Source: an uncultured Candidatus Saccharibacteria bacterium
GTDB taxonomy: Bacteria > Patescibacteriota > Saccharimonadia > Saccharimonadales > JAUPVS01
Length of the DNA: 64,000 bases
Reading direction: 5' to 3'
NCBI GenBank assembly: GCA_964410185.1
Contig: CAYPFM010000002.1
Location: 6,047 to 70,046 of the forward strand
Shown here: piece by piece, positions 1 to 64,000 of the stretch
Numbering within the stretch: the stretch's first letter is position 1
Layout: each line of letters opens with the position of its first letter
Position numbers and translations under genes: made by a program
The notes under the pieces: generated by a model
What the model saw: the letters and a program-made list of their open reading frames with translations, nothing else
What the model was told of the DNA's origin: nothing
Databases searched by the model: none

Positions 1-1293
1 CAGCTGACTGACTTGGTGATTATCGTCGTAGCCGCCGATGATGGCCTGAAGCCCCAGACTCTCGAAGCCATCCGCTTTGCCCGCAAGGCTGGTGTCAAGA
101 TGATCGTCGCCGTCAATAAGATTGATAAAGAAGGCGCCGACGTCAACCGCATCAAACAACAGCTGTCCGAACAAGACTTACTGATTGAAGAGTGGGGTGG
201 TGACACGGTGGTGGTTGAAGTTTCGGCCAAGACCAAGCAGAACATCGACCAACTCTTAGACATGGTCTTGCTCGTCGCTGACGTTGAAGACCTCAAGGCT
301 GACTACGATGGTCCGGCCCGTGGTCTGATTATTGAAGCTCACATGGAAACCGGTCGCGGCCCAGTCGCCGAAGCCTTGGTTACCCAAGGAACCCTCAAGC
401 CAGGTGACTTTGTAGTGGCTGGCACGGCCTACGGCAAGATTCGGAATTTAGACGGAACAGACAAACAGCCAATCAAAACAGCCACTCCGTCGACCCCTGT
501 TGTCATGAGTGGCTTCAAGGAACTCCCGGAGTTTGGTGATGAATTTGTGGCTGTCGCCAACGAGAAGATTGCCCGCACCCAGGTTGAAACCAACAAGCAG
601 CTTAAGAAGACCGGCAGCAACAACCAGATGAGCAGCGGGGAATTACTGCGGGTGATTAACCGTAGCAACGAACTACAGGAGCTGAACGTTATTATTAAGG
701 CTGACGTACAAGGGTCGCTGACCTCTGTTATTGACAGCCTCAAGACGCTCGATACTGATGAAGTCGCCATCCGCGTGGTTAGCTCTGGTGTCGGCGCTGT
801 CAACGAGAACGACCTCCACCTGGCCCACAGTAGTGGCGCTTTGGTGTACGGCTTTAACGTCTCGGTTCCAACCAACATTAAGCAAACTGCCGCCCGCGAC
901 AAGATCAGCCTGCGCCTCTTCCACGTTATTTATGAACTGATTGATGATGCCAAGACCGCCCTGAGCGAAATGCTGCGACCCCAGATTGTCGAAACCGACC
1001 TCGGTCGTTTGGTCGTGAAGGGTGTCTTTGCTACCACTAAAACAGAGGTTATCTGCGGTGGTGAAGTAACCAAGGGCAAGCTAGAGCTGCCAGCCTTGGC
1101 GCGCGTGATGCGTGGTGATGAGCAGCTGGCCGAGGTTGAAGTGACCAACCTCAAGCGTGGCCCGCAGGATGCCAAAGAAGTGGTTGAAGGTGAAATGTGT
1201 GGCATGAGCCTCAAGACTACCAGTAAGCTGTTGGTAGAAGAGGGCGACCGAATTGAACTCTTCCGCCGCGAAACTGTTCACCGCAAGCTCTAA
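1..1293 (+). CDS. infB: Translation initiation factor IF-2, C-terminal ~430 aa (5' end lies off-window)
   Basis: Frame is open from base 1. Contains the end of the GTPase domain (NKIDK) and the IF-2 domain II/C1/C2 pattern (GPVAEALVTQGTLKPGD, IIKADVQGSL, VTNLKRGPQDAKEV). Confidence 0.9.
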   Translation, partial: QLTDLVIIVVAADDGLKPQTLEAIRFARKAGVKMIVAVNKIDKEGADVNRIKQQLSEQDLLIEEWGGDTVVVEVSAKTKQNIDQLLDMVLLVADVEDLKADYDGPARGLIIEAHMETGRGPVAEALVTQGTLKPGDFVVAGTAYGKIRNLDGTDKQPIKTATPSTPVVMSGFKELPEFGDEFVAVANEKIARTQVETNKQLKKTGSNNQMSSGELLRVINRSNELQELNVIIKADVQGSLTSVIDSLKTLDTDEVAIRVVSSGVGAVNENDLHLAHSSGALVYGFNVSVPTNIKQTAARDKISLRLFHVIYELIDDAKTALSEMLRPQIVETDLGRLVVKGVFATTKTEVICGGEVTKGKLELPALARVMRGDEQLAEVEVTNLKRGPQDAKEVVEGEMCGMSLKTTSKLLVEEGDRIELFRRETVHRKL

Positions 1294-1304
1294 CAGGAGT
1301 GACT

Positions 1305-1499
1305 ATGGACATTGACCCCAATCCACCGCAGTCTCTGGCCGAAATTATTCAACAACGCATGGATGCTGATGCTACCGCCGCCGTGGGGCGCGAACGCCAA
1401 GCAGTTCGCTATCGCCGAGCGGTACGAAACGGTGTGGTGGCGGGGCTACTAGTGATGTTATTGGTTGGTTTGAGCTTTTTGCTTAAATCACTGATTTAA
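1305..1499 (+). CDS. Small hypothetical membrane protein (64 aa)
   Basis: AGGAG lies 5 nt upstream of ATG 1305. C-terminal hydrophobic helix VVAGLLVMLLVGLSFLL. No family recognised. Confidence 0.5.
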   Translation: MDIDPNPPQSLAEIIQQRMDADATAAVGRERQAVRYRRAVRNGVVAGLLVMLLVGLSFLLKSLI

Positions 1500-1530
1500 T
1501 GCGGTACAATAGGAGTAAGGAGCACAAAAA

Positions 1531-1902
1531 ATGTTTAAACTAGACGACAATTTACTACAAGAACTCGGCCTCGGCACCTTGCCAGCTGTCGAAAAGAACA
1601 AGATGCTTGGTCATATCTATGAAACTCTCGAAATGCGTGTTGGTATGACATTGGCTCAACAGATGTCAGAAGACCAGCTCAAGGAGTTCGAAAGCTTCAT
1701 CGATAGTAACGACGAAGCCGGCGCACTGAAGTGGCTCGAAACCAATTTCCCTAACTACAAACAGGTTGTGGCCGATGAGCTAGAGAAGTTAAAGGTCGAA
1801 ATTAAGGCTGCCGCACCGCAGATTGTGGCCGCCGCTGCTCAACAACCAATTGCCCCACAGGCTCCAGCTGCTCCACAAGTACCTGATCAGCCCGCTGCCT
1901 AG
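1531..1902 (+). CDS. Hypothetical small helical protein with Ala/Pro/Gln-rich tail (DUF5663-like, from memory)
   Basis: AAGGAG lies upstream. 123 aa, with N-terminus MFKLDDNLLQELGL..EKNKML and a low-complexity C-terminus AAPQIVAAAAQQPIAPQAPAAPQVP. Confidence 0.6.
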   Translation: MFKLDDNLLQELGLGTLPAVEKNKMLGHIYETLEMRVGMTLAQQMSEDQLKEFESFIDSNDEAGALKWLETNFPNYKQVVADELEKLKVEIKAAAPQIVAAAAQQPIAPQAPAAPQVPDQPAA

Positions 1903-1903
1903 T

Positions 1904-2059
1904 ATGGCTATCAAACCTGTTTGTGACCAGTGTGGCCAAGAGCTGCAAGACTTTGGTGCCATTGTATTAAGTCCACCCGACGAAAAAAGCCAGGTACGCA
2001 AGTTTCATCTCTGTAAAGATTGCTATCAGAAGCTAGAGTTTGTTGGCGTAGCCAGCTAG
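1904..2059 (+). CDS. Small zinc-ribbon-like protein (51 aa)
   Basis: ATG lies 2 nt after the upstream stop. Two CxxC pairs (CDQC, CKDC). Its 3' end overlaps the convergent fmt 3' end by 27 bp. Confidence 0.5.
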   Translation: MAIKPVCDQCGQELQDFGAIVLSPPDEKSQVRKFHLCKDCYQKLEFVGVAS

Positions 2060-2962
2060 GAAGCCTTCGACCGTCATCTCGGCTTTTCCAGCCGGTTTGA
2101 GCTTGTCGATGGCCAATGACTGCTCACCGGTGCCAATAATCAATTGTTTGGCTTCTACGAGGGTCTGGCCGGGTTTTAGTTGGTGGTCGGTAACGTGTGC
2201 TTGGGTGATAACAACCTCTTTGCCGGCCAGTTCGGTGCGACTTTGGGGCCAGCCAGTGAAGGCGCGGATTTCACGCTCTAACTGTTGGGCTGGCTTTTCC
2301 CAGTCGATAATGCCGTCTGCTTTGGTGAGTTTTCGAGAGTAGCTGGGTTGTTTTTGGATGGTCATCATGGCCGAGACTTCTTCCTGGGAGCGGGGGACGC
2401 ATTGGCCGTCGAGGTAGGCGGGCAGAATCTCTGTTAATAACGCATCACTGAGCAGAATCAGGTCCTCGGTTAGAACAGGGGTGGTGATGTCTTTGGGCAT
2501 GTCATAGATGCCCTGGGCCAGGAGTGGCCCCTCATCCATTTTTTCAACGATGAGCATCAAGCTGACCCCTGTTTGCTCCTGGCCGGATAGCACGCTGAAG
2601 GTAATGGGGTCGGCACCCCGCCATTCTGGTAACAGGGAGAAGTGGCTGTTGACGATGCCAAAGGGGAAGTAGTCGATGACAGCCTGACTGATGATGATGC
2701 CGTAGTCGATAACGATACCAACTTCGCTGCTGACAGGTTTATTGGCAAAAACCTCGTCCAACTCCTGCTTGTCACGGGTAAGCAAGGTTTTGAGGCCAAG
2801 TTTTTCGGCTAATTCCAAAACCGGCACGGCACCACGATGATGTTCAGCGCGTGGTTTGGTCACCACGGCCTCAATCGTAAAATTTTTGTTCAATAATTCT
2901 AGCGACTTGGCAGCGACTGGACCGCTACCAAAGAAGACGATTGTCTTTGATGTCTTTGTCAT
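2033..2962 (-). CDS. fmt: Methionyl-tRNA formyltransferase
   Basis: N-terminus TIVFFGSGPVAAKSLELL, catalytic SHFSLLPEWRGADPI, and a C-terminal domain. ATG 2962 was chosen because the longer ORF-track start (3142) would run through def. Confidence 0.9.
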   Translation of the reverse strand: MTKTSKTIVFFGSGPVAAKSLELLNKNFTIEAVVTKPRAEHHRGAVPVLELAEKLGLKTLLTRDKQELDEVFANKPVSSEVGIVIDYGIIISQAVIDYFPFGIVNSHFSLLPEWRGADPITFSVLSGQEQTGVSLMLIVEKMDEGPLLAQGIYDMPKDITTPVLTEDLILLSDALLTEILPAYLDGQCVPRSQEEVSAMMTIQKQPSYSRKLTKADGIIDWEKPAQQLEREIRAFTGWPQSRTELAGKEVVITQAHVTDHQLKPGQTLVEAKQLIIGTGEQSLAIDKLKPAGKAEMTVEGFLAGYANKL

Positions 2963-3503
2963 AGTCGAGCGGCTCCAGTTTGCCGTGTTCGTTAAGTTTA
3001 TAGAAAGCTTCGGGTATGTCTTTGATGTGATCGATGAAGACTTTGCCTTTGGTATGATCGATTTCGTGCTGGAAGACGCGGGCCAGAAAGCCTTCGGCGG
3101 TGACGCGGAACTCGCGACCGTTGATATCTTGGGCTTTGACACGGACTTTGCTGTACCGGCTTACCTTGCCGTAGATATCTTTGATGCTCAGGCAGCCCTC
3201 GAAGTCTTCAACCTGCTCGCCTTCGAATTTGGTGATCTCGGGGTTAATAAAAACCTGAAATGAGCGATCGTTCTTGTCGTCAAAGTTACTACGGACGACC
3301 ACGACTCGGTACAATTGGTCGATCTGAACAGCGGCCAGGGCCACGCCAACTTCATGATCACGGCTGTCTTCCCAATCCAAAGTCGCCGCTTCCATGTTGT
3401 TAATAAGACTTTTTATCTCGTCGGTAACGAGCCCAACTTTGCGTGATGGCTGACGTAAGTGGTCGTTGGGCAGAGTAATAATTGTGTCTTTGGGTGTTTT
3501 CAT
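2925..3503 (-). CDS. def: Peptide deformylase
   Basis: All three PDF motifs are present: GVALAAVQ, EGCLS and QHEIDH. Confidence 0.92.
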   Translation of the reverse strand: MKTPKDTIITLPNDHLRQPSRKVGLVTDEIKSLINNMEAATLDWEDSRDHEVGVALAAVQIDQLYRVVVVRSNFDDKNDRSFQVFINPEITKFEGEQVEDFEGCLSIKDIYGKVSRYSKVRVKAQDINGREFRVTAEGFLARVFQHEIDHTKGKVFIDHIKDIPEAFYKLNEHGKLEPLDYDKDIKDNRLLW

Positions 3504-3511
3504 TACCGAAT

Positions 3512-3520
3512 AGTATATCA
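3512..3520 (-). promoter_or_regulatory. Extended -10 promoter of def-fmt
   Basis: The minus strand reads TGaTATACT. The ATG (3503) lies 8 nt downstream. Confidence 0.5.
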
Positions 3521-3535
3521 GATAGGTTCATTGGC

Positions 3536-3592
3536 TATAACCTCTGGCTGCGGCTTCGGCCTGTCGGCCTGCAGATGCAGCCAGAGGTTATA
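3536..3592 (-). repeat. Conserved-core hairpin repeat, copy R1 (core on + strand)
   Basis: A perfect 16-bp outer stem TATAACCTCTGGCTGC/GCAGCCAGAGGTTATA encloses the core GGCTTCGGCCTGTCGGCCTGCAGAT. Confidence 0.8.
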
Positions 3593-3659
3593 CCCAAGAA
3601 CCCCTCCGCACACCCTGGATAACAACACCCAAAGACTTAATTAGATGAACGTTCGGTAA

Positions 3660-3735
3660 GGGGCTGCTTGTTATGGAGTACTGCATCTGCAGACCCTTGA
3701 GGTCGAAGCCGCAGTGCGAGGTGACAAGCAGCCCC
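3660..3735 (-). repeat. Conserved-core hairpin repeat, copy R2 (core on - strand), abutting the priA stop codon
   Basis: Outer stem GGGGCTGCTTGT/ACAAGCAGCCCC. The core is CTGCATCTGCAG..GTCGAAGCCGCAG. The innermost stem is changed in a compensatory way (GACC/GGTC instead of GGCC/GGCC). Confidence 0.75.
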
Positions 3736-5670
3736 TTAGAGTAGGTTCAGCGGATCCAGGTCATGGGTCCAGTTGGCTGGCAGCAGGGGTAACACCTTCA
3801 GTAACTCCTTGCGATCCTTGGCCTTGATGACCAGTTGCCACTGGTATTTGCCACCGACTTTTTCGTAGAAGCTGGGGGTGGGGCCAATTACCTCGATGCG
3901 GAGGCCACTGGATTGGAGTTTGTCGACCAGTGTTTGGGCGGCAGACCGAGCGCTGGCTGAGGTGGCGCGGGCACAGCTGAGCTTGAGACAGTGATAGAAG
4001 GGCGGGAAGCCGTAGTCTTTTCTTTCTTTGAGTTGGTACTGGTAGAAGTCATCCCAATCTTGGGCGACGGCGGCCTTAATGGGCGGGCTGTCGGGGGCGT
4101 AGCTCTGGATGATGACGGTGCCACCGATGTGGCCGCGGCCGACACGGCCGATGACCTGGGTGAGTAGTTGGTAGGTTTGTTCTTCGGCGGTGTAGTCGGG
4201 GAAGTACAGCCCAGAGTCGGCCACCACTACGCCCACAAGAGTCAATCGGGGCAGGTCGAGCCCTTTAGCTAGCATCTGAGTGCCCACCAAGATGTCGACA
4301 TCACCACTGGTGACGGCCTGATAGTTTTGCTCCAGACTTTCGGATTTGAGGTTGTCGGTGTCGAAGCGTTGGATGCGAGCCTGAGGGAAGGTCTTGGCCA
4401 GTTCGGTGGTCAGTGACTTGGTGCCAACGCCTTTAAAGATCAGGTCGGTGCCCTGACAGACCGGGCAACTGCTGGGAACATTGTCGGTAAAGCCACAGGT
4501 ATGGCAGCGCAGGCGATGGTGGTCACCGTGGAAGGTCAGGGGCAGGTCGCAGTTGGGGCAGGTGGCCTGCCAGCCACAGGTCTGACAGAGTACCAACCGA
4601 GCCGTGCCGCGCCGGTTTAACAAGATGAGAATCTGTTGTTTGGCGTTCAGTGTCTTTTGTACCTCTGTTAGTAGCTTATTCGACAGGTGTGGGTGCGTCG
4701 AAAATTCGTCTCTGTCTTTGAGGTCGACCACGACGATGTTCTTGTCGGTGTGCTCTCCGGCCGGTCGATCAGTTAGGCGGATAATCGGCACCTTCTTGGC
4801 TTCGGCCAAGGCGTATTCACCCACCGGTGGAGTAGCTGTTCCCAATACCAGCCTGGCCTTATGCAGGTGAGCCAGCTGTGAGGCCACGCGCAAAGCCTGG
4901 TAGTACGGCGCCTGTTCCTGTTTGTAGGCGTTGTCGTGGGCTTCGTCGACGACAATCAGGCCGAGGTTCTTAACAGGAGTAAAAAGGGCTGAACGGGGCC
5001 CAATAATGACGACTGGCCCGGTGGCTTGCAAGATCTGCAGCCAAACTGTTCGTCGCTGGGCGGGCGAGAGCTGCGAGTGCACCACAATAACAGGGAAGGC
5101 CAGACTGTCACGAACGCGTTGCTCGAGCTGCGGGGTCAGGCCGATTTCGGGAGTTAACAGCATGACTGAACGCCCTTTTTGCAGCTCCTGCTGGGCCAGC
5201 TCAAGGTATACGCGGGTTTTACCGGTACCGGTGTCACCGTGGAGCAGGTAGGTACCAGGCTGGTTCATCTGCTGGACGGCTGCAGCCTGTTGCGGGATGA
5301 GGGGTGGCATTGGTGTGGGCTGCAGGCTGGCGCTGGGCGGGACGGCGTCGGCGATGTCACGCTTGCGGAGCAAGCTACTGGGTAGCAGGATTTGGGCCAG
5401 TATCCCCAAGGGAGCCGGGTAATAGTGGCGCAACCAATCGAGGAGGGCCAGGGTTTCGGTGGGGACCGGCTGGGTGGTGACGACTTTGTTGATCGGTTTG
5501 GTAGCGAAGGAGGGCTTGCCAACTTCTTTCAGCACAACGCCAACGACTGGCTTATTCCTCAGTGGAACGACCACGATTGAGCCCACTGGCAGCACATTAT
5601 CAGACAGGTAGGTGAGCGGTTCCTTCCCATGAAATTGCTGAGAGCTGACTAAAACCTCGTAGAAGTGCAT
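3736..5670 (-). CDS. priA: Primosomal protein N' (replication restart helicase PriA)
   Basis: Walker A GDTGTGKT, DEAH box VVDEAHD, and a Cys-rich zinc region CQTCGWQATCPNC..CHTCG..CPVC. ATG 5670 is preferred over TTG 5697 (see the TATAAT-N6-ATG feature). Confidence 0.9.
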   Translation of the reverse strand: MHFYEVLVSSQQFHGKEPLTYLSDNVLPVGSIVVVPLRNKPVVGVVLKEVGKPSFATKPINKVVTTQPVPTETLALLDWLRHYYPAPLGILAQILLPSSLLRKRDIADAVPPSASLQPTPMPPLIPQQAAAVQQMNQPGTYLLHGDTGTGKTRVYLELAQQELQKGRSVMLLTPEIGLTPQLEQRVRDSLAFPVIVVHSQLSPAQRRTVWLQILQATGPVVIIGPRSALFTPVKNLGLIVVDEAHDNAYKQEQAPYYQALRVASQLAHLHKARLVLGTATPPVGEYALAEAKKVPIIRLTDRPAGEHTDKNIVVVDLKDRDEFSTHPHLSNKLLTEVQKTLNAKQQILILLNRRGTARLVLCQTCGWQATCPNCDLPLTFHGDHHRLRCHTCGFTDNVPSSCPVCQGTDLIFKGVGTKSLTTELAKTFPQARIQRFDTDNLKSESLEQNYQAVTSGDVDILVGTQMLAKGLDLPRLTLVGVVVADSGLYFPDYTAEEQTYQLLTQVIGRVGRGHIGGTVIIQSYAPDSPPIKAAVAQDWDDFYQYQLKERKDYGFPPFYHCLKLSCARATSASARSAAQTLVDKLQSSGLRIEVIGPTPSFYEKVGGKYQWQLVIKAKDRKELLKVLPLLPANWTHDLDPLNLL

Positions 5671-5676
5671 ACCTCT

Positions 5677-5682
5677 ATTATA
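5677..5682 (-). promoter_or_regulatory. -10 element placed for a leaderless priA mRNA
   Basis: The minus strand reads TATAAT-AGAGGT-ATG, with exactly 6 nt of spacing. Confidence 0.45.
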
Positions 5683-5794
5683 GACCGTCGTTGTCAAAAG
5701 CTAGGTGTTGTAAAGTCGTACAATTGCGACTATACTCTTGTTTGTTAGGAGTGATTTGGACGTTGTCCGAATAACAATAAGCGGGAAAAACTGT

Positions 5795-6082
5795 ATGCTA
5801 GATGTGTTTATAACCTCTCGAGTCCGACGCAAGATCATTGTGGTCTATGCCAAGTACCCCGACTTTAAGACCCACGTCCGTGGCCTGGCCAAGCTTATCA
5901 AGGAAGACGCCGGCAACATCCAGCGTGAACTGAAGCGCCTGGAAAAGATTGGTTTCCTCATTAGCGAGAAGCAGGGAAACACCAAGATTTACCACACCAA
6001 CAAGCATTTTCCCATCTTTAAAGAATTACAAAGTATCGTCTTAAAGTCGCAGCGGTTGAACCAAAAGCGACAAAGCTCTTGA
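5795..6082 (+). CDS. Winged-helix (ArsR/MarR-like) transcriptional regulator, 95 aa
   Basis: MLDVFITSRVRRKIIVVY...LAKLIKEDAGNIQRELKRLEKIGFLISEKQGN fits an HTH plus wing pattern. It is divergent from priA. Confidence 0.6.
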   Translation: MLDVFITSRVRRKIIVVYAKYPDFKTHVRGLAKLIKEDAGNIQRELKRLEKIGFLISEKQGNTKIYHTNKHFPIFKELQSIVLKSQRLNQKRQSS

Positions 6083-6107
6083 AAAACTTTCCCTGTTAGG
6101 CTATACT
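6079..6107 (+). promoter_or_regulatory. Sigma70-like promoter of rpsU
   Basis: TTGAAA-N17-TATACT. The ATG lies 9 nt after the -10, so the leader is very short. Confidence 0.6.
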
Positions 6108-6116
6108 TTTACGGAT

Positions 6117-6332
6117 ATGATTCAAGTAACACGCAAAGATTCAAAAGAATCACTCGAAAACCTTCTACGCCGCTTCAACCGCAAGGTGCAGCAGTCTGGT
6201 GTTTTGAGCACTGTTAAGATGAACCAACGCTTTGAGAAGCCGATCAGCAAGCGCGATCGCCGTACCAAAGCTATCATCCGCAAACAGCGCAAGAACATCA
6301 AGATCAAGAAGATGAAGCTCGGCCAGAAGTAA
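6117..6332 (+). CDS. rpsU: 30S ribosomal protein S21
   Basis: 71 aa and highly basic. SLENLLRRFNRKVQQSGVL..KPISKRDRR is typical of bS21. Confidence 0.9.
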   Translation: MIQVTRKDSKESLENLLRRFNRKVQQSGVLSTVKMNQRFEKPISKRDRRTKAIIRKQRKNIKIKKMKLGQK

Positions 6333-6353
6333 ACTTCTTGTCGTGACAATGTG

Positions 6354-6378
6354 AACCGGCTGGTGGGCCGGTTTTTTC
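6354..6378 (+). terminator. Intrinsic terminator after rpsU
   Basis: A 7-bp stem AACCGGC/GCCGGTT with loop TGGTGG, then TTTTTT. Confidence 0.7.
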
Positions 6379-6384
6379 ATGTCC

Positions 6385-6543
6385 TTTTTGCTTGCTATGG
6401 TTTTTGGAGCACGAGTTAACGAGTTTTTAAGAATTCAGATTAATAGAGTTAAGAATGTTAACAGAGGTGGAATTCTTACATAAGTTAATCTGAATTCTTA
6501 CCTTTTGGTTAAGTGGCGCTCCAAAAACCATAGTAGACAAAAA
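6385..6543 (+). mobile_element. MITE-like palindromic element, copy 1 (~159 bp)
   Basis: Terminal inverted repeats TTTTTGCTTGCTATGGTTTTTGGAGCAC / G(C)GCTCCAAAAACCATAG.AGACAAAAA. Subterminal IR ATTCAGATTAA / TTAATCTGAAT. The interior is AT-rich. No ORF. Confidence 0.7.
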
Positions 6544-6597
6544 GGGGTGTAAACTAAGCTACCAAACCGCTCCCATCTCTGGTACACTTGGGGTGAA

Positions 6598-7050
6598 ATG
6601 ACAATAAAAGAGCAGATTGACCAAGACCTAAAGACAGCCATGCTGGCCGGTGATAGCCAGGCAGTATCTGTTTTGCGTGGGCTCAAGGGTGCTATCTTGA
6701 ACGTCGAAATCCAAAAGGGGACGCGCGAGCAGGGGCTGAGTGACGAAGAAGTTATCGCCGTCTTTACCAAGGAAGCCAAGAAGCGCCAAGAGAGTGCCGA
6801 GATGTACAAGCAGGGCAATAGCCCCGACAGGGCCAAGGCCGAAGAAGAGGAGAAGGCAATCATTGATAAATACTTGCCGCAGCAGTTATCTGACGCTGAT
6901 TTGGCTGTAATTGTTGATGAAGCCATTCTGGCAACAGGGGCGGCCGGGCCGCAGGCCATGGGACAGGTGATTGGCGCCGTTAAGGCTAAAACAGCCGGCC
7001 AGGCCGACGGAGGCCGCATCGCAGCGATGGTAAAGGAGAAGTTGGCATGA
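6598..7050 (+). CDS. GatB/YqeY domain-containing protein
   Basis: MTIKEQIDQDLKTAMLAGD..VLRGLKGAILN..YLPQQLSDADL is the typical YqeY pattern. Confidence 0.85.
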   Translation: MTIKEQIDQDLKTAMLAGDSQAVSVLRGLKGAILNVEIQKGTREQGLSDEEVIAVFTKEAKKRQESAEMYKQGNSPDRAKAEEEEKAIIDKYLPQQLSDADLAVIVDEAILATGAAGPQAMGQVIGAVKAKTAGQADGGRIAAMVKEKLA

Positions 7051-7583
7051 TTATCTTTATGGGTGTAGCTGGTAGTGGTAAGAGTTCACAGGGGCGACAA
7101 CTGGCCGACGAACGGGGCTTGCCGTGGCTTTCCACCGGTGAATTCCTGCGCATGATGATTGCCGGCGAAAAGCGCAAGGACATGCTGAACGGTAAGCTGT
7201 TGGGCGACGAAGAAATCATCACCATGGTACAGAAGATCTTCGCGGTCGTCGACACTGACGAAGAGTTCATTCTGGATGGCTTCCCACGCACCGAGGCTCA
7301 GGCCGATTGGTTGCTTAGCCAGGTCAAGTATGGGCAGCTGGATGTGTCGGCGGTGATTCACCTGCAGGCTTCCGAAGAAGTGGTGAGCAAGCGTCTGCTG
7401 AGTCGTGGTCGCCAAGATGACACCGAAGAGGCGATTCGCGAACGTTTTAACGAGTACGAGCAGGCTGTATTGCCAATTTTGGAGCACTTTAAGGCGGCTG
7501 GCATCAAGGTGATTGATATTAATGCCGACCAGCCAGTCGAAGAAGTTCATAAACTGATTGATGAAGCACTGAACCAGGCCTAA
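7047..7583 (+). CDS. adk: Adenylate kinase (short-lid form)
   Basis: P-loop GVAGSGKSS, DGFPRTEAQADWL, and a short lid RGRQDD..IRERF. Its start overlaps the upstream stop (ATGA). Confidence 0.8.
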   Translation: MIIFMGVAGSGKSSQGRQLADERGLPWLSTGEFLRMMIAGEKRKDMLNGKLLGDEEIITMVQKIFAVVDTDEEFILDGFPRTEAQADWLLSQVKYGQLDVSAVIHLQASEEVVSKRLLSRGRQDDTEEAIRERFNEYEQAVLPILEHFKAAGIKVIDINADQPVEEVHKLIDEALNQA

Positions 7584-7589
7584 GTAGGA

Positions 7590-8342
7590 ATGTTTACCAG
7601 AGTTAAGACCCCAGCCGAAATTGCGGCCATGCGCACCAGCGGTCATATGCTGGCCACGGTGTTGCAGTACCTTCGGAAAGAAATAAAAGCCGGCCAGACC
7701 ACCAAAGATTTGGCCAATCTGGCAGCAACGCGCCTAGAGGAACTCGGTGGTAAACCAGCCTTTTTGGGTTACCATGGCTTCCCCGACGTCATCTGTATCT
7801 CTGTTAACGACGAGGTCGTACACGGTATCCCCGGTGACATGGTGCTGAAGAACGGTGACGTGGTTGGTTTAGACTTTGGCGTGGTTTACGACGGTATGAT
7901 CACCGATGGGGCGATTACCGTTATCGTCGGCGGTAAGGCCGACAAGAAGGTCATGGAGTTGGTCCGCGACACCGAAGCCTCGATGCTGACCGGTATCGAA
8001 ACGCTGCGCGACGAAGTGCGCGTTGGTGATATTGGTTTTGCGGTTGAAGCCGTTCTGAACAAGGGTGGTTACGGGATTGTTCGAGATTTGGTTGGTCACG
8101 GTGTTGGTCATCAGTTGCACGAGGACCCCAATATTCCCAACTACGGGCGTCACGGCAATGGCCCAACGCTCCGAGCCGGCATGACGATTGCCATTGAGCC
8201 AATGGCCACCCTTGGCGGTGATGACGTCGTGGTAGCCGACGATGGCTGGACCATTCAGACGCGCGACGGCTCGCTGTCGGCTCACTTTGAGCACACTATC
8301 TTGATTACAAAGGATGGCTACGAAATTTTGACCCAGGTGTAG
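7590..8342 (+). CDS. map: Type I methionine aminopeptidase
   Basis: Metal-ligand context VVHGIPG, DFGVVYDGMITD, GHGVGHQLHE, EPM and EHTILIT. Confidence 0.92.
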   Translation: MFTRVKTPAEIAAMRTSGHMLATVLQYLRKEIKAGQTTKDLANLAATRLEELGGKPAFLGYHGFPDVICISVNDEVVHGIPGDMVLKNGDVVGLDFGVVYDGMITDGAITVIVGGKADKKVMELVRDTEASMLTGIETLRDEVRVGDIGFAVEAVLNKGGYGIVRDLVGHGVGHQLHEDPNIPNYGRHGNGPTLRAGMTIAIEPMATLGGDDVVVADDGWTIQTRDGSLSAHFEHTILITKDGYEILTQV

Positions 8343-8357
8343 GATAAGCGCTATACT
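8328..8357 (+). promoter_or_regulatory. Promoter of ftsA (leaderless arrangement)
   Basis: TTGACC-N18-TATACT lies inside the map 3' end. Exactly 6 nt (GCTTGC) separate the -10 from ATG 8364. Confidence 0.55.
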
Positions 8358-8363
8358 GCTTGC

Positions 8364-9602
8364 ATGCGTGATTCTTCACCGAGCCATTTCATCGGGCTTG
8401 ATATTGGTACCAGCACTGTTCGATGTGTGATTGGTATGCTCGAAGAAGGTGGTCGGCTAGCAGTTATCGGCCATGGCAGCGCCCCCAACATCGGTATGCG
8501 CAAAGGCGCTATCGTTCACATTGATGATGTTATCGAATCGGTGGTGCAAGCTGTAACAGAGGCCGAGCGCCTGTCTGGCATTCAAGTCCACCGGGCCACC
8601 GTTAACATCAATGGCTCACACGTCATGGGGATGAATTCTAAGGGCGTTATTGCCATCAGCGCCGCTAACAGGGAGATTACGGTAGAAGACCGCCTACGGG
8701 TCGAAGAAGCTGCCACAATTGTAAAATTACCGCCTAACAGAGAGATCATTCAGGTCTTTGCCAAGAACTACCGCCTGGACGGCCAGGACAACATCAAGGA
8801 TCCGGTTGGCATGCGTGGCGTTCGCCTTGAGGTGGACACCCATATCGTGACCGCCGCCACCCCTAATATGCGCAGTTTAGACATCGTCCTCGACAAGGCT
8901 CATGTCCAAGCCTCGCACCACACGGTCAGCAGCCTAGCTGCTGCCGAGGCGGTGTTGAACCGCCAACAAAAGGAAGCCGGCACCATTTTGCTCGACATTG
9001 GCGCTGGTACCACCAATCTGGCCGTTATTGAAGACGGTGAGGTCCAGCACGTGGCCGTTATCCCAATCGGGGGTATCCATATTACCAACGATCTGGCAAT
9101 TGGCCTTAAAACCGACCTAGACGTGGCTGAGGCCGTAAAGTTGGAGCATGCCACCCTCGGCAAGCCCAAGAAGTCGGTCGCCAAGGTAACTGTCGACGGT
9201 GTCGAGCACAGTTTTGATAGTGAAGAAGTTCAGATGATCACCGAAGCCCGCGTCGAAGATCTTTTGGAGTACGTCGACAAGGAGCTCAAGAAGATTCAGC
9301 GTTCCCGTAAACTCCCTGGTGGGGTGGTTATTACCGGTGGCACCTCCAAGTTGCCCGGCCTGGCTAGCTTCACCAAAGAAAAACTACAGCTGGCGGCCCG
9401 AATTGGCCAACTCCAAGCTGTTGGCGGGCTCATGGACACGGTTGAAGACCCCAGTTACTACACGGCCGTTGGCCTGATGACCCTGGACATGCTGCTCATG
9501 CCCCTCGGCGACGGTGGTCACCGCCAACTCGGGGAACAGTCCAGCGCCGCCGTTATGGGCTTTTTGGACGGCATTATGCGCCGCATTAAACCAAAGCGTT
9601 AA
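8364..9602 (+). CDS. ftsA: Cell division protein FtsA
   Basis: Actin-fold motifs GLDIGTSTVRCVIG and LLDIGAGTTNLAVIEDG. 412 aa, upstream of ftsZ. Confidence 0.9.
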   Translation: MRDSSPSHFIGLDIGTSTVRCVIGMLEEGGRLAVIGHGSAPNIGMRKGAIVHIDDVIESVVQAVTEAERLSGIQVHRATVNINGSHVMGMNSKGVIAISAANREITVEDRLRVEEAATIVKLPPNREIIQVFAKNYRLDGQDNIKDPVGMRGVRLEVDTHIVTAATPNMRSLDIVLDKAHVQASHHTVSSLAAAEAVLNRQQKEAGTILLDIGAGTTNLAVIEDGEVQHVAVIPIGGIHITNDLAIGLKTDLDVAEAVKLEHATLGKPKKSVAKVTVDGVEHSFDSEEVQMITEARVEDLLEYVDKELKKIQRSRKLPGGVVITGGTSKLPGLASFTKEKLQLAARIGQLQAVGGLMDTVEDPSYYTAVGLMTLDMLLMPLGDGGHRQLGEQSSAAVMGFLDGIMRRIKPKR

Positions 9603-9613
9603 CTGGGACGACC

Positions 9614-9997
9614 ATGAATAAAAAGATTAAAATTGCCTTAATCGAAGATGACCAGGCTATTGTTCAGATGTATACCATGCGCTTTGGCTTTAGCGACGAC
9701 CTCGAGGTCAAAGTGGCCAACGACGGCGCCAGTGGTCTGGAACTGATTAAAAACTACCAGCCAGACGTTATTCTGCTGGATATGATGATGCCGACCATGA
9801 GCGGGGCGGAGATGCTCACGCAATTGCGGGCTCTGCCAAACGGCACCGACTACCGGGTTATTGCTCTGACAAACATGAAAGATGATGACATTATGGCCAG
9901 AATCAACAGATTGGGCGTGCAATATTACCTGGTAAAGGCCGAGATACCACCCGAGCAAATCGAGGCTCATATTCGCGAACTGGCTTCCAAAAACTAA
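9614..9997 (+). CDS. Stand-alone response-regulator receiver domain protein (CheY-like, 127 aa)
   Basis: Contains the acidic pocket IEDD, phospho-acceptor context VILLDMMMP, ALTN and a conserved Lys (YLVKA). No output domain. Confidence 0.85.
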   Translation: MNKKIKIALIEDDQAIVQMYTMRFGFSDDLEVKVANDGASGLELIKNYQPDVILLDMMMPTMSGAEMLTQLRALPNGTDYRVIALTNMKDDDIMARINRLGVQYYLVKAEIPPEQIEAHIRELASKN

Positions 9998-10036
9998 CCC
10001 CTAATCGTCATTGCACAACTTTTGTATCCAAAGCGG

Positions 10037-10065
10037 TTGTTTATATCTGTTATAACTACTATAAT
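10037..10065 (+). promoter_or_regulatory. Promoter of the giant sensor kinase gene
   Basis: TTGTTT-N17-TATAAT. It also contains TCTGTTATAAC (extended -10-like). Confidence 0.5.
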
Positions 10066-10112
10066 TAACCATAGGCGCTTTAGGCGTCGAATCAAACAAA
10101 AAAACCAAAACA

Positions 10113-13100
10113 ATGAGACGCGGCAAAAAACTATTGTCATTCGCGGCCAGTTTACTACTATTGGCTAGTTTGTTGTTGCCTCTTATAACCCCTGGTAAAG
10201 CCCATGCCGATCCCGGCCCCCCAGGTCAGACCAAGTGGTCATCCATACCGATTACTACCTGTCAGCAGCTGCAAGATATTAACAATGATTTAACCGCCAC
10301 CTACACACTGAGCAACAACCTTAACTGTACCGGCTTTGGTTTTATCACTATTGGCGAAGATGGGAGCGGTGTTCCGACCGGGAGTTTTGAGGGTCGTCTA
10401 TATGGGCAAGGGCACACTATTAGCGGGCTGGACGTATCATTGTTCAGATCGGTTGTGTATGGTGTTGTGGCTAATTTGAACTTGTCATCGAGCCTGAGCT
10501 TTAGTGCGAGCCATGAGGTTTCGGGTTTTCTGGCCAAACAAATCAGCGCGGCAGTGGTGAGTGATGTGCATGTTACTGGTGCAGCTACCATGAACTGGCT
10601 CGGCGTTGGTGTTGGTGGTTTGGTCGGGAGCGCTACCAATGTATCCATCATTAGGTCATCGGCAGTGGTGAGCATGGGGGGAACGGCAGGATCGACCGAG
10701 TATGGGGGGCTTGTTCTATACGGGGACAATGTTCAAATACGGGATAGCTATGCGGTAAGCACGATGGCTATAAGCACAATGAGCGTAGAGCACGCCGGTG
10801 GCCTCTTGGTGTATGGTGTCAACGTCAGCATTACTAATTCTTATGCCAGTGGGACGATTGACGTCCCCGGTAATATACACGAAATTGGCGGTCTGGCTTG
10901 GTATAACCAGGGCACGGGCGCACACGTAACCAATAGTTTTAGCACACTTCAGGGGGTGGGCCTGTGTAACGGTGGGCAGAGCTGTACTGGTCTGGTTACG
11001 TTTGCCAATGATAGCTTAGATCTTTCTTCGGATTATTTTGATCAGACGGTCGTGGGGACCAGCCTGTGTACGAGCAGCGTAACCAATACCATCTGTCATC
11101 GCGTTAACACCGACGGCTCTCAGAGTAATTATTTTAACAGTAATTCAACCAACCCACCTCTGAACGGTTGGGATTTTAGCAGTACTTGGGTGACAACGGC
11201 GGGTCTACCAACCCTACGCAGCTTTTCTAATCCCTCACCCCAGCCGGGCCCAGTTGCGCAACTTACCACCAGTATCGGTTCGCCAACCGCTGTTAACTTG
11301 AACTGGGCGTTGCCGGCCAGCACCGGTTCAGCACCATTACTAGCCGAACAGGTTAATTACCAGAAGGTTGGCGAAACAACTTGGCAAAAGGTTTCGGCGA
11401 CGGATATTAATTCCTACTCATCTTCGGCGACTAATTTTTCTGGTACCAGTTTGGCAGTGACCGGTTTGCTGCCCAATACAAGCTATAACTTTGAGGTGGT
11501 TTTGTATAACCAAGACGGTTACTTTTCGACCGCGACTGCCACTGGTGTTACAGCAACGCCAGGCTTCGCCGTCATCAATACCTGCCAACAACTACAAGCT
11601 GTGACAAACGGCTTGTATGATAACTATGAACTAGGGCGAAACATTGACTGTAGCGACTCTATTAACTGGGGTGGTGGGCAGGGTTTTGTGCCCATTGGCT
11701 GTAACCCAGCTGGAGGGGAGGCCTACGGTAACTTCTTTGGTACGTTTGAGGGAAACAACTACACGATTAGTAACATTCACGTTGATGGCGGGTTGATGTG
11801 TAACGCAAAGGCAATCTTTGGTGCCACCAACGATGCGCTGATTCAAGATGTTAACATCGTTAATCCGGTTATTAAGGGAAGCGCGTCGAATAACTATTCA
11901 AACGCGGTGCTGGTGAGTGCCGACAAGGGGAGTACCCTAAGTAATATTCATATTAGCGGTGACGTACTGGGTGACGATAATCTGATCATTGCTGGCTTGG
12001 TAGCCATTACAAGCGGCACGGCAGCGACTAATATCAGCCGAGTAAGCTTTACCGGTAGCATTAACGCACAACTTACTACGGTGGGTGGTTTTGGTGGTTT
12101 GATTGGCTACCAGCAAGCGCCAGTCGTCATCAGCGATAGCTACGCGCAAATTAATATTACTGATGTTAGTAGCTACGCCTACGGTGGCTACATCGGTGGT
12201 TTGGTCGCCTATAGTTCAGCCCCTATTAACGTAACTCATAGCTACGCTTCGCTAAACTTTGATGGCAGTGGTAGCGTGACTGCCGATGGTACTCTGTTGG
12301 CGATAGGGGGGTTGATTGGCTATACGCCCGACACAGCTCCAACTTTAACCGGTAACTTTGCCCGGACCCAGATTGTAGGCTTTAGCGGCAATCCCGTAAG
12401 TTTTGGTGGAATGGTGGGCGTTATCAGTAACTCTAATCCTGGAGGTGGTTCTCCTCCAATCGACTTCAGTGGTAACTACTTTGATGCCGATCTGATTGGA
12501 ACCAATCAATGTGCGGGCAGTTTAGTGGGAGGGGACAGTATCTACGCCCACCCGGCTACCTGTACCGCTATCAGTGGTCAGCCAAACTACTTCAATAATA
12601 ATTCAACTAATCCGCCCCTTGATAGTTGGGATTTTAACAACATCTGGGAGATTACTAGTACGTTACCGGTGTTTGGGCGAAAGGTGCTGACAACTGTAAC
12701 TCCTATTCCTGCCAACCGACTGGTATCAAGAAGGCCCAAGACTGCTAGCCGAACAACCATCCCAGCGCAAACGGTTGCTCCTCAGCCGGTGAACATATCT
12801 ACCCTTCCTCGTGCCGAAGTGCGAGTAACTACTAGTTCAACACCTTCGGCGCCACAGGGTATTATCGCCCAGCTGCGGCGACTGGTGAGCCGCGTGCCAG
12901 CAGTGGTGCTGGTGAACTTCCCATATGCTCTGTTTGGGCTGCTGCTTCTGGCGGCATTAGCATTGCTGATTGAGGTAGCACGCCAAACAAAACGACTGCA
13001 GCATCTGAACGTGTTGTTAGAAAAGCAACGCTCTGTGGCCGAAAAGCGGGACACTTTCTGGCACCTGGCTGCTAATTACTTACGGGCGCCAATTACTCTG

Positions 13101-14240
13101 CTGATGGGTGGCGCCGATTTGTTAGCCCTTAGCAAGCTTGATTCACGCGAGGCACATCAGTTAACAACACTGAGCCAACGGTTACAAACCAAGGTTGCAA
13201 GCATCATGCATCAGATTGAGCACAGTCGTACCTTGCAAAACATTAAAACGCCCGCCGCCGAGAAACCCCATAGGGTATGGCGTTCAGTTGGATTTTGGCT
13301 ACCAGTTGTTACTGTGGCGGTTTTAATGGTTCTAACCGATTATGTGGCTCAATCGTGGCGAGATTTGCACTTGAGCACAATTAGCCTGACGACCCAGGCG
13401 CTGGCCTATTTGCTAGCCGCCCTGGCTCTGTACTGGGTGCTCAGCGCCTTGGGCTTAGTAAGTCGACGTCGCCGCAATGCTGAGCGTTTGCTACAGCAGC
13501 AATCACAGGCACTTGATGCGGCACGCTTGCGCCTCATGCGCCAGACCGCTACCGAGCTCGATGCCGACGTCAATCATCTGCAAACTGTTTTGCTCAATCT
13601 TTCGTCCAACACACAGGCCAAGCCAATCATGCAAGAGGGCGCCAGCCGTCTCCGCCACTTGGTTGATAGCTTCCAGCTATTGATTAGTGCCCAGAACCAT
13701 CGCCTGGGTGGCCTGTCGCCGGCTGGCGCCCACACCAACCTCGACCACGTCCTAAAGTTTAGCTTAGCCGAACTTGAGCCCAAGATTACTGCCAAAAACT
13801 TAACTGTTAAGTTGCCTGCTCAGCAACGCCTACAAGTGCCGGGCAACGCTGATCTTAACAGTCAGGTTGTCAGTAGTATTTTGTCTAACGCCATTGCGTT
13901 TAGTCCATCTGGTAGCACTATTCGCGTACGTGTTGAGCAGACCGATTCGGGCGCCCATTTACAAATTACCGATCACGGTCCAGGCATTACTCCAGCTCAA
14001 CAAGCCCACCTCTTTGAGCCGTTTACTAAAGCCGACGGCCAAACAGGCTTGCAGCTTGACCACGACGGCCTGGGTATTAATCTCTATCTGGATCGCCAAA
14101 TTATGAATTACTTGGGTGGACGCATTGGCGTTGAGAGTACTCCCGGTCAAGGAACGACCGTTGAACTTGTTTGGCCCCAAACCACCGGTTCTGCGGCTCA
14201 TCCGGGCACACTGGTACACCCACAAACATCGGTCGCTTAA
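10113..14240 (+). CDS. Giant sensor histidine kinase-like protein. Order: signal peptide, two GLUG-repeat modules separated by an Fn3-like domain, 3 TM helices, C-terminal HATPase_c.
   Basis: Signal peptide ends AHA. There are repeated GGLVG..I..SYA (GLUG-like) units in two ~370-aa modules; each module starts TCQQLQ and ends NYFN.NSTNPPL..WDF. The ATPase boxes are SNAIAFSP (N), DHGPGI (G1), LFEPF (F) and GLGINL (G2). The HisKA-like segment is FWHLAANYLRAPIT. Confidence 0.8.
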   Translation: MRRGKKLLSFAASLLLLASLLLPLITPGKAHADPGPPGQTKWSSIPITTCQQLQDINNDLTATYTLSNNLNCTGFGFITIGEDGSGVPTGSFEGRLYGQGHTISGLDVSLFRSVVYGVVANLNLSSSLSFSASHEVSGFLAKQISAAVVSDVHVTGAATMNWLGVGVGGLVGSATNVSIIRSSAVVSMGGTAGSTEYGGLVLYGDNVQIRDSYAVSTMAISTMSVEHAGGLLVYGVNVSITNSYASGTIDVPGNIHEIGGLAWYNQGTGAHVTNSFSTLQGVGLCNGGQSCTGLVTFANDSLDLSSDYFDQTVVGTSLCTSSVTNTICHRVNTDGSQSNYFNSNSTNPPLNGWDFSSTWVTTAGLPTLRSFSNPSPQPGPVAQLTTSIGSPTAVNLNWALPASTGSAPLLAEQVNYQKVGETTWQKVSATDINSYSSSATNFSGTSLAVTGLLPNTSYNFEVVLYNQDGYFSTATATGVTATPGFAVINTCQQLQAVTNGLYDNYELGRNIDCSDSINWGGGQGFVPIGCNPAGGEAYGNFFGTFEGNNYTISNIHVDGGLMCNAKAIFGATNDALIQDVNIVNPVIKGSASNNYSNAVLVSADKGSTLSNIHISGDVLGDDNLIIAGLVAITSGTAATNISRVSFTGSINAQLTTVGGFGGLIGYQQAPVVISDSYAQINITDVSSYAYGGYIGGLVAYSSAPINVTHSYASLNFDGSGSVTADGTLLAIGGLIGYTPDTAPTLTGNFARTQIVGFSGNPVSFGGMVGVISNSNPGGGSPPIDFSGNYFDADLIGTNQCAGSLVGGDSIYAHPATCTAISGQPNYFNNNSTNPPLDSWDFNNIWEITSTLPVFGRKVLTTVTPIPANRLVSRRPKTASRTTIPAQTVAPQPVNISTLPRAEVRVTTSSTPSAPQGIIAQLRRLVSRVPAVVLVNFPYALFGLLLLAALALLIEVARQTKRLQHLNVLLEKQRSVAEKRDTFWHLAANYLRAPITLLMGGADLLALSKLDSREAHQLTTLSQRLQTKVASIMHQIEHSRTLQNIKTPAAEKPHRVWRSVGFWLPVVTVAVLMVLTDYVAQSWRDLHLSTISLTTQALAYLLAALALYWVLSALGLVSRRRRNAERLLQQQSQALDAARLRLMRQTATELDADVNHLQTVLLNLSSNTQAKPIMQEGASRLRHLVDSFQLLISAQNHRLGGLSPAGAHTNLDHVLKFSLAELEPKITAKNLTVKLPAQQRLQVPGNADLNSQVVSSILSNAIAFSPSGSTIRVRVEQTDSGAHLQITDHGPGITPAQQAHLFEPFTKADGQTGLQLDHDGLGINLYLDRQIMNYLGGRIGVESTPGQGTTVELVWPQTTGSAAHPGTLVHPQTSVA

Positions 14241-14279
14241 CAGCTGTCCCACACTTCCTCCTCGCCAACTACACCCCAC

Positions 14280-14420
14280 GGCATACCATTTAATCTATTC
14301 TTAATGTTTCAGATTAACTTTGTTAATAGTTAAGAGGTTTTTAATTAAAAACCTCTTAACATTCCTTCAATTATTAAAATACTTAACAAACATTATTAAA
14401 ACCAGATTAAATGGTATGCC
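14280..14420. repeat. 141-bp AT-rich palindromic element with 17-bp perfect terminal inverted repeats and a central 30-bp perfect palindrome
   Basis: The TIRs are GGCATACCATTTAATCT (14280-14296) and AGATTAAATGGTATGCC (14404-14420). The central palindrome TTAAGAGGTTTTTAATTAAAAACCTCTTAA spans 14330-14359. It shares CAGATTAA and TTAATCT..TTCTTA words with the MITE-like family. Confidence 0.65.
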
Positions 14421-14547
14421 AAATGGCATAGCTTGCTGGAAGGAGTGTTGGAGTAGGATTGTGTTGAGCAGGGTGGATACAAAAAATGGGCATCGGCGGC
14501 CGGGCCGGACACAAAATTTGACATGGCTCAATGCGGCCGCAGGTTGG

Positions 14548-14576
14548 TTGAACTCTTTTTTTGGTTGCTGTATACT
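14548..14576 (+). promoter_or_regulatory. Promoter of ftsZ
   Basis: TTGAAC-N17-TATACT, 38 nt upstream of ATG 14615, with GAAGGGG Shine-Dalgarno in between. Confidence 0.55.
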
Positions 14577-14614
14577 CCAAAGAGTAAACTAGAGTTGTAA
14601 GAAGGGGAAAATAC

Positions 14615-15916
14615 ATGCCACAAGTTGCTCCAGCTATCGAGACGTTTGCCCGTATTAAGGTGGTAGGCGTTGGCGGAGCCGGTGGGGCCGCTGTTAACCG
14701 CATGATTGAAGCCGGTGTTGACGGTGTTGAATTCATCGTCATTAATACTGATGCGCAAGCCCTTCATCACTCTAAGGCTCAACATAAAATTCATATTGGC
14801 AAGGAAGCCACTCGTGGCTTAGGGGCAGGTGCTGACCCAAGTATGGGCGAAAAGGCGGCCGAAGAATCTCGCGAAGAGATTACCAAGGCGATTCAAGGGG
14901 CTGACATGGTCTTTGTCACCTTGGGAGCTGGTGGCGGTACTGGTTCGGGCGCTGGTCATATTGTGGCGCAGATTGCTCAACAGAATGGTGCGCTAGTTGT
15001 GGGCTTTGCTACTCGACCATTCGCTTTTGAGGGCGAGAAGCGCCGCCGTAACGCCGACGTTGCCATTGCCAACCTGCGTGGCTCGGTCGACACTTTGATT
15101 ACGATTCCTAATGACCGACTGCTTCAGACTATCGACCGCAGCACGCCGCTGCTAGAGGCCTTTAAGGTTGCCGATGATGTCTTACGACAGGGCGTCCAGG
15201 GTATTTCTGACCTGATTACCGTACACGGCCTGATTAACCTCGACTTTGCCGATGTGAAGACGGTTATGAAGAACGCCGGTTCAGCCCTGATGGGTATTGG
15301 TCGTGCCAGTGGTGAAGACCGGGCTGTGAAGGCGGCGCAACAGGCGATTGAATCACCATTGCTGGAGATTTCGATTGATGGCGCCCGCGGTATTCTGTTT
15401 AACGTTATCGGTGGTAACGATATCTCGATGCACGAAATCAACACCGCTGCCGAGGCGATTACCAATGCTGCTGACCCAGATGCCAACATTATCTTTGGTG
15501 CTACCATCAACCCAGAGGTGGAAGGCGAAATTATTATTACTGTTGTCGCTACCGGCTTTGACGACACCTACTATGCCAATCGGCAGACCCCTAAGAAAGA
15601 TTTGGCTAAGCTGGCCGAAGAAGAGGCCAAGAAAGAAGCCGAAGCTGCCGCCGATCCGCAAGATGTTGAAACCATTAACATGTCGCTTGATGACAGCACG
15701 ACGCTGACTGGAGCCGACGACTTTCACGCTGATCCGTCAGATGTGCCAAACATCTGGACGCTCAACCCCGACGCAGCCGATAAGCACGAGGACGACAAAC
15801 CCGAACTCGCGCCAACTGACACAGAAGAAGAACGAGCCATGGACGAACCATCATTTTTAAAACGTTTACGAAACAAGCGCAAGAACAAGCCCGAAAAAAC
15901 AGATACAAACGACTAG
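14615..15916 (+). CDS. ftsZ: Cell division protein FtsZ
   Basis: Tubulin signature GGGTGSGA, plus NTDAQAL and a C-terminal acidic/basic tail. GAAGGGG Shine-Dalgarno lies upstream. Confidence 0.95.
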
Positions 15917-15954
15917 TTTTGTACTAAATATTACACCAAAGAAGTGCTTGCAAA

Positions 15955-16003
15955 GCACCATAGATAGGGCTATCATTTAAAGTACAAGCGCTATATATGG
16001 TGG
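15955..16003 (+). promoter_or_regulatory. Putative tandem NrdR boxes upstream of nrdR-nrdJ
   Basis: GCACCATAGATAGGGC (15955-70) matches the remembered consensus acaCwAtATaTwGtgt at 11/16 positions, and GCGCTATATATGGTGG (15988-16003) at 12/16. Their centres are ~33 bp apart. Confidence 0.4.
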
Positions 16004-16167
16004 AGGGTACCACTGAAAACGCTCGCACGTTCAGAAACAAACAGTCACAAAAACGAATCGAAACAAGAGAACAATACCGAATAGCTGGATACAAAAGCGT
16101 ATCCAGATTGTCGGGCTCTCTTAGAAACGCTTCGTATAACAGACTGTACATAATAGGAGGGGAGAGC

Positions 16168-16641
16168 ATGAAGTGTAATCAATGCCATCATCCCGATACA
16201 AAAGTAATCGAGTCACGCGACGTGGCTGACGGTAGCGCTATTCGGCGCCGACGCCAGTGCAACCACTGTGATTATCGGTTCACTACCTATGAGCGCCTAG
16301 AACGGCCGCAGCTGATCGTCATTAAGAATGATGGCACCAGACAGCTGTTTAGCCGTGAAAAGCTGCTCAGTGGGTTGTATCGGGCATGTGAAAAGACTCC
16401 TGTCACGAGTGTTCAACTTGAACGAGTAGTCACCGATATCGAAAACCAGCTGTATGCTTGTGGCGAAATCGAGATTTCTTCAACCAAGATTGGAACAGAG
16501 GTGATGGAGCAGCTTGCAGCGCTGAATGAGGTAGCCTACGTCCGTTTTGCGAGTGTTTACCGACGATTTAAAGATATCGCCGGGTTCGAAAAAGAACTTT
16601 CGCAGATCCGTGACATCAAGGCAGCTCAAGTTAAGCAATAA
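16168..16641 (+). CDS. nrdR: Transcriptional repressor NrdR
   Basis: MKCNQCHH...CNHC zinc ribbon followed by an ATP-cone. AGGAGGGGAG lies upstream of ATG 16168. The ORF-track 5' extension was rejected. Confidence 0.9.
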   Translation: MKCNQCHHPDTKVIESRDVADGSAIRRRRQCNHCDYRFTTYERLERPQLIVIKNDGTRQLFSREKLLSGLYRACEKTPVTSVQLERVVTDIENQLYACGEIEISSTKIGTEVMEQLAALNEVAYVRFASVYRRFKDIAGFEKELSQIRDIKAAQVKQ

Positions 16642-16743
16642 GCGCAGGCTCAAGGGTTCAAAAGGGTTCAAACAAAAACATCAAAAAATTAAATACTAAA
16701 ACCTTATGTGTGAGAGCAAGAGGGGTAAAAGGGGATAAAAGAC

Positions 16744-19563
16744 ATGGGACAGACAACTAGTTTAGGAATGCGCCGGCTGTTTACACAGCCAAAAACCAAG
16801 GCTTACGACCAGCTAACATGGGTCAAGCGAGATTCGGTTCTGACTAATCCAATGACCAACAAGGCTGTCTTTGAGCAGTTTGATGTTGAGTTTCCAGAGG
16901 GCTGGTCGCAAAACTCAATTAACATTGTGGCTCAAAAGTACTTTACTGGTACGCCGGGCACCAAAGAGCGTGAAGATTCACTTCGTAAACTGATTGACCG
17001 GGTGGCCGACACGGTTACTCGCCAAGGTCTGCAAGAGGCCTATTTTGAGTCCGAAACAGAGGCCGAAGACTTCCGTGAGGAGCTCAAACTAATTTTGGCG
17101 ACCCAACGTGCCGCCTTTAACTCCCCAGTTTGGTTTAACATTGGCGCCCCCGAACGCTCTCAACAGGCTAGCGCCTGCTTTATTCTTGGTATCGAAGACA
17201 CCATGCAATCAATTCTTAACTGGTATACCGAAGAAGGCATGATCTTTAAGGGTGGTTCGGGTTCCGGCGTGAACTTGAGCGTTATCCGTTCATCAGTTGA
17301 AAAGCTTGGTAAGAGTGCTGGAACGGCCTCTGGTCCACTGAGCTTTATGCGTGGAGCCGATTCATCAGCTGGCGCTATTAAGAGTGGTGGTAAGACCCGT
17401 CGCGCCGCCAAGATGGTAATTTTGAACGCCGATCACCCCGACGTTGAAGAGTTTGTCTGGTGTAAGGCTATCGAAGAGCGTAAAGCCCGTGTGCTCGAGG
17501 CCGCAGGCTATGACATGAGCCTTGATGGTAAAGACATCTACTCGGTTCAATATCAGAATGCCAACAACTCGGTGCGTGTGACTGATGAGTTCATGCAATC
17601 GGTGCTCGATGATGACAGCTGGGATCTTAAGTCCGTTAAGACCGGTGAGACCGTCAAAACCGTGCGAGCCAAAGAGCTCTTCCGCCAGATCAACCAAGCT
17701 GCTTGGGAATGTGCCGACCCCGGTATGCAGTTCGACACCACCATCAACCGCTGGCACACCGCGCCTAACGCTGGTCGCATTAACGCCAGCAACCCTTGTA
17801 GCGAGTACATGCACCTCGATAACTCGGCCTGTAACTTGGCGAGCATCAACCTGTTGAAGTACCTCAAGGATGACTTTAGCTTCGACATCGAAGCCTTCAA
17901 GCACACTGTTGAAGTGATGTTCACCGCTCAAGAAATCTTGGTCGGCTACTCCGAGTACCCAACTGTTTCCATCGGTAAGACCGCCAAGGCCTACCGCGAA
18001 CTCGGTTTGGGTTACGCCAACCTTGGCGCGCTGTTGATGGCCCAAGGTTTGCCATATGACTCCGAAGAAGGCCGCGCTCAAGCTGCTGCTATTACCGCGC
18101 TGATGACCGGTCACGCCTACGCTACCAGCGCTCGCATTGCCCGCCGGGTTGGCCCATTTGCCGGCTTCCGCAAGGACCGCGAGGCCATGCTACGTGTGCT
18201 TAAGATGCACCGCGAAGAGGTTAGCAACATCGATGCCTCATCTGTTAGCGAAGAGCTATTAAGTGCTGCGGCCAGTGCCTGGGATGACGCCGTTGAGCTT
18301 GGCAGCCTGTACGGCGTGCGTAACTCACAAGCCAGCGTTTTGGCCCCAACCGGGACAATTGGCTTAATGATGGACTGCGATACCACCGGTATCGAGCCAG
18401 ACCTCGGCCTGGTTAAGGTCAAGAAGTTGGTCGGTGGTGGCACCATGCACATCGTTAACCAAACCGTGCCACGTGCACTCAAGGCACTGGGCTACGATCG
18501 AGCTCAAGTCGACGAGATTGTTGCCTACATTGATGTCGAAAAAACAATACTTGGGGCACCGCACCTCAAGAAGGAGCATGAAAATGTCTTTGCTTGCGCC
18601 ATGGGTGAGAACTCCATTCACTACATGGGTCACGTCAAGATGATGGCCGCCGTGCAGCCATTCCTCTCTGGTGCCATCAGTAAAACCATTAACATGCCAG
18701 AAGAAGCCACCGTCGAAGACGTTGAGCAACTGCACATCGAATCATGGAAGATGGGCCTCAAGGCTGTGGCCATCTACCGCGACAACTGCAAGGTTGGCCA
18801 GCCATTGTCGATGGGCAAGAAGGAAGGCGCTGTCGAAGACGCCGCCAAGGCTGCTGCCGCTACCGTCGCACCAGCTGAGGTGGTCGAGAGTATGAATGAT
18901 CGCATCATCGTTCGGGGCGCGGTTCGCCGTGAGCTACCGAAGATGCGCACCGCCAAGACCTTCTCCTTCAAGGTTGCGGACAGCAAGGGCTTCATGACGG
19001 TTGGCGAGTTCGAAGACGGCACCGCCGGTGAAATCTTCGTCAACGTCAGCAAACAGGGTTCTACTTTAAGAGGTATTCTGGACGCGTTTGCCATTAGTGT
19101 CAGCCACGGCTTGCAGTTTGGCGTACCGCTGAAGGACTACGTAAAGTCTTTGACCAGCATGTCCTTCGCGCCAGCTGGTATTACAGACGACCCAGACATC
19201 CGTACGGCCTCCTCAATCATCGATTACATCGCAAGACGACTGGCACTAACCTATTTGCCATTCGACGACCGCCTAGAGCTTGGATTAGCCTCAATGGACG
19301 ATATGCCCGACGAGCAGACCAGCCTACTCGGTGATGTGGTCCAGGAAGCCTTTGACGAGCAGCCAGCCACGATGGTGAGTGAAGAACCTCAGATTACGAT
19401 CAAAGAGGTGCGAACTGACCCCGTGGCCGCCATCAAGCAAGAAGTGAAATCACAGTCTGCCGATGACACGGCGCCGATTTGCTTCAACTGTGGCAACCAG
19501 ACGCAGCGCGCGGGAAGCTGCTACGTCTGTAGCTCCTGTGGCTCCACAACGGGCTGTAGCTAA
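16744..19563 (+). CDS. nrdJ: Class II (adenosylcobalamin-dependent) ribonucleotide reductase
   Basis: Active-site NPCSEYMHLDNSACNLASINL, plus a C-terminal Cys-rich zinc-finger tail CFNCGNQ..CYVCSSCG..GCS as in many class II RNRs. Confidence 0.9.
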   Translation: MGQTTSLGMRRLFTQPKTKAYDQLTWVKRDSVLTNPMTNKAVFEQFDVEFPEGWSQNSINIVAQKYFTGTPGTKEREDSLRKLIDRVADTVTRQGLQEAYFESETEAEDFREELKLILATQRAAFNSPVWFNIGAPERSQQASACFILGIEDTMQSILNWYTEEGMIFKGGSGSGVNLSVIRSSVEKLGKSAGTASGPLSFMRGADSSAGAIKSGGKTRRAAKMVILNADHPDVEEFVWCKAIEERKARVLEAAGYDMSLDGKDIYSVQYQNANNSVRVTDEFMQSVLDDDSWDLKSVKTGETVKTVRAKELFRQINQAAWECADPGMQFDTTINRWHTAPNAGRINASNPCSEYMHLDNSACNLASINLLKYLKDDFSFDIEAFKHTVEVMFTAQEILVGYSEYPTVSIGKTAKAYRELGLGYANLGALLMAQGLPYDSEEGRAQAAAITALMTGHAYATSARIARRVGPFAGFRKDREAMLRVLKMHREEVSNIDASSVSEELLSAAASAWDDAVELGSLYGVRNSQASVLAPTGTIGLMMDCDTTGIEPDLGLVKVKKLVGGGTMHIVNQTVPRALKALGYDRAQVDEIVAYIDVEKTILGAPHLKKEHENVFACAMGENSIHYMGHVKMMAAVQPFLSGAISKTINMPEEATVEDVEQLHIESWKMGLKAVAIYRDNCKVGQPLSMGKKEGAVEDAAKAAAATVAPAEVVESMNDRIIVRGAVRRELPKMRTAKTFSFKVADSKGFMTVGEFEDGTAGEIFVNVSKQGSTLRGILDAFAISVSHGLQFGVPLKDYVKSLTSMSFAPAGITDDPDIRTASSIIDYIARRLALTYLPFDDRLELGLASMDDMPDEQTSLLGDVVQEAFDEQPATMVSEEPQITIKEVRTDPVAAIKQEVKSQSADDTAPICFNCGNQTQRAGSCYVCSSCGSTTGCS

Positions 19564-19583
19564 CAGCTACACACCCTAGGGGA

Positions 19584-19614
19584 AAGAACCGGCCGCTTGG
19601 TCGGTTCTTTTTTT
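19584..19614 (+). terminator. Intrinsic terminator after nrdJ
   Basis: AAGAACCGGC-CGCTTG-GTCGGTTCTT followed by TTTTTT. Confidence 0.75.
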
Positions 19615-19710
19615 GTGCCCCAGCTAACAGAGTAAACGGACATAAAATGTTGTAATAAATATACACATTTAAGACAAAGTTCATAATTTTTGACCGAGCG
19701 GAAACACGAA

Positions 19711-19719
19711 TGCTATGCT
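19711..19719 (+). promoter_or_regulatory. Extended -10 placed for a leaderless mRNA of the 90-aa CDS
   Basis: TGcTATGCT-GGCTCT-ATG (N6). Confidence 0.4.
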
Positions 19720-19725
19720 GGCTCT

Positions 19726-19998
19726 ATGAAAGGTGGAATCACGCATGAACCAGTGACTATGTCGGCGCTACGAGAGCTGCTTACGGAGATGTTTGCAGTG
19801 CACGAGCAGCACATGTTGCAGAGCATGGAGACCATGATGGATGCCAAAATTAACCAACTGGATCACAACTTAACAGAGCTGATTAATGACTGCATGGAGC
19901 GAATCGATGAGCGGTTCAACCGTCTGGAGCGGGAAGTGGCCAAGCTGAAGAAGGGGATGCGGGTGATTAATACCCTTCAGGCGGCCTTCAAGCAGTGA
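19726..19998 (+). CDS. Hypothetical coiled-coil protein (90 aa)
   Basis: Heptad-like ..INQLDHNLTELINDCMERIDERFNRLEREVAKLKK. ATG is preceded by TGcTATGCT-N6. No family recognised. Confidence 0.45.
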   Translation: MKGGITHEPVTMSALRELLTEMFAVHEQHMLQSMETMMDAKINQLDHNLTELINDCMERIDERFNRLEREVAKLKKGMRVINTLQAAFKQ

Positions 19999-20299
19999 CT
20001 TTAGGGCTAAAAAAGAATGATAAACGAGGTGCAGCTGTGGATAACTTAAGCGGAATTTTTCACTAGTTGTTAAAAACGCAACGGTCAATGTGGCCATGAC
20101 AAATATCATGAAGCTAACCTATCAGACATAAGCGTCATGGAAATGTAAGAATTACATCAGAAAAATTGGCAAAAATGACCAGAATTTTGCGATTCGGTTG
20201 CATACAATTTTGTGCCTAAAACCCCTTGTGTATCAGGGGTAGAGAGCGCATAATTTTACTTGAAGTTCGAATTAATAAAAACCTAACAGCAGAAACCAC

Positions 20300-21211
20300 G
20301 TGGATACAAAAATTACACAACCTGGATACCGCTTTACCCCACAGACTGCTGGTTTTTCTTTACACGCGCGCGGGCGTGCACACGCGTATACGCGGGCCCG
20401 CGTAGGCATGGCTGTGATGGGTTTGCTCCTGCTGGTTAACCTGTTGCTGCCAGCCGCAGTTGCGGCTGCAACCCAAGCCTACGCCACCCAGGACAAGACG
20501 ATTACCAAGGGCATGGCCGTTGCGATTGCTGCCACCCAGCCAGCTGCTGGTGCTGACGCTCCCACCAATGTTGAGAAGTCGAGCGTGGGTCATGCCAGCA
20601 AAACCTTGGGCGTGGTGGTTGATCCGGCGAAGGACGCTGTTTCGGTGAGCGCCGAGGGTGGTCAGGTCTACGTTGCTACCACTGGTAGCGCCATGGTCTA
20701 CGTTACCGACCTCAACGGAACGATTCACAAGGGTGATTTACTGGCACCATCACCACTCCAGGGTGTACTGATGCGTGGCGTTGATGGCAGTCGGGGTATC
20801 CTGGGTATTGCCGTTGCTGATTTTTCATCCAAGACGGCACAGTCGGTGACGGTCAAAGACGAGGGCAGCCAGATCAAGGCCAAGGTGGGTCTGCTCCAGA
20901 TCAACATGGATACCAAGTTCACCACCAACGCACCCAACGCTGGCAAGACATTGCTGCAACGGGTTGGCGAGGCGGTCGTCCACCACGAGGTCAGCACGGT
21001 TCAGGTGCTGGTGGCGTTGGTGATTTTGTGTTTACTGCTGGTGGTTGAAGGTGGAATCATCTACGGCGCCATCAGCAGTTCAATTGTTTCATTAGGGCGC
21101 AACCCGTTGGCGAAGGCCACCATCATGAAGGGTCTTGGGCAGATTACCGTTTTGGTGATTGCCATTTTGGCCGTTGGGCTTGCAGCTGTTTACCTGGTGT
21201 TGTGGATATAA
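20300..21211 (+). CDS. Hypothetical membrane protein (N-terminal anchor, beta-rich ectodomain, C-terminal TM hairpin)
   Basis: GTG start; ATG 20408 is an alternative. Hydrophobic LLLLVNLLLPAAVAAA, and two C-terminal helices (VLVALVILCLLLVVEGG, ITVLVIAILAVGLAAVYLVLW). Its stop lies 3 nt before the giant gene. Confidence 0.55.
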   Translation: MDTKITQPGYRFTPQTAGFSLHARGRAHAYTRARVGMAVMGLLLLVNLLLPAAVAAATQAYATQDKTITKGMAVAIAATQPAAGADAPTNVEKSSVGHASKTLGVVVDPAKDAVSVSAEGGQVYVATTGSAMVYVTDLNGTIHKGDLLAPSPLQGVLMRGVDGSRGILGIAVADFSSKTAQSVTVKDEGSQIKAKVGLLQINMDTKFTTNAPNAGKTLLQRVGEAVVHHEVSTVQVLVALVILCLLLVVEGGIIYGAISSSIVSLGRNPLAKATIMKGLGQITVLVIAILAVGLAAVYLVLWI

Positions 21212-21214
21212 GCT

Positions 21215-24200
21215 ATGGAAGAATCAGCACCACAAAACCTACCACCGAAAGACGACATCATGACTCCTCTGGATAGTCTTGAGGGAACGACTCAGATGAA
21301 CGTCACACCAACCGTTGGCACCAGCCTAGACGGTGGGAGTGTAGCAGCACCGGCCCCAAATCGTGACCCAGTTCAGATTAGCGATGGTGGCGAAACAGAT
21401 GTTACCGAGGCTGCGTTGCCGGCCAATCGTTTTGCTGAGTTCTGGCACAACAAACTAATCCGTCGGGTTAGTTTGGCTTCGGGCATTTTGCTGGGCCTGA
21501 TCGCGATCTTGGTGATTGGTACGTTGATCTTCCAGAAGACCCACAAGGTGAGCCTGTCGCAAGCTGAGCGGGTTGCTCAAATCAAAGACCAGTCGGTTAA
21601 CCTGAAGGATACAACGGCCACAGCTGGCCCGGCTAGTCTGCGGGTTGGCGTTTCGACCTTCTTCGTCAACGGTGACGCCTCGGTGCAGGGCGTACTTCGG
21701 TTTAGCAACGGCAGTAGCTACGGTCAGTTCGATTCTAGCCAGGTTAGCGGTAGCCAAACCTACAAGCTGCCGAACTCCTCTGGTACCATCTGTTTGGATA
21801 GCGGCAACTGTTCGTTCGCCTCGGCCTCGGCCTTAGCTGCCGTCCAGAACGCGGCATCATCTGCTGGTGCTGCCGCTGGTGCTGCTCAAGCCACGGCCTT
21901 GGCCACTCAGTACATCGGTGGCAGCGGTATTACGGTATCTGGTAGCGTCATCACTAACTCCGGTGTTCTTTCAGTCAACGGCTCGGTCGGGGCAATTAAC
22001 TTACAAGGGACGGCCAACCAGATTGCCATTACCAACGCCAACGGAACAATTAGTTTGGCGTTGCCGCAGGATATTGGGTTGGCCAGCACGCCAACCTTTG
22101 GTGGCCTGGTGCTGAACAGCGTTGGAACGCAAAACGGCTTTAACTTGTGTGACTCGTCTAACAACTGTAGTTATGGGATTAACTCAATCGTCCAAGGTGG
22201 TAATGGTTTTGGTACGGACGTGATCGTAGGTGCCAACGATAACTCAGGGCTGCAGCTGATTACCAATAACACCACGCGACTCAGTATCACCAATAACGGC
22301 GTCATTACCTTGGGCGGTGCCAACAGTGACCGCATCACAGCCTTAGCCCAGTTTAGCGGCGGGACACCACTGGTCTTCCAGGGTGCCACCGACGACTTCT
22401 TTACGACCTCTTTGGTTATCACCAATCCAACCTCTAACCGTAATATCATCCTGCCGAACGCCGATGGTACGGTTTGTTTGAGCTCTGGTAACTGTAGTGG
22501 TGCCGGTGGTTATGGTGATGTCTTGAACGGCGGTAATAACTTTAACAGTACGGCCAACTTGGGTACCAACGACAACTTTGGCTTGAACCTCAAAACCAAC
22601 AACGTCACCCGATTTATGATTAGCAACACTGGTGCTACAACCTTACTGGGCAATGTGACGTCGTCGGCTGACGCGATTTTGGGTACCAACAGCAGTAACC
22701 GGTTGACGATTAACTCGCAGATTTCGGGTGCTACGCCGTTTGTGTTCCAGGGCGCCACTAATGATTCGTTTACCACCACCTTTACCATTACCGACCCAAC
22801 CGCTAACCGCAACATTACCTTCCCAAATGCCGATGGCACGGTCTGTTTGAGTAGCGGCAACTGTACCGGTCCGGTTGGAACCGGCGACGTCCTGCAGGGT
22901 GGTAACAACTTTGGCGGCACGATGGTACTGGGCAGTAACGACAACTTTGGCTTCAACCTAAAAACCAACAATACGAATCGTCTGACAATTAGCAACACTG
23001 GTGCGGCGGCCTTTACTGGTGATTTATCGGTGGCTGGCAACAATGTGTTTGGAACCAATAGTGCGAACCGGATTACCTTTAATGGCGAAGTATTGGGCGG
23101 CGCGCCACTGGTCTTCCAGGGTGCTACCGACAATGCCTTTGCCACCTTCCTGCTGGTAGCCGACCCAACTGCCACCCGTACGATTACACTGCCAAACGCT
23201 GATGGTACCATCTGTTTGAGTAGCGGTAACTGTACAACGTCGGGCGGTTCTGGTGACGTTAACAACGGTGGCAACAACTTTAATAGCACGATGAGCTTGG
23301 GTACCAACGATAACTTTGGCCTAAATCTCAAAACTAATAACACAACTCGCTTGAGTATTAGTAACGGTGGGCAGGTGACGGTGCAAGGGAACTTTGTGGT
23401 GAACGGCGACACACTGTTGGGTGCAACCAGCGCCCAATCTGTTACCATGCAGGCCCAAAACCTATTCGCGCCAAACGACCTCAATATTGATACGTACACC
23501 CAGTACATTGATACCACCAACAACCAAGTGGGCTTTGGTACCTTGCCACTGGGCACCGCCCGCGTCGGCATTTTAGCCACCAACGGCGGCGATGGTTTGA
23601 CGGTCAACAACGGCTTGAGTGCCGGTAACATCGCTAACTTCCAAGACAATGGTGTGAACGTGGTGACGATTGCCAACGAAGGTGCCACTACCTTCCGTAA
23701 TGCAACCAACTCGGTGGCCGCCTTCCAGGTTCAAAATGCCGCTGGAGCAACTATTGTGAACACCGATACCACCAACCGAACACTAAATGTGAACGGTGGA
23801 CCAAGCACCTACAGCTTTACAGCCAGCGGACCACTTTTGAGCCCGAAGGTTGACTATACAGTTGGAGCAAACCCATTGGGGGCCACTTATGGCGACTTTA
23901 ATGGTGATGGCTTCCAAGATTTAGCGATCGTAAACTCAGGCAGCAACACAGTCTCGATTTTGATGAATAATGGCAACGGCACGTTTGCAAACAAAGTCGA
24001 TTATACAACTGGCGTAGCACCGTTTGATGTTATTAGTGCCGACTTTAATGGTGATGGCAAGCCCGATATTGCGGTCGTTAACAACAGCGGTGGTGTAGGT
24101 GGCGGAAGAATGTCGGTCTTTATAAACAACGGCAACGGCACCTTTGCCGCCAAAGTCGACTACGTCACGAGTGATGGGCCATATTCAATCGTAACTGGCG

Positions 24201-27200
24201 ACTTTAACAGCGACGGTAAAGCCGATTTGGCGGTTATGGCATCATCCAGTAACGCCGTTTCGGTCTTTATGGGTAACGGCAACGGCACCTTTGCCGCCAA
24301 GGTTGATTACTCGGCGGGTAATTCTCCATCCAGCCTAACGACCGCCGATTTTAACGGCGATGGCAAACTTGATTTGGCGCTGGCGAGTCCAGGGACCAGT
24401 AGTGTTTCGGTATTAATGAACAACGGCAACGGCACCTTTGGTGCAGCAGTGAATTACCCGGGTGGCGGGGGTGCCCAGAGTATTCACGCGGTTGACTTAA
24501 ATGGTGATGGCTTCCCAGACTTGACGGTCGCTAATCTTGGGGCAAACACTATTTCGGTCTTCATGAATAACGGCAACGGCACCTTCGGTGCCAAAGTTGA
24601 TTACACCTCGGCGGCCGGTCCAATCATTATAAGTAACGGGGATATCAATGGCGATGGGCACCAAGATGTGGTCGTTGCCAATGTTACCGCTGGTACGATT
24701 TCTGTCTTTATAAACAACGGCAACGGCACTTTATCTCCTAAAGTCGACTTTACCAGTGGGGGCGGGCCGCGAGGCTTGGCAATTACTGACTTCAATGGTG
24801 ATGGTAAGACGGATGTAGTGGCATCTAATAATAATGGCGGCGTGACGGCTTCGGTATTCCTTGGCAACGGAACAACCACAACTATTAAGAATAGTCTTTC
24901 TGTGACCACCGCCTCGGCCTTTAATACCGCACTCTTTATTAAGGCTGCCGCCAACCAATCAGCCGACCTGCTTCGGGTAGCTGATAGTAACGGGAATAAC
25001 GCCATTTTAAGTCTGGGGGGTACCGGCTCATTATTTGTTAAGAATACAACCGACAGCACCACGGCGTTGCAACTGCAAAACGTTGCTGGAACCAATGTTC
25101 TAACTGCCGACACGACTAACAGTCGGGTAGGGGTGAATCTTGGCACCTTTGTGACCCCAAGCAACACCCTTACCGTGAACGGCATCACCACGGCTGACAG
25201 TCTGGCTCAGGTGGCAATTGGCACCGGCTCAGTCACGAATAAAGGATTGGTGATTCAGGGTGTAGCTAGCCAATCGGCCGACCTATTCCAAACCCAAACT
25301 AGTACTGGAGCGGTTACCGCCAGCATTGGCGCCACGGGCGCGGCATTATTTAAGAATAGTGCCAACAGTACCACGGCCTTCCAGGTGCAAAATGCCGCCG
25401 GCTCTAACATTATGAACATTGATTCAACCAATCGAACGTTACAAGTTAACGGGGGGCCAAGTACCTACACGTTAACTAGTCCTGGGGCATTGTTGGCGGC
25501 GAAAGTTGACTACACGACCTCTGGTGGAGCCGGCGGCCGTGGGGCGGCAACTGGTGACTTTAATGGTGATACCTGGCCAGACCTGGTGTACGTCAACAAG
25601 TCGGCTGGAACAATTTCTGTCTTAATGAACAACGGCAACGGCACTTTTGCGGCGCCCGTAAACTACACGGCTGGTACGGCCGCCAACTACGCCACCGTGG
25701 CCGATTTCAACGGTGACGGCAAACCCGACATTGCGGTGAGTAATAACGGGGTGGCGACAGTCTCAGTATTTATTAACAACGGTGATGGCACCTTTGCCGC
25801 CCAAGCAACCTACGCCATCGGGGCTGGTGCACAAGGTATTACTTCGGCCGATTTCAACGGTGACGGCAAACCCGACATTGCGGTTAATAACCAAACCGAT
25901 GGTACGGTCTCGGTTCTTATTAATAACGGCAACGGCACCTTTGCTACCCAAGTAACGTACGCAGCAACAAGTGGTCCACGTATGATTACAGCGGCCGACT
26001 TTAACAATGACGGCAAACCCGACCTAGCTGTAGCAGTGAATGGTGGCAATAAGCTTGGTATATTCTTGAACAATGGTAATGGCACCTTTGCGGCTATGGC
26101 ATCATACACTAGTGGTACTGGACCGTTTGGTGTAACGGCTGGCGACTATAACGGTGACGGTTTTAACGATGTTGCAGTAGGGAATACCATCGGCACTATT
26201 TCGGTGTTTATGAACAACGGCAACGGCACTTTTGCTCCAAAGGTTGACTATGCGGCGGCCACAACTGCTCCTGACGGTATGGGATCAGCCGATCTGACCG
26301 GAGACGGCAAGGCGGATATTATAGTAGCTAATGCTGCGGCTGGTAGTTCGGTTGTGTCGGTCTATGCCAATAATGGCAATGGCACCTTCGCTGCTCGCCA
26401 AGATGTAACAGCCGGCAACCAACCATTCAGCGTAGCCATTGCCGACTACAATAAAGACGGTAAGTTGGACGTGGCCACGGGCAATAACTCAACGCCAGGT
26501 ATTTCGGTCTACATGGGCACAGGTAGTTCGAGTACAGTTAAAAATAGCTTGTCTGTTACGTCGGCCGGCACCACCGACACGAGTTTGTATATTAAGGCGG
26601 TTAGCAGCCAAACTGGTGATTTGATCCGTGTAGCTGATAGCTCGGGTAACAACCCGATTTTGAGTTTATCAGCCACCGGTTCATTCTTATTACATAACTC
26701 AACCGATAGTACTACAGCCTTCTTATTACAGAACGTTGCCGGTGGCTACACGGCAGTGGCTGACACGGTTAATAATCGCTTTGGCATTAACACTGGTAGT
26801 ATCGTTGCGAGCAACACGTTGACGGTGAACTCGGCAACCACGGCCGACAGCTTGGCTCAAGTTATGATTGGTACCAACGCTACTACCAATAAAGGTTTGG
26901 TCTTGCAAGGTGTGGCCAGCCAGACGGCTAACTTGTTTGAAGCCCAGGATAGCACCGGAACCGTGGTGGCTAGCATTGGCGCCACCGGTACGGCTACATT
27001 GGCAGCCACGGCCGCATCATCGAACCTTGGTACGCTCACTTTGAATTCGCCGGGCTTGCCGGATAACTTTAGTCTTGGCGCATCAGTGTCAGTGAACGGC
27101 TACGTTTACGCGATTGGTGGCTCGAATGGGGCGGCCAAGAATAGCGTGTACTATGGCAAACTGAACCCTGACGGCACAGTTAGCGCCTGGACCACTTCGG

Positions 27201-30200
27201 GGAACACCTTGCCGGTGGCACTCTTCCAGCTGAATGCGGTTGCAACCAACGGCTATATATATGCAGTCGGCGGCACCACGGGTGGTGGTTCGACAGTAGC
27301 CACTGTTTACTACAGCAAGGTGAATAGTGATGGATCGATTGGTGCCTGGACAGCCACGACCAGCTTGCCAGCAGTTAGAAGTAGCGTGTCAATTGCGACG
27401 GCTAACGGTTATGTATACGTGGTTGGTGGTACTAACGGAACGAGCCCACAAAACACCGTTTATTACGCCCAAACCCAAAGCGACGGTACACTAGGTGCCT
27501 GGACCACTTCGGGCAATACGTTGCCGGCTATACGATCATCCACCGGTTACGGTGTCGCCAACGGCTTTATGTATGTGATTGGTGGTACCAATGGTACGAC
27601 GGCTCAGAATACGGTTTACTATGCGGCGCTCAACAGCGATGGAACGGTTGGTGCCTGGACAACCTCTGGCAGTACGCTACCTGGTATTCGCAGTGGTACC
27701 ACGGCGGTAATCGCCAATAACAATGTCTTTGTATTCGGTGGCTTAAATGCTGGAGTGCCACAAGCCAGCATCTATACCACTACCTTGAATGCCAACGGTA
27801 CGGTTAACGCCTGGACGACAGCCACGGCGACGGTACCACTATCGATGTACCAAACTACCGCTGTTGCCGCCAACGGCTACGCCTATCTGTTTGGTGGCTA
27901 TGATGGTACGACGCTGTACGGCCGCATGTACTATGCCCGTTTGCCTGGGTTGAGCACCGGTGCGGTGGTTAACAGCACCTCAACTAGCATCTATGGTAGT
28001 TTACAGATTCAAAACGCCGATGGCACCAGCTTGCTGTTCGCTAACAATATCGCCAACACTATTACGGTTGGCGCGCCTTCGGAAAATCCAACCCTGTTTG
28101 TGCTGGGAACCAAGACATCGGCCGGCGACCCAGCTGGCACTAATGGTGCCATGTACTACAACACCAACACCAACAAGTTCCGCTGCTACGAAAACAATGC
28201 CTGGATTAACTGTTCGGCAGCCGGCGGGGCGGGAACTGGTGATATTACACACACTGGGAACGCCTTTGGTTCGGCCATCACAATCGGGTCAATAGACAAC
28301 CAAACATTAAGTCTTATTACCAACAACGTAGCCCGGGCCACCTTTGATACCTCCGGCAATCTATACCTCGGTAATGGCGTCACAGCTGCTTCACCAAGCA
28401 ACTTCTCGATTCTTGGGACTGGTAGTAGCACGGCTGGGACGACCGGTGGCGCAATTACGATTCGAGCCGGTGCCGGTGCTTCAACAGGTGTTGGTAGTAA
28501 CGGTGGTATCTTCAACTTCTACGGTGGTGACGCCGGCGGTAGTGGTAATAATAACGGTGGCGGCTTTACGCTGAATGGTGGGCAGGGAATTAACGCCGGT
28601 AACGGTGGTGGCGTGTCTATTCAGGGTGGTGGTGCCGACACTGGCTTGGGTGGAAATGTCACAATTGACGGTGGTACATCGCTAAATTCCACTAACGGTA
28701 CAGTCTCGATTGGCACTAATGCTACTTCTGCTTTGAGTTTAGGTAAGAATGGCATAAACACCACCCTAAATGGTAGTTCAGTCGTTATTGGTAACCTGAT
28801 TGGCTCAACATCGGTGACCCTGCAGGCTGGCACCGGTAATGTCCAAATTGGTAATGCTACGGCTGACGGCACTGGTACGCTGCTAGTTTTGGATACTAAA
28901 AACACGGCTGGTGATCCAACCGGAGCAGCTGGTGGCATGTACTACAATAGTTCCATTGGTAAGTTCCGCTGTTACGAAAATGGCGCCTGGGCTAACTGTA
29001 TCGGCGCGGCTGGGGCAGGCAGTGGCGACATTGTTCATACTGGTAACAACTTTGGCGCGCCAATCATTATCGGTAGCTTAGATGCCCAAACATTAAGTTT
29101 GTACACCAACAACGTGGCCCGAGCCACCTTTGATACTTCGGGTAATATCTATCTTGGAAACGGTGTTACTAACGCGGCGCCAGCTGCTTCTGCCATTATT
29201 GGAACCGGTAGCTCGGCAGCCACCGTAGCCGGTTCGGCCATCAGTATCACTGGTGGTGCAGGGAACACGAGCGGTGCTGGTGGGGCTGTGACGATTACAG
29301 GAGGTACGCCGGGTACCACCGGTAATGGCGGCGCTCTGACGCTCAAATCTGGTGCTGGTGGCGCAACATCTGGAACCAGCGGTGCGGTGGTCTTGCAAAG
29401 TGGAAACGTTTCGCTTGGAGCCTCTGGTTCGGTAACTGTCGATAATGGTTCATCGGCCAGCGGTTCACCGGTCTTTAGCCTGGGTGGCACTAATGCCCGA
29501 ACCATTAGCTTGGGTAACACTACCGCTGCCACTACAACTTCAATTCAGGGCGGTACTGGTGCATCAGCAATCGGTATCCAGGCCGGTGCCGGCGGTATCA
29601 TTAGTATCGGCACCACGGCTAATAACTCTATCGCCATTGGCAGCACGGCTACCACGATTGCCGGTACCATCGCCATCGGTAGCAGCGCCCAAACCGGTAC
29701 TATCACGCTTGGTCAGTCCACTTCGGCCAGCGGTCAAACACTGAACATCCAAAATGGTGCCACTACTGGCACCACAGCGGTTAATATTCTATCTGGTGCC
29801 GGCTCGGCCGGTACCGCTAGCCTGCTCATGGGTAACAACGCCCGGGTTACCCAAATTGACCTTGGTAACGTTGCTGCAGCAGCAGCTCGTACCATTAACA
29901 TTGGTACTGGCTCTAACACAGTTGGAATTGATACCATTAACATTGGTACTGGTGCCACCAGTGTGTTAACTGGTAAGACCATTAACATCGGTACCGGTAC
30001 CCCAACTGGTTCGGGTACTAACAGCATCACCATGGGGACCTTAACCGGCGCCAGTACGACCTCCATCCAGGGTGGAACTGGTTTGGGTGCGATACAGATC
30101 CAGTCCAATGGTGGCTTAATCTCAATTGGCACCAGCTCTACCAGCCCGGTCTTTATTGGGGGTACTGCTGGTAACAATCAAGTAAAGATTACCGGTGGGA

Positions 30201-33200
30201 CCAGTGGCGTCACCATTGGTGACGGCGGCGTCGCTAACACCTTGCAGTTTGGTAACACTACTGGAGCAGTTACCCAAACAATTAACGTTGGTACTAATGC
30301 GACGGCGAGTTCACAGACCAACGTAACAATCGGTTCGGTAATTGGTGCTAGCACAACAACCTTGCAATCCGGTACAGCCGGAGTGACTGTTAGTACCGGC
30401 GCTGCGAACTCGACTACCGCTTTGCAAGTTAAGCGGGCCGACACAACGACAGCCTTGGTGGTTGATACGTCTAGCAACAAAGTAAACATTGGTACCGGTA
30501 GCGTTCCTGGTATTCCAGGTGCATTCACTCTTGGTGCAACCAGTAGTCCGACTGGACAAGGCGGCCACGCTATGGCCAGCGCCAACATGGCCGGTGGCAA
30601 ATTTGTATACTTATTACCTGGCAATAGCAACACCGTCTACTATGCCGTCCAAAATGCTGATGGCAGCTTGGGGGCCTGGACGGCCGGTCCAACACTTCCA
30701 GCTACTTTGTTTGGTACTATGATGACGATCGATGCTACGAATAACTACATTTACGTTATCGGTGGTTATACGAGCAGCGTTAGTGGTACAGCCGCCGCTA
30801 ACAAGGTCTACTATAGTGCTCTGAACACCTCGACTGGTGCACCGGGCGCTTGGTCAACCAGTGCCAATAACCTGAGCACGGCCGTTGGTCTGGGTGCAGC
30901 ATTTGTAAGTAATGGCAAATTGACCGTTCTTGGTGGCGCTACTCAAGTTGGCGGCTATGGTTGCTCCTTCCAGACCTGCTTATTACCTCTTAGTGGAACC
31001 GAAATTGCTAACACCCAAACGAGTACGCTCACAGCTGGCGCGCCCGGCGCCTTTGCCGGTAGCACCGCCTTGCCACAGGCTTTGGCTAACTTTGGCTTTA
31101 CTACCAATGGATTCACCACTTATGTTTTTGGTGGGCTCGACTCGACCAACACTAGCGCCACGGTTTTCTATACCAACTTTTTATCGGGCGGTGCACTTGG
31201 CAGCTGGACAACGCAACCTATTGGCGAGAACAACGGTGGATTTGGTCAGACTGCTGCGTATAGCTCAACAACTGGATATATATATGACCTCGGTGGAGCA
31301 AAATATTATAATGGCTCAAGCTGGCTATCCTTGCCATCCACACTGCTTCCATTTGGAGCAGCTGATATACCAACGATAGTTGGCTCTTACATGTATCAGA
31401 TGATTGGAACTAGCTCTGGTCTGGGCACCAGCTACAACTATACTCTTATACCACCTGCCACTGGTACAAGCCTGAATGTTAGTGGTAATCAAAATAACTA
31501 CGGCTTTTTTGTCCAACAATCATCCTTGAATGCAACGGCCGCCTTCCAAGTTCAAAATGCAGGCGGTACCGGAATCCTAACAGTCGATACAACCAATGGC
31601 GCGGTAAAGATTAACTCTACAGGTACCGTTGGTACGGTTGAGAAGTTCCGGGTCAACACCCCAACCACCGTTGATAACTTGGCGAATACTATCCTTTCGG
31701 CCAACGCTGCTACTTCAAAGGCTTTGGTGGTTCAGGGTGCTGCCAGCCAGACTGCTAACCTCCTTGAGTTGCAGACCTCAACTGGTAGTAAAGTCGCCAG
31801 CTTTAACAGCAACGGTGTCCTCGACCTGAGTGCCGCCAGTGGTGCCGCTCCAGCCGGCACGGGCATTACCTTGGGCGATAAGATTTCGCTCGGTAGCGCC
31901 GGTTCGTACACCAACTCATATGGTCTTGGCCTCCAAAACAACGCCTTGGTTCTGTACGCGGGCAACAGTGCTTCGGCCACCATCTCGATGCGCGCCGCAG
32001 CCAACGGTGGCCAGTACTCTAACGGCGGCGACAGCTTCACCTTCAACCCAACCACTGGTGCCCAAGTTAATAACATTCAATCGGCCAGCGCCGTTGGCTT
32101 AACGGTTAAAGGCGCTGTTAGTCAGACCGCTAGCTTGCAAGAGTGGCAGGACTCCACTGGCGTGGCCTTAGCTGGGGTTAGTGCCGCCGGTACGCTAACC
32201 TTTAATAACCTCGGGGCCACCACCTCAGCAGTCGACATTACGACGGGTGGGGTAGGGACTGCTTCAATCCTACTTGGAGCAAATGCTGGCTATATTCAAA
32301 AATGGCTTGGTAGTGGCAATGACAACGTCTTGGTAACGGTTGCTCCAAATGCTACAGTCGGGACGCCAACCCAAAGTGGTGGTTTGATCTTGCTCGGCAC
32401 CAGCTACTGGAACGGCTCGGCGGCAGTTAGTGAAAATTTGCAATTACAGTCACAGCGTAATAGTACCAATGCTGGTGATTACTTCCTGCAAGTGAGAGGC
32501 GGTATTAAAATCGATAACCAATACAGTGGTGCAGTTGCTACCGTTGTCCGTGGCGCCAGTGGTCAGGTTGCGCACCTACAAGACTGGCAAGATTACGCAG
32601 GCATTGTCCTGGCTTCCATCGATGCTAGCGGCAACATGACGCTGAACGGCTCGCTGAATATTGCCACAGGCACACTCAAGGTCGCCGGTGTTGATCGCAT
32701 CGATAACAGCGGTAACCTGGTTAATGTGACCTTTAACGGTAATACCATCGGGGTTGGTTACGGTGGTACTGGTAGTACTACCTTCACGGCCAATGGCCTA
32801 TTGTTTGGCAATGGATCTGGCGCCATTCAGGCGACCGCCGCCGGTAACAGTGGCCAGTGTTTAATTGCCACCACTGGTAGCGCGCCAACCTGGGGTTCAT
32901 GCGCACCAGCCTCCGCCGGCAACGTTAACCAGGGCGGCAATAACTTTGGGGCGGCCGTAACACTGGGTGCAACCGACAACTTTGGTATTAATCTGTTGGC
33001 CAACAACACGGCTGTGGCTCGCTTCTCGGCTAGTGGTCAGGCAGTCTTCCAAAACGGTGCCGACTCGGTAACTGCTCTGCAGGTCCAGAACGCTGGCGGC
33101 ACTAGCCTATTCACCATCGACAGCACTAACTCGCGCGTCTACGTTGGTAACCCAACCGCTGATGGCACCGGTACGCTGCTGGTTCTGGATACCAAGAACA

Positions 33201-33754
33201 CCGGTGGTGATCCAACCGGCGTCAACGGTGGCATGTACTACAACAGCAATCTCGGTAAGTTCCGCTGTTACGAAAATGGTAACTGGAAAGACTGTATCTA
33301 CAATGTCCGAACTGCTTCCAAGACGGCCGACCAAACCTTTAGCGCCACCAGCTACGCCGACGTCAGTGATCTGTCATTCAGCGTTCTAGCCAACAAGGTT
33401 TACAAGCTCAACTGTACGCTGCTGGTCTCGGTTCCAAGTGGTACCAACGGTGGTAACTTGTCCACCAACGGCCCAGCCAGCCCAAGCCAACTGACTGCCA
33501 CCTTTGCCAAGTCGCTCGACCAGTCCAGCGGTGACAACTACGCCACCAGCAGTAGCTACGACGACGCCAGTGCCGCCACCACCTTTAAGGTCAACACCGT
33601 TTCGACCGGTTCCAACCGCTTCATTGTCAGCTACAACGCCATCTTGGTGAACGGCGTCAACAACGGCACCTGGAGCTTGCGCTCTAAGGCCTTCGATGGC
33701 AGCAGCTCGATTACCATGTATGCCAATAGTTCATGTGACCTAAGGCCGTTATAA
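21215..33754 (+). CDS. Giant (4179 aa) membrane-anchored surface protein. Contains tail-fibre-like repeats, 2x FG-GAP/VCBS propellers, 2x Kelch-like propellers, Gly-rich beta-helix-like tracts and a C-terminal tip domain.
   Basis: A single uninterrupted ORF. N-terminal TM is SLASGILLGLIAILVIGTLIF. 123-aa repeats end LPNADGTVCLSSGNC. There are 14 DFNGDGKPD..NNGNGTFA blades. Six NGYVYAIGG...DGT.GAWTT blades form the first Kelch-like block. The motif GMYYN...KFRCYEN.W..C occurs three times. Confidence 0.85.
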   Translation: MEESAPQNLPPKDDIMTPLDSLEGTTQMNVTPTVGTSLDGGSVAAPAPNRDPVQISDGGETDVTEAALPANRFAEFWHNKLIRRVSLASGILLGLIAILVIGTLIFQKTHKVSLSQAERVAQIKDQSVNLKDTTATAGPASLRVGVSTFFVNGDASVQGVLRFSNGSSYGQFDSSQVSGSQTYKLPNSSGTICLDSGNCSFASASALAAVQNAASSAGAAAGAAQATALATQYIGGSGITVSGSVITNSGVLSVNGSVGAINLQGTANQIAITNANGTISLALPQDIGLASTPTFGGLVLNSVGTQNGFNLCDSSNNCSYGINSIVQGGNGFGTDVIVGANDNSGLQLITNNTTRLSITNNGVITLGGANSDRITALAQFSGGTPLVFQGATDDFFTTSLVITNPTSNRNIILPNADGTVCLSSGNCSGAGGYGDVLNGGNNFNSTANLGTNDNFGLNLKTNNVTRFMISNTGATTLLGNVTSSADAILGTNSSNRLTINSQISGATPFVFQGATNDSFTTTFTITDPTANRNITFPNADGTVCLSSGNCTGPVGTGDVLQGGNNFGGTMVLGSNDNFGFNLKTNNTNRLTISNTGAAAFTGDLSVAGNNVFGTNSANRITFNGEVLGGAPLVFQGATDNAFATFLLVADPTATRTITLPNADGTICLSSGNCTTSGGSGDVNNGGNNFNSTMSLGTNDNFGLNLKTNNTTRLSISNGGQVTVQGNFVVNGDTLLGATSAQSVTMQAQNLFAPNDLNIDTYTQYIDTTNNQVGFGTLPLGTARVGILATNGGDGLTVNNGLSAGNIANFQDNGVNVVTIANEGATTFRNATNSVAAFQVQNAAGATIVNTDTTNRTLNVNGGPSTYSFTASGPLLSPKVDYTVGANPLGATYGDFNGDGFQDLAIVNSGSNTVSILMNNGNGTFANKVDYTTGVAPFDVISADFNGDGKPDIAVVNNSGGVGGGRMSVFINNGNGTFAAKVDYVTSDGPYSIVTGDFNSDGKADLAVMASSSNAVSVFMGNGNGTFAAKVDYSAGNSPSSLTTADFNGDGKLDLALASPGTSSVSVLMNNGNGTFGAAVNYPGGGGAQSIHAVDLNGDGFPDLTVANLGANTISVFMNNGNGTFGAKVDYTSAAGPIIISNGDINGDGHQDVVVANVTAGTISVFINNGNGTLSPKVDFTSGGGPRGLAITDFNGDGKTDVVASNNNGGVTASVFLGNGTTTTIKNSLSVTTASAFNTALFIKAAANQSADLLRVADSNGNNAILSLGGTGSLFVKNTTDSTTALQLQNVAGTNVLTADTTNSRVGVNLGTFVTPSNTLTVNGITTADSLAQVAIGTGSVTNKGLVIQGVASQSADLFQTQTSTGAVTASIGATGAALFKNSANSTTAFQVQNAAGSNIMNIDSTNRTLQVNGGPSTYTLTSPGALLAAKVDYTTSGGAGGRGAATGDFNGDTWPDLVYVNKSAGTISVLMNNGNGTFAAPVNYTAGTAANYATVADFNGDGKPDIAVSNNGVATVSVFINNGDGTFAAQATYAIGAGAQGITSADFNGDGKPDIAVNNQTDGTVSVLINNGNGTFATQVTYAATSGPRMITAADFNNDGKPDLAVAVNGGNKLGIFLNNGNGTFAAMASYTSGTGPFGVTAGDYNGDGFNDVAVGNTIGTISVFMNNGNGTFAPKVDYAAATTAPDGMGSADLTGDGKADIIVANAAAGSSVVSVYANNGNGTFAARQDVTAGNQPFSVAIADYNKDGKLDVATGNNSTPGISVYMGTGSSSTVKNSLSVTSAGTTDTSLYIKAVSSQTGDLIRVADSSGNNPILSLSATGSFLLHNSTDSTTAFLLQNVAGGYTAVADTVNNRFGINTGSIVASNTLTVNSATTADSLAQVMIGTNATTNKGLVLQGVASQTANLFEAQDSTGTVVASIGATGTATLAATAASSNLGTLTLNSPGLPDNFSLGASVSVNGYVYAIGGSNGAAKNSVYYGKLNPDGTVSAWTTSGNTLPVALFQLNAVATNGYIYAVGGTTGGGSTVATVYYSKVNSDGSIGAWTATTSLPAVRSSVSIATANGYVYVVGGTNGTSPQNTVYYAQTQSDGTLGAWTTSGNTLPAIRSSTGYGVANGFMYVIGGTNGTTAQNTVYYAALNSDGTVGAWTTSGSTLPGIRSGTTAVIANNNVFVFGGLNAGVPQASIYTTTLNANGTVNAWTTATATVPLSMYQTTAVAANGYAYLFGGYDGTTLYGRMYYARLPGLSTGAVVNSTSTSIYGSLQIQNADGTSLLFANNIANTITVGAPSENPTLFVLGTKTSAGDPAGTNGAMYYNTNTNKFRCYENNAWINCSAAGGAGTGDITHTGNAFGSAITIGSIDNQTLSLITNNVARATFDTSGNLYLGNGVTAASPSNFSILGTGSSTAGTTGGAITIRAGAGASTGVGSNGGIFNFYGGDAGGSGNNNGGGFTLNGGQGINAGNGGGVSIQGGGADTGLGGNVTIDGGTSLNSTNGTVSIGTNATSALSLGKNGINTTLNGSSVVIGNLIGSTSVTLQAGTGNVQIGNATADGTGTLLVLDTKNTAGDPTGAAGGMYYNSSIGKFRCYENGAWANCIGAAGAGSGDIVHTGNNFGAPIIIGSLDAQTLSLYTNNVARATFDTSGNIYLGNGVTNAAPAASAIIGTGSSAATVAGSAISITGGAGNTSGAGGAVTITGGTPGTTGNGGALTLKSGAGGATSGTSGAVVLQSGNVSLGASGSVTVDNGSSASGSPVFSLGGTNARTISLGNTTAATTTSIQGGTGASAIGIQAGAGGIISIGTTANNSIAIGSTATTIAGTIAIGSSAQTGTITLGQSTSASGQTLNIQNGATTGTTAVNILSGAGSAGTASLLMGNNARVTQIDLGNVAAAAARTINIGTGSNTVGIDTINIGTGATSVLTGKTINIGTGTPTGSGTNSITMGTLTGASTTSIQGGTGLGAIQIQSNGGLISIGTSSTSPVFIGGTAGNNQVKITGGTSGVTIGDGGVANTLQFGNTTGAVTQTINVGTNATASSQTNVTIGSVIGASTTTLQSGTAGVTVSTGAANSTTALQVKRADTTTALVVDTSSNKVNIGTGSVPGIPGAFTLGATSSPTGQGGHAMASANMAGGKFVYLLPGNSNTVYYAVQNADGSLGAWTAGPTLPATLFGTMMTIDATNNYIYVIGGYTSSVSGTAAANKVYYSALNTSTGAPGAWSTSANNLSTAVGLGAAFVSNGKLTVLGGATQVGGYGCSFQTCLLPLSGTEIANTQTSTLTAGAPGAFAGSTALPQALANFGFTTNGFTTYVFGGLDSTNTSATVFYTNFLSGGALGSWTTQPIGENNGGFGQTAAYSSTTGYIYDLGGAKYYNGSSWLSLPSTLLPFGAADIPTIVGSYMYQMIGTSSGLGTSYNYTLIPPATGTSLNVSGNQNNYGFFVQQSSLNATAAFQVQNAGGTGILTVDTTNGAVKINSTGTVGTVEKFRVNTPTTVDNLANTILSANAATSKALVVQGAASQTANLLELQTSTGSKVASFNSNGVLDLSAASGAAPAGTGITLGDKISLGSAGSYTNSYGLGLQNNALVLYAGNSASATISMRAAANGGQYSNGGDSFTFNPTTGAQVNNIQSASAVGLTVKGAVSQTASLQEWQDSTGVALAGVSAAGTLTFNNLGATTSAVDITTGGVGTASILLGANAGYIQKWLGSGNDNVLVTVAPNATVGTPTQSGGLILLGTSYWNGSAAVSENLQLQSQRNSTNAGDYFLQVRGGIKIDNQYSGAVATVVRGASGQVAHLQDWQDYAGIVLASIDASGNMTLNGSLNIATGTLKVAGVDRIDNSGNLVNVTFNGNTIGVGYGGTGSTTFTANGLLFGNGSGAIQATAAGNSGQCLIATTGSAPTWGSCAPASAGNVNQGGNNFGAAVTLGATDNFGINLLANNTAVARFSASGQAVFQNGADSVTALQVQNAGGTSLFTIDSTNSRVYVGNPTADGTGTLLVLDTKNTGGDPTGVNGGMYYNSNLGKFRCYENGNWKDCIYNVRTASKTADQTFSATSYADVSDLSFSVLANKVYKLNCTLLVSVPSGTNGGNLSTNGPASPSQLTATFAKSLDQSSGDNYATSSSYDDASAATTFKVNTVSTGSNRFIVSYNAILVNGVNNGTWSLRSKAFDGSSSITMYANSSCDLRPL
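22130..23400 (+). repeat. In-frame 369-bp (123-aa) tandem repeats inside the giant gene (3 full units plus a partial unit)
   Basis: The codons for ADGT(V/I)CLSSGNC recur at 22460, 22829 and 23198, exactly 369 bp apart. Confidence 0.85.
23694..27006 (+). repeat. In-frame 1656-bp (552-aa) tandem duplication inside the giant gene. Each unit is a 7-blade FG-GAP/VCBS propeller plus a linker.
   Basis: Unit starts AFQVQNAAG...NRTL.VNGGPSTY lie at 23694 and 25350. Each unit has seven NNGNGTF-type blades and ends ..KGLV.QGVASQ.A.LF..Q.STG.V.ASIGATG. Confidence 0.8.
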
Positions 33755-33824
33755 GGATGATGTCATGAGAAACAGATTGAAATTAACCATAAGAAGTAAG
33801 ATACTGTAAGGGTCAGGGTTCACC

Positions 33825-35135
33825 ATGGACAAACACAAACAATTCACCGAAACAATCCATCCCGTAGGCACGGTGCTTGAGCCCGCCTCATCTGACAACA
33901 CGCCCGTACTGCACGAAGCGCCGCCACTAGAATCGTCCAGCCAGGCGGGGGACACCGCACCAGTTGAAGCCAACACGAGCGGTACAGGTCGTATCCAAGC
34001 AATCCTCTCGAACCGATACGCCCTGGGTGGCATAGTTGGCTTTGGCTTGCTCTTGCTGGTGGGCGGCAGCATCTTTGTGGGCCAGCATTATATGAAGAAA
34101 GGGCCGCAAGTTGTTACAGACAGCACGAAGCTCGATCAAAAAACATTGCTGATTGACTCCGATAAACACAGCGTTGGTGTTGTCACCACCACAGGGCCGG
34201 ACGGCTTAGAGGTCCAGGCTACTGTTTCGGCCACGCCACAAGACTCGGCCAATATTAGGATGGGGCTCATCAAGGGCACCGATCCGAGTATTTTGTTTGA
34301 AGATAGTCAAAAGAATAGCTGGCAGGTTTTGGCGGCCAGCGGTTCATTCCAAATTATTCAAGGCACCCAAGCACGAGCTAAACTCGATGACAAAGCCCTG
34401 TCGCTGACCAACGCCCTGAACGTTGGCAGTGATGCCACAGTCACCGGAACAACTTCGCTGAACGGCAGCACTAACATCGGTAAAGACGGCAGCTCCTTGC
34501 TGACCATCCAGGGCACCAAAGTGGCGATTCCGAATAATCTCAACTTTGCCAACAACACGTTTGTGATTGAGGGCAGCAAGGGTAACGTGGCGGTTGGCGC
34601 GGCCTCTGCCAGTGGCTACAAACTACTCGTTGCCGGTAGCATTAAGTCCAACTCCAATATCTACGCCGACGGCCAGGTACTGGCCGGAGCGGGAAGTGCC
34701 AAGAACCCGAGTTTTGCCTTTAATAACAATACCAACACCGGTATTTATGAGGTTGCCCTGAATGTGGTGGGCGTATCAGCGGCCGGCTCTCAGGTTCTGC
34801 AGGTTCAGCCCGGTGTGGTCTTCACTGTTAATGGTGCCAACATCGAAGCTGATGGCTACTTGCGCGCTGGTCGAGGTGGTTCAAATCCCTTCTTCCAGAT
34901 CATGCGTTATACTGGGACACTCGATGGCTCGGGTAGTGCGACGGTGGCGACCGGCCTTGGCACTGGCAACACCCGAGTCCTCTCGGTCCAAGCTTTTTAC
35001 AGAGGGAATGGTAACGAGGCACTGCCACTTAATATCGACGCCGTTAACGGTAGTAGCGTGGTAATTTCGGGCGGAATCCCCGGACGACAATACCGTACAG
35101 CAGTTATTTATAGCTCCGACGCCGCCGGCTGGTAG
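33825..35135 (+). CDS. Membrane-anchored tail-fibre-like protein (436 aa)
   Basis: TM is GGIVGFGLLLLVGGSIFVG. The ectodomain shows a fibre-like pattern (SAKNPSFAFNNNTNTGIYE, LLVAGSIKSNSNIYADG) reminiscent of phage tail-fibre repeats. Confidence 0.7.
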   Translation: MDKHKQFTETIHPVGTVLEPASSDNTPVLHEAPPLESSSQAGDTAPVEANTSGTGRIQAILSNRYALGGIVGFGLLLLVGGSIFVGQHYMKKGPQVVTDSTKLDQKTLLIDSDKHSVGVVTTTGPDGLEVQATVSATPQDSANIRMGLIKGTDPSILFEDSQKNSWQVLAASGSFQIIQGTQARAKLDDKALSLTNALNVGSDATVTGTTSLNGSTNIGKDGSSLLTIQGTKVAIPNNLNFANNTFVIEGSKGNVAVGAASASGYKLLVAGSIKSNSNIYADGQVLAGAGSAKNPSFAFNNNTNTGIYEVALNVVGVSAAGSQVLQVQPGVVFTVNGANIEADGYLRAGRGGSNPFFQIMRYTGTLDGSGSATVATGLGTGNTRVLSVQAFYRGNGNEALPLNIDAVNGSSVVISGGIPGRQYRTAVIYSSDAAGW

Positions 35136-35146
35136 TTCAGTCGTAC

Positions 35147-35194
35147 CTTCTTGCAACGGCTTCGGCCTGGCGGCCTGCAGATGCAGATAAGAAG
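35147..35194 (+). repeat. Conserved-core hairpin repeat, copy R3
   Basis: CTTCTT..GCAACGGCTTCGGCCTGGCGGCCTGCAGATGCAG..AAGAAG, starting 12 nt after the stop of the 436-aa gene. Confidence 0.75.
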
Positions 35195-35239
35195 TCATAA
35201 GCCTACAGATTTCTTTAAAAAAGTGGTAGCATAAGGGGA

Positions 35240-35503
35240 ATGAAAGCAGTTATTTTATATCACCCCAATTCTGAGCATGCCCGGATTGTCGAGGAGTACG
35301 TCCACAACTTTTCGCTCGGCAACAGCCACAAGATTGATCTCATGAGTTTGGAGACGCGCGAAGGCGCAGCCGAGGCAACATTGTACGACATTGTAAGTTA
35401 CCCAGCTTTGATGATAATAGACGAGTCTGGCCGTTTACAAAAAGTTTGGCAGGGCTCGACCATGCCGCTCATGAACGAAGTCGCCGGCTATCTTGTCGCT
35501 TAA
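35240..35503 (+). CDS. Small hypothetical protein (87 aa), possibly thioredoxin-fold without CxxC
   Basis: MKAVILYHPNSEHARIVEEY...YPALMIIDESGRLQKVWQG shows a beta-alpha-beta pattern. There are no cysteines. Confidence 0.5.
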   Translation: MKAVILYHPNSEHARIVEEYVHNFSLGNSHKIDLMSLETREGAAEATLYDIVSYPALMIIDESGRLQKVWQGSTMPLMNEVAGYLVA

Positions 35504-35521
35504 GCCGTTCTAAGCTATACT
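35493..35521 (+). promoter_or_regulatory. Promoter of the ileS leader
   Basis: TTGTCG-N17-TATACT overlaps the end of the upstream small CDS. Confidence 0.55.
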
Positions 35522-35527
35522 AACCCC

Positions 35528-35764
35528 TGTAGCAATACACCCACAATTTGGTAAATCCCTTGGAGCGGCCATCAACCGCAATCTCTTATACAGAGAAGGG
35601 AGTGGAAAGAACGGCAAGCCTGCCAACTAGACTCCACCGGCAAATGCCCGTCACAGCAATAATTAAGCGCTAAAAGAATCATTTCTTTTGGAAATCAGAT
35701 GGAACCATCCGCACGCATACAGCAACGCGGATTCTGATAACCGGAAAGAAATGATTTTTTCTTT
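35528..35764 (+). promoter_or_regulatory. T-box-like leader RNA upstream of ileS
   Basis: The hairpin GCGG-CCAUCAA-CCGC (35565-35579) displays AUC (Ile codon) followed by A. The antiterminator-like element is AUCAGA-[UGGAACC bulge]-AUCCGC...GCGGAU-UCUGAU (35694-35738). An outer 12-bp helix pairs 35677-88 with 35745-56, and a U-run follows at 35757-64. Confidence 0.55.
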
Positions 35765-35785
35765 ATAAACCCAGAAGGAGACAAG

Positions 35786-38731
35786 ATGAAGTTCAAACAA
35801 GGCAGTCGCCGCAAAGCCCTCGAATACGAAAAGGACTTGGTGCAGTATTGGAAACAAAATCAGACTTTTGAAAAGTCGGTGAACAACCGGCCTAAGTCCA
35901 ATGCATACATTTTTTATGACGGCCCACCATTTATCACTGGCGTGCCACATCATGGGAATTTGCTGTGCACGATTATCAAAGACGCCGTGCCACGCTACTG
36001 GACCATGAAAGGCAAGCACGTCGAACGAACCTGGGGTTGGGACTGCCACGGACTGCCGGCCGAAGTCTTTACCGAAAAGAAGCTGGGTATTCACGACCGC
36101 CGCGACATCGGCACCAAGATTAGCCTCGAAGAATACATTACCACCTGCCGCGACAACATGGTGCAGACCGGTGACCTCTGGGAAAACACCATCGACCGGA
36201 TTGGTCGCTGGGTCGACTTTAAGGGCTCCTACAAAACCATGGACAAAGACTACATGGAATCAGTCTGGTGGGCCTTTAAGCAACTCTACGAAAAAGGCAA
36301 GATCTACGAAGGTGAGCGGGTGCTGATGTACTGTACCCGCGACGCCACGCCGATTAGTAAGGCTGAAGTCGCCATGGACAATAGCTATCAAGACGTCACC
36401 GATCCATCGGTCTACGTCAAGTTCAAGTTAGCTGACCGTGATGCCTACTTGCTCGCTTGGACGACCACGCCGTGGACATTGCCGTCCAACAGCGCGATTG
36501 CCGTCAATAAGGACCTCGAATATGCCGAAGTTGAGCTAGAAGGGGAGCATTTCATCCTGGCCAAGGACTTGCTCGACAAGGCTCTGACGGACGAAAAACA
36601 TCAGGTATTGAACTATAAAGTTGTTCAAACTTTCAAGGGCGAACAATTAATTGGGCAGGCCTATCTACCCCTGTTTAAAGAGCATAAAGAGCTGGCCAAG
36701 CAGGGTGCCTTTAAGGTCTATCACGCCGACTTTGTCCATGCCGAAGACGGCACCGGCATCGCCCACGAATCGCCAGCCTATGGCGAGGAAGACTATCTTT
36801 TGAGCAAACAAGCGCGGTTCCCGATGATTCTGAATACTGACGACAGCGGCTTATATACGGAAGGCGAATGGAAGGGCCAACTGGTCTGGGATGCGAACAA
36901 GACAATTGCCAAAACCTTGCACGAGCGCGGGGATGTTTGGAAGATCGACTACATCACCCACAGCTATCCGCACTGCCACCGTTGTGGCACCAAGCTGATG
37001 TACCGCGCTCACCCCAGCTGGTTCATGGACATTGATGGTCAGCGTACCGAAATGCTCGAACAAAACGGCGACGTCAACTGGTTCCCAAGCCACATCAAAG
37101 ACGGTCGCTTCGCCAAAACCGTCCAGTCGGCACCAGACTGGAACCTCAGCCGCGACCGCTTCTGGGCCACCGCCATGCCAGTTTGGAAGGGCACCGACAA
37201 AGACGGCAAAGAACACATCAAAGTTGTTGGCAGCTACGCCGAGTTAAAAGAGTTATCCGGCGTCGAACTTGACGACTACCACCGCCCGTGGGTCGACGAC
37301 ATCACCTTTAAAATCGACGGTGTGGTTTACCAGCGCATCGATAAGGTCTTGGACTGCTGGTTCGAAAGCGGCTCTATGCCATTTGCCCAGTTCCACTATC
37401 CGTTCGAGAACGTCCAAAAGTTCGAAGAAAATTTCCCGGGCGACTTCGTGGTCGAGTACGTCGGCCAGGTGCGCGCTTGGTTCTACTATATGCACGCCGT
37501 CAGCGTGGGCTTGTTTGGCAAAAGTGCCTTCAAGAACGTGGTCGTGACCGGCTCGGTTATGGGCACCGACGGCAAGAAGCTGAGCAAGTCGCTCGGCAAC
37601 TACACTGACCCGAACGAGGTCATGGACCAATACAGCTCCGATGCCCTGCGTTTTGTGCTGCTCAGCGCGCCACTATTAAACGGCGAAGACTTCACCCTCA
37701 AAGATAAAGAAGTGGCTGACGTAAACCGCAAGTTGGCCATGATCTGGAACATGTACGACTTCTTTACATTGTATGCCGACGTTGACGGCTGGGCCTGGGA
37801 CGGCTCCTTGTCCGACCCAACCGAAGACCTGGAAAATCCGTTGGATCAATGGATTGTCTCGCGTGTGCACCAGCTATCGACCGTGGTTGACGAACACATG
37901 CAGAAGTACGACATTCCAAACGCCATGAAACCATTGCTAGAATTCGTCGACGACGCCAGCAACTGGTACGTCCGCCGCAGTCGCAAACGCTTCTGGAAGA
38001 GCGACAACGACGGCGACAAGCAAGCTGCCTACCGCACCCTGCATTACGTCCTGGTGCAAACTTCTATGATTTTCGCGCCGTTCACACCGTTCCTATCCGA
38101 AGAACTGTATCGCTCGCTGACTGGCGGTGAATCGGTCCACCTGCTCGACTGGCCAGAGGCCGGTCACATCAATGAGCTACTGGTTCGCAACATGCGCTTG
38201 CTGCGCCATCTAATTACCATCGGTTTGAGCCTGCGTGCCGAGGCCGCTATTAAAGTGCGCCAGCCGTTGGCCAGCGTCACCTTGCAGGAAGGTTATCGCT
38301 CCTACTTAACCGACGACATGCTCGAGATTCTTAAAGAAGAATTAAATGTTAAGAAAGTGAAATTTGATGACAGTAAGTTCGATGCCGAAAAATCCTTTTT
38401 GGAAAACCTGGAAGCCGGCAACTTTAGTCAGCTGCATCGCCTCGAACTAGATACGGCCTTAACTCCAGCGCTGCGCCAAGAAGGCTTGATGCGCGAAGTC
38501 GTGCGCCAGGTCCAAAACGCTCGCAAGCAAGCTGACTTGCAGGTGGACGACCGAATCGAACTGAGTTTGGAAACCGCCGACGCTGACTTGGCTGCGGCAA
38601 TCACCAAACACGCCGACGAAATTGTGGCCGAGACGCTGGCTGTTAAATTAGTGAAACACGAACTTAAGCACGTCACGACCGCCAAGGTCGAAAGCGCTGT
38701 GCTGACGATTTCGCTACAAAAGTCTGCCTAG
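35786..38731 (+). CDS. ileS: Isoleucyl-tRNA synthetase (type 2-like)
   Basis: HIGH motif PHHGNLL, KMSKS motif KLSKSLGN, and a CP1 editing region with TTTPWTLPSN. Confidence 0.95.
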   Translation: MKFKQGSRRKALEYEKDLVQYWKQNQTFEKSVNNRPKSNAYIFYDGPPFITGVPHHGNLLCTIIKDAVPRYWTMKGKHVERTWGWDCHGLPAEVFTEKKLGIHDRRDIGTKISLEEYITTCRDNMVQTGDLWENTIDRIGRWVDFKGSYKTMDKDYMESVWWAFKQLYEKGKIYEGERVLMYCTRDATPISKAEVAMDNSYQDVTDPSVYVKFKLADRDAYLLAWTTTPWTLPSNSAIAVNKDLEYAEVELEGEHFILAKDLLDKALTDEKHQVLNYKVVQTFKGEQLIGQAYLPLFKEHKELAKQGAFKVYHADFVHAEDGTGIAHESPAYGEEDYLLSKQARFPMILNTDDSGLYTEGEWKGQLVWDANKTIAKTLHERGDVWKIDYITHSYPHCHRCGTKLMYRAHPSWFMDIDGQRTEMLEQNGDVNWFPSHIKDGRFAKTVQSAPDWNLSRDRFWATAMPVWKGTDKDGKEHIKVVGSYAELKELSGVELDDYHRPWVDDITFKIDGVVYQRIDKVLDCWFESGSMPFAQFHYPFENVQKFEENFPGDFVVEYVGQVRAWFYYMHAVSVGLFGKSAFKNVVVTGSVMGTDGKKLSKSLGNYTDPNEVMDQYSSDALRFVLLSAPLLNGEDFTLKDKEVADVNRKLAMIWNMYDFFTLYADVDGWAWDGSLSDPTEDLENPLDQWIVSRVHQLSTVVDEHMQKYDIPNAMKPLLEFVDDASNWYVRRSRKRFWKSDNDGDKQAAYRTLHYVLVQTSMIFAPFTPFLSEELYRSLTGGESVHLLDWPEAGHINELLVRNMRLLRHLITIGLSLRAEAAIKVRQPLASVTLQEGYRSYLTDDMLEILKEELNVKKVKFDDSKFDAEKSFLENLEAGNFSQLHRLELDTALTPALRQEGLMREVVRQVQNARKQADLQVDDRIELSLETADADLAAAITKHADEIVAETLAVKLVKHELKHVTTAKVESAVLTISLQKSA

Positions 38732-38742
38732 ACCTGTTTGCT

Positions 38743-38924
38743 GACCGGCGGTTTCGTGACATTACTTTTTGCTTGCTATGGTTTTTGGAGCACGAGTTAA
38801 CGAGTATTTAATGATTCAGATTAACTTATTTAAGAAAGGTGAGCTAGGATTATTAACATTTTTAATCTGAATTCTTACCTTTTGGTTAAACGGTGCTCCA
38901 AAAACCATAGCAGCACTGGAGGAG
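38743..38924 (+). mobile_element. MITE-like palindromic element, copy 2 (plus a ~20-bp flank shared with copy 3)
   Basis: Same TIRs and subterminal IRs. From 38755 to 38921 it is base-for-base the reverse complement of 47732-47898 (checked by hand). Confidence 0.75.
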
Positions 38925-38961
38925 CGGCGAACTAGCCGGCTTTAAACCGTCGGTCAAGGTG

Positions 38962-38990
38962 TTGACGGCGTGGGTCTAATCTGTTAATAT
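38962..38990 (+). promoter_or_regulatory. Promoter of rplU
   Basis: TTGACG-N17-TAATAT with a TGt extended -10. ATG 39003 would leave a ~6-nt leader. Confidence 0.6.
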
Positions 38991-39002
38991 CCTTTGGTAC
39001 CT

Positions 39003-39311
39003 ATGAAAAAAGCTGTCATTACAACTGGTGGACATCAATTCCTCGTAACCGAAGGCGAAACGCTGGAAGTCGAGCTGATGCATGCCGACAAAAAGTCGGT
39101 CAGTTTTGACGCACTCCTGGTTATTGATGGCGACAAGACCACTGTTGGTACGCCAACCGTGAAGGACGTTAAAGTCACCGCCGAAGTCCTTGCTGATGAT
39201 GTTGCGGGCACCAAAGTCACCGCCATCCGTTACAAGCCAAAGAAACGTGTGCACAAGGTGCATGGCCATCGCCAGCATCACACGCAAATCAAAATCACTA
39301 AGATTTCATAA
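39003..39311 (+). CDS. rplU: 50S ribosomal protein L21
   Basis: MKKAVITTGGHQFLVTEGETLEVE...VTAIRYKPKKRVHKVHGHRQHHTQIKI. ATG 39003 lies downstream of the predicted TSS. Confidence 0.9.
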   Translation: MKKAVITTGGHQFLVTEGETLEVELMHADKKSVSFDALLVIDGDKTTVGTPTVKDVKVTAEVLADDVAGTKVTAIRYKPKKRVHKVHGHRQHHTQIKITKIS

Positions 39312-39336
39312 AAGGCCTCGAGAAGAGGCCTTTTTA
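39311..39336 (+). terminator. Intrinsic terminator after rplU
   Basis: AAAGGCCTC-GAGAA-GAGGCCTTT followed by TT. Confidence 0.7.
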
Positions 39337-39368
39337 AATGGCCAACAATTTGCTAAGCTTATGTTTAG

Positions 39369-40130
39369 ATGTCAGAGGTAATCGCGATACTAAACCAAAA
39401 GGGGGGCGTGGGCAAAACAACCACGGCTATTAATTTGGCTGCCTACCTGCAGAAAATGGGGAAGTCGGTGTTGCTGGTTGACCTCGATCCGCAAGGCAAC
39501 GCCACCAGCGGCCTCGGTCTCGACAAGCATAGCCAAGAGGGCGGCACCTACGAATTACTACTTGGGCAGATTGACCTTGGCCAAGCGGTCAAGCCGGTTC
39601 AGAATGGCGGCTTTTACATTGTGCCGACTAACGCCAATCTTGCCGCCGTTGAGGTGGAGCTGGTTAGTAAGCCGAACCGCGAGCAAGCCCTCAAGGACGC
39701 GCTCAAGCAGGCCACGTACGACTACATCCTAATTGATTGTCCGCCGGCGCTCAGCCTGCTCACTATCAACGCGCTGACGGCCGCGCACTACATGATTATT
39801 CCAGTCCAAGCCGAATACTATGCGCTCGAAGGACTTGGGCAGCTGTTGCAAGTCTTCCAACAGGTAAAGTCTAACCTCAACCCGGGCCTCGAAATTATGG
39901 GTGTGGTGGTGACCATGTTCGACAGCCGCACCAGCCTTTCGGAGCAGGTGTTAACAGAGGTCAAGAAGCATTTTAACGACAAGTTATTTACCACCATCAT
40001 CCCGCGCAATGTTCGGCTGGCGGAGGCACCGAGTTACGGTCAGCCGATTCTGCAACATGATAAATGGTCTAAGGGCGCTCGCGCCTATAAACAGCTTGCC
40101 AAGGAGGTAGTAGACTATGGCCAAAAGTAA
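39369..40130 (+). CDS. parA: Chromosome partitioning ATPase ParA/Soj
   Basis: Deviant Walker A NQKGGVGKTTT, plus DLDPQGNAT and IDCPPAL. Confidence 0.9.
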   Translation: MSEVIAILNQKGGVGKTTTAINLAAYLQKMGKSVLLVDLDPQGNATSGLGLDKHSQEGGTYELLLGQIDLGQAVKPVQNGGFYIVPTNANLAAVEVELVSKPNREQALKDALKQATYDYILIDCPPALSLLTINALTAAHYMIIPVQAEYYALEGLGQLLQVFQQVKSNLNPGLEIMGVVVTMFDSRTSLSEQVLTEVKKHFNDKLFTTIIPRNVRLAEAPSYGQPILQHDKWSKGARAYKQLAKEVVDYGQK

Positions 40131-40977
40131 AGCCGGCCTCGGCCGCGGTTTTGAAACCCTGATTCCAACCAACTTTGACAATTCTTTGTTGCTCGACGAG
40201 CAAGACCGGATACAAAAGTTGCTCATCACTGACATTAAGCCGGGCAAACAACAGCCGCGAACCGAGTTTGACGAGACCTTGCTCAAAGAGCTAGCCAGTT
40301 CAATCAAGCAACACGGTATCTTGCAGCCACTGATTGTCCGCAACGAAAGTGGCACCTATTACATCGTGGCTGGCGAACGCCGCTGGCGAGCCGCCCAACT
40401 AGCGGGCCTTAAGCATGTGCCAGCGATTGTGCGCAGCCTTGAAGAGCTCGAAGAGTTGGAGATGGCCTTGGTCGAAAACGTCCAACGCGAAGATCTGTCA
40501 CCACTCGATCAGGCGATGTCGATCCACCGGTTACTCCACCAGTTTAATTTGTCGCAAGAGGCAGTCGCTAACCGGCTGGGTAAAGCTGTGCCAACCGTTG
40601 GTAACATCGTGCGTTTGCTAAACCTGCCGCCCAAGGCCCAGGAAGCTTTGCGGGATGGCTTGATTACCGAGGGTCACGCTCGCGCCGTCTTAGCCCTTAA
40701 GGATAAGCCCGAAAAACAGACCGAACTACTCGAGCTGATTATTAAGAACAAGTGGACGGTGCGCCAGGCCGAACAATTTGTGGTGGCGACTCGTAAGGGC
40801 GCCCAAACCGAAGTCGCTCACAAACAGTTGGCTACCACCACGCCAGCGACCGAAAAACTCGGCAAGAAGCTCGGCACGCCCGTCACGATTCGACGAACCG
40901 CAAAGGGCGGGAAGCTCGAAATTGCTTTCAAGACCAACAAAGAACTAGACGATCTAATCAAAACCCTGAATAAGTAG
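40117..40977 (+). CDS. parB: Chromosome partitioning protein ParB/Spo0J
   Basis: ParB box GERRWRAA, LQPLIVR, and an HTH. Overlaps parA by 14 bp. Confidence 0.9.
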   Translation: MAKSKAGLGRGFETLIPTNFDNSLLLDEQDRIQKLLITDIKPGKQQPRTEFDETLLKELASSIKQHGILQPLIVRNESGTYYIVAGERRWRAAQLAGLKHVPAIVRSLEELEELEMALVENVQREDLSPLDQAMSIHRLLHQFNLSQEAVANRLGKAVPTVGNIVRLLNLPPKAQEALRDGLITEGHARAVLALKDKPEKQTELLELIIKNKWTVRQAEQFVVATRKGAQTEVAHKQLATTTPATEKLGKKLGTPVTIRRTAKGGKLEIAFKTNKELDDLIKTLNK

Positions 40978-40979
40978 CT

Positions 40980-41672
40980 TTAGAAACGTTCGGCTTTGTT
41001 GAACGGATAGACGCGGAGGCCCAGACGGCCAACGATATTGCCGGCCGGAACGGTGCCAAAGTAGCGTGAATCGAGTGAATTGCTGCGGTTATCGCCACAG
41101 ACGAAGACTTCGCCAGGAGGCACCGTCAGGTCAACGTCGCCAATTGTTTCGGTGATAACTTTGCCGTAGTCCATGGTTTTGTCCGGAGAGAAGCCCTCGG
41201 GGTGTTCTTGGTTGTAGACGGTCAGCTGGCCATCTTTGACGACGACGCGCTCACCCGGCAAGGCAATGACGCGCTTGATCAGCTGCTTTTCGGCTTCGCC
41301 GAGGCCAGAGCTATCGGGGTGATTGAAGATGATAATTTCGCCCCGTGGTGGAATGTAGGCATGATGCGTAATGCGGGCGATGGTGCGAGGAACTTTGACT
41401 ACAATCAGACGGTCGCGGTTTTGCAGGGTAGTCTGCATGCTGGGACCGTCAACTTCGTAGGACTGGAACACAAAAGCCGTTAAGAGCAGGGCAATTGCGG
41501 GAGCTAAGGCCAAGAGGATAATCGTTGAGATAACCCCTTTAATGCCTTCCTTTTCGGCGACTCGTGGTTCTGGAGGCTCAACCGGCTCGACCGGACTGAC
41601 TGGCGCTGGCTGGACAGGGTGACCAGGGGTTGGCGTCGGCTGCACGGGGTTAGGAGTTATGTCATCATTCAT
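40980..41672 (-). CDS. lepB: Signal peptidase I
   Basis: N-terminal TM, catalytic SMQTTL (Ser box), RGEIIIF, KRVIALPGE (Lys box) and GDNRSNSLDSR. Confidence 0.88.
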   Translation of the reverse strand: MNDDITPNPVQPTPTPGHPVQPAPVSPVEPVEPPEPRVAEKEGIKGVISTIILLALAPAIALLLTAFVFQSYEVDGPSMQTTLQNRDRLIVVKVPRTIARITHHAYIPPRGEIIIFNHPDSSGLGEAEKQLIKRVIALPGERVVVKDGQLTVYNQEHPEGFSPDKTMDYGKVITETIGDVDLTVPPGEVFVCGDNRSNSLDSRYFGTVPAGNIVGRLGLRVYPFNKAERF

Positions 41673-41714
41673 TACAGGTTTTCACTATACGCTAAAAGAA
41701 CCAAAAGGCATATG

Positions 41715-41743
41715 TTTACGGCGGCCGACTAAACCGCTATACT
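41715..41743 (+). promoter_or_regulatory. Promoter of the LCP gene
   Basis: TTTACG-N17-TATACT. The ATG lies 13 nt downstream. Confidence 0.5.
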
Positions 41744-41756
41744 GAGACCCACCCGT

Positions 41757-43379
41757 ATGGATAATTTTAGACGACCCCCGCGTACAAAACGAGGCTTCGC
41801 CGTAGACGGCATTCTTAAATCTCCCAAAACTCCTGCTTCTGGGGTTGGTGACTTCAAACGGCGACCAATCACCACCACCTCTACCAAGCAAACAGTTGGG
41901 AACTTTAAGCAGACAGAAGGCTTCAAAGCCACTGTCCAGCCCTCGGTGCCTGTTTCGGTATCCCGCAAAACCCCTAAAGTAGCCAGCGAACCGCCGGTTA
42001 AAAAGAAGCGTGGACTCTTCCATCGACGCAAAAAAGACAAACTCCATAAGCCCGTCCATCGCTGGCGGACCCTTGTTAAGCGAACGGCTATTATTTTATT
42101 TGTCCTGATGTTTGTTGGGGGCGGTTTGGTAGGCGCCAAGGCCTACATGAAGTCCCGCAAGGTCCTTAAGGGAGGTGGTTCAGCCCCATCTTTGCAGGCC
42201 AATGTTGCCCCAGCCTTGCTCAAAGGCGAAGGCGACGGCCGTATTAATATTCTGCTACTTGGACGAGGTGGTGCCGGCCACGATGGACCTGATTTAACAG
42301 ATACGATTATTGTGGCTAGTGTCGACCCGGTTCACCACGAAGCCGCTCTGATGAGCATCCCGCGCGACCTTTGGATCAAACCGACCGGTGGCTATAGTTA
42401 CACCAAGATTAACTCCATATATGCGAATGCTAAATATGCCGTCCAGAATGGTAAAAAGATTCCGAACCAACAGCAGGCCGCCGATCAGGCAGGTGAGGAC
42501 GCTATCGAAAAGACCATCGAAGATACATTCGGTATCCCGATTCACTATCACGTCATTGTCGACTTCGAGGCCTTCCGCAAAGCCATCGACACGGTTGGCG
42601 GCGTTGATATTAATGTCAAAACAGCCTTAGTTGATCCAACTGTTGCTTGGGAAAATAACTGGAAGGCCACCATCGCGCCAGTTGGCCAAAACCATATGAA
42701 CGGCAAAACAGCCTTGCTCTATGCTCGTTCTCGTCATGGTAGTGCCCGTGGTGACTTTGACCGGAGTGAACGCCAACGCGAGATTATGATTGCTCTCAAG
42801 GAAAAGGTCTTTACCCTCGGTACCTTCAGTAACCCCGTTAAAATTTCGCAGCTACTGGACGCCTTTGGCGACCACGTGCAAACAAACTTTGGCAGCAGCG
42901 AAGTGAAGCGCCTATACGCCATCGCCAAAGATATTCCGTCTGCCAAAGTCACGTCAGTAGGTTTGGCCGATCCGCCGAATGACTACATCACGACGGGAAT
43001 GGTGAATGGGCAGTCGGTGGTGATTCCAAAGGCTGGCATCGGCAATTATGACGCGATTAAGAGTTACGTACGCAACACCCTCAAGGATAGCTACCTACGT
43101 GATGAGAATGCGAGCATCGTTATTCTAAATGGAACCAATAAGCCCGGCTTGGCAACCACGCGGGCCACCGAGCTGAAGTCATTTGGCTACAATGTTACGA
43201 CGGTCGGCGATGCTCCAACCAAAACCTACACCCAGACGCTGCTTATTGATAGGCGAAGCGGTGCCAAGAAGTATACCCAGCACTACTTAGAGAATCGCTT
43301 GGGAGTCAAAGCCACCACGGCACTTCCAGCTGGTGTTGACGCCGGCACGGCCGATTTTGTGATAGTATTAGGACAATAA
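41757..43379 (+). CDS. LCP (LytR-CpsA-Psr) family cell-envelope phosphotransferase with C-terminal LytR_C domain
   Basis: Basic N-terminus plus a TM. LCP core is INILLLGRGG..PDLTDTIIVASVD..SIPRDLW..RSRHGS..GDFDRSERQ. C-terminus is IVILNGTNKPGLA. Confidence 0.85.
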   Translation: MDNFRRPPRTKRGFAVDGILKSPKTPASGVGDFKRRPITTTSTKQTVGNFKQTEGFKATVQPSVPVSVSRKTPKVASEPPVKKKRGLFHRRKKDKLHKPVHRWRTLVKRTAIILFVLMFVGGGLVGAKAYMKSRKVLKGGGSAPSLQANVAPALLKGEGDGRINILLLGRGGAGHDGPDLTDTIIVASVDPVHHEAALMSIPRDLWIKPTGGYSYTKINSIYANAKYAVQNGKKIPNQQQAADQAGEDAIEKTIEDTFGIPIHYHVIVDFEAFRKAIDTVGGVDINVKTALVDPTVAWENNWKATIAPVGQNHMNGKTALLYARSRHGSARGDFDRSERQREIMIALKEKVFTLGTFSNPVKISQLLDAFGDHVQTNFGSSEVKRLYAIAKDIPSAKVTSVGLADPPNDYITTGMVNGQSVVIPKAGIGNYDAIKSYVRNTLKDSYLRDENASIVILNGTNKPGLATTRATELKSFGYNVTTVGDAPTKTYTQTLLIDRRSGAKKYTQHYLENRLGVKATTALPAGVDAGTADFVIVLGQ

Positions 43380-44149
43380 TGAAGGTTCTACCCACGCGTA
43401 TTAAGAAGTTAAAGCCCAAAAAGGGCTTGGCCAGCGTCTTCCATTTAATTTTGACCCTGCTGCTGCCAATTTTGGTGTACGTTCTGGTGGCCATGCACTT
43501 CGCTTTGGCGGCCGTGGCCCTTATCCTACTCAGTAAATGGCGCATGTTCGCTGTTAAGCCGCGCCACTGGCCGGCCAACATTCGGGCCAATGCCATTGAT
43601 ATCATCGTCGGCTTGTCACTGGTGGTCTTTATGATGACCGCACAGCAGGCCGGTTCACAACTGTTCCAGATGTTCTGGGCGGCCATGTACGCCGTTTGGC
43701 TGCTGTTCATCAAACCTGGTTCACAAGTTATCTCGGTTTCAGTCCAGGCCTTAATCGGCCAATTCCTCGGGCTAACCGCCTTATTTGTGCGCTTTGGTGG
43801 GGTTGACCCAGCCTTTCTGGTTTTGGCGTCGTGGGGCGTCTGCTATCTCGCGGCTCGACACTTCTTAGCCAGCTTTGACGAGCCGCTGACCAGATTCTTT
43901 TCGTATCTTTGGGGCTACTTTGGGGCCACCACGGTTTGGATTCTCAGCCACTATTTGTTGTCGCGCGGTGCCTTCTTCCAGCCGGTCCTGCTGATTAATG
44001 TGATTAGCTTTGGCTTAGCAACGCTGTACTACCTCCAAGAGACTGATCGGCTGTCACGATTCTATCAGCGGCAGATTACTTTTATTGTTTTGTCAGTGGT
44101 GGTGATTCTGGTAATTTTGCCGTTTGTCCTGTGGGACAAAACCATCTAG
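43379..44149 (+). CDS. Hypothetical polytopic membrane protein (256 aa)
   Basis: Six to eight hydrophobic helices. Its start overlaps the LCP stop (TAATGA). No family recognised. Confidence 0.6.
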   Translation: MKVLPTRIKKLKPKKGLASVFHLILTLLLPILVYVLVAMHFALAAVALILLSKWRMFAVKPRHWPANIRANAIDIIVGLSLVVFMMTAQQAGSQLFQMFWAAMYAVWLLFIKPGSQVISVSVQALIGQFLGLTALFVRFGGVDPAFLVLASWGVCYLAARHFLASFDEPLTRFFSYLWGYFGATTVWILSHYLLSRGAFFQPVLLINVISFGLATLYYLQETDRLSRFYQRQITFIVLSVVVILVILPFVLWDKTI

Positions 44150-44209
44150 TTGACCAACATTCTCATTCCATTCTCAGATTGAAATGATAAAACAGAGGAG
44201 ACAAACTAA

Positions 44210-45379
44210 GTGAAAGAACCAGACATGAAAGCGCCTCAAACCCCCCAACTGACTACGACTGTGCGACGCCTGCCTTTTGTGGGTGTTATTGCCATCCTTT
44301 TGCTGGGCACAACCAGTGGCTTCTTGGGCGGTTGGTATGGTGCCCGCCACGGTTTTAATGACATGAGCACTGCCAACCAAAAGCAAGTCATTTCTTCGGA
44401 GAGTAATTTGATTAGCCAAATCGCCAAAGACGTTGGTCCTAGTGTCGTCTCGGTTAACGTGACGGGCGAAACGGCTCAGACGCGCTTTCGGGCTGGTGGC
44501 ACCCAAGAAAGTGCCGGGACTGGCTTTATCGTGAGCAGTAACGTCATCATTACCAACCGCCACGTGGTGCCCGCCGGTACCACCAACGTTGATGTGGTGC
44601 TGGCTGACGGTACGCAGCTGGACGACGTCACCATCTTGGGCCGCACGAGCGCAAGTGATCCGCTGGACGTGGCCTTCCTAAAAGTCAACGACACCAAGGG
44701 GAAGACGCTCAAGCCAGCCAAGCTGGGTGATTCAACCAAAATGCAGATTGGTGATAAAGTCGTGGCAATTGGCAATGCGCTCGGTCAGTTCCAGAACACT
44801 GTGACGTCAGGCATTATCTCTGGCTACGGGCGTGATTTGGAAGCCGGCGACGGCAGTAGTGGCAGCACCGAACAGCTCCAGGACTTATTCCAAACCGATG
44901 CGGCCATTAACCAGGGTAACTCGGGTGGTCCATTGGTGAACATCAATGGTGAGGTGATTGGCATTAATACCGCCGTGGCTGGCGATGCTCAGAACATTGG
45001 CTTCTCAATTCCAATTAATGATGTCAGCGGCCTCATCAAGGGTGTGTTGGCCACCGGCAAGCTAGAACGACCATACCTGGGTGTGCACTATGTCTCGATT
45101 ACTGACGACTACGCTGTTGCCAATGGCCTACCGGTTAAACGGGGCGCCTACATTCAGCCGGGTGAAGCTGGCATCGTCGCCGGCAGCCCAGCCGCTATAG
45201 CCGGCTTAAAGGGTGGTGACATTATCACCAAAGTGAACGAAGTAAACGTTGACGAAACCCACAGCTTATCAACGCTACTGGGCCGCTATGGCGTCAGTCA
45301 AAAGGTGACCCTGACAGTGGTTCGTGACGGCAAAACGCAAACAATCACAGCCGTGCTTGACGCCGCGCCACAAGCTTAA
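44210..45379 (+). CDS. htrA: HtrA/DegP-family serine protease with PDZ domain
   Basis: Catalytic triad contexts TNRHVV, DVAFLKV and GNSGGPL, plus a PDZ (GSPAAIAGLKGGDII). AGAGGAG Shine-Dalgarno lies 9 nt before GTG 44210; ATG 44225 is an alternative. Confidence 0.88.
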   Translation: MKEPDMKAPQTPQLTTTVRRLPFVGVIAILLLGTTSGFLGGWYGARHGFNDMSTANQKQVISSESNLISQIAKDVGPSVVSVNVTGETAQTRFRAGGTQESAGTGFIVSSNVIITNRHVVPAGTTNVDVVLADGTQLDDVTILGRTSASDPLDVAFLKVNDTKGKTLKPAKLGDSTKMQIGDKVVAIGNALGQFQNTVTSGIISGYGRDLEAGDGSSGSTEQLQDLFQTDAAINQGNSGGPLVNINGEVIGINTAVAGDAQNIGFSIPINDVSGLIKGVLATGKLERPYLGVHYVSITDDYAVANGLPVKRGAYIQPGEAGIVAGSPAAIAGLKGGDIITKVNEVNVDETHSLSTLLGRYGVSQKVTLTVVRDGKTQTITAVLDAAPQA

Positions 45380-46179
45380 TTACTGAATACTTGAATAAAG
45401 TCCTGGCCGTCCTGGAGTGTATAGCCATGTGTACGCGCCAGTTGGGCGAGATAATGGTGCTGGGCAGGTAGGGCTTCTGTAAGGATGTAGCCACGATGCT
45501 TAATCGTTTTGAGTTGCTCAAACAAACGCCGATACAGATCGAGGCCGTCCGGGCCAGCGAATAAGGCTACAGCTGGCTCATTGGTAGCGGCTTGGTTGAG
45601 CGCATATCCATCTGGCACATAGGGAAGATTGGCGAGAATTGTTGCATCAGCGGGCGACGTCAGGCCTTCCAGGAGGTCGGCTTCTTGCAGGTCGACGGTG
45701 GCTTGATGCTTGACGCAGTTATCACGAGCGACCTTTAAGGCGGCGGGGCTAATGTCGGTGGCGAGCACCTGGACCGCGCCCAGCTCGCAAGCCACAGTGA
45801 TAGCGATAGCGCCGGAGCCAGTACCGACGTCAACCACTGTTCTTTGGGCTGTTTTGGGCAGCTTCAAAAACAGCTCAATCATGGCTTCGGTCTCGGGGCG
45901 GGGCACTAAAACAGACTCATTAACAAAAAATTCGCGGCCATAGAACTCGGCTTTACCGCGGATATAAGCCAGCGGTTGGTGTTGTTTGCGCCGTTCAATA
46001 GCGGCAGTGAGTTGAGCGAGTTGTTCGTTGCTCAACAGTAGGTCTGGCTCGGCCAAAACCTGAGCACTATTTTTATTCAATAAATCTGCCAAAAGCACAA
46101 GGGCATCCAGGCGGGCGGTTTGAATGTTGGCATCTTGGAGTTGTTGGGTGGTCGCCTGGAGCCAGTCGTTAACCGTCAT
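45376..46179 (-). CDS. prmC: Release-factor glutamine N5-methyltransferase PrmC/HemK
   Basis: SAM motif [10 protein letters not shown] and catalytic NLPYV (NPPY variant). Translationally coupled to prfA by an 11-bp overlap. Confidence 0.88.
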
Positions 46180-47227
46180 GGCTAATCAGCTCACGCTCAT
46201 AGCTCTGTAGCTTTTCGATCAAGTCATCGATTTCGCCACTCAGCGCGCCTGGAATGTTACTGCGGCTGTAGCCAATCCGGTGGTCGGTAATGCGGTCTTG
46301 TGGGAAGTTATAAGTGCGAATCTTCTCGGAGCGATCACCAGAACCAATTAACTTCTTGCGCGAGTCAGACAGAACCTTTTGTTCTTCTTCCAACTTCTGG
46401 GCTAACAGGCGGGAACGGAGCACGCTCATGGCCTTGGCCTTGTTCTTGATTTGCGACTTTTCATCCTGGTTGCTGACCACTAAACCAGAGGGCAGGTGGG
46501 TAATCCGAACAGCCGAGTCAGTGGTGTTAACCGATTGGCCGCCGTGGCCACCGGAACGATAGACATCGATGCGCAGGTCATTGGGGTTAATTTCGATGTC
46601 CGATTCTTCGGCCTCCGGCAAGACGGCCACAGTCACAGTGGAGGTATGAATCCGACCCTGACTTTCGGTGGCAGGCACCCGCTGGACGCGGTGGACGCCG
46701 GCTTCGAACTTAAACGTGCGGTAGGCCTCCAGGCCACGAATGGCGAAAATAATTTCTTTAAAACCGCCAGCCTCACTAGGGCTTTCGTTAAGCAACTCCA
46801 GCTTGTAGCTGTGGTTCTCGGCAAAGCGAGCGTACATGCGATAGAGTTCACCGGCAAACAAAGCCGCCTCATCGCCACCGGCTGCCGCGCGGATTTCGAT
46901 AATGCAGTCACGCTCATCGTTGGGGTCTTTGGGCGTCAGGGCTTCTTCTAGAGCGGCATCAACCTCATTGAGGATGGCCTTAAGGTCGCGTAGCTCGGTG
47001 GCCACCATCTCCGCCATTTCCGGGTCGCTGCTAACGTCCATCTCTTCGGCCTGAACTTGGGCAATGCGAGCAGCCGACCGCTTATCAAACAGCGCCAACA
47101 AGCCCTCGAGCTGGCTCTGACGGCGGGCTAGTTTGGGGTAGCTGGGATCACTAAAAATACTTGGATCTTGCAGCTGCTTTTGCAGCGCTTCGTATTCTTG
47201 GCGTAAACTGGCTTCTTTTTCTTCCAT
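46169..47227 (-). CDS. prfA: Peptide chain release factor 1
   Basis: GGQ motif [10 protein letters not shown] and an RF1-type PAT tripeptide ([10 protein letters not shown]). Confidence 0.95.
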
Positions 47228-47242
47228 AATTCAGTCCTTAGT

Positions 47243-47281
47243 ATAAACAAAAACCGCCCGTTCTGTACGAAAAGGCGGTTT
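47243..47281 (-). terminator. Intrinsic terminator after rpmE (upstream of prfA)
   Basis: The minus-strand RNA reads AAACCGCC-UUUUCGUACAGAACG-GGCGGUUU followed by UUGUUU. Confidence 0.65.
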
Positions 47282-47296
47282 AACGAGCTTAGGTAG

Positions 47297-47653
47297 TTAT
47301 TTGTCAGCAGTTGCTGGCGCAGCTTTGGCTTCGACTTCTTCTTCGTCGTCGTCAGTCTTGCGGACGCGAACCTTGGCCGCAGCCTTCTTGCGTGCGTCCA
47401 AAGCCTTTTGGGCTGCAGCAGCGCGGTTCTTGAACTTATCAACGCGACCTTCGATGTCAACGATACGTTCTTCACCAGTGAAGAAGGGGTGGGACGAGCT
47501 GCTAATGTGCACCTTTACCAATGGGTATTCAACGCCATCGAGGGTGGTGGTTTCGTCAGTCTCGACCGTTGAACGGGTCAAATACTTGGTACCGTTGTTC
47601 AGGTCCTCAAAGACGACCTGGCGGTAATTGGTGGGGTGTAAATCTTTTTTCAT
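47297..47653 (-). CDS. rpmE: 50S ribosomal protein L31, type B (no Zn-binding Cys) with charged C-terminal extension
   Basis: [15 protein letters not shown]...HPFFTGEE. There is no CxxC. A ~40-aa tail is rich in K, A, D and E. Confidence 0.88.
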
Positions 47654-47731
47654 AGTCAGGTGGCAATTATACACATCTGTTAGCGTTTGGTCAACAGGGG
47701 AGCGGAAGTTTTAAAACATTGTGCCAGCCTA

Positions 47732-47901
47732 GCTATGGTTTTTGGAGCACCGTTTAACCAAAAGGTAAGAATTCAGATTAAAAATGTTAATAATCCTAGC
47801 TCACCTTTCTTAAATAAGTTAATCTGAATCATTAAATACTCGTTAACTCGTGCTCCAAAAACCATAGCAAGCAAAAAGTAATGTCACGAAGCCGCTGCCG
47901 G
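47732..47901 (-). mobile_element. MITE-like palindromic element, copy 3 (an inverted, identical twin of copy 2)
   Basis: Its reverse complement reads GTGACATTACTTTTTGCTTGCTATGGTTTTTGGAGCACGAGTTAACGAGTATTTAATGATTCAGATTAA..., identical to copy 2. Confidence 0.75.
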
Positions 47902-47902
47902 C

Positions 47903-47931
47903 TTGGCAAACACTGCTCAATCTGTTACACT
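47903..47931 (+). promoter_or_regulatory. Promoter of rpsB-tsf
   Basis: TTGGCA-N17-TACACT with a TGt extended -10, leaving a ~110-nt leader before ATG 48047. Confidence 0.6.
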
Positions 47932-48046
47932 AGGTGAGTAATAAATTAAAGCAGTCTGGGATTCAGATCCTCCAACGCATAACCTGCCTCCAGGTGGCCG
48001 CGGCACCCAGATGAAGATCAAGGATCAAAAGAAAGGTTATAACACT

Positions 48047-48826
48047 ATGGCTACAACAGATGTAGACATCAAACAACTATTAGAAGCCGGCGCGCATTTT
48101 GGCCACAAAAGCAGTCGCTGGCACCCTAAGATGGCGCCGTATATTCACAGCAAGCGCAACGGTAGCCACATCATCGATCTGACTAAGACGGTGACTGAGC
48201 TCGAAAAGGCGCTTAAGTTCATCCAGCAAACCGCCCAGGATGGCAAGCAAGTTTTGTTTGTCGGTACCAAGCGACAGGCCAAGGACATTCTTAAGACCGC
48301 AGCCGTCGACACCAACATGCCATACGTTACCGAACGTTGGCTCGGTGGCATGATGACCAACAAAGCCACTATTGGCGGTCGTATCAAGCACCTCAAGGAC
48401 CTCGAATCACGCATGGAATCTGGCGCCCTGGCTGCCAAGTACAACAAGCTCGAAGTTCAGCGCTTCCAAGAAGAAATCGACGAAATGAACCACAACTACA
48501 GTGGTGTTAAAGAAATGTCGCCAAAGCCCGGTGCTTTGTTCATCGTTGACATTATCCAAGAAGATAACGCTGTTAAAGAGGCTCGTACCCTGGGCATTCC
48601 AATCGTTGCTATTGTTGACACTAACACCGACCCAACCTTGATTGACTATCCAATTCCTGCCAACGATGATGCTATCAAGACCATCCAGCTTATTACCGAC
48701 TACGTCGTTGCTGCCATCAAGGCCGGCAAAGCCAAGGCTAAGCCTGCTAAGGACGAAGCTGACAAAGACGAAAAAGCTGCCGAACGCGTTGTTTTGGGAG
48801 TAGAAACACCTAAGGAGGAAAAATAA
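48047..48826 (+). CDS. rpsB: 30S ribosomal protein S2
   Basis: LLEAGAHFGHKSSRWHPKM..FVGTKRQA..ERWLGGMMTN. ATG 48047 is preferred over the ORF-track start 48011. Confidence 0.93.
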   Translation: MATTDVDIKQLLEAGAHFGHKSSRWHPKMAPYIHSKRNGSHIIDLTKTVTELEKALKFIQQTAQDGKQVLFVGTKRQAKDILKTAAVDTNMPYVTERWLGGMMTNKATIGGRIKHLKDLESRMESGALAAKYNKLEVQRFQEEIDEMNHNYSGVKEMSPKPGALFIVDIIQEDNAVKEARTLGIPIVAIVDTNTDPTLIDYPIPANDDAIKTIQLITDYVVAAIKAGKAKAKPAKDEADKDEKAAERVVLGVETPKEEK

Positions 48827-48828
48827 CC

Positions 48829-49425
48829 ATGGCCGTATCAATCGAAGACATTAAGCGACTTAAGAATCTAACTGGTGTTGGTTTGACTGACGCCAAGGCT
48901 GCTCTCGACGCTGAAAATGGTGATTTTGACAAAGCCCTGGCTGCCATGCGCAAAAAAGGCCTGACCAAGGCCGAGAAGCGTGGTGAGCGCGAAGCCCGCG
49001 CCGGATTGATCGGTAACTACAACCACGATGGCCGCATCGGCGTCTTGGTAGAAGTAAACTGCGAAACCGACTTTGTGGCCCGCAACGAAATCTTCGTCGA
49101 CTTCGTTAAGGACGTGGCCATGCACATCGCGGCTTCTTCGCCGCAGTATGTCAGCATGGAAGACATTCCAGCCGAAGACCGCGACAAAGCTGCTAAAGAA
49201 TTTACCGAGAAGGCCAAGGCCGAAGGTAAGCCAGACAACATGCTCGACAAAATTGTTGACGGCATGCTCAAGAAGCACTTTGCCGAAAAGTGTCTGCTCG
49301 ACCAGCCCTTTGTAAAGAATCCCGACGTCACCGTTGGTGATTTCGTCAAAGAACACAATGCCAAGTTGGGTGAAAACATCGTAGTGCGCCGCTTTAACCG
49401 CATGGCGCTCGGCGAAATCAGCTAG
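48829..49425 (+). CDS. tsf: Elongation factor Ts (short form)
   Basis: UBA-like N-terminus IKRLKNLTGVGLTDAKAAL, plus VEVNCETDFVARNE. Confidence 0.92.
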   Translation: MAVSIEDIKRLKNLTGVGLTDAKAALDAENGDFDKALAAMRKKGLTKAEKRGEREARAGLIGNYNHDGRIGVLVEVNCETDFVARNEIFVDFVKDVAMHIAASSPQYVSMEDIPAEDRDKAAKEFTEKAKAEGKPDNMLDKIVDGMLKKHFAEKCLLDQPFVKNPDVTVGDFVKEHNAKLGENIVVRRFNRMALGEIS

Positions 49426-49500
49426 TTTTTGAACATAGCCTCGTACTACGTCCTCGCCCCTTACGGGCTGCGGATGTAGTACTCACCTATATTCAAAAAC
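49425..49500 (+). repeat. Long imperfect hairpin after tsf, related to R4 in its outer arm but with a different apex
   Basis: GTTTTTGAA.ATAGCCTC...GTACTAC..GCCC-CTTAC-GGGC..GTAGTAC...TTCAAAAAC. The 5' arm resembles the R4 arm GGTTTTGAGGCGTAGCCTC. Confidence 0.6.
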
Positions 49501-49512
49501 CGTAATACCCGT

Positions 49513-49518
49513 TAGAAT
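49513..49518 (+). promoter_or_regulatory. -10 element placed for a leaderless frr mRNA
   Basis: TAGAAT-AAAAGC-ATG (N6). The spacer is the same as at msrA. Confidence 0.45.
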
Positions 49519-49524
49519 AAAAGC

Positions 49525-50088
49525 ATGAATCCAAACGATGTTATCACGCAAGCCAAGTCCAAGTTCAACGCTACAGTTACACACTTCGAAGAAGAGTTAA
49601 AGAAATTAAGAACCGGCCGTGCTCACGGCGGAATGCTCGACAATATTACGGTTGAGGCCTACGGCACGCCAATGCCAATGAATCAGGTGGCCAACGTCAC
49701 CGCTCCCGAAGCGCAGTTATTGCAAGTGACGCCGTTTGACCCCTCAAACTTAGCCGCCATTAGCGCCGCTATTCGCGACAACCAAAGTTTGGGCATGAAT
49801 CCGAGCGATGATGGTCATGTCATCCGCATCTCCGTGCCCGCACTAACCGAGGAGCGCCGCCGCGAAATTACCAAGCAGGTTGGCAGTAAGCTCGAAGAGT
49901 GCATGATTGCCTTGCGGGGCACCCGTCACGAAACCCTCGACATGTTCAACCAAGCCAAAAAGGATAAAGATTTAGGTGAAGACGAAGTCAAGCGTTTGAA
50001 CGCTCAGGTCGAAGACGCCATGGGGCAGGCTAAGGCCAAGGCAGAAGCCGCCGCCAAAGCTAAAGAACACGAAATAATGACTGTCTAG
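49525..50088 (+). CDS. frr: Ribosome recycling factor
   Basis: LKKLRTGRAHGGMLDNITVEAYG..IRISVPALTEERRRE. Confidence 0.93.
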   Translation: MNPNDVITQAKSKFNATVTHFEEELKKLRTGRAHGGMLDNITVEAYGTPMPMNQVANVTAPEAQLLQVTPFDPSNLAAISAAIRDNQSLGMNPSDDGHVIRISVPALTEERRREITKQVGSKLEECMIALRGTRHETLDMFNQAKKDKDLGEDEVKRLNAQVEDAMGQAKAKAEAAAKAKEHEIMTV

Positions 50089-50090
50089 GC

Positions 50091-50783
50091 ATGTCAAACA
50101 CCGCAGAGATTCTACCAAATCACCTCGGCATTATCATGGATGGTAATCGACGTTGGGCCAAGCAACAGGGCTTGCCAACGCTCAAGGGTCATCGCCAGGG
50201 TCTGGAGGTCTTTAAAGACATCTCGTTGGCGGCATTCGAACGCGGCATTAAGTATGTGTCAGCCTATGTTTTTTCGAGCGAAAATTGGCAACGGACCGAA
50301 GATGAGGTGTCGTACCTGATGAGTCTAGTTAATAAGGGTATCGCCAAGCACCTGGATAGCTTTCATCAGGCCGGCATTAAGTTGGTGATGCTCGGCGCGC
50401 GTAGTGGTATCGATGACAAAATCCTCGAGACCATCGATGCGGCAATCGTCAAAACCAAAAATAATCTTAAGGGCACCTTGGCACTTTGTTTCAATTATGG
50501 TGGGCACGACGAGATTGCCCAGGCTGCTCAGACCTTGCTTGATAACGGCGAAACTACCATTACAGCGGCAAAGCTCGAGACAGCCCTTTATGCTCCTGAT
50601 GTACCGCCCGTCGATCTGATTATTCGTACTTCAGGTGAGCAGCGCTTGAGTGGTTTTATGCTGTGGCGTGCGGCCTACAGCGAGCTATATTTTACCGAAA
50701 CCTTCTGGCCGGCCTTTACGATCGCCGATTTGGACCTGGCTCTTAACGAATACGCCTGTCGGCAACGAAGGTTTGGTAGCTAG
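50091..50783 (+). CDS. uppS: Isoprenyl transferase (undecaprenyl-diphosphate synthase family)
   Basis: HLGIIMDGNRRWA, FSSENWQR and IRTSGEQRLSGFMLW. Confidence 0.92.
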   Translation: MSNTAEILPNHLGIIMDGNRRWAKQQGLPTLKGHRQGLEVFKDISLAAFERGIKYVSAYVFSSENWQRTEDEVSYLMSLVNKGIAKHLDSFHQAGIKLVMLGARSGIDDKILETIDAAIVKTKNNLKGTLALCFNYGGHDEIAQAAQTLLDNGETTITAAKLETALYAPDVPPVDLIIRTSGEQRLSGFMLWRAAYSELYFTETFWPAFTIADLDLALNEYACRQRRFGS

Positions 50784-51914
50784 ATGCCACTTTTCTTGCT
50801 GATTATGGGTTTGATTATGTTTGTCGGCCTGGTGGTGGTGCACGAGTTTGGGCACTTTATAGCCGCCCGCCGCAACGGTATTGAGGTCGAAGAGTTTGGC
50901 ATTGGCTTTCCGCCACGTGCCAAAGTTATCACGCGCAAAAAGGGGACGACCTACACTTTAAATTGGCTACCGCTGGGTGGCTTCGTCAAACTAAAGGGTG
51001 AACACGACGCCGACACCGCCAAGGGCAGTTTTGGGGCCGCCACATTGGGTGCCAAGGTCAAGGTGATGGTGGCCGGAGTCGGTATGAATCTCATTACGGC
51101 CTTTGCCATATTTACGCTGTTGGCCCTGATTGGTATGCCCAAGCTGCTCGATAATCAGTTCACCGTCAAAAGCGACACCAAGGTGACACGCCAGGAGGTT
51201 CTGGTGGGCTATGTTGAACCGGACTCGCCAGCCCAAAAAGCTGGTTTAACCCCAACCAGCCAGCTTGTCAGTATCGGCCTGCCAGGCCAGACGCCAGTTA
51301 TGATAACGAGCCAGGATCAACTGCCGACTGTCACCAAGCAGTTTGCCGGCCAAACGGTTGACGTGACAGTGAAAAAAGGCGACGTGACCGCAGTTAAACA
51401 AGTGTCGCTGCGCAGCCAACAGCAAGTCGATGACAGCAAAAAAACCAGTGAACCCAAAGGCTATTTAGGCATTAGTCCGTCAGAGTATGTCATGCAACGA
51501 TCGACCTGGTCGGCACCAATTGTGGCCGGTGGCTTGGTGGGGCAGCTTACTTCGGCAACCCTGAAGGGCCTTGGCGGTGCGGTCGGTAACTTATTCCAAG
51601 GTCACGTCAAGGAGGCCAGCTCGCAGGTGTCGGGGCCGGTCGGCGTTTTTGTGATTATTAAGGATGGCAGCTTCTTGGGGATTCAGTACGTGCTGCTCAT
51701 CGTCGCGGTGATTTCTTTGACGTTGGCGATTATGAATATTTTACCGATTCCAGCCCTGGATGGCGGGCGACTCTTCTTGATTTTGTTCTACCGCCTTATC
51801 CGCCGGCCGCTGACTGCCGAGCGGGAAGAGCTGATTAACGGTTTGGGTATGGTTTGTTTGCTGATTCTGATAGCGCTGATAACCTTCGTCGACTTTAAAC
51901 GGTTCATCTTCTAA
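50784..51914 (+). CDS. rseP: RIP metalloprotease RseP (site-2 protease, M50)
   Basis: HEFGHFIAA (HExxH), a central PDZ, and NILPIPALDGGRL. Confidence 0.85.
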   Translation: MPLFLLIMGLIMFVGLVVVHEFGHFIAARRNGIEVEEFGIGFPPRAKVITRKKGTTYTLNWLPLGGFVKLKGEHDADTAKGSFGAATLGAKVKVMVAGVGMNLITAFAIFTLLALIGMPKLLDNQFTVKSDTKVTRQEVLVGYVEPDSPAQKAGLTPTSQLVSIGLPGQTPVMITSQDQLPTVTKQFAGQTVDVTVKKGDVTAVKQVSLRSQQQVDDSKKTSEPKGYLGISPSEYVMQRSTWSAPIVAGGLVGQLTSATLKGLGGAVGNLFQGHVKEASSQVSGPVGVFVIIKDGSFLGIQYVLLIVAVISLTLAIMNILPIPALDGGRLFLILFYRLIRRPLTAEREELINGLGMVCLLILIALITFVDFKRFIF

Positions 51915-52690
51915 TGCCAGACGTAAGTGCCAACACCGTGCCGGCCAAAAAGCCTGTTAATCCCATCACCTGGGGGCCGTTGGCGGCAATTATTGTTACG
52001 GTCACGATTTACTTTGCGGCCCAATTCTTTGGTGCCTTGCTAATTCTGGCTGCCGCCAAATTCAATGGCTTCAGTTCGGAGCAGACCAAAACCTGGGTTG
52101 ATCAGGTCGGTCCACAGTTCTTTTTTGTGGTTATTGTCGAAGCTACTAGTTTAGGTGCACTGTGGCTGTTTTTACGGAGCCGAAAAGCGAACTTCAAAAC
52201 CCTAGGCTTAGTACGGCCGCACTGGGTGGATTTGGGCTGGACGCTCATCGGTTTTGCCATGTATCTGCCCATACTGTTAATCGTTATGGCAGCGGTAAAG
52301 GCCTGGTTCCCAGAGGTCAATTTTGATCAACAGCAACAGATTGGCTTCACAGGCACGCATGGCGCGGCGTTGCTGCCGGTTTTTGTGAGCCTGGTGGTAT
52401 TACCGCCTGTTGCTGAGGAGATCATGACGCGGGGCTTCTTGTTCCTGGGGCTTAAAAATAAACTGCCGGTTATTTGGGCCGCCATTGTAACCAGCTTTAT
52501 CTTTGCGACTGCTCATTTACAGGCTGGCAGCGGTGCGCCATTACTCTGGACGGCGGCGATCGACACTTTCGTACTGTCGATGGTGCTGATCTTTCTGAGG
52601 CAGAAAACCGGCCGGCTCTGGTCCTCGATTGGCTTGCACATGATCAAAAACGGGCTAGCCTTCGCGGCACTCTTTATATTTGTTCGGTAA
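51914..52690 (+). CDS. CPBP family intramembrane glutamic endopeptidase (CAAX protease-like)
   Basis: Motifs EEIMTRGF, FIFATAHL and HMIKNG in a polytopic membrane protein. Confidence 0.8.
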   Translation: MPDVSANTVPAKKPVNPITWGPLAAIIVTVTIYFAAQFFGALLILAAAKFNGFSSEQTKTWVDQVGPQFFFVVIVEATSLGALWLFLRSRKANFKTLGLVRPHWVDLGWTLIGFAMYLPILLIVMAAVKAWFPEVNFDQQQQIGFTGTHGAALLPVFVSLVVLPPVAEEIMTRGFLFLGLKNKLPVIWAAIVTSFIFATAHLQAGSGAPLLWTAAIDTFVLSMVLIFLRQKTGRLWSSIGLHMIKNGLAFAALFIFVR

Positions 52691-52838
52691 AATGGTATGA
52701 TATCGCCAATGTGTTACGCAATGACCTTTGAACTTGATGTGCCCACACCGCCCGCCGGGCGTTAATTCGATATAACTTTTTATATACAGAAAACAACGCT
52801 CCTCAAGTCACCGAGGGGCATTTTTATTGGAGAACAAG

Positions 52839-53606
52839 ATGAGTAAACTAGTCGTAAAAAAATTCAGTTCCGCCCTGGTTACCAACCGCGAGGGCATCGA
52901 CCACACGGCCATTAAGAGTTATGTGGCCGGCATGGCGGACAGTTACTACTGGGGTGGTGATGGTTTGATTATCATCACTTCTGGCGCCAAGGTTGCCGGG
53001 CGGGCGCGTGCCGAGGCGGTTTATGGTCGCGAAGCCGCCAAAAAAATGACCTCACAGCAGCTCTCGACGATTGGGGCGACAGCCATATTTAATGCTTGGG
53101 AAGCAGCCTTTGAGGGCCAGGGTATTCTGTCCGCCAGCGTGGCGGTCACACACCGCCAGTTGGCTGGCCGGTCACTGTGGGGCCGATTGTCGAACCGCCG
53201 TGAAAAGAGTGTCTTCACCGAGATGATTCATAACAACATTGCTTCGGGCGTGCCGGTAAACATCAATGAGTCAGACGGTACCAGCATTGCCGAACTCTTT
53301 AAGGAAAACGACGGCCTGGGTTGTCACGTAGCCATCGCGGCGGACGCCGACGAGTACCAGATGTTTACCAAAAATGGTGGGCTGGTGGACGAAGATGGTC
53401 AGCTGGTTGGAGAGATTAATCCCGACAATATCGACTGGGCCCGTGGTCTCGTCGCCAGCCGCGACATCAGTGCTACCGGCACCGGCGGCTTTTTGGCCAA
53501 AATTGAGGCCGGCTGGGAAGCTGCCCAGGCTGGTATCGCTACCAGCATCGCTGCTCCCAACGAAGATATGACAGGCCAGCAGGTCACCCGCTTTGTGGTA
53601 GGATAA
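52839..53606 (+). CDS. Amino-acid kinase family protein, glutamate 5-kinase (ProB)-like, no PUA domain
   Basis: VVKKFSSALVT, IIITSGAKVAGR, PVNINESD and GTGGFLAKIEAG parallel ProB motifs (VVKLGTS, IVTSGAIAAGR, PVINEND, GTGGMSTK). GGAG Shine-Dalgarno lies before ATG 52839. Confidence 0.7.
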   Translation: MSKLVVKKFSSALVTNREGIDHTAIKSYVAGMADSYYWGGDGLIIITSGAKVAGRARAEAVYGREAAKKMTSQQLSTIGATAIFNAWEAAFEGQGILSASVAVTHRQLAGRSLWGRLSNRREKSVFTEMIHNNIASGVPVNINESDGTSIAELFKENDGLGCHVAIAADADEYQMFTKNGGLVDEDGQLVGEINPDNIDWARGLVASRDISATGTGGFLAKIEAGWEAAQAGIATSIAAPNEDMTGQQVTRFVVG

Positions 53607-53610
53607 GGGC

Positions 53611-54861
53611 ATGAAAGTATCCCAATTGTTTACCAAAACCCGCAAAGACGCTCCCGCCGATGAGGAAGCCCGTAACGCCCAACTGTTAATTCAGGCTGGC
53701 TTTATTCACAAAGAGATGGCTGGCGTTTACGCGTTCTTGCCGCTTGGTAAGAGGGTGCTCGAAAACATTACCCAGATTGTCCGCGAAGAAATGGATGCCA
53801 TGGGCGCCCAAGAAGTGCAGATGACAGTACTGCAGCCCAAGGACATTTGGGAAAAAACCGACCGTTGGGATGACAAAAAGGTCGACAACTGGTTCAAGAC
53901 CAAACTGGTCAACGGCACCGAGCTTGGTGTTGGTCTGACGCACGAGGAGCCAATCGTCGACGCCCTCAAAGATTACGTCGACTCCTACAAGGACTTACCA
54001 CTCTTCGTTTACCAGATTCAAACCAAATTCCGCAACGAAAAACGAGCCAAGAGCGGCTTGTTGCGCGGCCGCGAATTCACCATGAAAGACATGTACTCGC
54101 TGGCTCGCAGCCAAGAGGAACACGCCGAACTTTACGAAAAAGCCGCCAAGGTCTATACCAAGGTTTACGAACGGCTGGGCTTGGGCGATAGCACCTATCG
54201 TACCTACGCTGACGGGGGTATTTTTACCGACAAGTTTAGCGATGAGTACCAAACCATCAGTCCAGTCGGCGAAGACACCATTTATGTAGACGAAGCCAAG
54301 AAAATTGCCATTAACGAAGAGATTTACACCCCCGAAAACCTCGCCAAAGTCGGCCTCAAAAAAGCAGATTTGGTTCAGAAGAAAGCCGTCGAAGTAGGGA
54401 ATATCTTCCCGCTGGAAAGCAAATACACCGACGCGCTCGATGTCTATTACACCGACGAAAATGGCGAAAAGCAATCGATAATTATGGGCTGCTACGGTAT
54501 TGGCATTAGTCGCTTAATGGGCGTCATTGCCGAGCATTTTTCTGACGACAAAGGTCTGGTCTGGCCCGAAAACATCGCGCCGGCTAAGGTTTACCTGGCC
54601 CGCCTGGGCGAGGACGAAACGGTTGTTAAGGCCGCCGACCAGCTCTATAAGGATTTGCAAACAGCCGGGATTGCGGTACTCTATGATGACCGCGATGTGC
54701 GGGCTGGCGAAAAGTTCGCCGACGCCGATTTGATCGGCCTTCCATATCGTATCGTGGTTAGCGCTAAGTCGCTCGAAAATGAACAAGTTGAACTCAAAAA
54801 GCGAACCAGCCAGGAGGTGACATTACTGGCGGCCAGCGAAGTCGTAGCAAGCCTAAAATAA
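53611..54861 (+). CDS. proS: Prolyl-tRNA synthetase, bacterial-like but lacking the INS editing domain (416 aa)
   Basis: The N-terminus SQLF.KT.KD.P.DEEA.N.QLLIQAGFI..MAGVY..LPLG is bacterial ProRS-like. Motif 2 is FRNE.R...GLLRGREF, motif 3 is GCYGIGISRL. Only ~40 aa occupy the position where INS normally sits. Confidence 0.9.
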   Translation: MKVSQLFTKTRKDAPADEEARNAQLLIQAGFIHKEMAGVYAFLPLGKRVLENITQIVREEMDAMGAQEVQMTVLQPKDIWEKTDRWDDKKVDNWFKTKLVNGTELGVGLTHEEPIVDALKDYVDSYKDLPLFVYQIQTKFRNEKRAKSGLLRGREFTMKDMYSLARSQEEHAELYEKAAKVYTKVYERLGLGDSTYRTYADGGIFTDKFSDEYQTISPVGEDTIYVDEAKKIAINEEIYTPENLAKVGLKKADLVQKKAVEVGNIFPLESKYTDALDVYYTDENGEKQSIIMGCYGIGISRLMGVIAEHFSDDKGLVWPENIAPAKVYLARLGEDETVVKAADQLYKDLQTAGIAVLYDDRDVRAGEKFADADLIGLPYRIVVSAKSLENEQVELKKRTSQEVTLLAASEVVASLK

Positions 54862-54873
54862 GCCACAATTGTC

Positions 54874-54882
54874 TGTTATAAT
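54874..54882 (+). promoter_or_regulatory. Extended -10 promoter of greA
   Basis: TGtTATAAT is a perfect extended -10. The leader is ~69 nt. Confidence 0.55.
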
Positions 54883-54957
54883 AGACCCGAATAGGGTAGG
54901 GCAAAACAGACATTTGTCGTAACATTGTCGTAAAGTCACCAAAGAGAGGACAGACCT

Positions 54958-55416
54958 ATGAAGAAATCATTCCACCTAACCGCCGAAGGCATTGCCGAAC
55001 TAAAAGCTGAGGTCGCTGGCCTCATTGCTGAACGTGGCCCTGTCGCTGAGCGCATTAAGGCTGCCCGTGAATTTGGTGACCTCGCCGAAAACGCCGAATA
55101 CACCTCCGCCCGCCAAGAACAAGAACGTGTCGAAAGCCGCATCGCCGAAATCGAACACATTTTGCTGAACGTTGAACTGATTAAAAAGCCAAAAGGTGAC
55201 AGTAAAGTCCAGCTCGGCTCCAAAGTCAGCCTCAAAGGCAACGGCAAAACCAAAGACTTCCAGGTTGTTGGCACCGTCGAAGCCGACCCGCTGAATGGCA
55301 AGATCTCTGACGAATCACCAATCGGCCAAGCCCTCCTCGGCAAGAAAGTTGGCGACAGCGTCGAAATCACCACTCCTGCCGAAAGCCACACCTACACCGT
55401 CGCCGCGATTAGCTAG
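54958..55416 (+). CDS. greA: Transcription elongation factor GreA
   Basis: Coiled-coil with DLAENAEYTSARQEQ, and a C-terminal domain ISDESPIGQALLGKKVGD. Confidence 0.92.
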   Translation: MKKSFHLTAEGIAELKAEVAGLIAERGPVAERIKAAREFGDLAENAEYTSARQEQERVESRIAEIEHILLNVELIKKPKGDSKVQLGSKVSLKGNGKTKDFQVVGTVEADPLNGKISDESPIGQALLGKKVGDSVEITTPAESHTYTVAAIS

Positions 55417-55568
55417 TTTTCTCTCCGCGCATTACTGCGTCGATTGTTCCAGTGCTCCTTCACCGTACGAGTACGTACGGCTCAGTCCGCGCTTCACAAT
55501 TTCCTTGTACTGCATCGGAGATAAAGCCTAGCTTTAGCAAAGGGAAATCTTTATACTAGGTAAGAATT

Positions 55569-57086
55569 ATGGCCACACTAAAAGAATTTCGCGATGAGCG
55601 ACTACGTAAACTCGAAGACCTGAAAAAACTGGGCGTAAATCCGTACCCAGCCGATAGTCATCGCACGCATCATCTCAAACAAGTGACCGATGATTTCGAC
55701 AAGCTCAAAAACAAAACAGTTACTGTTGTTGGCCGCATTAAATCAATCCGTAAGTTTGGCAAGCTGGCGTTCGTGGTAGTCAAGGATGCGAATGGGGAAG
55801 TCCAACTCTTTTGGCGCCACAACGATGATGCTCAGGTCGACCACGCAAAAAGTGAGATTGCCCAAGGTGAGCTGAATTTGCTAGACTCCGGCGACTTCGT
55901 GGAAGCGACCGGTCCAGTTATTAAGACTCAAACCGGTGAGATCTCAGTCGATGTTCAAAAACTACGCTTACTGACCAAAGCCTTGCGCCCGATGCCCAGC
56001 GACCAAAGTGGCTTTACTAACAAAGAAGAACGTCTGCGTCGCCGCTACATCGACATCAACACCAATAAGGATGTCTACGACCGCTTTGTCCGCCGCAGCA
56101 AGTTCTGGCAGGCAACCCGCGACTTTATGAACAAAGAAGGTTTCATCGAAATCAATACTTCGGTTCTGGAGCACACCACTGGTGGTGCCGATGCCAACCC
56201 GTTTGTTACACACATGGATGCCCTCGACCAAGACTTCTACCTGCGCATCAGTCACGAACTACCCCTGAAGCGCCTAATTGGAGCCGGGTACGAAAAAGTC
56301 TATGACCTTGGCCCACGCTTTCGGAACGAAAACTATAGTGATGAGCATTTACCTGAACACGTAGCCTTTGAAAGTTACGCCGCCTATCAAGATTATGAAG
56401 ATGGTATGGAATTATACGAACGCTTGTTCAAATACGTTGCCATGGAAACCTGGGGCACCTTGCAGTTCGAAGACGTGCACGGCTTTAAAATTGACCTCGA
56501 ACCTAAGTGGCCGGTGGTGCGATACCCGGATATTATGAAAGAGAAGTTTGCTGTTGACGTGTTCAACCCAGATCTCGCGCAGCTCAAAAAGATTTTAACC
56601 GACCATAAAGTTAAGCTCGACGGCGAAGTGAACGTCAACCGAGCCATGGACAGTGTTTGGAAGCTGATCCGCAAAGAATCTGCCGGTCCTTTCTGGCTCG
56701 TTCACGAACCACTGTCGATTTCGCCACTCGCCAAGCAAGACCCGTCCGACCCACGTGTGACTCAGCGTTTTCACCCGGTTATTGCCGGTTCGGAGCTGGG
56801 TAACGGTTATTCGGAGCTGAATGATCCAATCGACCAACTCGGTCGCTTCCTTGAACAGCAAAAAATGCGCGATGCCGGCGATGCCGAAGCCCAAATGTTG
56901 GACATCGACTTTGTCGAAATGCTCGAATACGGCATGCCACCAACCTGTGGCTGGGGCCACTCCGAACGCTTCTTCTGGTTCTTCGAAGGCGTCACCGCCC
57001 GCGAAGGCGTGCCATTCCCACAACTCCGCAAAGAAACCGACAGTGTCACTAAAGCAATCTACCCCGAAGTAAAATTCGAGAAGTAA
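55569..57086 (+). CDS. lysS: Lysyl-tRNA synthetase (class II)
   Basis: OB-fold N-terminus (VGRIKSIRKFGKLAFVVVKD), motif 2 FRNE..S..HLPE, and motif 3 GWGHSERF. Confidence 0.95.
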   Translation: MATLKEFRDERLRKLEDLKKLGVNPYPADSHRTHHLKQVTDDFDKLKNKTVTVVGRIKSIRKFGKLAFVVVKDANGEVQLFWRHNDDAQVDHAKSEIAQGELNLLDSGDFVEATGPVIKTQTGEISVDVQKLRLLTKALRPMPSDQSGFTNKEERLRRRYIDINTNKDVYDRFVRRSKFWQATRDFMNKEGFIEINTSVLEHTTGGADANPFVTHMDALDQDFYLRISHELPLKRLIGAGYEKVYDLGPRFRNENYSDEHLPEHVAFESYAAYQDYEDGMELYERLFKYVAMETWGTLQFEDVHGFKIDLEPKWPVVRYPDIMKEKFAVDVFNPDLAQLKKILTDHKVKLDGEVNVNRAMDSVWKLIRKESAGPFWLVHEPLSISPLAKQDPSDPRVTQRFHPVIAGSELGNGYSELNDPIDQLGRFLEQQKMRDAGDAEAQMLDIDFVEMLEYGMPPTCGWGHSERFFWFFEGVTAREGVPFPQLRKETDSVTKAIYPEVKFEK

Positions 57087-57088
57087 GC

Positions 57089-57460
57089 GTGCAAGTTCCC
57101 ACCGACGACGAATTTGACGACTTGGTCAGCCACGCCCTCGATTCATTGCCGCAAAAATACACCAGCAAGTTGCTGGGCAGTGTAGCGATTGTCTATGCCG
57201 ACGAGCCCACCCAGCAACAGCGCGAACAGCTCCAGTTACGCGGTGACCAAACACTGCTTGGTTTATACGAAGGCGTGCCGCTGCCAGCCCGTGGCGGTAT
57301 GACCAAGCTGCTGCCCGATAAGATTACATTGTTCAAAATCCCCCTGGCCATGCACAGTATTGATCACGAGGCTATGCAAGAAAACGTTCGTCACACCCTC
57401 TGGCACGAGATGGCACATTACTTTGGCTTGGACCATAAGCGCATCCACGAGCTCGAATAA
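57089..57460 (+). CDS. Minimal zincin-like metallopeptidase family protein (DUF1025-like)
   Basis: HTLWHEMAHYFGLD (HExxH). 123 aa with a GTG start 3 nt after the lysS stop. Confidence 0.65.
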   Translation: MQVPTDDEFDDLVSHALDSLPQKYTSKLLGSVAIVYADEPTQQQREQLQLRGDQTLLGLYEGVPLPARGGMTKLLPDKITLFKIPLAMHSIDHEAMQENVRHTLWHEMAHYFGLDHKRIHELE

Positions 57461-57477
57461 TCCTGTATGATGAGAGC

Positions 57478-57792
57478 ATGAAAGCAACCTTCAACAATCA
57501 AACCATCGCCGAGGCTGACAAAGCCGATTTAATTTACATCGAAGGGAACTGGTATTTCCCACCAGCTGCCGTGAAACAGGAGTTACTCGAAAAGAGTGAT
57601 ACCCCGTATACCTGTCCCTGGAAAGGCGTCTGCCAATACTTTAACGTTGTGGTCGGTGACCAAACTGCCAAAGACTGCGCTTGGTCTTACCCCGAGCCGC
57701 TCGAAACAGCCATCGAAATCGTCAAAAACAGCTCCGGCAAAGACTTCAGTAACTACGTCGCGTTCTACCAGCAAGTCACCGTCGGCGAATAA
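57478..57792 (+). CDS. DUF427 domain-containing protein
   Basis: IYIEGNWYFPPAAV...CPWKGVCQYFNV matches the DUF427 pattern as I recall it. Confidence 0.7.
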   Translation: MKATFNNQTIAEADKADLIYIEGNWYFPPAAVKQELLEKSDTPYTCPWKGVCQYFNVVVGDQTAKDCAWSYPEPLETAIEIVKNSSGKDFSNYVAFYQQVTVGE

Positions 57793-57868
57793 GGTTTTGA
57801 GGCGTAGCCTCCTGTTGCGGCTTCGGCCTGGCGGCCTGCAGATGCAACAGCAAACTACGCTCAAAACC
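57793..57868 (+). repeat. Conserved-core hairpin repeat, copy R4, immediately after the DUF427 stop
   Basis: Outer stems GGTTTTGAG.CGTAG/CTACGCTCAAAACC and CTGTTGC/GCAACAG surround the core GGCTTCGGCCTGGCGGCCTGCAGAT. Confidence 0.8.
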
Positions 57869-57910
57869 ACGTCAACGGAACTGTTGTGTTGAAATCGTAA
57901 CGTGGCTAAT

Positions 57911-57996
57911 AAGAGGTCTTAGCAATAGTAAGCACTGCATCTACAGGCCGCCAGGCCGAAGCCGCAGTGTGCACTATTGACTAAGACCTCTTTTTG
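57911..57996 (+). repeat. Conserved-core hairpin repeat, copy R5 (core inverted), followed by a T-run and so a probable intrinsic terminator
   Basis: Outer stem AAGAGGTCTTAG.AATAGT/ACTATT.ACTAAGACCTCTT. Core is GCACTGCATCTACAGGCCGCCAGGCCGAAGCCGCAGTGTGC. TTTTT follows. Confidence 0.75.
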
Positions 57997-58041
57997 GGGC
58001 ATGATTACACTATAGAGACCAACTAAGGAGGACTAACGTAT

Positions 58042-58593
58042 ATGGCAAAAAAATCTGATAATACCGCCGTTTACTGGTGGGCACTAACTCTTCGTGGCGT
58101 TGCTGCGATTATGTTTGGTGCAGCTGCAGTGTTCTGGCCAGGCCTAACACTTGTAACTCTCGTCTATCTCATCAGTGCGTTCGTACTGGTAGCTGGACTT
58201 ATTAACGTTGTAGAAGGTGTCGTATCAATCGGCCAACACCGCGCTTGGGCTTTGACGCTCTTCCTCGGTTTGTTGCAGGTTGGTGTAGGTGTTTACTTGC
58301 TTCGACACCCACAAGTAACCTTCGCTACCTTCATCTTGGTAGCCGGTTTGATGTTCATCGCTCGCGGTATCCTCGAAGTTGTTGTTGCATTGGCAGAAGA
58401 TGGCGTCAGCGCCACCGGCCGCATGCTGACAATTGTCGCCGGTATCTTCGCGTTCTTGGTTGGTGTGCTTTTGCTCTTCCAGCCAGTCGCCAGCGGTGTT
58501 GCTTTTGTCTGGATCCTTGGCTTGTACGCCTTGGTTACCGGTCCAATCATGATCGCCGTATCACTCGACGTCAAAAAAGCACTCGAACAATAA
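58042..58593 (+). CDS. HdeD/DUF308 family membrane protein
   Basis: YWWALTLRGVAAIMFGAAAVFWPG and six helices. AAGGAGG Shine-Dalgarno lies upstream. Confidence 0.7.
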   Translation: MAKKSDNTAVYWWALTLRGVAAIMFGAAAVFWPGLTLVTLVYLISAFVLVAGLINVVEGVVSIGQHRAWALTLFLGLLQVGVGVYLLRHPQVTFATFILVAGLMFIARGILEVVVALAEDGVSATGRMLTIVAGIFAFLVGVLLLFQPVASGVAFVWILGLYALVTGPIMIAVSLDVKKALEQ

Positions 58594-58697
58594 CAATACC
58601 TAAATCAGTCCCGGTCTCTCTAAACCACTCAACCGCCTCGCAAGGGGCGGTTGTTTTATCTATGGTACATTTCCGACTGCACCTATCCTGCAATCCA

Positions 58698-58840
58698 TTT
58701 TCTTTGCTATGGTTTTTGGAGCACGAGTTAATCAGTTTTTAAGAATTCAGATTAAATAACTTCAGAATGTTATTAACTTAGTTAATCTGAATTCTTACCT
58801 TTTGGTTAAATGGTGCTCCAAAAACCATAGCAGGCAAAAA
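58698..58840 (+). mobile_element. MITE-like palindromic element, copy 4 (shorter centre)
   Basis: GCTATGGTTTTTGGAGCACGAGTTAA...TTAATCTGAATTCTTACCTTTTGGTTAAATGGTGCTCCAAAAACCATAGCAGGCAAAAA. The centre is 26 bp. Confidence 0.7.
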
Positions 58841-58877
58841 CCTATGTAGGTTAACTCGCGCCAAACCACGAACAGCG

Positions 58878-58883
58878 TATACT
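58878..58883 (+). promoter_or_regulatory. -10 element placed for a leaderless msrA mRNA
   Basis: TATACT-AAAAGC-ATG (N6). Confidence 0.45.
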
Positions 58884-58889
58884 AAAAGC

Positions 58890-59375
58890 ATGAATCAAGA
58901 AGCGATTTTCGCCGCGGGCTGTTTTTGGGGAGTGCAATTTTACTTTGATCAAATCCCTGGTGTTACGCACACCGAAGTTGGCTACACCGGCGGCCACACC
59001 CAGAACCCAACCTACGAAGAAGTTTGCACGCATACTACCGGCCATGCCGAAGCCGTCCTGGTTGGTTTTGATCCCAGCCAAGTCAGCTACCAAACCTTGC
59101 TCAAACATTTTTTTCGTATGCACGACCCAACCCAGTTGAATCGCCAGGGTCCAGACATTGGTGATAGCTACCGCAGCACCATTTTTTACTTTAGTGACGA
59201 ACAAAAGGCGCAGGCCGAAAAGGCGAAAGCCGAAGCCCAAAAGAACTTCACAGAACCGATTGTTACTCAGATCGTCAGGCCCGATGTTTTTTACCCAGCC
59301 GAGGACTACCACCAAAAGTATGCCGAACGGACCGGGCGGGGAATGTGCCACATTCCGTACCAATCTGTTAGCTAA
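58890..59375 (+). CDS. msrA: Peptide-methionine (S)-S-oxide reductase MsrA
   Basis: Catalytic GCFWGVQ, plus GYTGG and HDPTQLNRQGPDIG..YRS. Confidence 0.93.
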   Translation: MNQEAIFAAGCFWGVQFYFDQIPGVTHTEVGYTGGHTQNPTYEEVCTHTTGHAEAVLVGFDPSQVSYQTLLKHFFRMHDPTQLNRQGPDIGDSYRSTIFYFSDEQKAQAEKAKAEAQKNFTEPIVTQIVRPDVFYPAEDYHQKYAERTGRGMCHIPYQSVS

Positions 59376-59378
59376 CTG

Positions 59379-59387
59379 TGCTAAAGT
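59379..59387 (+). promoter_or_regulatory. Extended -10 placed for a leaderless heliorhodopsin mRNA
   Basis: TGcTAAAGT-AGAGGC-ATG (N6), located just after the msrA stop. Confidence 0.4.
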
Positions 59388-59393
59388 AGAGGC

Positions 59394-60299
59394 ATGGCAA
59401 AAAAATCTACTACCAAAAAACCTGTTAAGAAATCAGTCAAATCAGCTGCGTCAACCAGCAAGACCAGTAAGGCCACGAAGGCTGTGCAGCCTGCCAAGGT
59501 CGCCACGAAGGTAAAGGTCAAAAAGCCGATTACTTTCGCTAGCCTCAATAAATGGAATCTTGTGATGGCCGCGTTGCACTTTATCCAGGGTGTGGCCGTG
59601 GTTATTCTCAGCACCAACGCCAGCTTCCCAGTCACCACCAGCTACCTCACACTCGATACGCTTGCTTCCAAGAGCGGCAGTCCAGTTTTGGTGTCGGCTA
59701 GTCGACACCTTGCCGATATAAACCTGGCCTACCTCGTGGCGGCCTTTTTCTTTATATCCGCTGCAGCCCATCTGTTTATCGCCACTGTTTATCGTAAGAC
59801 CTACGAAGCTGACCTCAAGCGTGGTGTTAACAAGGCACGTTGGTTTGAATACAGCATCAGTGCCAGCATTATGATGATCGCCATCGCCATGTTGAGCGGT
59901 GTCTACGATGTATCCAGTTTATTGATGATCTTCGCACTCGACTTCGTTATGAACATGATGGGACTAGTTATGGAAGTGCACAACCAGACCACCAAAAAGA
60001 CCAGCTGGCTGAGCTACATTATTGGTTGTATTGCCGGCATCGTGCCATGGATTGTCTTTGCTATCTACGTAGCTGGCGCTCGCAACTACGGCAGTGGCCA
60101 GATTCCAAGCTTCGTCTATTGGATCTACTTGAGTATGTTCATCTTCTTCAGTAGCTTTGCCGTTAATATGTTCTTGCAGTATCGCAAGATTGGTAAGTGG
60201 GCCGACTACCTGTACGGCGAACGCGTATACATGATCTTGAGTTTAGTCGCTAAGTCGCTGCTCGCCTGGCAGGTCTTCTTTGGAGCCTTGCGACCGTAA
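59394..60299 (+). CDS. Heliorhodopsin with ~45-aa Lys-rich N-terminal extension
   Basis: Seven TM helices. It matches remembered HeR-48C12 blocks: ALHFIQ (H23 region), AAAHLF (H80), RWFEYSISASIMMIAIA (counterion Glu), GCIAGIVPWIV, FFSSFAVNMFLQY and GERVYMILSLVAKSLLAWQVF (Schiff-base Lys). Confidence 0.85.
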   Translation: MAKKSTTKKPVKKSVKSAASTSKTSKATKAVQPAKVATKVKVKKPITFASLNKWNLVMAALHFIQGVAVVILSTNASFPVTTSYLTLDTLASKSGSPVLVSASRHLADINLAYLVAAFFFISAAAHLFIATVYRKTYEADLKRGVNKARWFEYSISASIMMIAIAMLSGVYDVSSLLMIFALDFVMNMMGLVMEVHNQTTKKTSWLSYIIGCIAGIVPWIVFAIYVAGARNYGSGQIPSFVYWIYLSMFIFFSSFAVNMFLQYRKIGKWADYLYGERVYMILSLVAKSLLAWQVFFGALRP

Positions 60300-60307
60300 G
60301 CACTGAT

Positions 60308-60931
60308 ATGAAGCATGTCATCTTTGACTTCGACGGCACGCTGGTAGACAGTTTGCCGGTAGTGATCGAGATCTTCCACCAGGTGGTGCCAGATTTTCCT
60401 TTGCCCGAAACCGAGCTGGCCAAGCTACGCGAAATGCCGCCGCGCGAGATTCTTAAGTACAGTGGCATCCCATACTGGCGACTGCCGAAGCTGTTACTTC
60501 AGGGCAAACGCCTCCTGGGACAGCACTTAGACGAACTCAAAGTCTTTCCGGGGATTGATGATGTCGTCAAAAGCCTCCATCAGGCGGGTTACCAAATCTC
60601 GGTGGTAAGTTCCAATAGCGAAGAAAACATTCGTAATGTCTTAAAGCGGGAAGGGATTGAGGCCTATTTTGCCGGTGTCTACGGTAACGTCGGGCTCTTT
60701 AACAAAACGCGCGCCTTCAAGGTGGTACTCAAAGACCAGCAGGCCACCGTCAAAGATGCTATTTACATCGGTGACGAGGTTCGTGACATCGAAGCTGCCC
60801 ACAAGGGCAATATCCCTGTTATCTCGGTCACCTGGGGCTACAACGGTGAAAAAATCTTAACCAAGTACAAGCCAACCTACTTGGCGCACACTCCCCAAGA
60901 GATGCTAAAAATTATTCAGGAAGCCGCCTAA
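60308..60931 (+). CDS. HAD-superfamily hydrolase (phosphoglycolate phosphatase-like)
   Basis: Motif I is FDFDGTLVDS, motif II VVSSNS, motif IV GDEVRDIEAA. Confidence 0.85.
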   Translation: MKHVIFDFDGTLVDSLPVVIEIFHQVVPDFPLPETELAKLREMPPREILKYSGIPYWRLPKLLLQGKRLLGQHLDELKVFPGIDDVVKSLHQAGYQISVVSSNSEENIRNVLKREGIEAYFAGVYGNVGLFNKTRAFKVVLKDQQATVKDAIYIGDEVRDIEAAHKGNIPVISVTWGYNGEKILTKYKPTYLAHTPQEMLKIIQEAA

Positions 60932-60933
60932 CC

Positions 60934-61629
60934 GTGCGACTACATCGTTTCTACACCGGTGCCGACTTGTATCTAGAGCACTATGTTGAACTTACCGACA
61001 AACGTCTGCTCGAACAATGGAACAAAGTCTTGCGCTTTCGCCCCGGCCAAGAAGTCATTCTATTTGATGGCCAAGCCCACGAGCGCCTGTATGTATTAAA
61101 TGAACTTTCCAAAAGTGTCGCCAAGCTAGAGCTGATAACTGACTTTGAACGCCGGTTGCCGAGCCGCAACGTCTACTTGTTTTGGAGCCTGCTTAAAAAA
61201 GATAAAAACGACTGGGTTTTGCAGAAGGCGACCGAGTTGGGGGTCAGCCACTTCGTCCCGCTGCTGGCCGAACGTTCCGAGAAAACTGGCTTCAACAACG
61301 AGCGGGCCGAAAAAATCGTCATGGAAGCCGCCGAGCAGTGTGGCCGCAGCGATTTGCCGTCGGTTCGCCAGCCGGTATTGCTGCAGACCGCTCTCCACGA
61401 ATTTAGCGCCAAGATTCCGCTCTTCGTCTGTGAACAGCATGAGCTCACCAAGCCCAAAACTCCCAACTATAAAGAGGTGGGTGTCTTGATTGGTCCAGAA
61501 GGTGGTTGGAGCGACAAAGAGAAGCAGCTCTTCCTGACCCAAGAAGTCGGCCGTCTGCCTCTGGGAGACTTCACCCTGCGCGCCGAAACCGCCGCCGTTG
61601 TGGCCAGCGCCAAACTGTTGCAAACTTAA
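60934..61629 (+). CDS. rsmE: 16S rRNA (uracil1498-N3)-methyltransferase RsmE
   Basis: MRLHRFY N-terminus with a PUA-like domain. SPOUT C-terminus is GPEGGWSDKE...LGDFTLRAETAA. Confidence 0.85.
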   Translation: MRLHRFYTGADLYLEHYVELTDKRLLEQWNKVLRFRPGQEVILFDGQAHERLYVLNELSKSVAKLELITDFERRLPSRNVYLFWSLLKKDKNDWVLQKATELGVSHFVPLLAERSEKTGFNNERAEKIVMEAAEQCGRSDLPSVRQPVLLQTALHEFSAKIPLFVCEQHELTKPKTPNYKEVGVLIGPEGGWSDKEKQLFLTQEVGRLPLGDFTLRAETAAVVASAKLLQT

Positions 61630-61656
61630 GCAGAATATGCTATAGTAATAGCTAGT

Positions 61657-62370
61657 ATGAAAGAACGTCTTTCGCAACCAAAACCAACCTCTCACCGCAA
61701 GCGCCTTACTCCGGTGATTGTTAAAGCTGCCGCGCCGCTCTTTATGGCCAGCGCCTTTTTAGCCAGTTGCGCCCCAAGCCCCGAGTCACAGGTTGTCGGT
61801 TCGGTGCCCGAGCAGACCTGCCCTAAGCCAGTTCACACCAATGAACAGTTCGAAATTCAGTATGCCGACGAAGCAACTGCCGAAGCAGCCAACGATCTTC
61901 GGGCATGGCTAGAAGAGAGAATCTGCCAAAAGGCTACCCAAGCAGCCCAGAGAATTGTTAAAAACTATCAAGAGGTTGATCACAGTGGACTGGTGCATAA
62001 GGACGCTGGTGTCAGGGGCGGTGTCTACCATGTTGGCTATCGGCTCGCTGAACACGAGTATGCCGATACCAGCTTTGGCCTGAACGCCGAGGGCGGGCCA
62101 GATTTTGGCAACCTGTTGGCGGTTAGCTCCAGCAGACGCGTTACCGAGGATGGGAAGTACGTTGGTATGGAGCGTTACTCGGCTACCAAAACGGACGGCT
62201 TATGGGGCCTTGAGTATTCAAAATCGTATCTAGACCCAAGCCATCGTGGGACTGAACATTTTTCCGCCTCCGAGTCGTTAACCAGTCTACCCCTCCATGC
62301 GACAATGGCTGACCTCGGACAGTTCCGAGCCGACGTCGAACTGCACACGACCTTGCTCGCAGCCGTTTAA
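61657..62370 (+). CDS. Hypothetical lipoprotein (237 aa)
   Basis: Signal peptide with lipobox FLASC. It is a paralogue of the partial ORF at 63443, sharing ...IC..A...A...IKNYQ. Confidence 0.55.
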   Translation: MKERLSQPKPTSHRKRLTPVIVKAAAPLFMASAFLASCAPSPESQVVGSVPEQTCPKPVHTNEQFEIQYADEATAEAANDLRAWLEERICQKATQAAQRIVKNYQEVDHSGLVHKDAGVRGGVYHVGYRLAEHEYADTSFGLNAEGGPDFGNLLAVSSSRRVTEDGKYVGMERYSATKTDGLWGLEYSKSYLDPSHRGTEHFSASESLTSLPLHATMADLGQFRADVELHTTLLAAV

Positions 62371-62379
62371 TCGAAAAAC

Positions 62380-63414
62380 ATGCAAATTATCCCAAAGAGT
62401 CCGGAACAGTTAGAGGCCCAGGTGGCGGCTTTTGCAACCATGGCCGACATTACCGAACCATTTCAGCGCTTATTGATTCGGGAAATTGGTGAGATTGCAG
62501 CCCTTGGCCCACGCGAAGTCAGCGCTGCTTACACTGAGTTTTTACGCCACCCAGACGCCACCCAAGCCGAGTTGCTGGAGAGCCGGGTCGCGCTTGCCGA
62601 ATCGTACCAAGACTTTGCACCAGCTGTTGCCGAAACGGGTTTATTGGCGGCAAGCCATGGTGAGCGCACGAGCAGCCCGTTATACTTGGCGGCCGGTGGC
62701 ATGAGCGCGGCCTTTGCGCTGAACGCACAGAACGAGCAGCTGGTCCTGCGAATCCCAAAAGCCAACAAGAACCAAAGCTATGACAGCAGTAGCCTGGTGG
62801 AACATTACGTTGACGGCTTGATTCGAGGTGTTGGTGTAAACGGGCTGGAACAGATACGAGCCTACTCGTACCGCGACGGCGTCACGATTTCGGAATTTAT
62901 ACCTGGAAACATGGCTGGATTCCTGGAGGCGGACGAGGTAGCCAGCATAACTACGGAACAAACCGAGCAGCTCCTTGATGCCCTCGAGGTGATGGATCAG
63001 AAGGATTTAATACTCGATAGTAAGGCCGGCAATCTGATGTACGACACGGCTGCTGGTTTTAATATTGTTGATTATCACTACCAGGGTCCGGAGCGTTTTG
63101 GGCTGCCACAAACATTGGGCGAAAAGATTGCCAGCAGTCTTAAATTTGTCACCATGACACAAATGCATATGGAAACTGCCGAGGATTTTGAGCGAGAGCA
63201 TCAGATTCTCGTAGCTGGCCTGGCATTTGCTCGTACCTTAGAACAAGCCTGCAAACGCCGTTATCCCGATGACAGTGACCTACTTGATGATCTGGCCCAC
63301 AAGACGCAGCAGCTGGCTGAACGCGTCCAAGTAACCGGTGATCCTATCTGGGTACAATCCCAGATCAATCGCCGCGCCCTACGCAACAATGCAGCTGACT
63401 CTAATTGGCTCTAG
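62380..63414 (+). CDS. Hypothetical protein with protein-kinase-like (PKL) fold signatures
   Basis: Gly-rich AAGGMSAAF, LVLRIPK (VAIK-like Lys), hinge ISEFIPG, catalytic-loop-like LDSKAGNLMYD (DxKxxN), and IVDY in place of DFG. Confidence 0.45.
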   Translation: MQIIPKSPEQLEAQVAAFATMADITEPFQRLLIREIGEIAALGPREVSAAYTEFLRHPDATQAELLESRVALAESYQDFAPAVAETGLLAASHGERTSSPLYLAAGGMSAAFALNAQNEQLVLRIPKANKNQSYDSSSLVEHYVDGLIRGVGVNGLEQIRAYSYRDGVTISEFIPGNMAGFLEADEVASITTEQTEQLLDALEVMDQKDLILDSKAGNLMYDTAAGFNIVDYHYQGPERFGLPQTLGEKIASSLKFVTMTQMHMETAEDFEREHQILVAGLAFARTLEQACKRRYPDDSDLLDDLAHKTQQLAERVQVTGDPIWVQSQINRRALRNNAADSNWL

Positions 63415-63442
63415 TCATCAAAATATGATATAGTTTGCTCTA

Positions 63443-64000
63443 ATGAACCGTTTGAGCACGAGTCCCAACCATCGTAGTCCAGCCCGCAAAGTGCTGCCAT
63501 TTGCGGCGTTTTGCCTCGGTGCTGGTGCGTTGGCAGGTGTTTACGGCAGCTTGAGGGGAGCGCAGTCGACACACCTCCAAGGCACGGTTGTAGCGCCCGA
63601 CTGCACTCGGCCATCTCTGACGGATAGCCTGTCAGCACTCGATAGCAATCAAGACGCGGTTATCCGACTACGTTACCAAGAAGTTCAGGTAGAGATTTGT
63701 GAAGCTGCCTACAAAGGTGCCGCCAATTTGATCAAAAACTATCAAGCCAGCGATGGCCAGCCAACCAGTAGCCAGCGGAAAGAGGAAGCTCGAGACTTAA
63801 CGCGACCTGGCCTGTATGAAGTGACCGTGAGCCAGCGCGACAATACCAAAGCAGTCATGGCCGAATTCGGCACCAATCCCGACGGCACGCCAAACCTAAG
63901 TGACCTCGATTCACTGACCATCTGGCGAGCACAGCCAGGAGCCAGTGCTCCAGATGCAACCGGTCAGGGCATGACCGTTTTGTATCACGATCGTCAGCTG
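63443..64000 (+). CDS. Hypothetical exported/anchored protein, paralogue of 61657-62370 (3' end off-window)
   Basis: The ATG at 63443 opens a frame with no stop to the window edge, which is why it is absent from the ORF track. N-terminal hydrophobic segment is LPFAAFCLGAGALAGV. It shares EIC.AAYKGAANLIKNYQ with the lipoprotein. Confidence 0.5.
   Translation, partial: MNRLSTSPNHRSPARKVLPFAAFCLGAGALAGVYGSLRGAQSTHLQGTVVAPDCTRPSLTDSLSALDSNQDAVIRLRYQEVQVEICEAAYKGAANLIKNYQASDGQPTSSQRKEEARDLTRPGLYEVTVSQRDNTKAVMAEFGTNPDGTPNLSDLDSLTIWRAQPGASAPDATGQGMTVLYHDRQL

Follow-up and report, generated by a model that had tools for sequence, protein, structure and literature searches.

In the 64-kb stretch of Candidatus Saccharimonadales DNA analyzed here (the window), two intergenic repeats in opposite orientation bracket a block of genes that includes parAB. 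Since the two repeats are identical, the locus raises the question of how this identity arose and whether recombination between the repeats inverts the block. The first-pass annotation placed them at 38755–38921 and 47732–47898 (167 bp). An exhaustive scan confirmed the inverted pair but not these coordinates, which are 8 to 10 bp off at two ends: the longest stretch of perfect inverted identity measures 159 bp, and its arms are separated by 8,820 bp (Table 1). Such a match is far above chance expectation in 64 kb. The repeat finder reported arms at 38748–38911 and 47732–47895 (164 nt, 99% complementary, 8,820 nt apart), and the rounded figures of ~160-bp arms and an 8.8-kb segment given in the title of the annotation were correct. 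The imperfect similarity with one indel described beyond the exact arms was also recovered. It extends outward to 38745 and 47901 through one mismatch and a 3-nt indel, which is a deletion in copy 2 relative to copy 3. Over 30 nt of outer flank (toward the ileS stop and rpsB), the two sides resemble each other more than shuffled sequences do (score matched by 37 of 2000 shuffles); the inner flanks show no significant likeness (539 of 2000), and on this side identity breaks off sharply after ...CCATAGC. The copy 2 arm consists of a 22-nt left extension and the entire palindrome core, GCTATGGTTTTTGGAGCAC...GTGCTCCAAAAACCATAGC. The outer extension of copy 3 stops exactly at the start of a flank, TTTGCCAAG, that is common to the relative L023, and directly adjoins the −35 hexamer in the promoter-like site of rpsB.

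Table 1. Positions of the repeat elements, the bracketed block, its genes, and the promoter-like sites in the window.
Feature	Position	Strand	Basis or remark
Copy 1	6385–6545	+	Repeat finder, profile score
Weak diverged family relative	14285–14433	.	Repeat finder I16, profile E = 2e-5
Copy 2 outer imperfect extension, CCGGC---GGT	38745–38752	+	Alignment; flank shuffles
Copy 2, exact 159-bp arm	38753–38911	+	Exact-match scan, repeat finder I1, profile score
Bracketed block, 8,820 bp	38912–47731	.	ORF list; Pfam on L001, L018
rplU promoter-like site, TTGACG-17-TAATAT, TG before −10	38962–38990	+	Inside segment
rplU	39003–39311	+	
parA	39369–40130	+	
parB	40117–40977	+	
lepB	40980–41672	−	
LCP	41757–43379	+	
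256-aa protein, no assigned function	43379–44149	+	
htrA	44210–45379	+	
prmC	45376–46179	−	
prfA	46169–47227	−	
rpmE	47297–47653	−	
rpmE promoter-like site, TTGACC-17-TATAAT, 11/12 matches	47666–47694	−	Inside segment
Copy 3, exact reverse complement of copy 2	47732–47890	−	Scan, profile score 148.4 vs 73.6 bits
Copy 3 outer imperfect extension, CCGGCAGCGGC	47891–47901	−	Alignment, L023 comparison
rpsB promoter-like site, TTGGCA-17-TACACT	47903–47931	+	Outside segment, adjoins repeat unit
Copy 4	58698–58840	+	Repeat finder, profile score

Each arm is a member of a family of imperfect ~150-nt palindromes with fixed polarity, represented in the window by four copies and one weak relative. Element cores are 125 to 140 bp long and whole units reach about 190 bp; the overlapping ORFs they contain are all spurious. 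Copies 1 and 4 share 80 to 83% identity with copy 2 and with one another, the exact copy 2/3 pair being the exception, and, as had been noted before, they differ most in their centers. Copies 2 and 3 share real peculiarities, among them TAATGATTCA and the same center. All four copies have perfect 19-bp terminal arms, GCTATGGTTTTTGGAGCAC and GTGCTCCAAAAACCATAGC. They form long hairpins with z scores of −8 to −13 (for copy 2 as RNA, −52.5 kcal/mol and z = −8.1), and 7 of the 49 predicted pairs have changed on both sides with pairing preserved. Arm asymmetry is conserved, each copy scoring 138 to 162 bits in one sense and about 74 to 90 in the other (153.6 versus 74.9 for copy 2, of plus polarity). 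Copy 3 alone has minus polarity within the window. Nine occurrences of the TTCAGATTAA motif were counted in the window, all of them inside family elements; chance would predict 0.1. Copy 1 is located between the rpsU terminator (6353–6374) and a yqeY-like gene, copy 2 between the ileS stop and the rplU promoter, copy 3 between the divergent rpmE and rpsB promoters, and copy 4 between the terminator of a DUF308 gene (58630–58653) and msrA. The weak relative, with perfect 17-bp terminal arms and the TTCAGATTAA motif, is found between a 1375-aa sensor-kinase-like gene and ftsZ. No part of the window matched Rfam 15 at gathering thresholds; a permissive search returned only plant and insect miRNA-precursor hairpin models (18 to 31 bits versus thresholds of 100 to 230 bits). 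The elements matched no phage or plasmid, and neither the GTDB species representatives nor the JGI contigs yielded a paired occurrence of the 19-mer arm.

Related species carry elements at the same intergenic sites, with footprints that agree within about 15 nt (181 versus 167, 214 versus 199, and 207 versus 210 nt). Between species, elements at orthologous sites are 53 to 64% identical and their flanks 73 to 94%; within a genome, copies are 72% identical in the L005 species and 80 to 83% in the window. The element in the rpsB-rpmE spacer of L023 has a polarity opposite to that of copy 3 and a footprint that differs by 3 nt, a combination more easily explained by replacement or flipping in place than by a new insertion. 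With the site kept, the sequence diverged, and one polarity flip among relatives, the family turns over in place. Presence also varies, between species rather than strains: the rpsU-yqeY spacer is 100 nt long and empty in L030 and L031, which are more distantly related, whereas in the window and in L032 to L039 it measures 256 to 266 nt and holds an element, a diverged one in L032 to L038. Upstream of rpmE, relatives L025 to L029 have no element, and in L018 and L019 unrelated palindromes occupy the block-end sites. No consistent direct repeat that could represent a target-site duplication was seen at element ends, the only empty site (L030, L031) being too diverged to align. Assemblies of relatives break at these elements, which shows that those genomes also hold them in several copies. 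The first-pass annotation had not noticed that the repeats are polar and palindromic and turn over in place between species.

The block genes and their neighbors belong to housekeeping Pfam families or to no family. It had been proposed that recombination between the arms would invert the block and leave every transcription unit intact. The arrangement of promoter-like sites bears out the point on transcription units: those of rplU and rpmE lie inside the segment, and that of rpsB lies outside, as does the ileS stop (38731). The rpmE site is conserved in L019, L023, L025, and L027, and the rpsB site in L023 and L019; in L002 and L004 to L006, homology to the window begins at 38975, within the rplU site. 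If the block were actively inverted by recurrent homologous recombination, the same process would keep the arms identical and both orientations would be present in the population. In plastid genomes, recombination between inverted repeats both inverts a segment and keeps the arms identical, and the 159 bp of perfect inverted homology available here exceed the minimum for RecA-dependent recombination in Escherichia coli, about 25 to 50 bp. Both block ends coincide with synteny breakpoints in relatives: the neighbor of rplU in L019 is a 143-aa gene, and in L025 to L029 rpmE has neighbors other than rpsB, homology ending at 47700–47708. In E. coli and Pseudomonas aeruginosa, inversions are as a rule flanked by pairs of inverted repeats (PMC5372343).

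The contigs, however, show one configuration. The JGI contig Ga0489980_0003098 (L001) is 100% identical to window positions 32457–45220 and spans copy 2 with both flanks; Ga0489980_0025918 (L016) is 99.97% identical to 47182–50262, spans copy 3, and has its sole mismatch at position 48293, inside rpsB. These two contigs, separately recovered from one JGI metagenome that is possibly the window's own sample, together carry both junctions in the present configuration. Alternative junctions were found in none of the five junction-spanning contigs (ileS-element-rplU in L001, L005, and L006; rpsB-element-rpmE in L016 and L023), and wherever either junction is readable, which is the case in five related lineages, the orientation of the block with respect to ileS or rpsB is the same. 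It is also unchanged in the longer relative contigs L018, L019/L020, and L024, and block synteny is kept in relatives that lack the identical pair. GC skew is continuous across the block edges. Inversion would worsen the co-orientation of genes, raising those on the minority strand from four to six (40 of the 49 nonoverlapping ORFs of at least 90 aa in the window are on the plus strand). No transposase or recombinase domain was found in the window ORFs scanned or annotated, those of the block and its surroundings included. The orientation in the window is ancestral and probably the favored one. The evidence on orientation consists of assembled contigs, with this species represented by two samples in accessible collections, and a minority inverted form may be present in the population. 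A single orientation in every assembly and relative examined points to ordinary repeat dynamics rather than a switch. We therefore consider active inversion improbable, and the same holds for the wider proposal that the parAB block exists as two chromosome isomers, with the palindromes reshuffling gene blocks at these junctions across Saccharimonadales.

Three other explanations address the identity itself. Copy 3 (or copy 2) could be a young MITE insertion, identical to its donor and mobilized in trans by a transposase encoded elsewhere. The architecture is MITE-like (non-coding, about 150 bp, perfect 19-bp terminal inverted repeats, multiple copies), elements are repeated in relatives as well, their presence in the rpsU-yqeY spacer varies, and the sharp stop of inner identity at the terminal CATAGC, with no significant older homology beyond, resembles a transposition end. 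At the left terminal repeat, however, there is no stop at the terminus, identity continuing for 22 nt and similarity for about 30 nt past it. No target-site duplication is recognizable at the copies, no transposase is encoded in the 64-kb window, and no paired 19-mer arm turned up in the collections searched. Moreover, since the L023 spacer holds a family member with nearly the same footprint, an insertion would need to have replaced an older copy precisely. A recent transposition thus seems rather unlikely to us; beyond the window, the genome could still encode a transposase with matching ends or hold a third, identical master copy. Perfect identity could also be an artifact of assembly or polishing, in which two similar copies were merged into one consensus. 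The repeat is longer than typical short-read k-mers, near-identical copies are subject to bubble popping or merging by short-read assemblers, and the Logan contigs L003 and L017 (sample SRR12404947) stop within the repeat, 30 nt from its inner end, as expected if it was left unresolved. Against this, both sites carry the same sequence in the two JGI contigs, each with unique flanks on both sides, the graph of the second sample branches at exactly the same inner boundary, and the peculiarities common to copies 2 and 3 are real. Copies at the usual 80 to 83% identity would not merge, so at most a few differences are hidden. An artifact is accordingly very improbable as the source of the identity, which could nevertheless conceal a few true differences masked by short-read assembly. 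Purifying selection on a cis-regulatory RNA or protein-binding site for ribosomal-protein genes is the least probable of these explanations. In its favor, copies 2 and 3 are each 79 to 92 nt upstream of a ribosomal-protein gene (rplU, rpmE), in the same sense relative to the gene, the structure is conserved with compensatory changes, and the TTCAGATTAA motif is enriched. However, copies 1 and 4 lie beside unrelated genes and are 17 to 20% different, the element at the rpmE site of L023 has the opposite polarity, L025 to L029 have no such element, the palindromes at these sites in L018 and L019 are unrelated, and the element has no Rfam match. The elements are also upstream of the predicted promoters and hence outside the rplU and rpmE transcripts, which counts against a regulatory RNA.

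We consider it probable that the identity of copies 2 and 3 reflects the latest event of non-reciprocal copying between family members, with RecA-type gene conversion as the favored route, and that it is a by-product of repeat dynamics rather than part of an inversion device. The identity of the pair includes the variable center, and the other members of the family differ by 17 to 20%, which places the event in the class proposed by the first-pass annotation, recent duplication or gene conversion. The family consists of lineage-specific, non-coding, polar, imperfectly palindromic intergenic repeats of about 150 to 190 bp in Candidatus Saccharimonadales, members of the candidate phyla radiation. 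Its members sit in fixed spacers beside housekeeping genes and are replaced or homogenized in place over evolution. Sequence would have been copied recently from one of the two copies to the other, by RecA-type conversion between pre-existing, oppositely oriented members 8.8 kb apart. What we infer is that the copying took place by conversion and that inversion is rare. A palindrome with perfect 19-bp terminal arms allows the two copies to pair in either register. Differences are confined to the outermost 8 to 11 nt of the shared unit, and similarity fades beyond, as it would at the border of a conversion tract. Copy 3, upstream of the promoters on either side, is not expected to be transcribed, so selection at the RNA level cannot explain its perfect identity. 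Occasional RecA-mediated inversion through the 159-bp homology could in principle occur. The higher similarity within than between genomes could stem from repeated site-specific insertion instead of conversion.

The family resembles MITE, ERIC, or Correia elements. As in MITEs, the elements are small and non-coding, have terminal inverted repeats, occur in multiple copies within 64 kb, and vary in presence between species; a cognate transposase was found neither among the window ORFs scanned nor on annotated related contigs. We know of no sequence relationship between this family and Correia or other MITEs. Among the bacterial MITEs listed are the Correia elements (CREE/NEMIS) of Neisseria, RUP, and Nezha (PMC3184786). 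With these the present elements share a non-coding sequence of about 100 to 170 bp, terminal inverted repeats, long hairpins, many intergenic copies near genes, and an association with genome plasticity. They differ in their host phylum (Patescibacteria), in being almost wholly palindromic with conserved polarity, in occupying conserved spacers across species rather than variable places, and in that neither a TA target duplication nor a cognate transposase was found. ERIC elements (about 127 bp) are likewise intergenic imperfect palindromes with a variable center and internal indels, and orthologous positions are often occupied in related species. However, ERIC copies are usually in transcribed regions, and their orthologous copies diverge like the flanks; here orthologous elements fall far below their flanks in identity while copies within a genome are similar, which points to replacement or concerted evolution.

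Inversions through IS elements and rrn operons likewise involve identical inverted repeats and leave the segment ends unchanged, but those repeats are of kilobase scale and the inversions are observed between strains (PMC5372343), whereas the repeats here are 159 bp and no inverted form was found. The fim switch, Hin/Gin/Cin, and shufflons also have inverted repeats around a DNA segment; their short recombinase-specific sites, adjacent recombinase gene, and orientation-dependent expression are all absent here. A programmed invertible segment was rejected, as there is no recombinase, only one orientation is seen, and the rplU and rpmE promoters move with their genes. REP/BIME elements (REPtron), which are often clustered 20- to 40-nt palindromes mobilized by a RAYT (TnpA-REP) gene, were rejected as well: the present elements are four to five times longer and single, and no Y1-transposase domain was found in the window. 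Nor is the block a composite transposon, its cargo rplU-parAB-lepB-LCP-htrA-prmC-prfA-rpmE being syntenic in relatives without the identical pair.

Saccharimonadales have small, streamlined genomes, and no paper pairing MITEs with Saccharibacteria was found in the literature. An invertible parAB block would matter more if true, but it is currently without support. If gene conversion within the family is the right reading, the value of the finding is mainly descriptive: in Saccharimonadales, a family of intergenic hairpin-forming repeats not described before would hold conserved spacers, change faster than its surroundings, be able to flip polarity, and homogenize within a genome. Such repeats would be relevant to synteny-based analyses and to how reduced genomes still rearrange, and also to metagenome assembly, in which the contigs of such organisms are interrupted at the elements.

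The window holds four copies of one palindromic intergenic repeat family, in all of which the 19-nt arms, GCTATGGTTTTTGGAGCAC and GTGCTCCAAAAACCATAGC, are perfectly conserved. Inward of the arms, there are more paired stretches, broken by two internal loops (T-rich on the + strand), and a variable centre. The difference between left and right arms is constant across copies, so that the element has a polarity: the family profile scores 138 to 162 bits in one sense and 74 to 90 bits in the other. Copies 1, 2, and 4 are 80 to 83% identical to each other; copies 2 and 3 are 100% identical. The elements fold into long hairpins (RNA, −52.5 kcal/mol, z = −8.1; DNA, z = −9 to −13), and 7 of the 49 predicted base pairs carry pair-keeping changes on both sides, among only four sequences.

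Members of the repeat family in the window, with polarity according to the family profile
Feature	Position	Polarity	Remark
Copy 1	6385-6545	+	
Copy 2	38766-38920	+	
Copy 3	47729-47876	-	
Copy 4	58698-58840	+	
Weak fifth relative	14285-14433		upstream of ftsZ

The fifth relative, a diverged palindrome rich in A and T, has perfect outer arms of 17 bp and, nested within, a 14-bp hairpin; it is flanked by a 1375–amino acid (aa) sensor-kinase-like gene and ftsZ. It has the TTCAGATTAA motif in common with the main family; the window contains this motif nine times, always inside these elements.

In Rfam, the elements had no match at gathering thresholds, and permissive thresholds returned generic miRNA-hairpin noise only; blastn against phages and plasmids also gave no match. 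The 19-nt arm was found three times among GTDB species representatives and six times among JGI metagenome contigs, in each case as single matches in about the number expected by chance, none of them a paired element. Hence neither the source genome nor its family is among the representatives and contigs scanned. A literature search for MITEs, palindromic repeats, or inversion in Saccharibacteria or Patescibacteria found nothing relevant.

A repeat finder placed the inverted arms formed by copies 2 and 3 at 38748–38911 and 47732–47895 (164 nt, 99% complementary, spacing of 8,820 nt), and an exhaustive scan yielded a longest perfect inverted match of 159 bp (38753–38911 versus 47732–47890). The first-pass annotation had described ~160-bp identical inverted repeats here; the pair is real and the description correct in substance, but the ranges it gave, 38755–38921 and 47732–47898, are wrong by 8 to 10 bp at two ends. 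On the outer side, towards the ileS stop and towards rpsB, likeness extends to 38745 and 47901 across one mismatch and a 3-nt indel, and the 30-nt outer flanks are more alike than shuffled sequences (alignment score equalled in only 37 of 2000 shuffles). On the inner side, identity breaks off sharply past the terminal ...CCATAGC. Significant older homology of the inner flanks would have clinched gene conversion; the likeness there is not significant (score reached by 539 of 2000 shuffles).

The pair is not peculiar to the assembly of the window, since two same-species JGI contigs span one site each. L001 is 100% identical to 32457–45220 and covers copy 2 with kilobases on either side, and L016, which covers copy 3, is 99.97% identical to 47182–50262, with a sole mismatch at 48293, within rpsB; both belong to a single metagenome, which may be from the sample that yielded the window. 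Exact lookup of the window RpsB returned no record, the JGI copy being one base different. In a second sample (SRR12404947), the Logan contigs L003 and L017 start exactly 30 nt within the inner end of the repeat, which is the behaviour of a k = 31 assembly graph at a repeat boundary.

Copy 2 follows the ileS stop (38731) and precedes the rplU promoter (38962–38990), and copy 3 lies between the divergent rpmE promoter (47694–47666, minus strand) and an rpsB promoter-like site (47903–47931). Since copy 3 is upstream of both promoters, its transcription is not expected. Intrinsic terminators at 6353–6374 and 58630–58653 precede copies 1 and 4, respectively, and no promoter was predicted within any copy. 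The 8,820-bp block between copies 2 and 3 (38912–47731) carries rplU, parA, parB, lepB, an LCP-family gene, an unknown 256-aa gene, htrA, prmC, prfA, and rpmE. The ORFs that were scanned or carry annotation over the 64 kb showed no domain of a transposase or site-specific recombinase. The GTTTCGTGACA stretch of the left extension was considered as a parS site for the ParB of the block and rejected, there being no match to TGTTTCACGTGAAACA within three mismatches anywhere in the window. RpmE (47297–47653) is unusually long, 118 aa; its homologues have 102 to 155 aa, many are aligned across just 60 to 65% of the query, and one is named “type B 50S ribosomal protein L31” by its source. The organism names recorded for RpmE homologues point to Candidatus Saccharimonadales / Patescibacteria. 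A heliorhodopsin gene (59394–60299; Pfam PF18761, E = 1.5e-95) is located two genes downstream of copy 4.

The 159-bp identity is well above the minimal length of a RecA substrate in E. coli, and recombination of the arms with each other could, in mechanistic terms, invert the block. In E. coli and Pseudomonas aeruginosa, most inversions of large segments have a pair of inverted repeats at their ends (PMC5372343). The first-pass annotation, which proposed an invertible parAB block, rightly stated that every transcription unit would survive the inversion. The rplU and rpmE promoters are inside the block, while the rpsB promoter-like site and the ileS stop are outside. The available contigs nevertheless argue against a segment that is actively flipping. 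The ileS-element-rplU junction is present in L001, L005, and L006 and the rpsB-element-rpmE junction in L016 and L023; the alternative junction is present in none. Comparison of the orientation of the block in relatives, a check that the annotation had suggested, revealed the inverted form in none of them, and their longer contigs (~69 to 82% nucleotide identity) retain both its order and its orientation. Thus, L018 carries ileS-rplU...rpmE, in L019 and L020 rplU...rpmE adjoins rpsB, and in L024 rpsB is next to rpmE with an extra 302-aa ORF intervening (8912–9820). A GC-skew discontinuity at the block edges, a sign of recent inversion, was not seen, in a signal that is weak everywhere. Of 49 ORFs of 90 aa or more in the window, counted without overlaps, 40 lie on the + strand. 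Six long minus-strand ORFs match annotated genes, four of them in the block; inversion would increase the block's minority-strand genes from four to six. With no alternative junction, no inverted relative, and no skew break, the invertible block is unsupported, and we regard active flipping as very improbable.

Both ends of the block are synteny breakpoints in some lineages. In L019, a 143-aa gene (17467–17898) takes the place of ileS beside rplU, no LCP gene is present, and there is an extra 95-aa ORF (11517–11804). In L025 to L029, genes other than rpsB are found upstream of rpmE, and homology with the window ends at 47700–47708; the unrelated gene is co-directional in L025 and L026 (1–290) and divergent in L027 to L029 (1–340). 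These breakpoints between the block and its neighbours coincide with the repeat positions.

The same spacers contain palindromic elements of different sequence in other species. L005 and L032 represent one species, whose element arms are GCTATG-TGCGGC-GGAGCA in the ileS-rplU spacer and GCTATG-TCCCGT-GGAGCA in the rpsU-yqeY spacer; the arm hexamer is replaced, with full compensation by the other arm in the ileS-rplU copy. Between these two elements the identity is 72%, against 52 to 59% with the window copies in the corresponding spacers, where the adjoining sequence is 73 to 94% identical and the footprints are close in size (181 versus 167 nt and 214 versus 199 nt). Their polarity is ambiguous (identity of 0.57 versus 0.56 in the two senses) and was left unused. 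In the rpsB-rpmE spacer of L023, which is ~81% identical overall, there is a clear family member (arms ACTATG-TAGTTT-GGAGCG), 74 to 76% identical to the window copies, with a footprint of 210 nt versus 207 nt and a polarity opposite to that of copy 3. The more distant L018 and L019 have unrelated palindromes at these sites. In L030 (3216–3316) and L031 (1306–1405), whose RpsU protein is identical to that of the window, the rpsU-yqeY spacer is empty (~100 nt), at a divergence from the filled sites too great for the limits of an insertion, or a target duplication, to be recognised. Several relatives' contigs end inside or adjoining palindromic elements (L002 and L004 at position 1, L018 at position 1, and L034 at its end), and so the elements are repeated there too, fragmenting short-read assemblies of the clade.

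Three observations agree: conserved positions, new sequence at those positions, and a greater likeness among the copies of one genome than between species at the same site. The family thus appears, by sequence comparison, to turn over in place. Either the copies convert one another (concerted evolution) or elements reinsert repeatedly and with high site specificity. Copies 2 and 3, with their 159-bp identity, would be the product of the latest such event. Transposition as the origin of the identical copy agrees with the sharp inner end of the identity, which coincides with the palindrome terminus. Gene conversion is favoured because the rpsB-rpmE site was already occupied by a family member of nearly equal footprint, the shared tract runs 22 to 30 nt past the left terminal repeat, differences in the shared unit are confined to the outer edge, and no transposase was seen; moreover, selection at the RNA level does not explain the identity of copy 3, which is presumably untranscribed. 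We therefore consider transposition unlikely, and turnover in place, with gene conversion favoured as its cause, somewhat probable. The 19-mer can be read on either strand at each end; two copies could thus pair in either register, which would account for polarity differing between species at one site. The window holds a tidy case of in-place homogenisation.

In function and structure, the closest known elements are the bacterial MITE-type palindromic repeats Correia, ERIC, RUP, and Nezha (PMC3184786). The family shares with MITEs its small size, terminal inverted repeats, multiple copies, and presence or absence between species; no consistent direct repeat that would mark a target-site duplication is seen at the ends of the copies, and no cognate transposase was found among the ORFs of the 64-kb window. 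Other classes do not fit: for REP/BIME elements the copies are of the wrong size and the window shows no RAYT gene, a programmed invertible switch is contradicted by the missing recombinase, the lack of any predicted change in expression, and the single orientation, the cargo of a supposed composite transposon consists of syntenic core genes, and no described RNA family matches. The element is a previously undescribed representative of a known type, the MITE-like palindromic repeats.

Palindromes seem to be common in the spacers of the source genome in general. A second family, unrelated to the first, is represented by a MITE-like element at 57816–57966 with GC-rich 31-nt terminal arms, TGCGGCTTCGGCCTGGCGGCCTGCAGATGCA, that are 97% complementary and separated by 89 nt (DNA fold z = −9.2). 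Arms that match it lie singly at two further intergenic sites (3530–3579 and 35136–35185), and a similar motif is present in the ileS-rplU spacer of L018 (~9080–9115). Intergenic hairpins are also formed by nested inverted repeats at 3479–3643 and, between tsf and frr, by 36-nt arms (49425–49500). Repeats are also found within a single 4179-aa ORF (21215–33754), which contains several internal families with periods of 147 and 369 nt and a D-x-N-G-D-G-K-x-D-like motif in the 147-nt units; this ORF probably encodes a giant surface protein.

What the first reader, a model, noticed from the sequence alone, without database searches (positions are those of the whole stretch)
59379..60299. Heliorhodopsin with a histone-H1-like Lys-rich N-terminal tail, clustered with msrA, a HAD phosphatase and rsmE
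The 301-aa ORF aligns block for block with heliorhodopsin as I remember HeR-48C12. The matching blocks are ALHFIQ, AAAHLF, RWFEYSISASIMM (counterion Glu), GCIAGIVPWI, FFSSFAVNMFLQY and GERVYMILSLVAKSLLAWQ (retinal Lys). Ahead of helix A there is a ~45-aa extension, MAKKSTTKKPVKKSVKSAASTSKTSKATKAVQPAKVATKVKVKKP, that canonical heliorhodopsins lack. Heliorhodopsins have an inverted topology with a cytoplasmic N-terminus, so this polycationic tail would face the cytoplasm. There it could tether nucleic acid, ribosomes or an acidic partner, which would be an unexplored output mode for a photoreceptor whose function is still debated. The gene lies 18 bp after msrA (oxidative protein repair) and 8 bp before a HAD hydrolase. 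That spacing suggests a light-linked stress operon. No retinal or carotenoid biosynthesis gene is in the window.
Basis: partly seen in the sequence, partly recalled or inferred. Interest (0 to 1): 0.72.

Follow-up and report, generated by a model that had tools for sequence, protein, structure and literature searches.

The report
Heliorhodopsin with lysine-rich cytoplasmic tail
This gene encodes a genuine light-sensing membrane protein (heliorhodopsin) of an uncultured ultra-small Saccharibacteria bacterium; its unusual floppy, positively charged tail is real, under selection and typical of its whole clade, but what the tail does is still unknown, and the proposed "stress operon" is weakly supported.

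Summary
ORF 59394-60299 (+), 301 aa, is a full-length heliorhodopsin: Pfam PF18761 E=1.5e-95, NCBIfam HeR equivalog 323 bits against a cut-off of 100, 50% identical to TaHeR, and an AF2 model with TM 0.90 to 6is6/7u55. The counterion Glu (E152), Schiff-base Lys (K287) and both signature His are in place.

The 45-residue tail (15 Lys, no Asp/Glu) is translated:
- An extended -10 box (TGcTAAAGT) lies 6 nt before the ATG, the layout of a leaderless mRNA. About 17 of 21 HeR-family gene starts in Saccharibacteria loci share it.
- Tail dN/dS is 0.14-0.17, against 0.01-0.02 for the core.

The tail is not unique. Most close Saccharimonadales HeRs carry acid-free K/T/S/A tails of 11-95 aa, and AF2 predicts disorder. 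The likeliest role, inferred and not shown, is a charge-based tether to anionic lipid or nucleic acid.

The msrA-HeR "stress operon" is weak. Each gene has its own -10 element, relatives have extra genes inserted between them, and the synteny is lineage-limited. HeR-HAD-rsmE is the tighter unit.

Side finding: about 40% of the nearest HeR cluster representatives lack the retinal Lys, and many keep the tail.

Verdict: a known protein kind with an undescribed clade-wide tail variant; moderate interest.

The parts
59379..59387 (+). Extended -10 promoter element TGcTAAAGT. It is followed by a 6-nt spacer (59388-59393) and then the ATG, so the predicted transcription start is at or next to the A of the ATG (leaderless mRNA).
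   Evidence: Sequence. The pattern TGNTANNNT-N6-ATG occurs 4 times in the window against 1.2 expected. The same arrangement sits upstream of about 17 of 21 HeR or HeR-like starts in Saccharibacteria loci, despite different upstream genes.
59394..60299 (+). Heliorhodopsin gene, 301 aa plus stop codon.
   Evidence: PF18761, E=1.5e-95, profile 1-242/242; NF038020, 322.7 bits, cut-off 100; TaHeR 6is6, E=1.5e-74; AF2 model; Foldseek TM 0.90 to TaHeR.
59394..59528 (+). Coding region of the Lys-rich N-terminal tail (residues 1-45; 15 K, 0 D/E). It is predicted to be disordered and cytoplasmic.
   Evidence: composition; pLDDT about 50, no secondary structure; dN/dS 0.14-0.17; clade-wide conservation of composition; no DNA tandem repeat; no Pfam or PDB match.
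59529..60296 (+). 7-TM heliorhodopsin core (residues 46-301). Helices: A 48-72, B 111-130, C 147-167, D 173-198, E 205-232, F 239-263, G 272-299. The HeR-typical beta-hairpin in ECL1 spans residues 78-109.
   Evidence: DSSP on the AF2 model; structure matches.
59847..59849 (+). Codon GAA for E152, the Schiff-base counterion. It aligns to E108 of TaHeR and E107 of 48C12.
   Evidence: the 7clj E108D mutant differs from 6is6 at exactly this aligned residue; invariant in 81 close homologs.
60252..60254 (+). Codon AAG for K287, the retinal Schiff-base lysine in the SLVAK motif. It aligns to K241 of 48C12.
58890..59375 (+). msrA (peptide methionine-S-sulfoxide reductase). It has its own TATACT-N6-ATG element at 58878-58892.
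60308..60931 (+). HAD-IA family phosphatase, substrate unknown. It starts 8 nt after HeR with no -10 element of its own, so it is probably co-transcribed with HeR.
   Evidence: phosphoglycolate-phosphatase models far below their cut-offs; only the HAD-IA subfamily model passes; the 8-nt spacing is conserved in L048, L049, L050.
60934..61629 (+). rsmE-family 16S rRNA methyltransferase, starting 2 nt after HAD.
58630..58653 (+). Terminator-like hairpin (10 bp stem, 7 GC pairs, T-rich tail) after the DUF308 gene. It probably ends the upstream transcription unit.
   Evidence: The intergenic region that follows is AT-rich (GC 0.31).

Best explanation
**Identity (shown by homology, key residues and predicted fold).** The gene encodes a canonical, retinal-binding heliorhodopsin of an uncultured Saccharimonadales (Patescibacteria/CPR) bacterium. 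Like characterised bacterial and archaeal HeRs, it is most likely a slow-photocycle sensor or regulator and not an ion pump. Because the window holds no retinal pathway, and published Saccharibacteria genomes also lack one, the chromophore is presumably scavenged.

**Expression (inferred from sequence).** The gene has its own extended -10 promoter, placed so that the mRNA starts at the ATG (leaderless). The downstream HAD-IA phosphatase and rsmE probably ride on the same transcript. msrA has its own similar element.

**Tail (properties shown, role inferred).** The 45-residue N-terminal tail is translated, under purifying selection, predicted to be disordered and cytoplasmic, and carries about +15 charge with no acidic residue. 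Across the clade its composition is conserved (about 34% K, 33% S+T, 13% A, K far above R, essentially no D/E). Its sequence and length vary widely (about 5 to 95 aa). That pattern is the signature of a region that works through bulk charge. My best guess is that it tethers the receptor electrostatically to a cytoplasmic polyanion, either the anionic lipid surface or nucleic acid/ribosomes. It does not look like a folded domain or a specific docking motif.

**Link to light.** Lys-less (retinal-less) relatives keep the same tail, so this role is probably not strictly coupled to photochemistry.

**Confidence by step.** HeR identity about 0.97; tail translated and selected about 0.9; own leaderless promoter about 0.75; polyanion-tether mechanism about 0.35.
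For: **Identity**
- Pfam PF18761 E=1.5e-95, full length.
- NCBIfam HeR equivalog 322.7 bits against a cut-off of 100.
- phmmer against PDB: TaHeR 1.5e-74 and 48C12 4.5e-50, with E152/K287/H62 aligned to E107/K241/H23 of 48C12.
- H62, H126, E152, S283 and K287 are invariant in 81 close homologs.
- AF2 mean pLDDT 87.8 with 7 TM helices and the ECL1 hairpin. Foldseek gives TM 0.89-0.90 and rmsd 2.1-2.5 A to TaHeR.

**Taxon**
- Named homologs and 20 genome loci are Saccharimonadales or Saccharibacteria.

**Tail is real**
- Conserved MAKKS.../MATTTKK... starts.
- The -10 element lies 6-7 nt from the ATG in about 17 of 21 HeR-family starts.
- MAKKSTTKK in L045 differs from the window by 6 synonymous and 0 non-synonymous changes.
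- dN/dS is 0.142, 0.150 and 0.170 in three independent pairs, against 0.024, 0.011 and 0.019 for the core.

**Charge-based constraint**
- 113 tails have K 34.2%, R 2.2% and D+E 0.4%. Of 70 long tails, 62 have no acidic residue, although K to E is a single transition.
- There is no DNA tandem repeat and no Pfam or PDB match for the tail.
- The tail has pLDDT about 50 and is modelled as coil.

**Cytoplasmic side**
- K+R counts are 24 on the inside and 3 on the outside.
- HeR N-in topology is established (Pushkarev 2018, as cited in PMC9166423).

**Precedents for Lys-rich low-complexity tails binding polyanions**
- The PAKKA tail of M. smegmatis Ku modulates DNA binding (PMC3553676, abstract).
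- Polybasic membrane "electrostatic switch" regions (PMC10771482, abstract).

**Retinal scavenging**
- PMC9296517.
Against: - No binding partner is shown, and nothing here distinguishes lipid from nucleic acid.
- Tails as short as MAKKSK occur in close relatives (L004, P0017), so a long tail is not essential to HeR function.
- The dN/dS estimates rest on only 20-44 codons, and dS is partly saturated (0.7-1.3).
- In the L045 lineage the first 28 or so tail residues are more conserved than the core. That hints at some sequence-specific constraint which a pure bulk-charge model does not predict.
- The leaderless promoter is inferred from sequence geometry only. The generic promoter scan found no -35/-10 pair there.
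Confidence: 0.55

Rival explanations
1. The tail is mainly a biogenesis or expression device. It would act as an exaggerated positive-inside signal that locks the N-terminus in the cytoplasm, and its A-rich codons would keep the 5' end of a leaderless mRNA unstructured. On this reading the mature protein's tail has no separate function.
For: The tail is cytoplasmic and basic. Other N-in membrane proteins in these genomes also have basic N-termini: the LCP protein 41757-43379, sortase-like proteins and a protease-like protein. The mRNA is predicted to be leaderless, and the first ~28 nt are largely unpaired in the MFE fold.
Against: Without the tail the core already has 9 inside against 3 outside K+R. 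TaHeR and 48C12 insert correctly without a tail. Tails reach 95 aa, far beyond any topogenic need. Other leaderless genes in the window (msrA, ftsA, RRF, DUF427) have no Lys-rich start. The tail-coding RNA is no less structured than shuffles (z = -0.70). Selection acts on the peptide: changes are synonymous and dN/dS is about 0.15.
Confidence: 0.2
2. The tail is the light-output module, tethering nucleic acid or ribosomes in a light-dependent way. msrA-HeR-HAD would form a light-linked photo-oxidative stress operon.
For: The composition resembles H1-like DNA-binding tails. msrA lies within about 2 kb upstream of the HeR-family gene in 12 of 19 Saccharibacteria loci, and once near an archaeal HeR (L022). 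Published work proposes an oxidative-stress role for HeRs in CPR and monoderms (PMC9166423, PMC8612252). There is no terminator between msrA and HeR. The best, sub-threshold HAD hits are to phosphoglycolate phosphatase, an enzyme linked to oxidative DNA-damage repair.
Against: HeR and msrA each have their own -10 element. Genes of 175-500 aa are inserted between them in L001, L002, L015, L049 and L050. Opposite-strand genes intervene in L006, L007 and L010, and msrA is absent in L004. The whole greA...rsmE block is syntenic, so the adjacency may simply be inherited. rsmE in the same unit is a housekeeping gene. Lys-less relatives keep both the tail and the msrA adjacency (L028, L045), so neither depends on light. 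msrA and HAD are not among the ten conserved HeR neighbour groups in PMC11109279.
Confidence: 0.12
3. The tail is a specific docking site for a protein partner, or a substrate for regulatory modification of its Ser/Thr/Lys residues (an electrostatic switch). This would be analogous to the reported binding of HeR to glutamine synthetase, photolyase or ABC transporters.
For: The N-terminal nonapeptide MAKKSTTKK recurs between proteins with only 28% core identity. The first 28 or so tail residues are nearly invariant within the L045 lineage at 56% core identity. S+T make up about 33% of the tail. HeR-partner regulation is documented (PMC11109279 and references in it).
Against: Most of the tail diverges quickly in sequence and length, with indels even between 90%-identical proteins. 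No conserved partner gene co-occurs apart from HAD. No kinase or acetyltransferase is in the neighbourhood.
Confidence: 0.1
4. The tail is functionless low-complexity sequence, a tolerated expansion, or an annotation artefact caused by a start codon called too far upstream.
For: Length is hypervariable and the composition is low-complexity. Some database entries have obviously over-extended starts, such as P0048, P0131 and P0164.
Against: dN/dS is well below 1 in three pairs. Acidic residues are almost entirely excluded. The only in-frame alternative starts are GTG at codon 31, which would still leave a basic tail, and codons 57/58, which lie inside helix A. The promoter geometry points to the ATG at 59394. 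There is no tandem DNA repeat.
Confidence: 0.05

Closest known systems
TaHeR (Thermoplasmatales archaeon heliorhodopsin; PDB 6is6, 7u55, 7clj)
   Same: About 50% identity over the whole 7-TM core. The AF2 model superposes at TM 0.89-0.90 and rmsd 2.1-2.5 A. The counterion Glu, SxxxK lysine and both His are conserved, and the ECL1 beta-hairpin is present. Both organisms lack a retinal pathway (PMC9296517).
   Different: TaHeR has only about 10 residues before helix A and no Lys-rich tail. It is archaeal, whereas this protein is from a CPR bacterium.
HeR 48C12 (freshwater actinobacterial heliorhodopsin; PDB 6su3, 6uh3)
   Same: Same family and fold (E=4.5e-50; TM 0.84-0.87). H23/H80/E107/K241 correspond to H62/H126/E152/K287.
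   Different: About 37% identity and no N-terminal extension.
Saccharimonadia heliorhodopsins surveyed by Chiriac et al. 2022 (PMC9166423)
   Same: Same lineage and same SLVAK retinal motif. That paper counts 80 HeRs in Saccharimonadia and suggests a link to oxidative-stress protection.
   Different: The paper does not mention the Lys-rich tail, the leaderless promoter or Lys-less derivatives.
N-terminal fusion variants of HeR: MORN-HeR, Znf-HeR and ntv1-10 (Bulzu et al. 2021, PMC8612252)
   Same: These are cytoplasmic N-terminal additions to a HeR core, interpreted as possible output or interaction modules.
   Different: They are folded domains (MORN repeats, Zn ribbon). The L017/L018 Thermoplasmatales loci here show the CxxC ribbon. 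This tail has no domain hit, no Cys, and is predicted to be disordered. I could not access their Table S8, so I cannot say whether a Lys-rich type is among ntv2-10.
Lys-rich low-complexity nucleic-acid-binding tails (histone H1 C-terminal domain; PAKKA tail of mycobacterial Ku, PMC3553676; HupB C-terminus, from general knowledge)
   Same: Acid-free, Lys far above Arg, with an Ala/Pro/Ser/Thr matrix, intrinsic disorder and variable length.
   Different: Here the tail is N-terminal and anchored to a 7-TM membrane protein. It is richer in Thr/Ser (33%) and poorer in Ala/Pro than H1 or PAKKA tails. It has no repeat unit, and DNA binding has not been tested.
Lys-less type-1 rhodopsins (Rh-noK, haloarchaeal opsins without Lys, FArhodopsins; PMC10308929)
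   Same: They are relevant to the relatives found here: HeR-family proteins with the Schiff-base Lys replaced, sometimes in tandem with a canonical copy (L007), as described for Rh-noK.
   Different: The window protein itself keeps the Lys. The Lys-less proteins found here belong to the heliorhodopsin family, for which I found no such report.

Membership tests
Heliorhodopsin (Pfam PF18761 / NCBIfam NF038020) | Significant full-length match to the family HMM, above the curated threshold | tested here: met
   PF18761: 319.6 bits (cut-off 26.7), profile 1-242/242. NF038020 equivalog: 322.7 bits (cut-off 100).
Heliorhodopsin (Pfam PF18761 / NCBIfam NF038020) | Schiff-base lysine in helix G within the SxxxK motif | tested here: met
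   S283-L-V-A-K287 aligns to S237...K241 of 48C12 and to the TaHeR lysine. It is invariant in 81 homologs, and a profile alignment agrees.
Heliorhodopsin (Pfam PF18761 / NCBIfam NF038020) | Single Glu counterion in helix C (E107 in 48C12, E108 in TaHeR) and the conserved His pair | tested here: met
   E152 aligns to E107/E108; the 7clj E108D mutant marks the position. H62 aligns to H23 of 48C12. H126 aligns to the conserved helix-B His of 48C12 and TaHeR, which I take to be H80 without having counted its number.
Heliorhodopsin (Pfam PF18761 / NCBIfam NF038020) | 7-TM fold with the long ECL1 beta-hairpin, superposable on solved HeRs | tested here: met
   AF2 gives pLDDT above 90 over the core, with helices A-G and strands at 78-88 and 98-109. 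The ten best Foldseek hits are all HeR structures, with TM 0.84-0.90. Type-1 rhodopsins follow only at E of about 1e-4.
Heliorhodopsin (Pfam PF18761 / NCBIfam NF038020) | Inverted topology (N-terminus cytoplasmic) | tested here: inconclusive
   The positive-inside count agrees: 24 K+R on the predicted inside (9 without the tail) against 3 outside.
Heliorhodopsin (Pfam PF18761 / NCBIfam NF038020) | Binds all-trans retinal, with visible absorbance and a slow photocycle without ion pumping | not testable with these tools
   This needs heterologous expression and spectroscopy.
Domain-fused HeRs (MORN-HeR / Znf-HeR, PMC8612252) | Recognisable folded domain in the N-terminal extension | tested here: not met
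   hmmscan of the tail alone at E<=10 returns no family. phmmer against PDB at E<=10 returns nothing. AF2 models a coil at pLDDT about 50.
Histone-H1-like / bacterial Lys-rich nucleic-acid-binding tails | Acid-free Lys-rich (K far above R) low-complexity disordered composition | tested here: met
   15 K, 0 R and 0 D/E in 47 residues. Clade average: K 34%, R 2%, D+E 0.4%. This shows resemblance in composition only.
Histone-H1-like / bacterial Lys-rich nucleic-acid-binding tails | Demonstrated DNA/RNA binding; short repeat units (PAKKA, KPAA, S/TPKK) | tested here: not met
   No tandem repeat is found at the DNA level, and no S/TPKK or PAKKA unit is present in the sequence. Binding itself cannot be tested here.
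Co-transcribed msrA-HeR-HAD 'stress operon' | A single promoter upstream of msrA, no internal promoter, and adjacency conserved beyond inherited synteny | tested here: not met
   An internal extended -10 sits at leaderless distance before HeR and is conserved in about 17 of 21 HeR-family starts in Saccharibacteria loci. Genes are inserted between msrA and HeR in at least 8 relatives. There is no recurrence in Actinomycetota, Chloroflexota or Thermoplasmatales loci, apart from L022. HeR-HAD adjacency is better conserved, with the 8-nt gap kept in 4 loci.
Lys-less rhodopsin-like proteins (Rh-noK-type) | Replacement of the Schiff-base lysine | tested here: not met
   The window protein has K287. 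The feature is met instead by relatives: L045 X (T), the L007 paralog (R), L028 (V), and 60 of 150 cluster representatives.

The most novel reading that the evidence does not exclude
In Saccharibacteria the heliorhodopsin scaffold plus its polycationic tail may have a primary function that does not need retinal. One possibility is a membrane anchor for nucleoid, RNA or ribosomes, or an organiser of anionic lipid, in these ultra-small cells, with light acting only as an optional modulator in the members that keep the Lys. This would explain three observations. The tail is under selection. Lys-less HeR-family proteins with intact 7-TM cores and the same tail are abundant and appear to have arisen many times. 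One such protein occupies the very same msrA-X-rsmE slot (L045).
Probability: 0.18. Interest if true: 0.75.

Novelty: new variant of a known kind. Interest (0 to 1): 0.5.

Why it matters
Heliorhodopsin function remains debated. Reported roles are all protein-partner regulation (glutamine synthetase, photolyase, ABC transporter) or, most recently, carotenoid antenna binding.

A clade-wide, selected, disordered polycationic tail on the cytoplasmic side gives a concrete handle for experiments. A tail peptide can be used directly in lipid, nucleic-acid and proteome pull-downs, and tail-less natural variants exist as controls.

The Lys-less relatives that keep the tail suggest part of the family's role in CPR bacteria may be independent of light. 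That would change how HeR gene counts in metagenomes are read, since they are often taken as "photoreceptor potential".

The leaderless-promoter geometry is also practically useful for start-codon calling in Saccharibacteria genomes.

If the tail turns out to be only a biogenesis aid, the finding reduces to one more CPR heliorhodopsin.

Tried and rejected
- **Domain or structure match for the tail.** Pfam at E<=10 and PDB phmmer at E<=10 returned nothing.
- **DNA tandem repeats in the tail.** None found, so a slippage-repeat origin is not evident.
- **RNA structure in the tail-coding region.** z = -0.70, not distinctive. No Rfam family is found anywhere in the window.
- **Shine-Dalgarno reading of GAGG before the ATG.** Rejected. 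The spacing is 1 nt, and the conserved feature across loci is the -10 box, not GAGG.
- **Generic sigma-70 scan.** It found no promoter before HeR, and its site counts equal chance. The bare TANNNT-N6-ATG pattern is not enriched window-wide (20 found against 21.8 expected). The signal lies only in its coincidence with gene starts and its conservation across loci.
- **Lys-rich tails as a proteome-wide habit.** Rejected. Of the 15 ORFs (out of 279) with a Lys-rich acid-poor 30-mer, only 6 are not HeR-family proteins. The sample is HeR-centred, so this is a rough baseline.
- **Word-based homolog search with the L045 Lys-less core.** It returned only 3 proteins, too few to size that family. The representative search was more informative.
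- **PDB entry 9vfc.** This is a 317-aa HeR chain whose core starts near residue 46. I could not display its N-terminus or identify the entry.
- **Literature searches.** Searches for Lys-rich HeR tails, Lys-less HeRs and leaderless mRNAs in Saccharibacteria found nothing relevant in the held library.
- **A second HeR or Lys-less paralog in the window.** None found.
Full report
**1. The observation**

The window holds an ATG-initiated ORF at 59394-60299 on the + strand, encoding 301 aa. The gene starts 18 nt after the stop of the upstream gene and ends 8 nt before the next one. A third gene follows after 2 nt. The finding's start coordinate (59379) is 15 nt upstream of the ATG, and those 15 nt turn out to be informative (section 4).

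**2. What the protein is**

- Pfam gives one hit: Heliorhodopsin PF18761, E=1.5e-95, covering the whole 242-position profile (residues 51-299).
- NCBI's equivalog model for HeR scores 322.7 bits against a cut-off of 100.
- Against solved structures the best match is the Thermoplasmatales HeR (6is6, 7u55; E=1.5e-74, about 50% identity). 48C12 follows at E=4.5e-50.
- In those alignments E152 pairs with E107 of 48C12 and E108 of TaHeR. The E108D mutant entry 7clj differs at exactly that column. K287 pairs with K241 of 48C12, and H62 with H23. H126 pairs with the conserved helix-B His.
- H62, H126, E152, S283 and K287 are invariant in an alignment of 81 close homologs.
- An AlphaFold2 model built on that alignment has mean pLDDT 87.8 and pTM 0.80. 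It shows seven helices plus the long ECL1 beta-hairpin typical of HeRs.
- The ten best Foldseek matches in the PDB are all heliorhodopsins (TM 0.84-0.90 normalised to the target, rmsd 2.1-3.7 A). Type-1 rhodopsins appear only at E of about 1e-4.

Membership in the heliorhodopsin family is therefore met on every criterion that can be tested in silico. Retinal binding and the photocycle remain to be measured.

**3. The organism and the rest of the window**

The named homologs, and the 20 closest genome loci, belong to Candidatus Saccharimonadales or Saccharibacteria (Patescibacteria/CPR). The identical protein occurs in freshwater-type metagenomes.

The window is a tightly packed, mostly co-directional housekeeping region. 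Its genes include IF-2, fmt, priA, ftsA, ftsZ, nrdR, a class II RNR, ileS, parAB, RF1, S2, EF-Ts, RRF, uppS, greA and lysS. It also holds a 4,179-aa FG-GAP/Kelch repeat protein. No blh or crt gene is present.

This fits published work. HeRs are known to be frequent in Saccharimonadia, with 80 instances and the SLVAK motif (PMC9166423). Rhodopsin-bearing Saccharibacteria lack blh and are proposed to scavenge retinal from hosts (PMC9296517).

**4. Is the tail translated?**

Three independent lines say yes.

- **Promoter geometry.** The sequence immediately upstream is TGcTAAAGT-agaggc-ATG. This is an extended -10 box whose 3' end lies 6 nt from the ATG, the geometry of a leaderless mRNA. The same arrangement (TGnTAnnnT or TAnnnT, then 6-7 nt, then ATG) precedes about 17 of 21 HeR or HeR-like starts in Saccharibacteria loci, although the upstream genes differ. 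Exceptions are L012, which uses a Shine-Dalgarno sequence, and L009, L013 and L014, which have other spacings. At least six other genes in the window (ftsA, RRF, an aaRS, DUF427, msrA, ORF 63443) have TAnnnT-N6-ATG at their start, where about one would be expected by chance. That expectation is my own estimate, from roughly 1/64 per start.
- **Conserved N-terminus.** The peptide start is conserved (MAKKSTTKK..., MAKKSPPKK..., MATTTKK...). Between the window and L045, whose cores are only 28% identical, the first nine codons differ by six synonymous and no non-synonymous changes.
- **dN/dS.** Nei-Gojobori estimates for the tail are 0.142, 0.150 and 0.170 in three independent close pairs. The corresponding core values are 0.024, 0.011 and 0.019. 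The tail is thus about 6-13 times less constrained than the core but far from neutral. The caveats are small codon numbers and partly saturated dS.

The only in-frame alternative starts are GTG at codon 31, and codons 57/58 inside helix A.

**5. What kind of tail it is**

*In this protein.* Residues 1-47 carry 15 Lys, no Arg and no acidic residue. AF2 gives pLDDT of about 50 and no secondary structure up to about residue 40. No Pfam family or PDB chain matches the tail. There is no tandem DNA repeat and no unusual RNA structure.

*In the clade.* The tail is not unique. Among the 120 closest homologs (at least 60% identity), most have tails of 11-95 aa of the same type. Pooled composition is K 34.2%, T 19.5%, S 13.6%, A 13.0%, P 4.4%, R 2.2% and D+E 0.4%. 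Of 70 long tails, 62 have no acidic residue, even though K to E is a single transition.

*Further out.* Among 141 representatives of 50%-identity clusters nearest to the core, 63 have N-terminal extensions of at least 25 aa, and about 50 of these are polycationic.

*Variation.* Length and sequence change quickly, with indels even at 90% identity. Close relatives range down to MAKKSK. More distant Saccharibacteria HeRs (L012-L016), Actinomycetota HeRs (MAKE...) and Thermoplasmatales HeRs (none, or a Zn ribbon) lack the tail. Limnocylindrus (Chloroflexota) HeRs have a shorter Ala-rich basic extension.

*Baseline.* Such segments are rare outside the HeR family. Of 15 ORFs (out of 279) with a Lys-rich acid-poor 30-mer, only 6 are not HeR-family proteins, and these are mostly other N-in membrane proteins or ribosomal proteins.

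**6. How it most likely works**

*Shown.* The tail is cytoplasmic by the positive-inside count (24 K+R inside, or 9 without the tail, against 3 outside) and by the established HeR topology. It is translated and selected. The constraint falls on charge and composition, not on sequence.

*Inferred.* This pattern is what one expects of a disordered polycation acting through bulk electrostatics, that is, a tether to a cytoplasmic polyanion. The candidates are the anionic lipid surface and nucleic acid or ribosomes. Precedents exist for both: the Lys-rich PAKKA tail of mycobacterial Ku modulates DNA binding (PMC3553676), and polybasic juxtamembrane "electrostatic switch" regions bind membranes (PMC10771482). 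I cannot discriminate between them here.

*The topology-only explanation is weak.* The core is already biased toward N-in. Solved HeRs manage without a tail, and tails reach 95 aa.

*One observation cuts against a pure bulk-charge model.* In the L045 lineage the first 28 or so tail residues are nearly invariant at 56% core identity, and MAKKSTTKK recurs widely. A short sequence-specific element at the extreme N-terminus is therefore possible.

**7. The operon claim**

*For co-transcription.* A strong terminator-like hairpin follows the DUF308 gene (58630-58653), and there is no terminator between msrA and rsmE. Read-through transcription of msrA-HeR-HAD-rsmE is therefore plausible.

*Against a dedicated operon.*
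- HeR and msrA each have their own -10 element at leaderless distance.
- Short gaps are the rule throughout this window.
- The cluster ends in a housekeeping rRNA methyltransferase.
- The wider greA-lysS-zincin-DUF427-DUF308-msrA-HeR-HAD-rsmE order is conserved only among close Saccharimonadales.
- Within that set, genes of 175-500 aa are inserted between msrA and HeR in L001, L002, L015, L049 and L050. Opposite-strand genes intervene in L006, L007 and L010, and msrA is missing in L004.
- Other phyla show no msrA or HAD adjacency, apart from one short archaeal contig, L022.
- msrA and HAD are not among the ten recurrent HeR neighbour groups reported in PMC11109279.

*The tighter link.* The more persistent link is HeR-HAD. 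The 8-nt gap is kept in the window, L048, L049 and L050. The adjacency is retained in L008 and L011, where HAD identity has fallen to 36-41%. The HAD protein passes only the generic HAD-IA model; phosphoglycolate-phosphatase models score far below their cut-offs.

I therefore rate the "light-linked stress operon" as unproven lineage synteny. HeR-HAD(-rsmE) is the likelier transcription unit.

**8. An unexpected relative class**

Three Saccharibacteria genome loci encode proteins that pass the Pfam HeR threshold but lack the Schiff-base lysine.

- L045:6001-6963 has K to T and E to T. It occupies the same msrA-X-rsmE slot as the window's HeR.
- L007:6858-7778 has K to R and E to D. It lies 60 nt downstream of a canonical HeR.
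- L028:1248-2093 has K to V and follows msrA.

All three carry the same kind of Lys-rich tail, and all have the leaderless -10 geometry.

In the exhaustive representative search, 60 of the 150 nearest clusters lack the lysine. Q, T, S, A, L and other residues replace it, E152 is often lost too, and helix G is full length. Both the MAFFT alignment and a profile alignment show this. Of the Lys-less representatives with a called start, 29 of 61 have tails of at least 25 aa, with 25% Lys.

A rough NJ tree scatters them, with at least 34 state changes. That suggests repeated loss, but the tree is crude and the taxonomy of the representatives is unknown. All 120 closest homologs of the window protein keep the lysine.

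I found no report of Lys-less heliorhodopsins in the searchable literature. Lys-less type-1 rhodopsins are known (PMC10308929). This bears on the finding: whatever the tail does, it is retained when photochemistry is lost.

**9. Comparison with what is known, and novelty**

The protein is a member of the heliorhodopsin family, and of the Saccharimonadia HeRs already surveyed (PMC9166423). N-terminal extensions of HeRs have been catalogued (ntv1-10), but only the MORN and Zn-ribbon types have been interpreted (PMC8612252). I could not check whether a Lys-rich type is in their supplementary table.

The tail resembles H1-like or Ku-type Lys-rich tails in composition only. It lacks their repeat units, and binding is untested.

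I class the finding as a new variant of a known kind: a clade-wide HeR architecture with a selected, disordered polycationic tail, not described in the literature I could search.

**10. Verdict**

| Claim | Verdict |
|---|---|
| Observation | Confirmed |
| Heliorhodopsin call | Right |
| Tail real and translated | Right |
| Lack of retinal genes | Right, and already known for the lineage |
| Tail special to this gene | Overstated; it is a clade trait |
| msrA-HeR-HAD stress operon | Not supported beyond synteny |
| Tail as nucleic-acid output module | Untested |

Interest is moderate (0.5). The gene itself is an ordinary CPR heliorhodopsin. The tail and the Lys-less tail-bearing relatives nevertheless offer a directly testable handle on the unresolved function of this family.

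Noticed in passing
L045:6001-6963; L007:6858-7778; L028:1248-2093; representatives P0128-P0267: Heliorhodopsin-family proteins that lack the Schiff-base lysine (replaced by T, R, V, Q, S, A and others), and often the counterion Glu. Many keep a long Lys-rich tail. One sits in the same msrA-X-rsmE slot as the window's HeR, and one lies in tandem with a canonical HeR. 60 of the 150 nearest 50%-identity cluster representatives are Lys-less. I found no literature report.
   Followed up: partly
window 59379-59396; also 8352-8366, 49513-49527, 53599-53613, 57466-57480, 58878-58892, 63431-63445, 5668-5682 (minus strand): A -10-like hexamer (TAnnnT, often with an upstream TGn) lies exactly 6 nt before the start ATG of many genes. 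This implies widespread leaderless mRNAs in this Saccharimonadales genome. It is useful for start-codon calling; for example, priA probably starts at 5670, not 5697.
   Followed up: partly
window 60299-60308; L048, L049, L050, L008, L011: HeR-HAD adjacency is the best-conserved gene pair around HeR. The 8-nt spacer is identical in four loci, and the adjacency persists at 36-41% HAD identity where the rest of the synteny is gone. The HAD protein passes only the generic HAD-IA model, so its substrate is unknown.
   Followed up: partly
between msrA and HeR in L001:5222-5965, L002:4405-5907, L015:4485-5888, L049:5433-5960, L050:558-1082: This is a variable insertion site. Unrelated hypothetical genes of 175-500 aa, with no Pfam domain and some with a C-terminal TM anchor, are inserted between msrA and HeR in close relatives but not in the window.
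   Followed up: no
window 21215-33754 (+): A giant 4,179-aa ORF made of FG-GAP (13 or more repeats) and Kelch repeats. It is probably a surface or adhesion protein, as is common in episymbiotic CPR bacteria. It is flanked by ORFs with no Pfam hit (20300-21211 and 33825-35135).
   Followed up: partly
window 9614-9997 and 10113-14240 (+): A stand-alone response-regulator receiver, followed by a 1,375-aa protein with a C-terminal HATPase_c domain and N-terminal M26-like, fn3 and GLUG segments. Both are wedged between ftsA (8364-9602) and ftsZ (14615-15916), which is an unusual place for a signalling pair.
   Followed up: no
window 41757-43379 (+): The LytR-CpsA-Psr family protein has a roughly 100-residue basic (K/R/H/P-rich) cytoplasmic N-terminal region. 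It is the only other strongly Lys-rich segment in the window. Its composition is mixed K/R/H and differs from the K/S/T/A tail of HeR.
   Followed up: no
L067-type lineage: L045 X, P0272, P0273: In this Lys-less lineage the first 28 or so tail residues (MAKK[ST]TTKKS.VGKTSKAS.SRKSAASK) are almost unchanged at 56% core identity. The start of the tail is thus more conserved than the membrane core, which hints at a sequence-specific N-terminal element.
   Followed up: no
PDB 9vfc: A solved heliorhodopsin chain of 317 aa (8 chains in the entry) whose HeR core starts only at about residue 41-46. It may carry an N-terminal extension or a fusion. I could not display its N-terminus or identify the source.
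   Followed up: no
L017:5255-6175, L018:4785-5717: Thermoplasmatales HeRs with an N-terminal CPNC...CPKC Zn-ribbon extension. These are the Znf-HeR type described by Bulzu et al. 2021. They were recovered here independently as the nearest non-CPR relatives.
   Followed up: no
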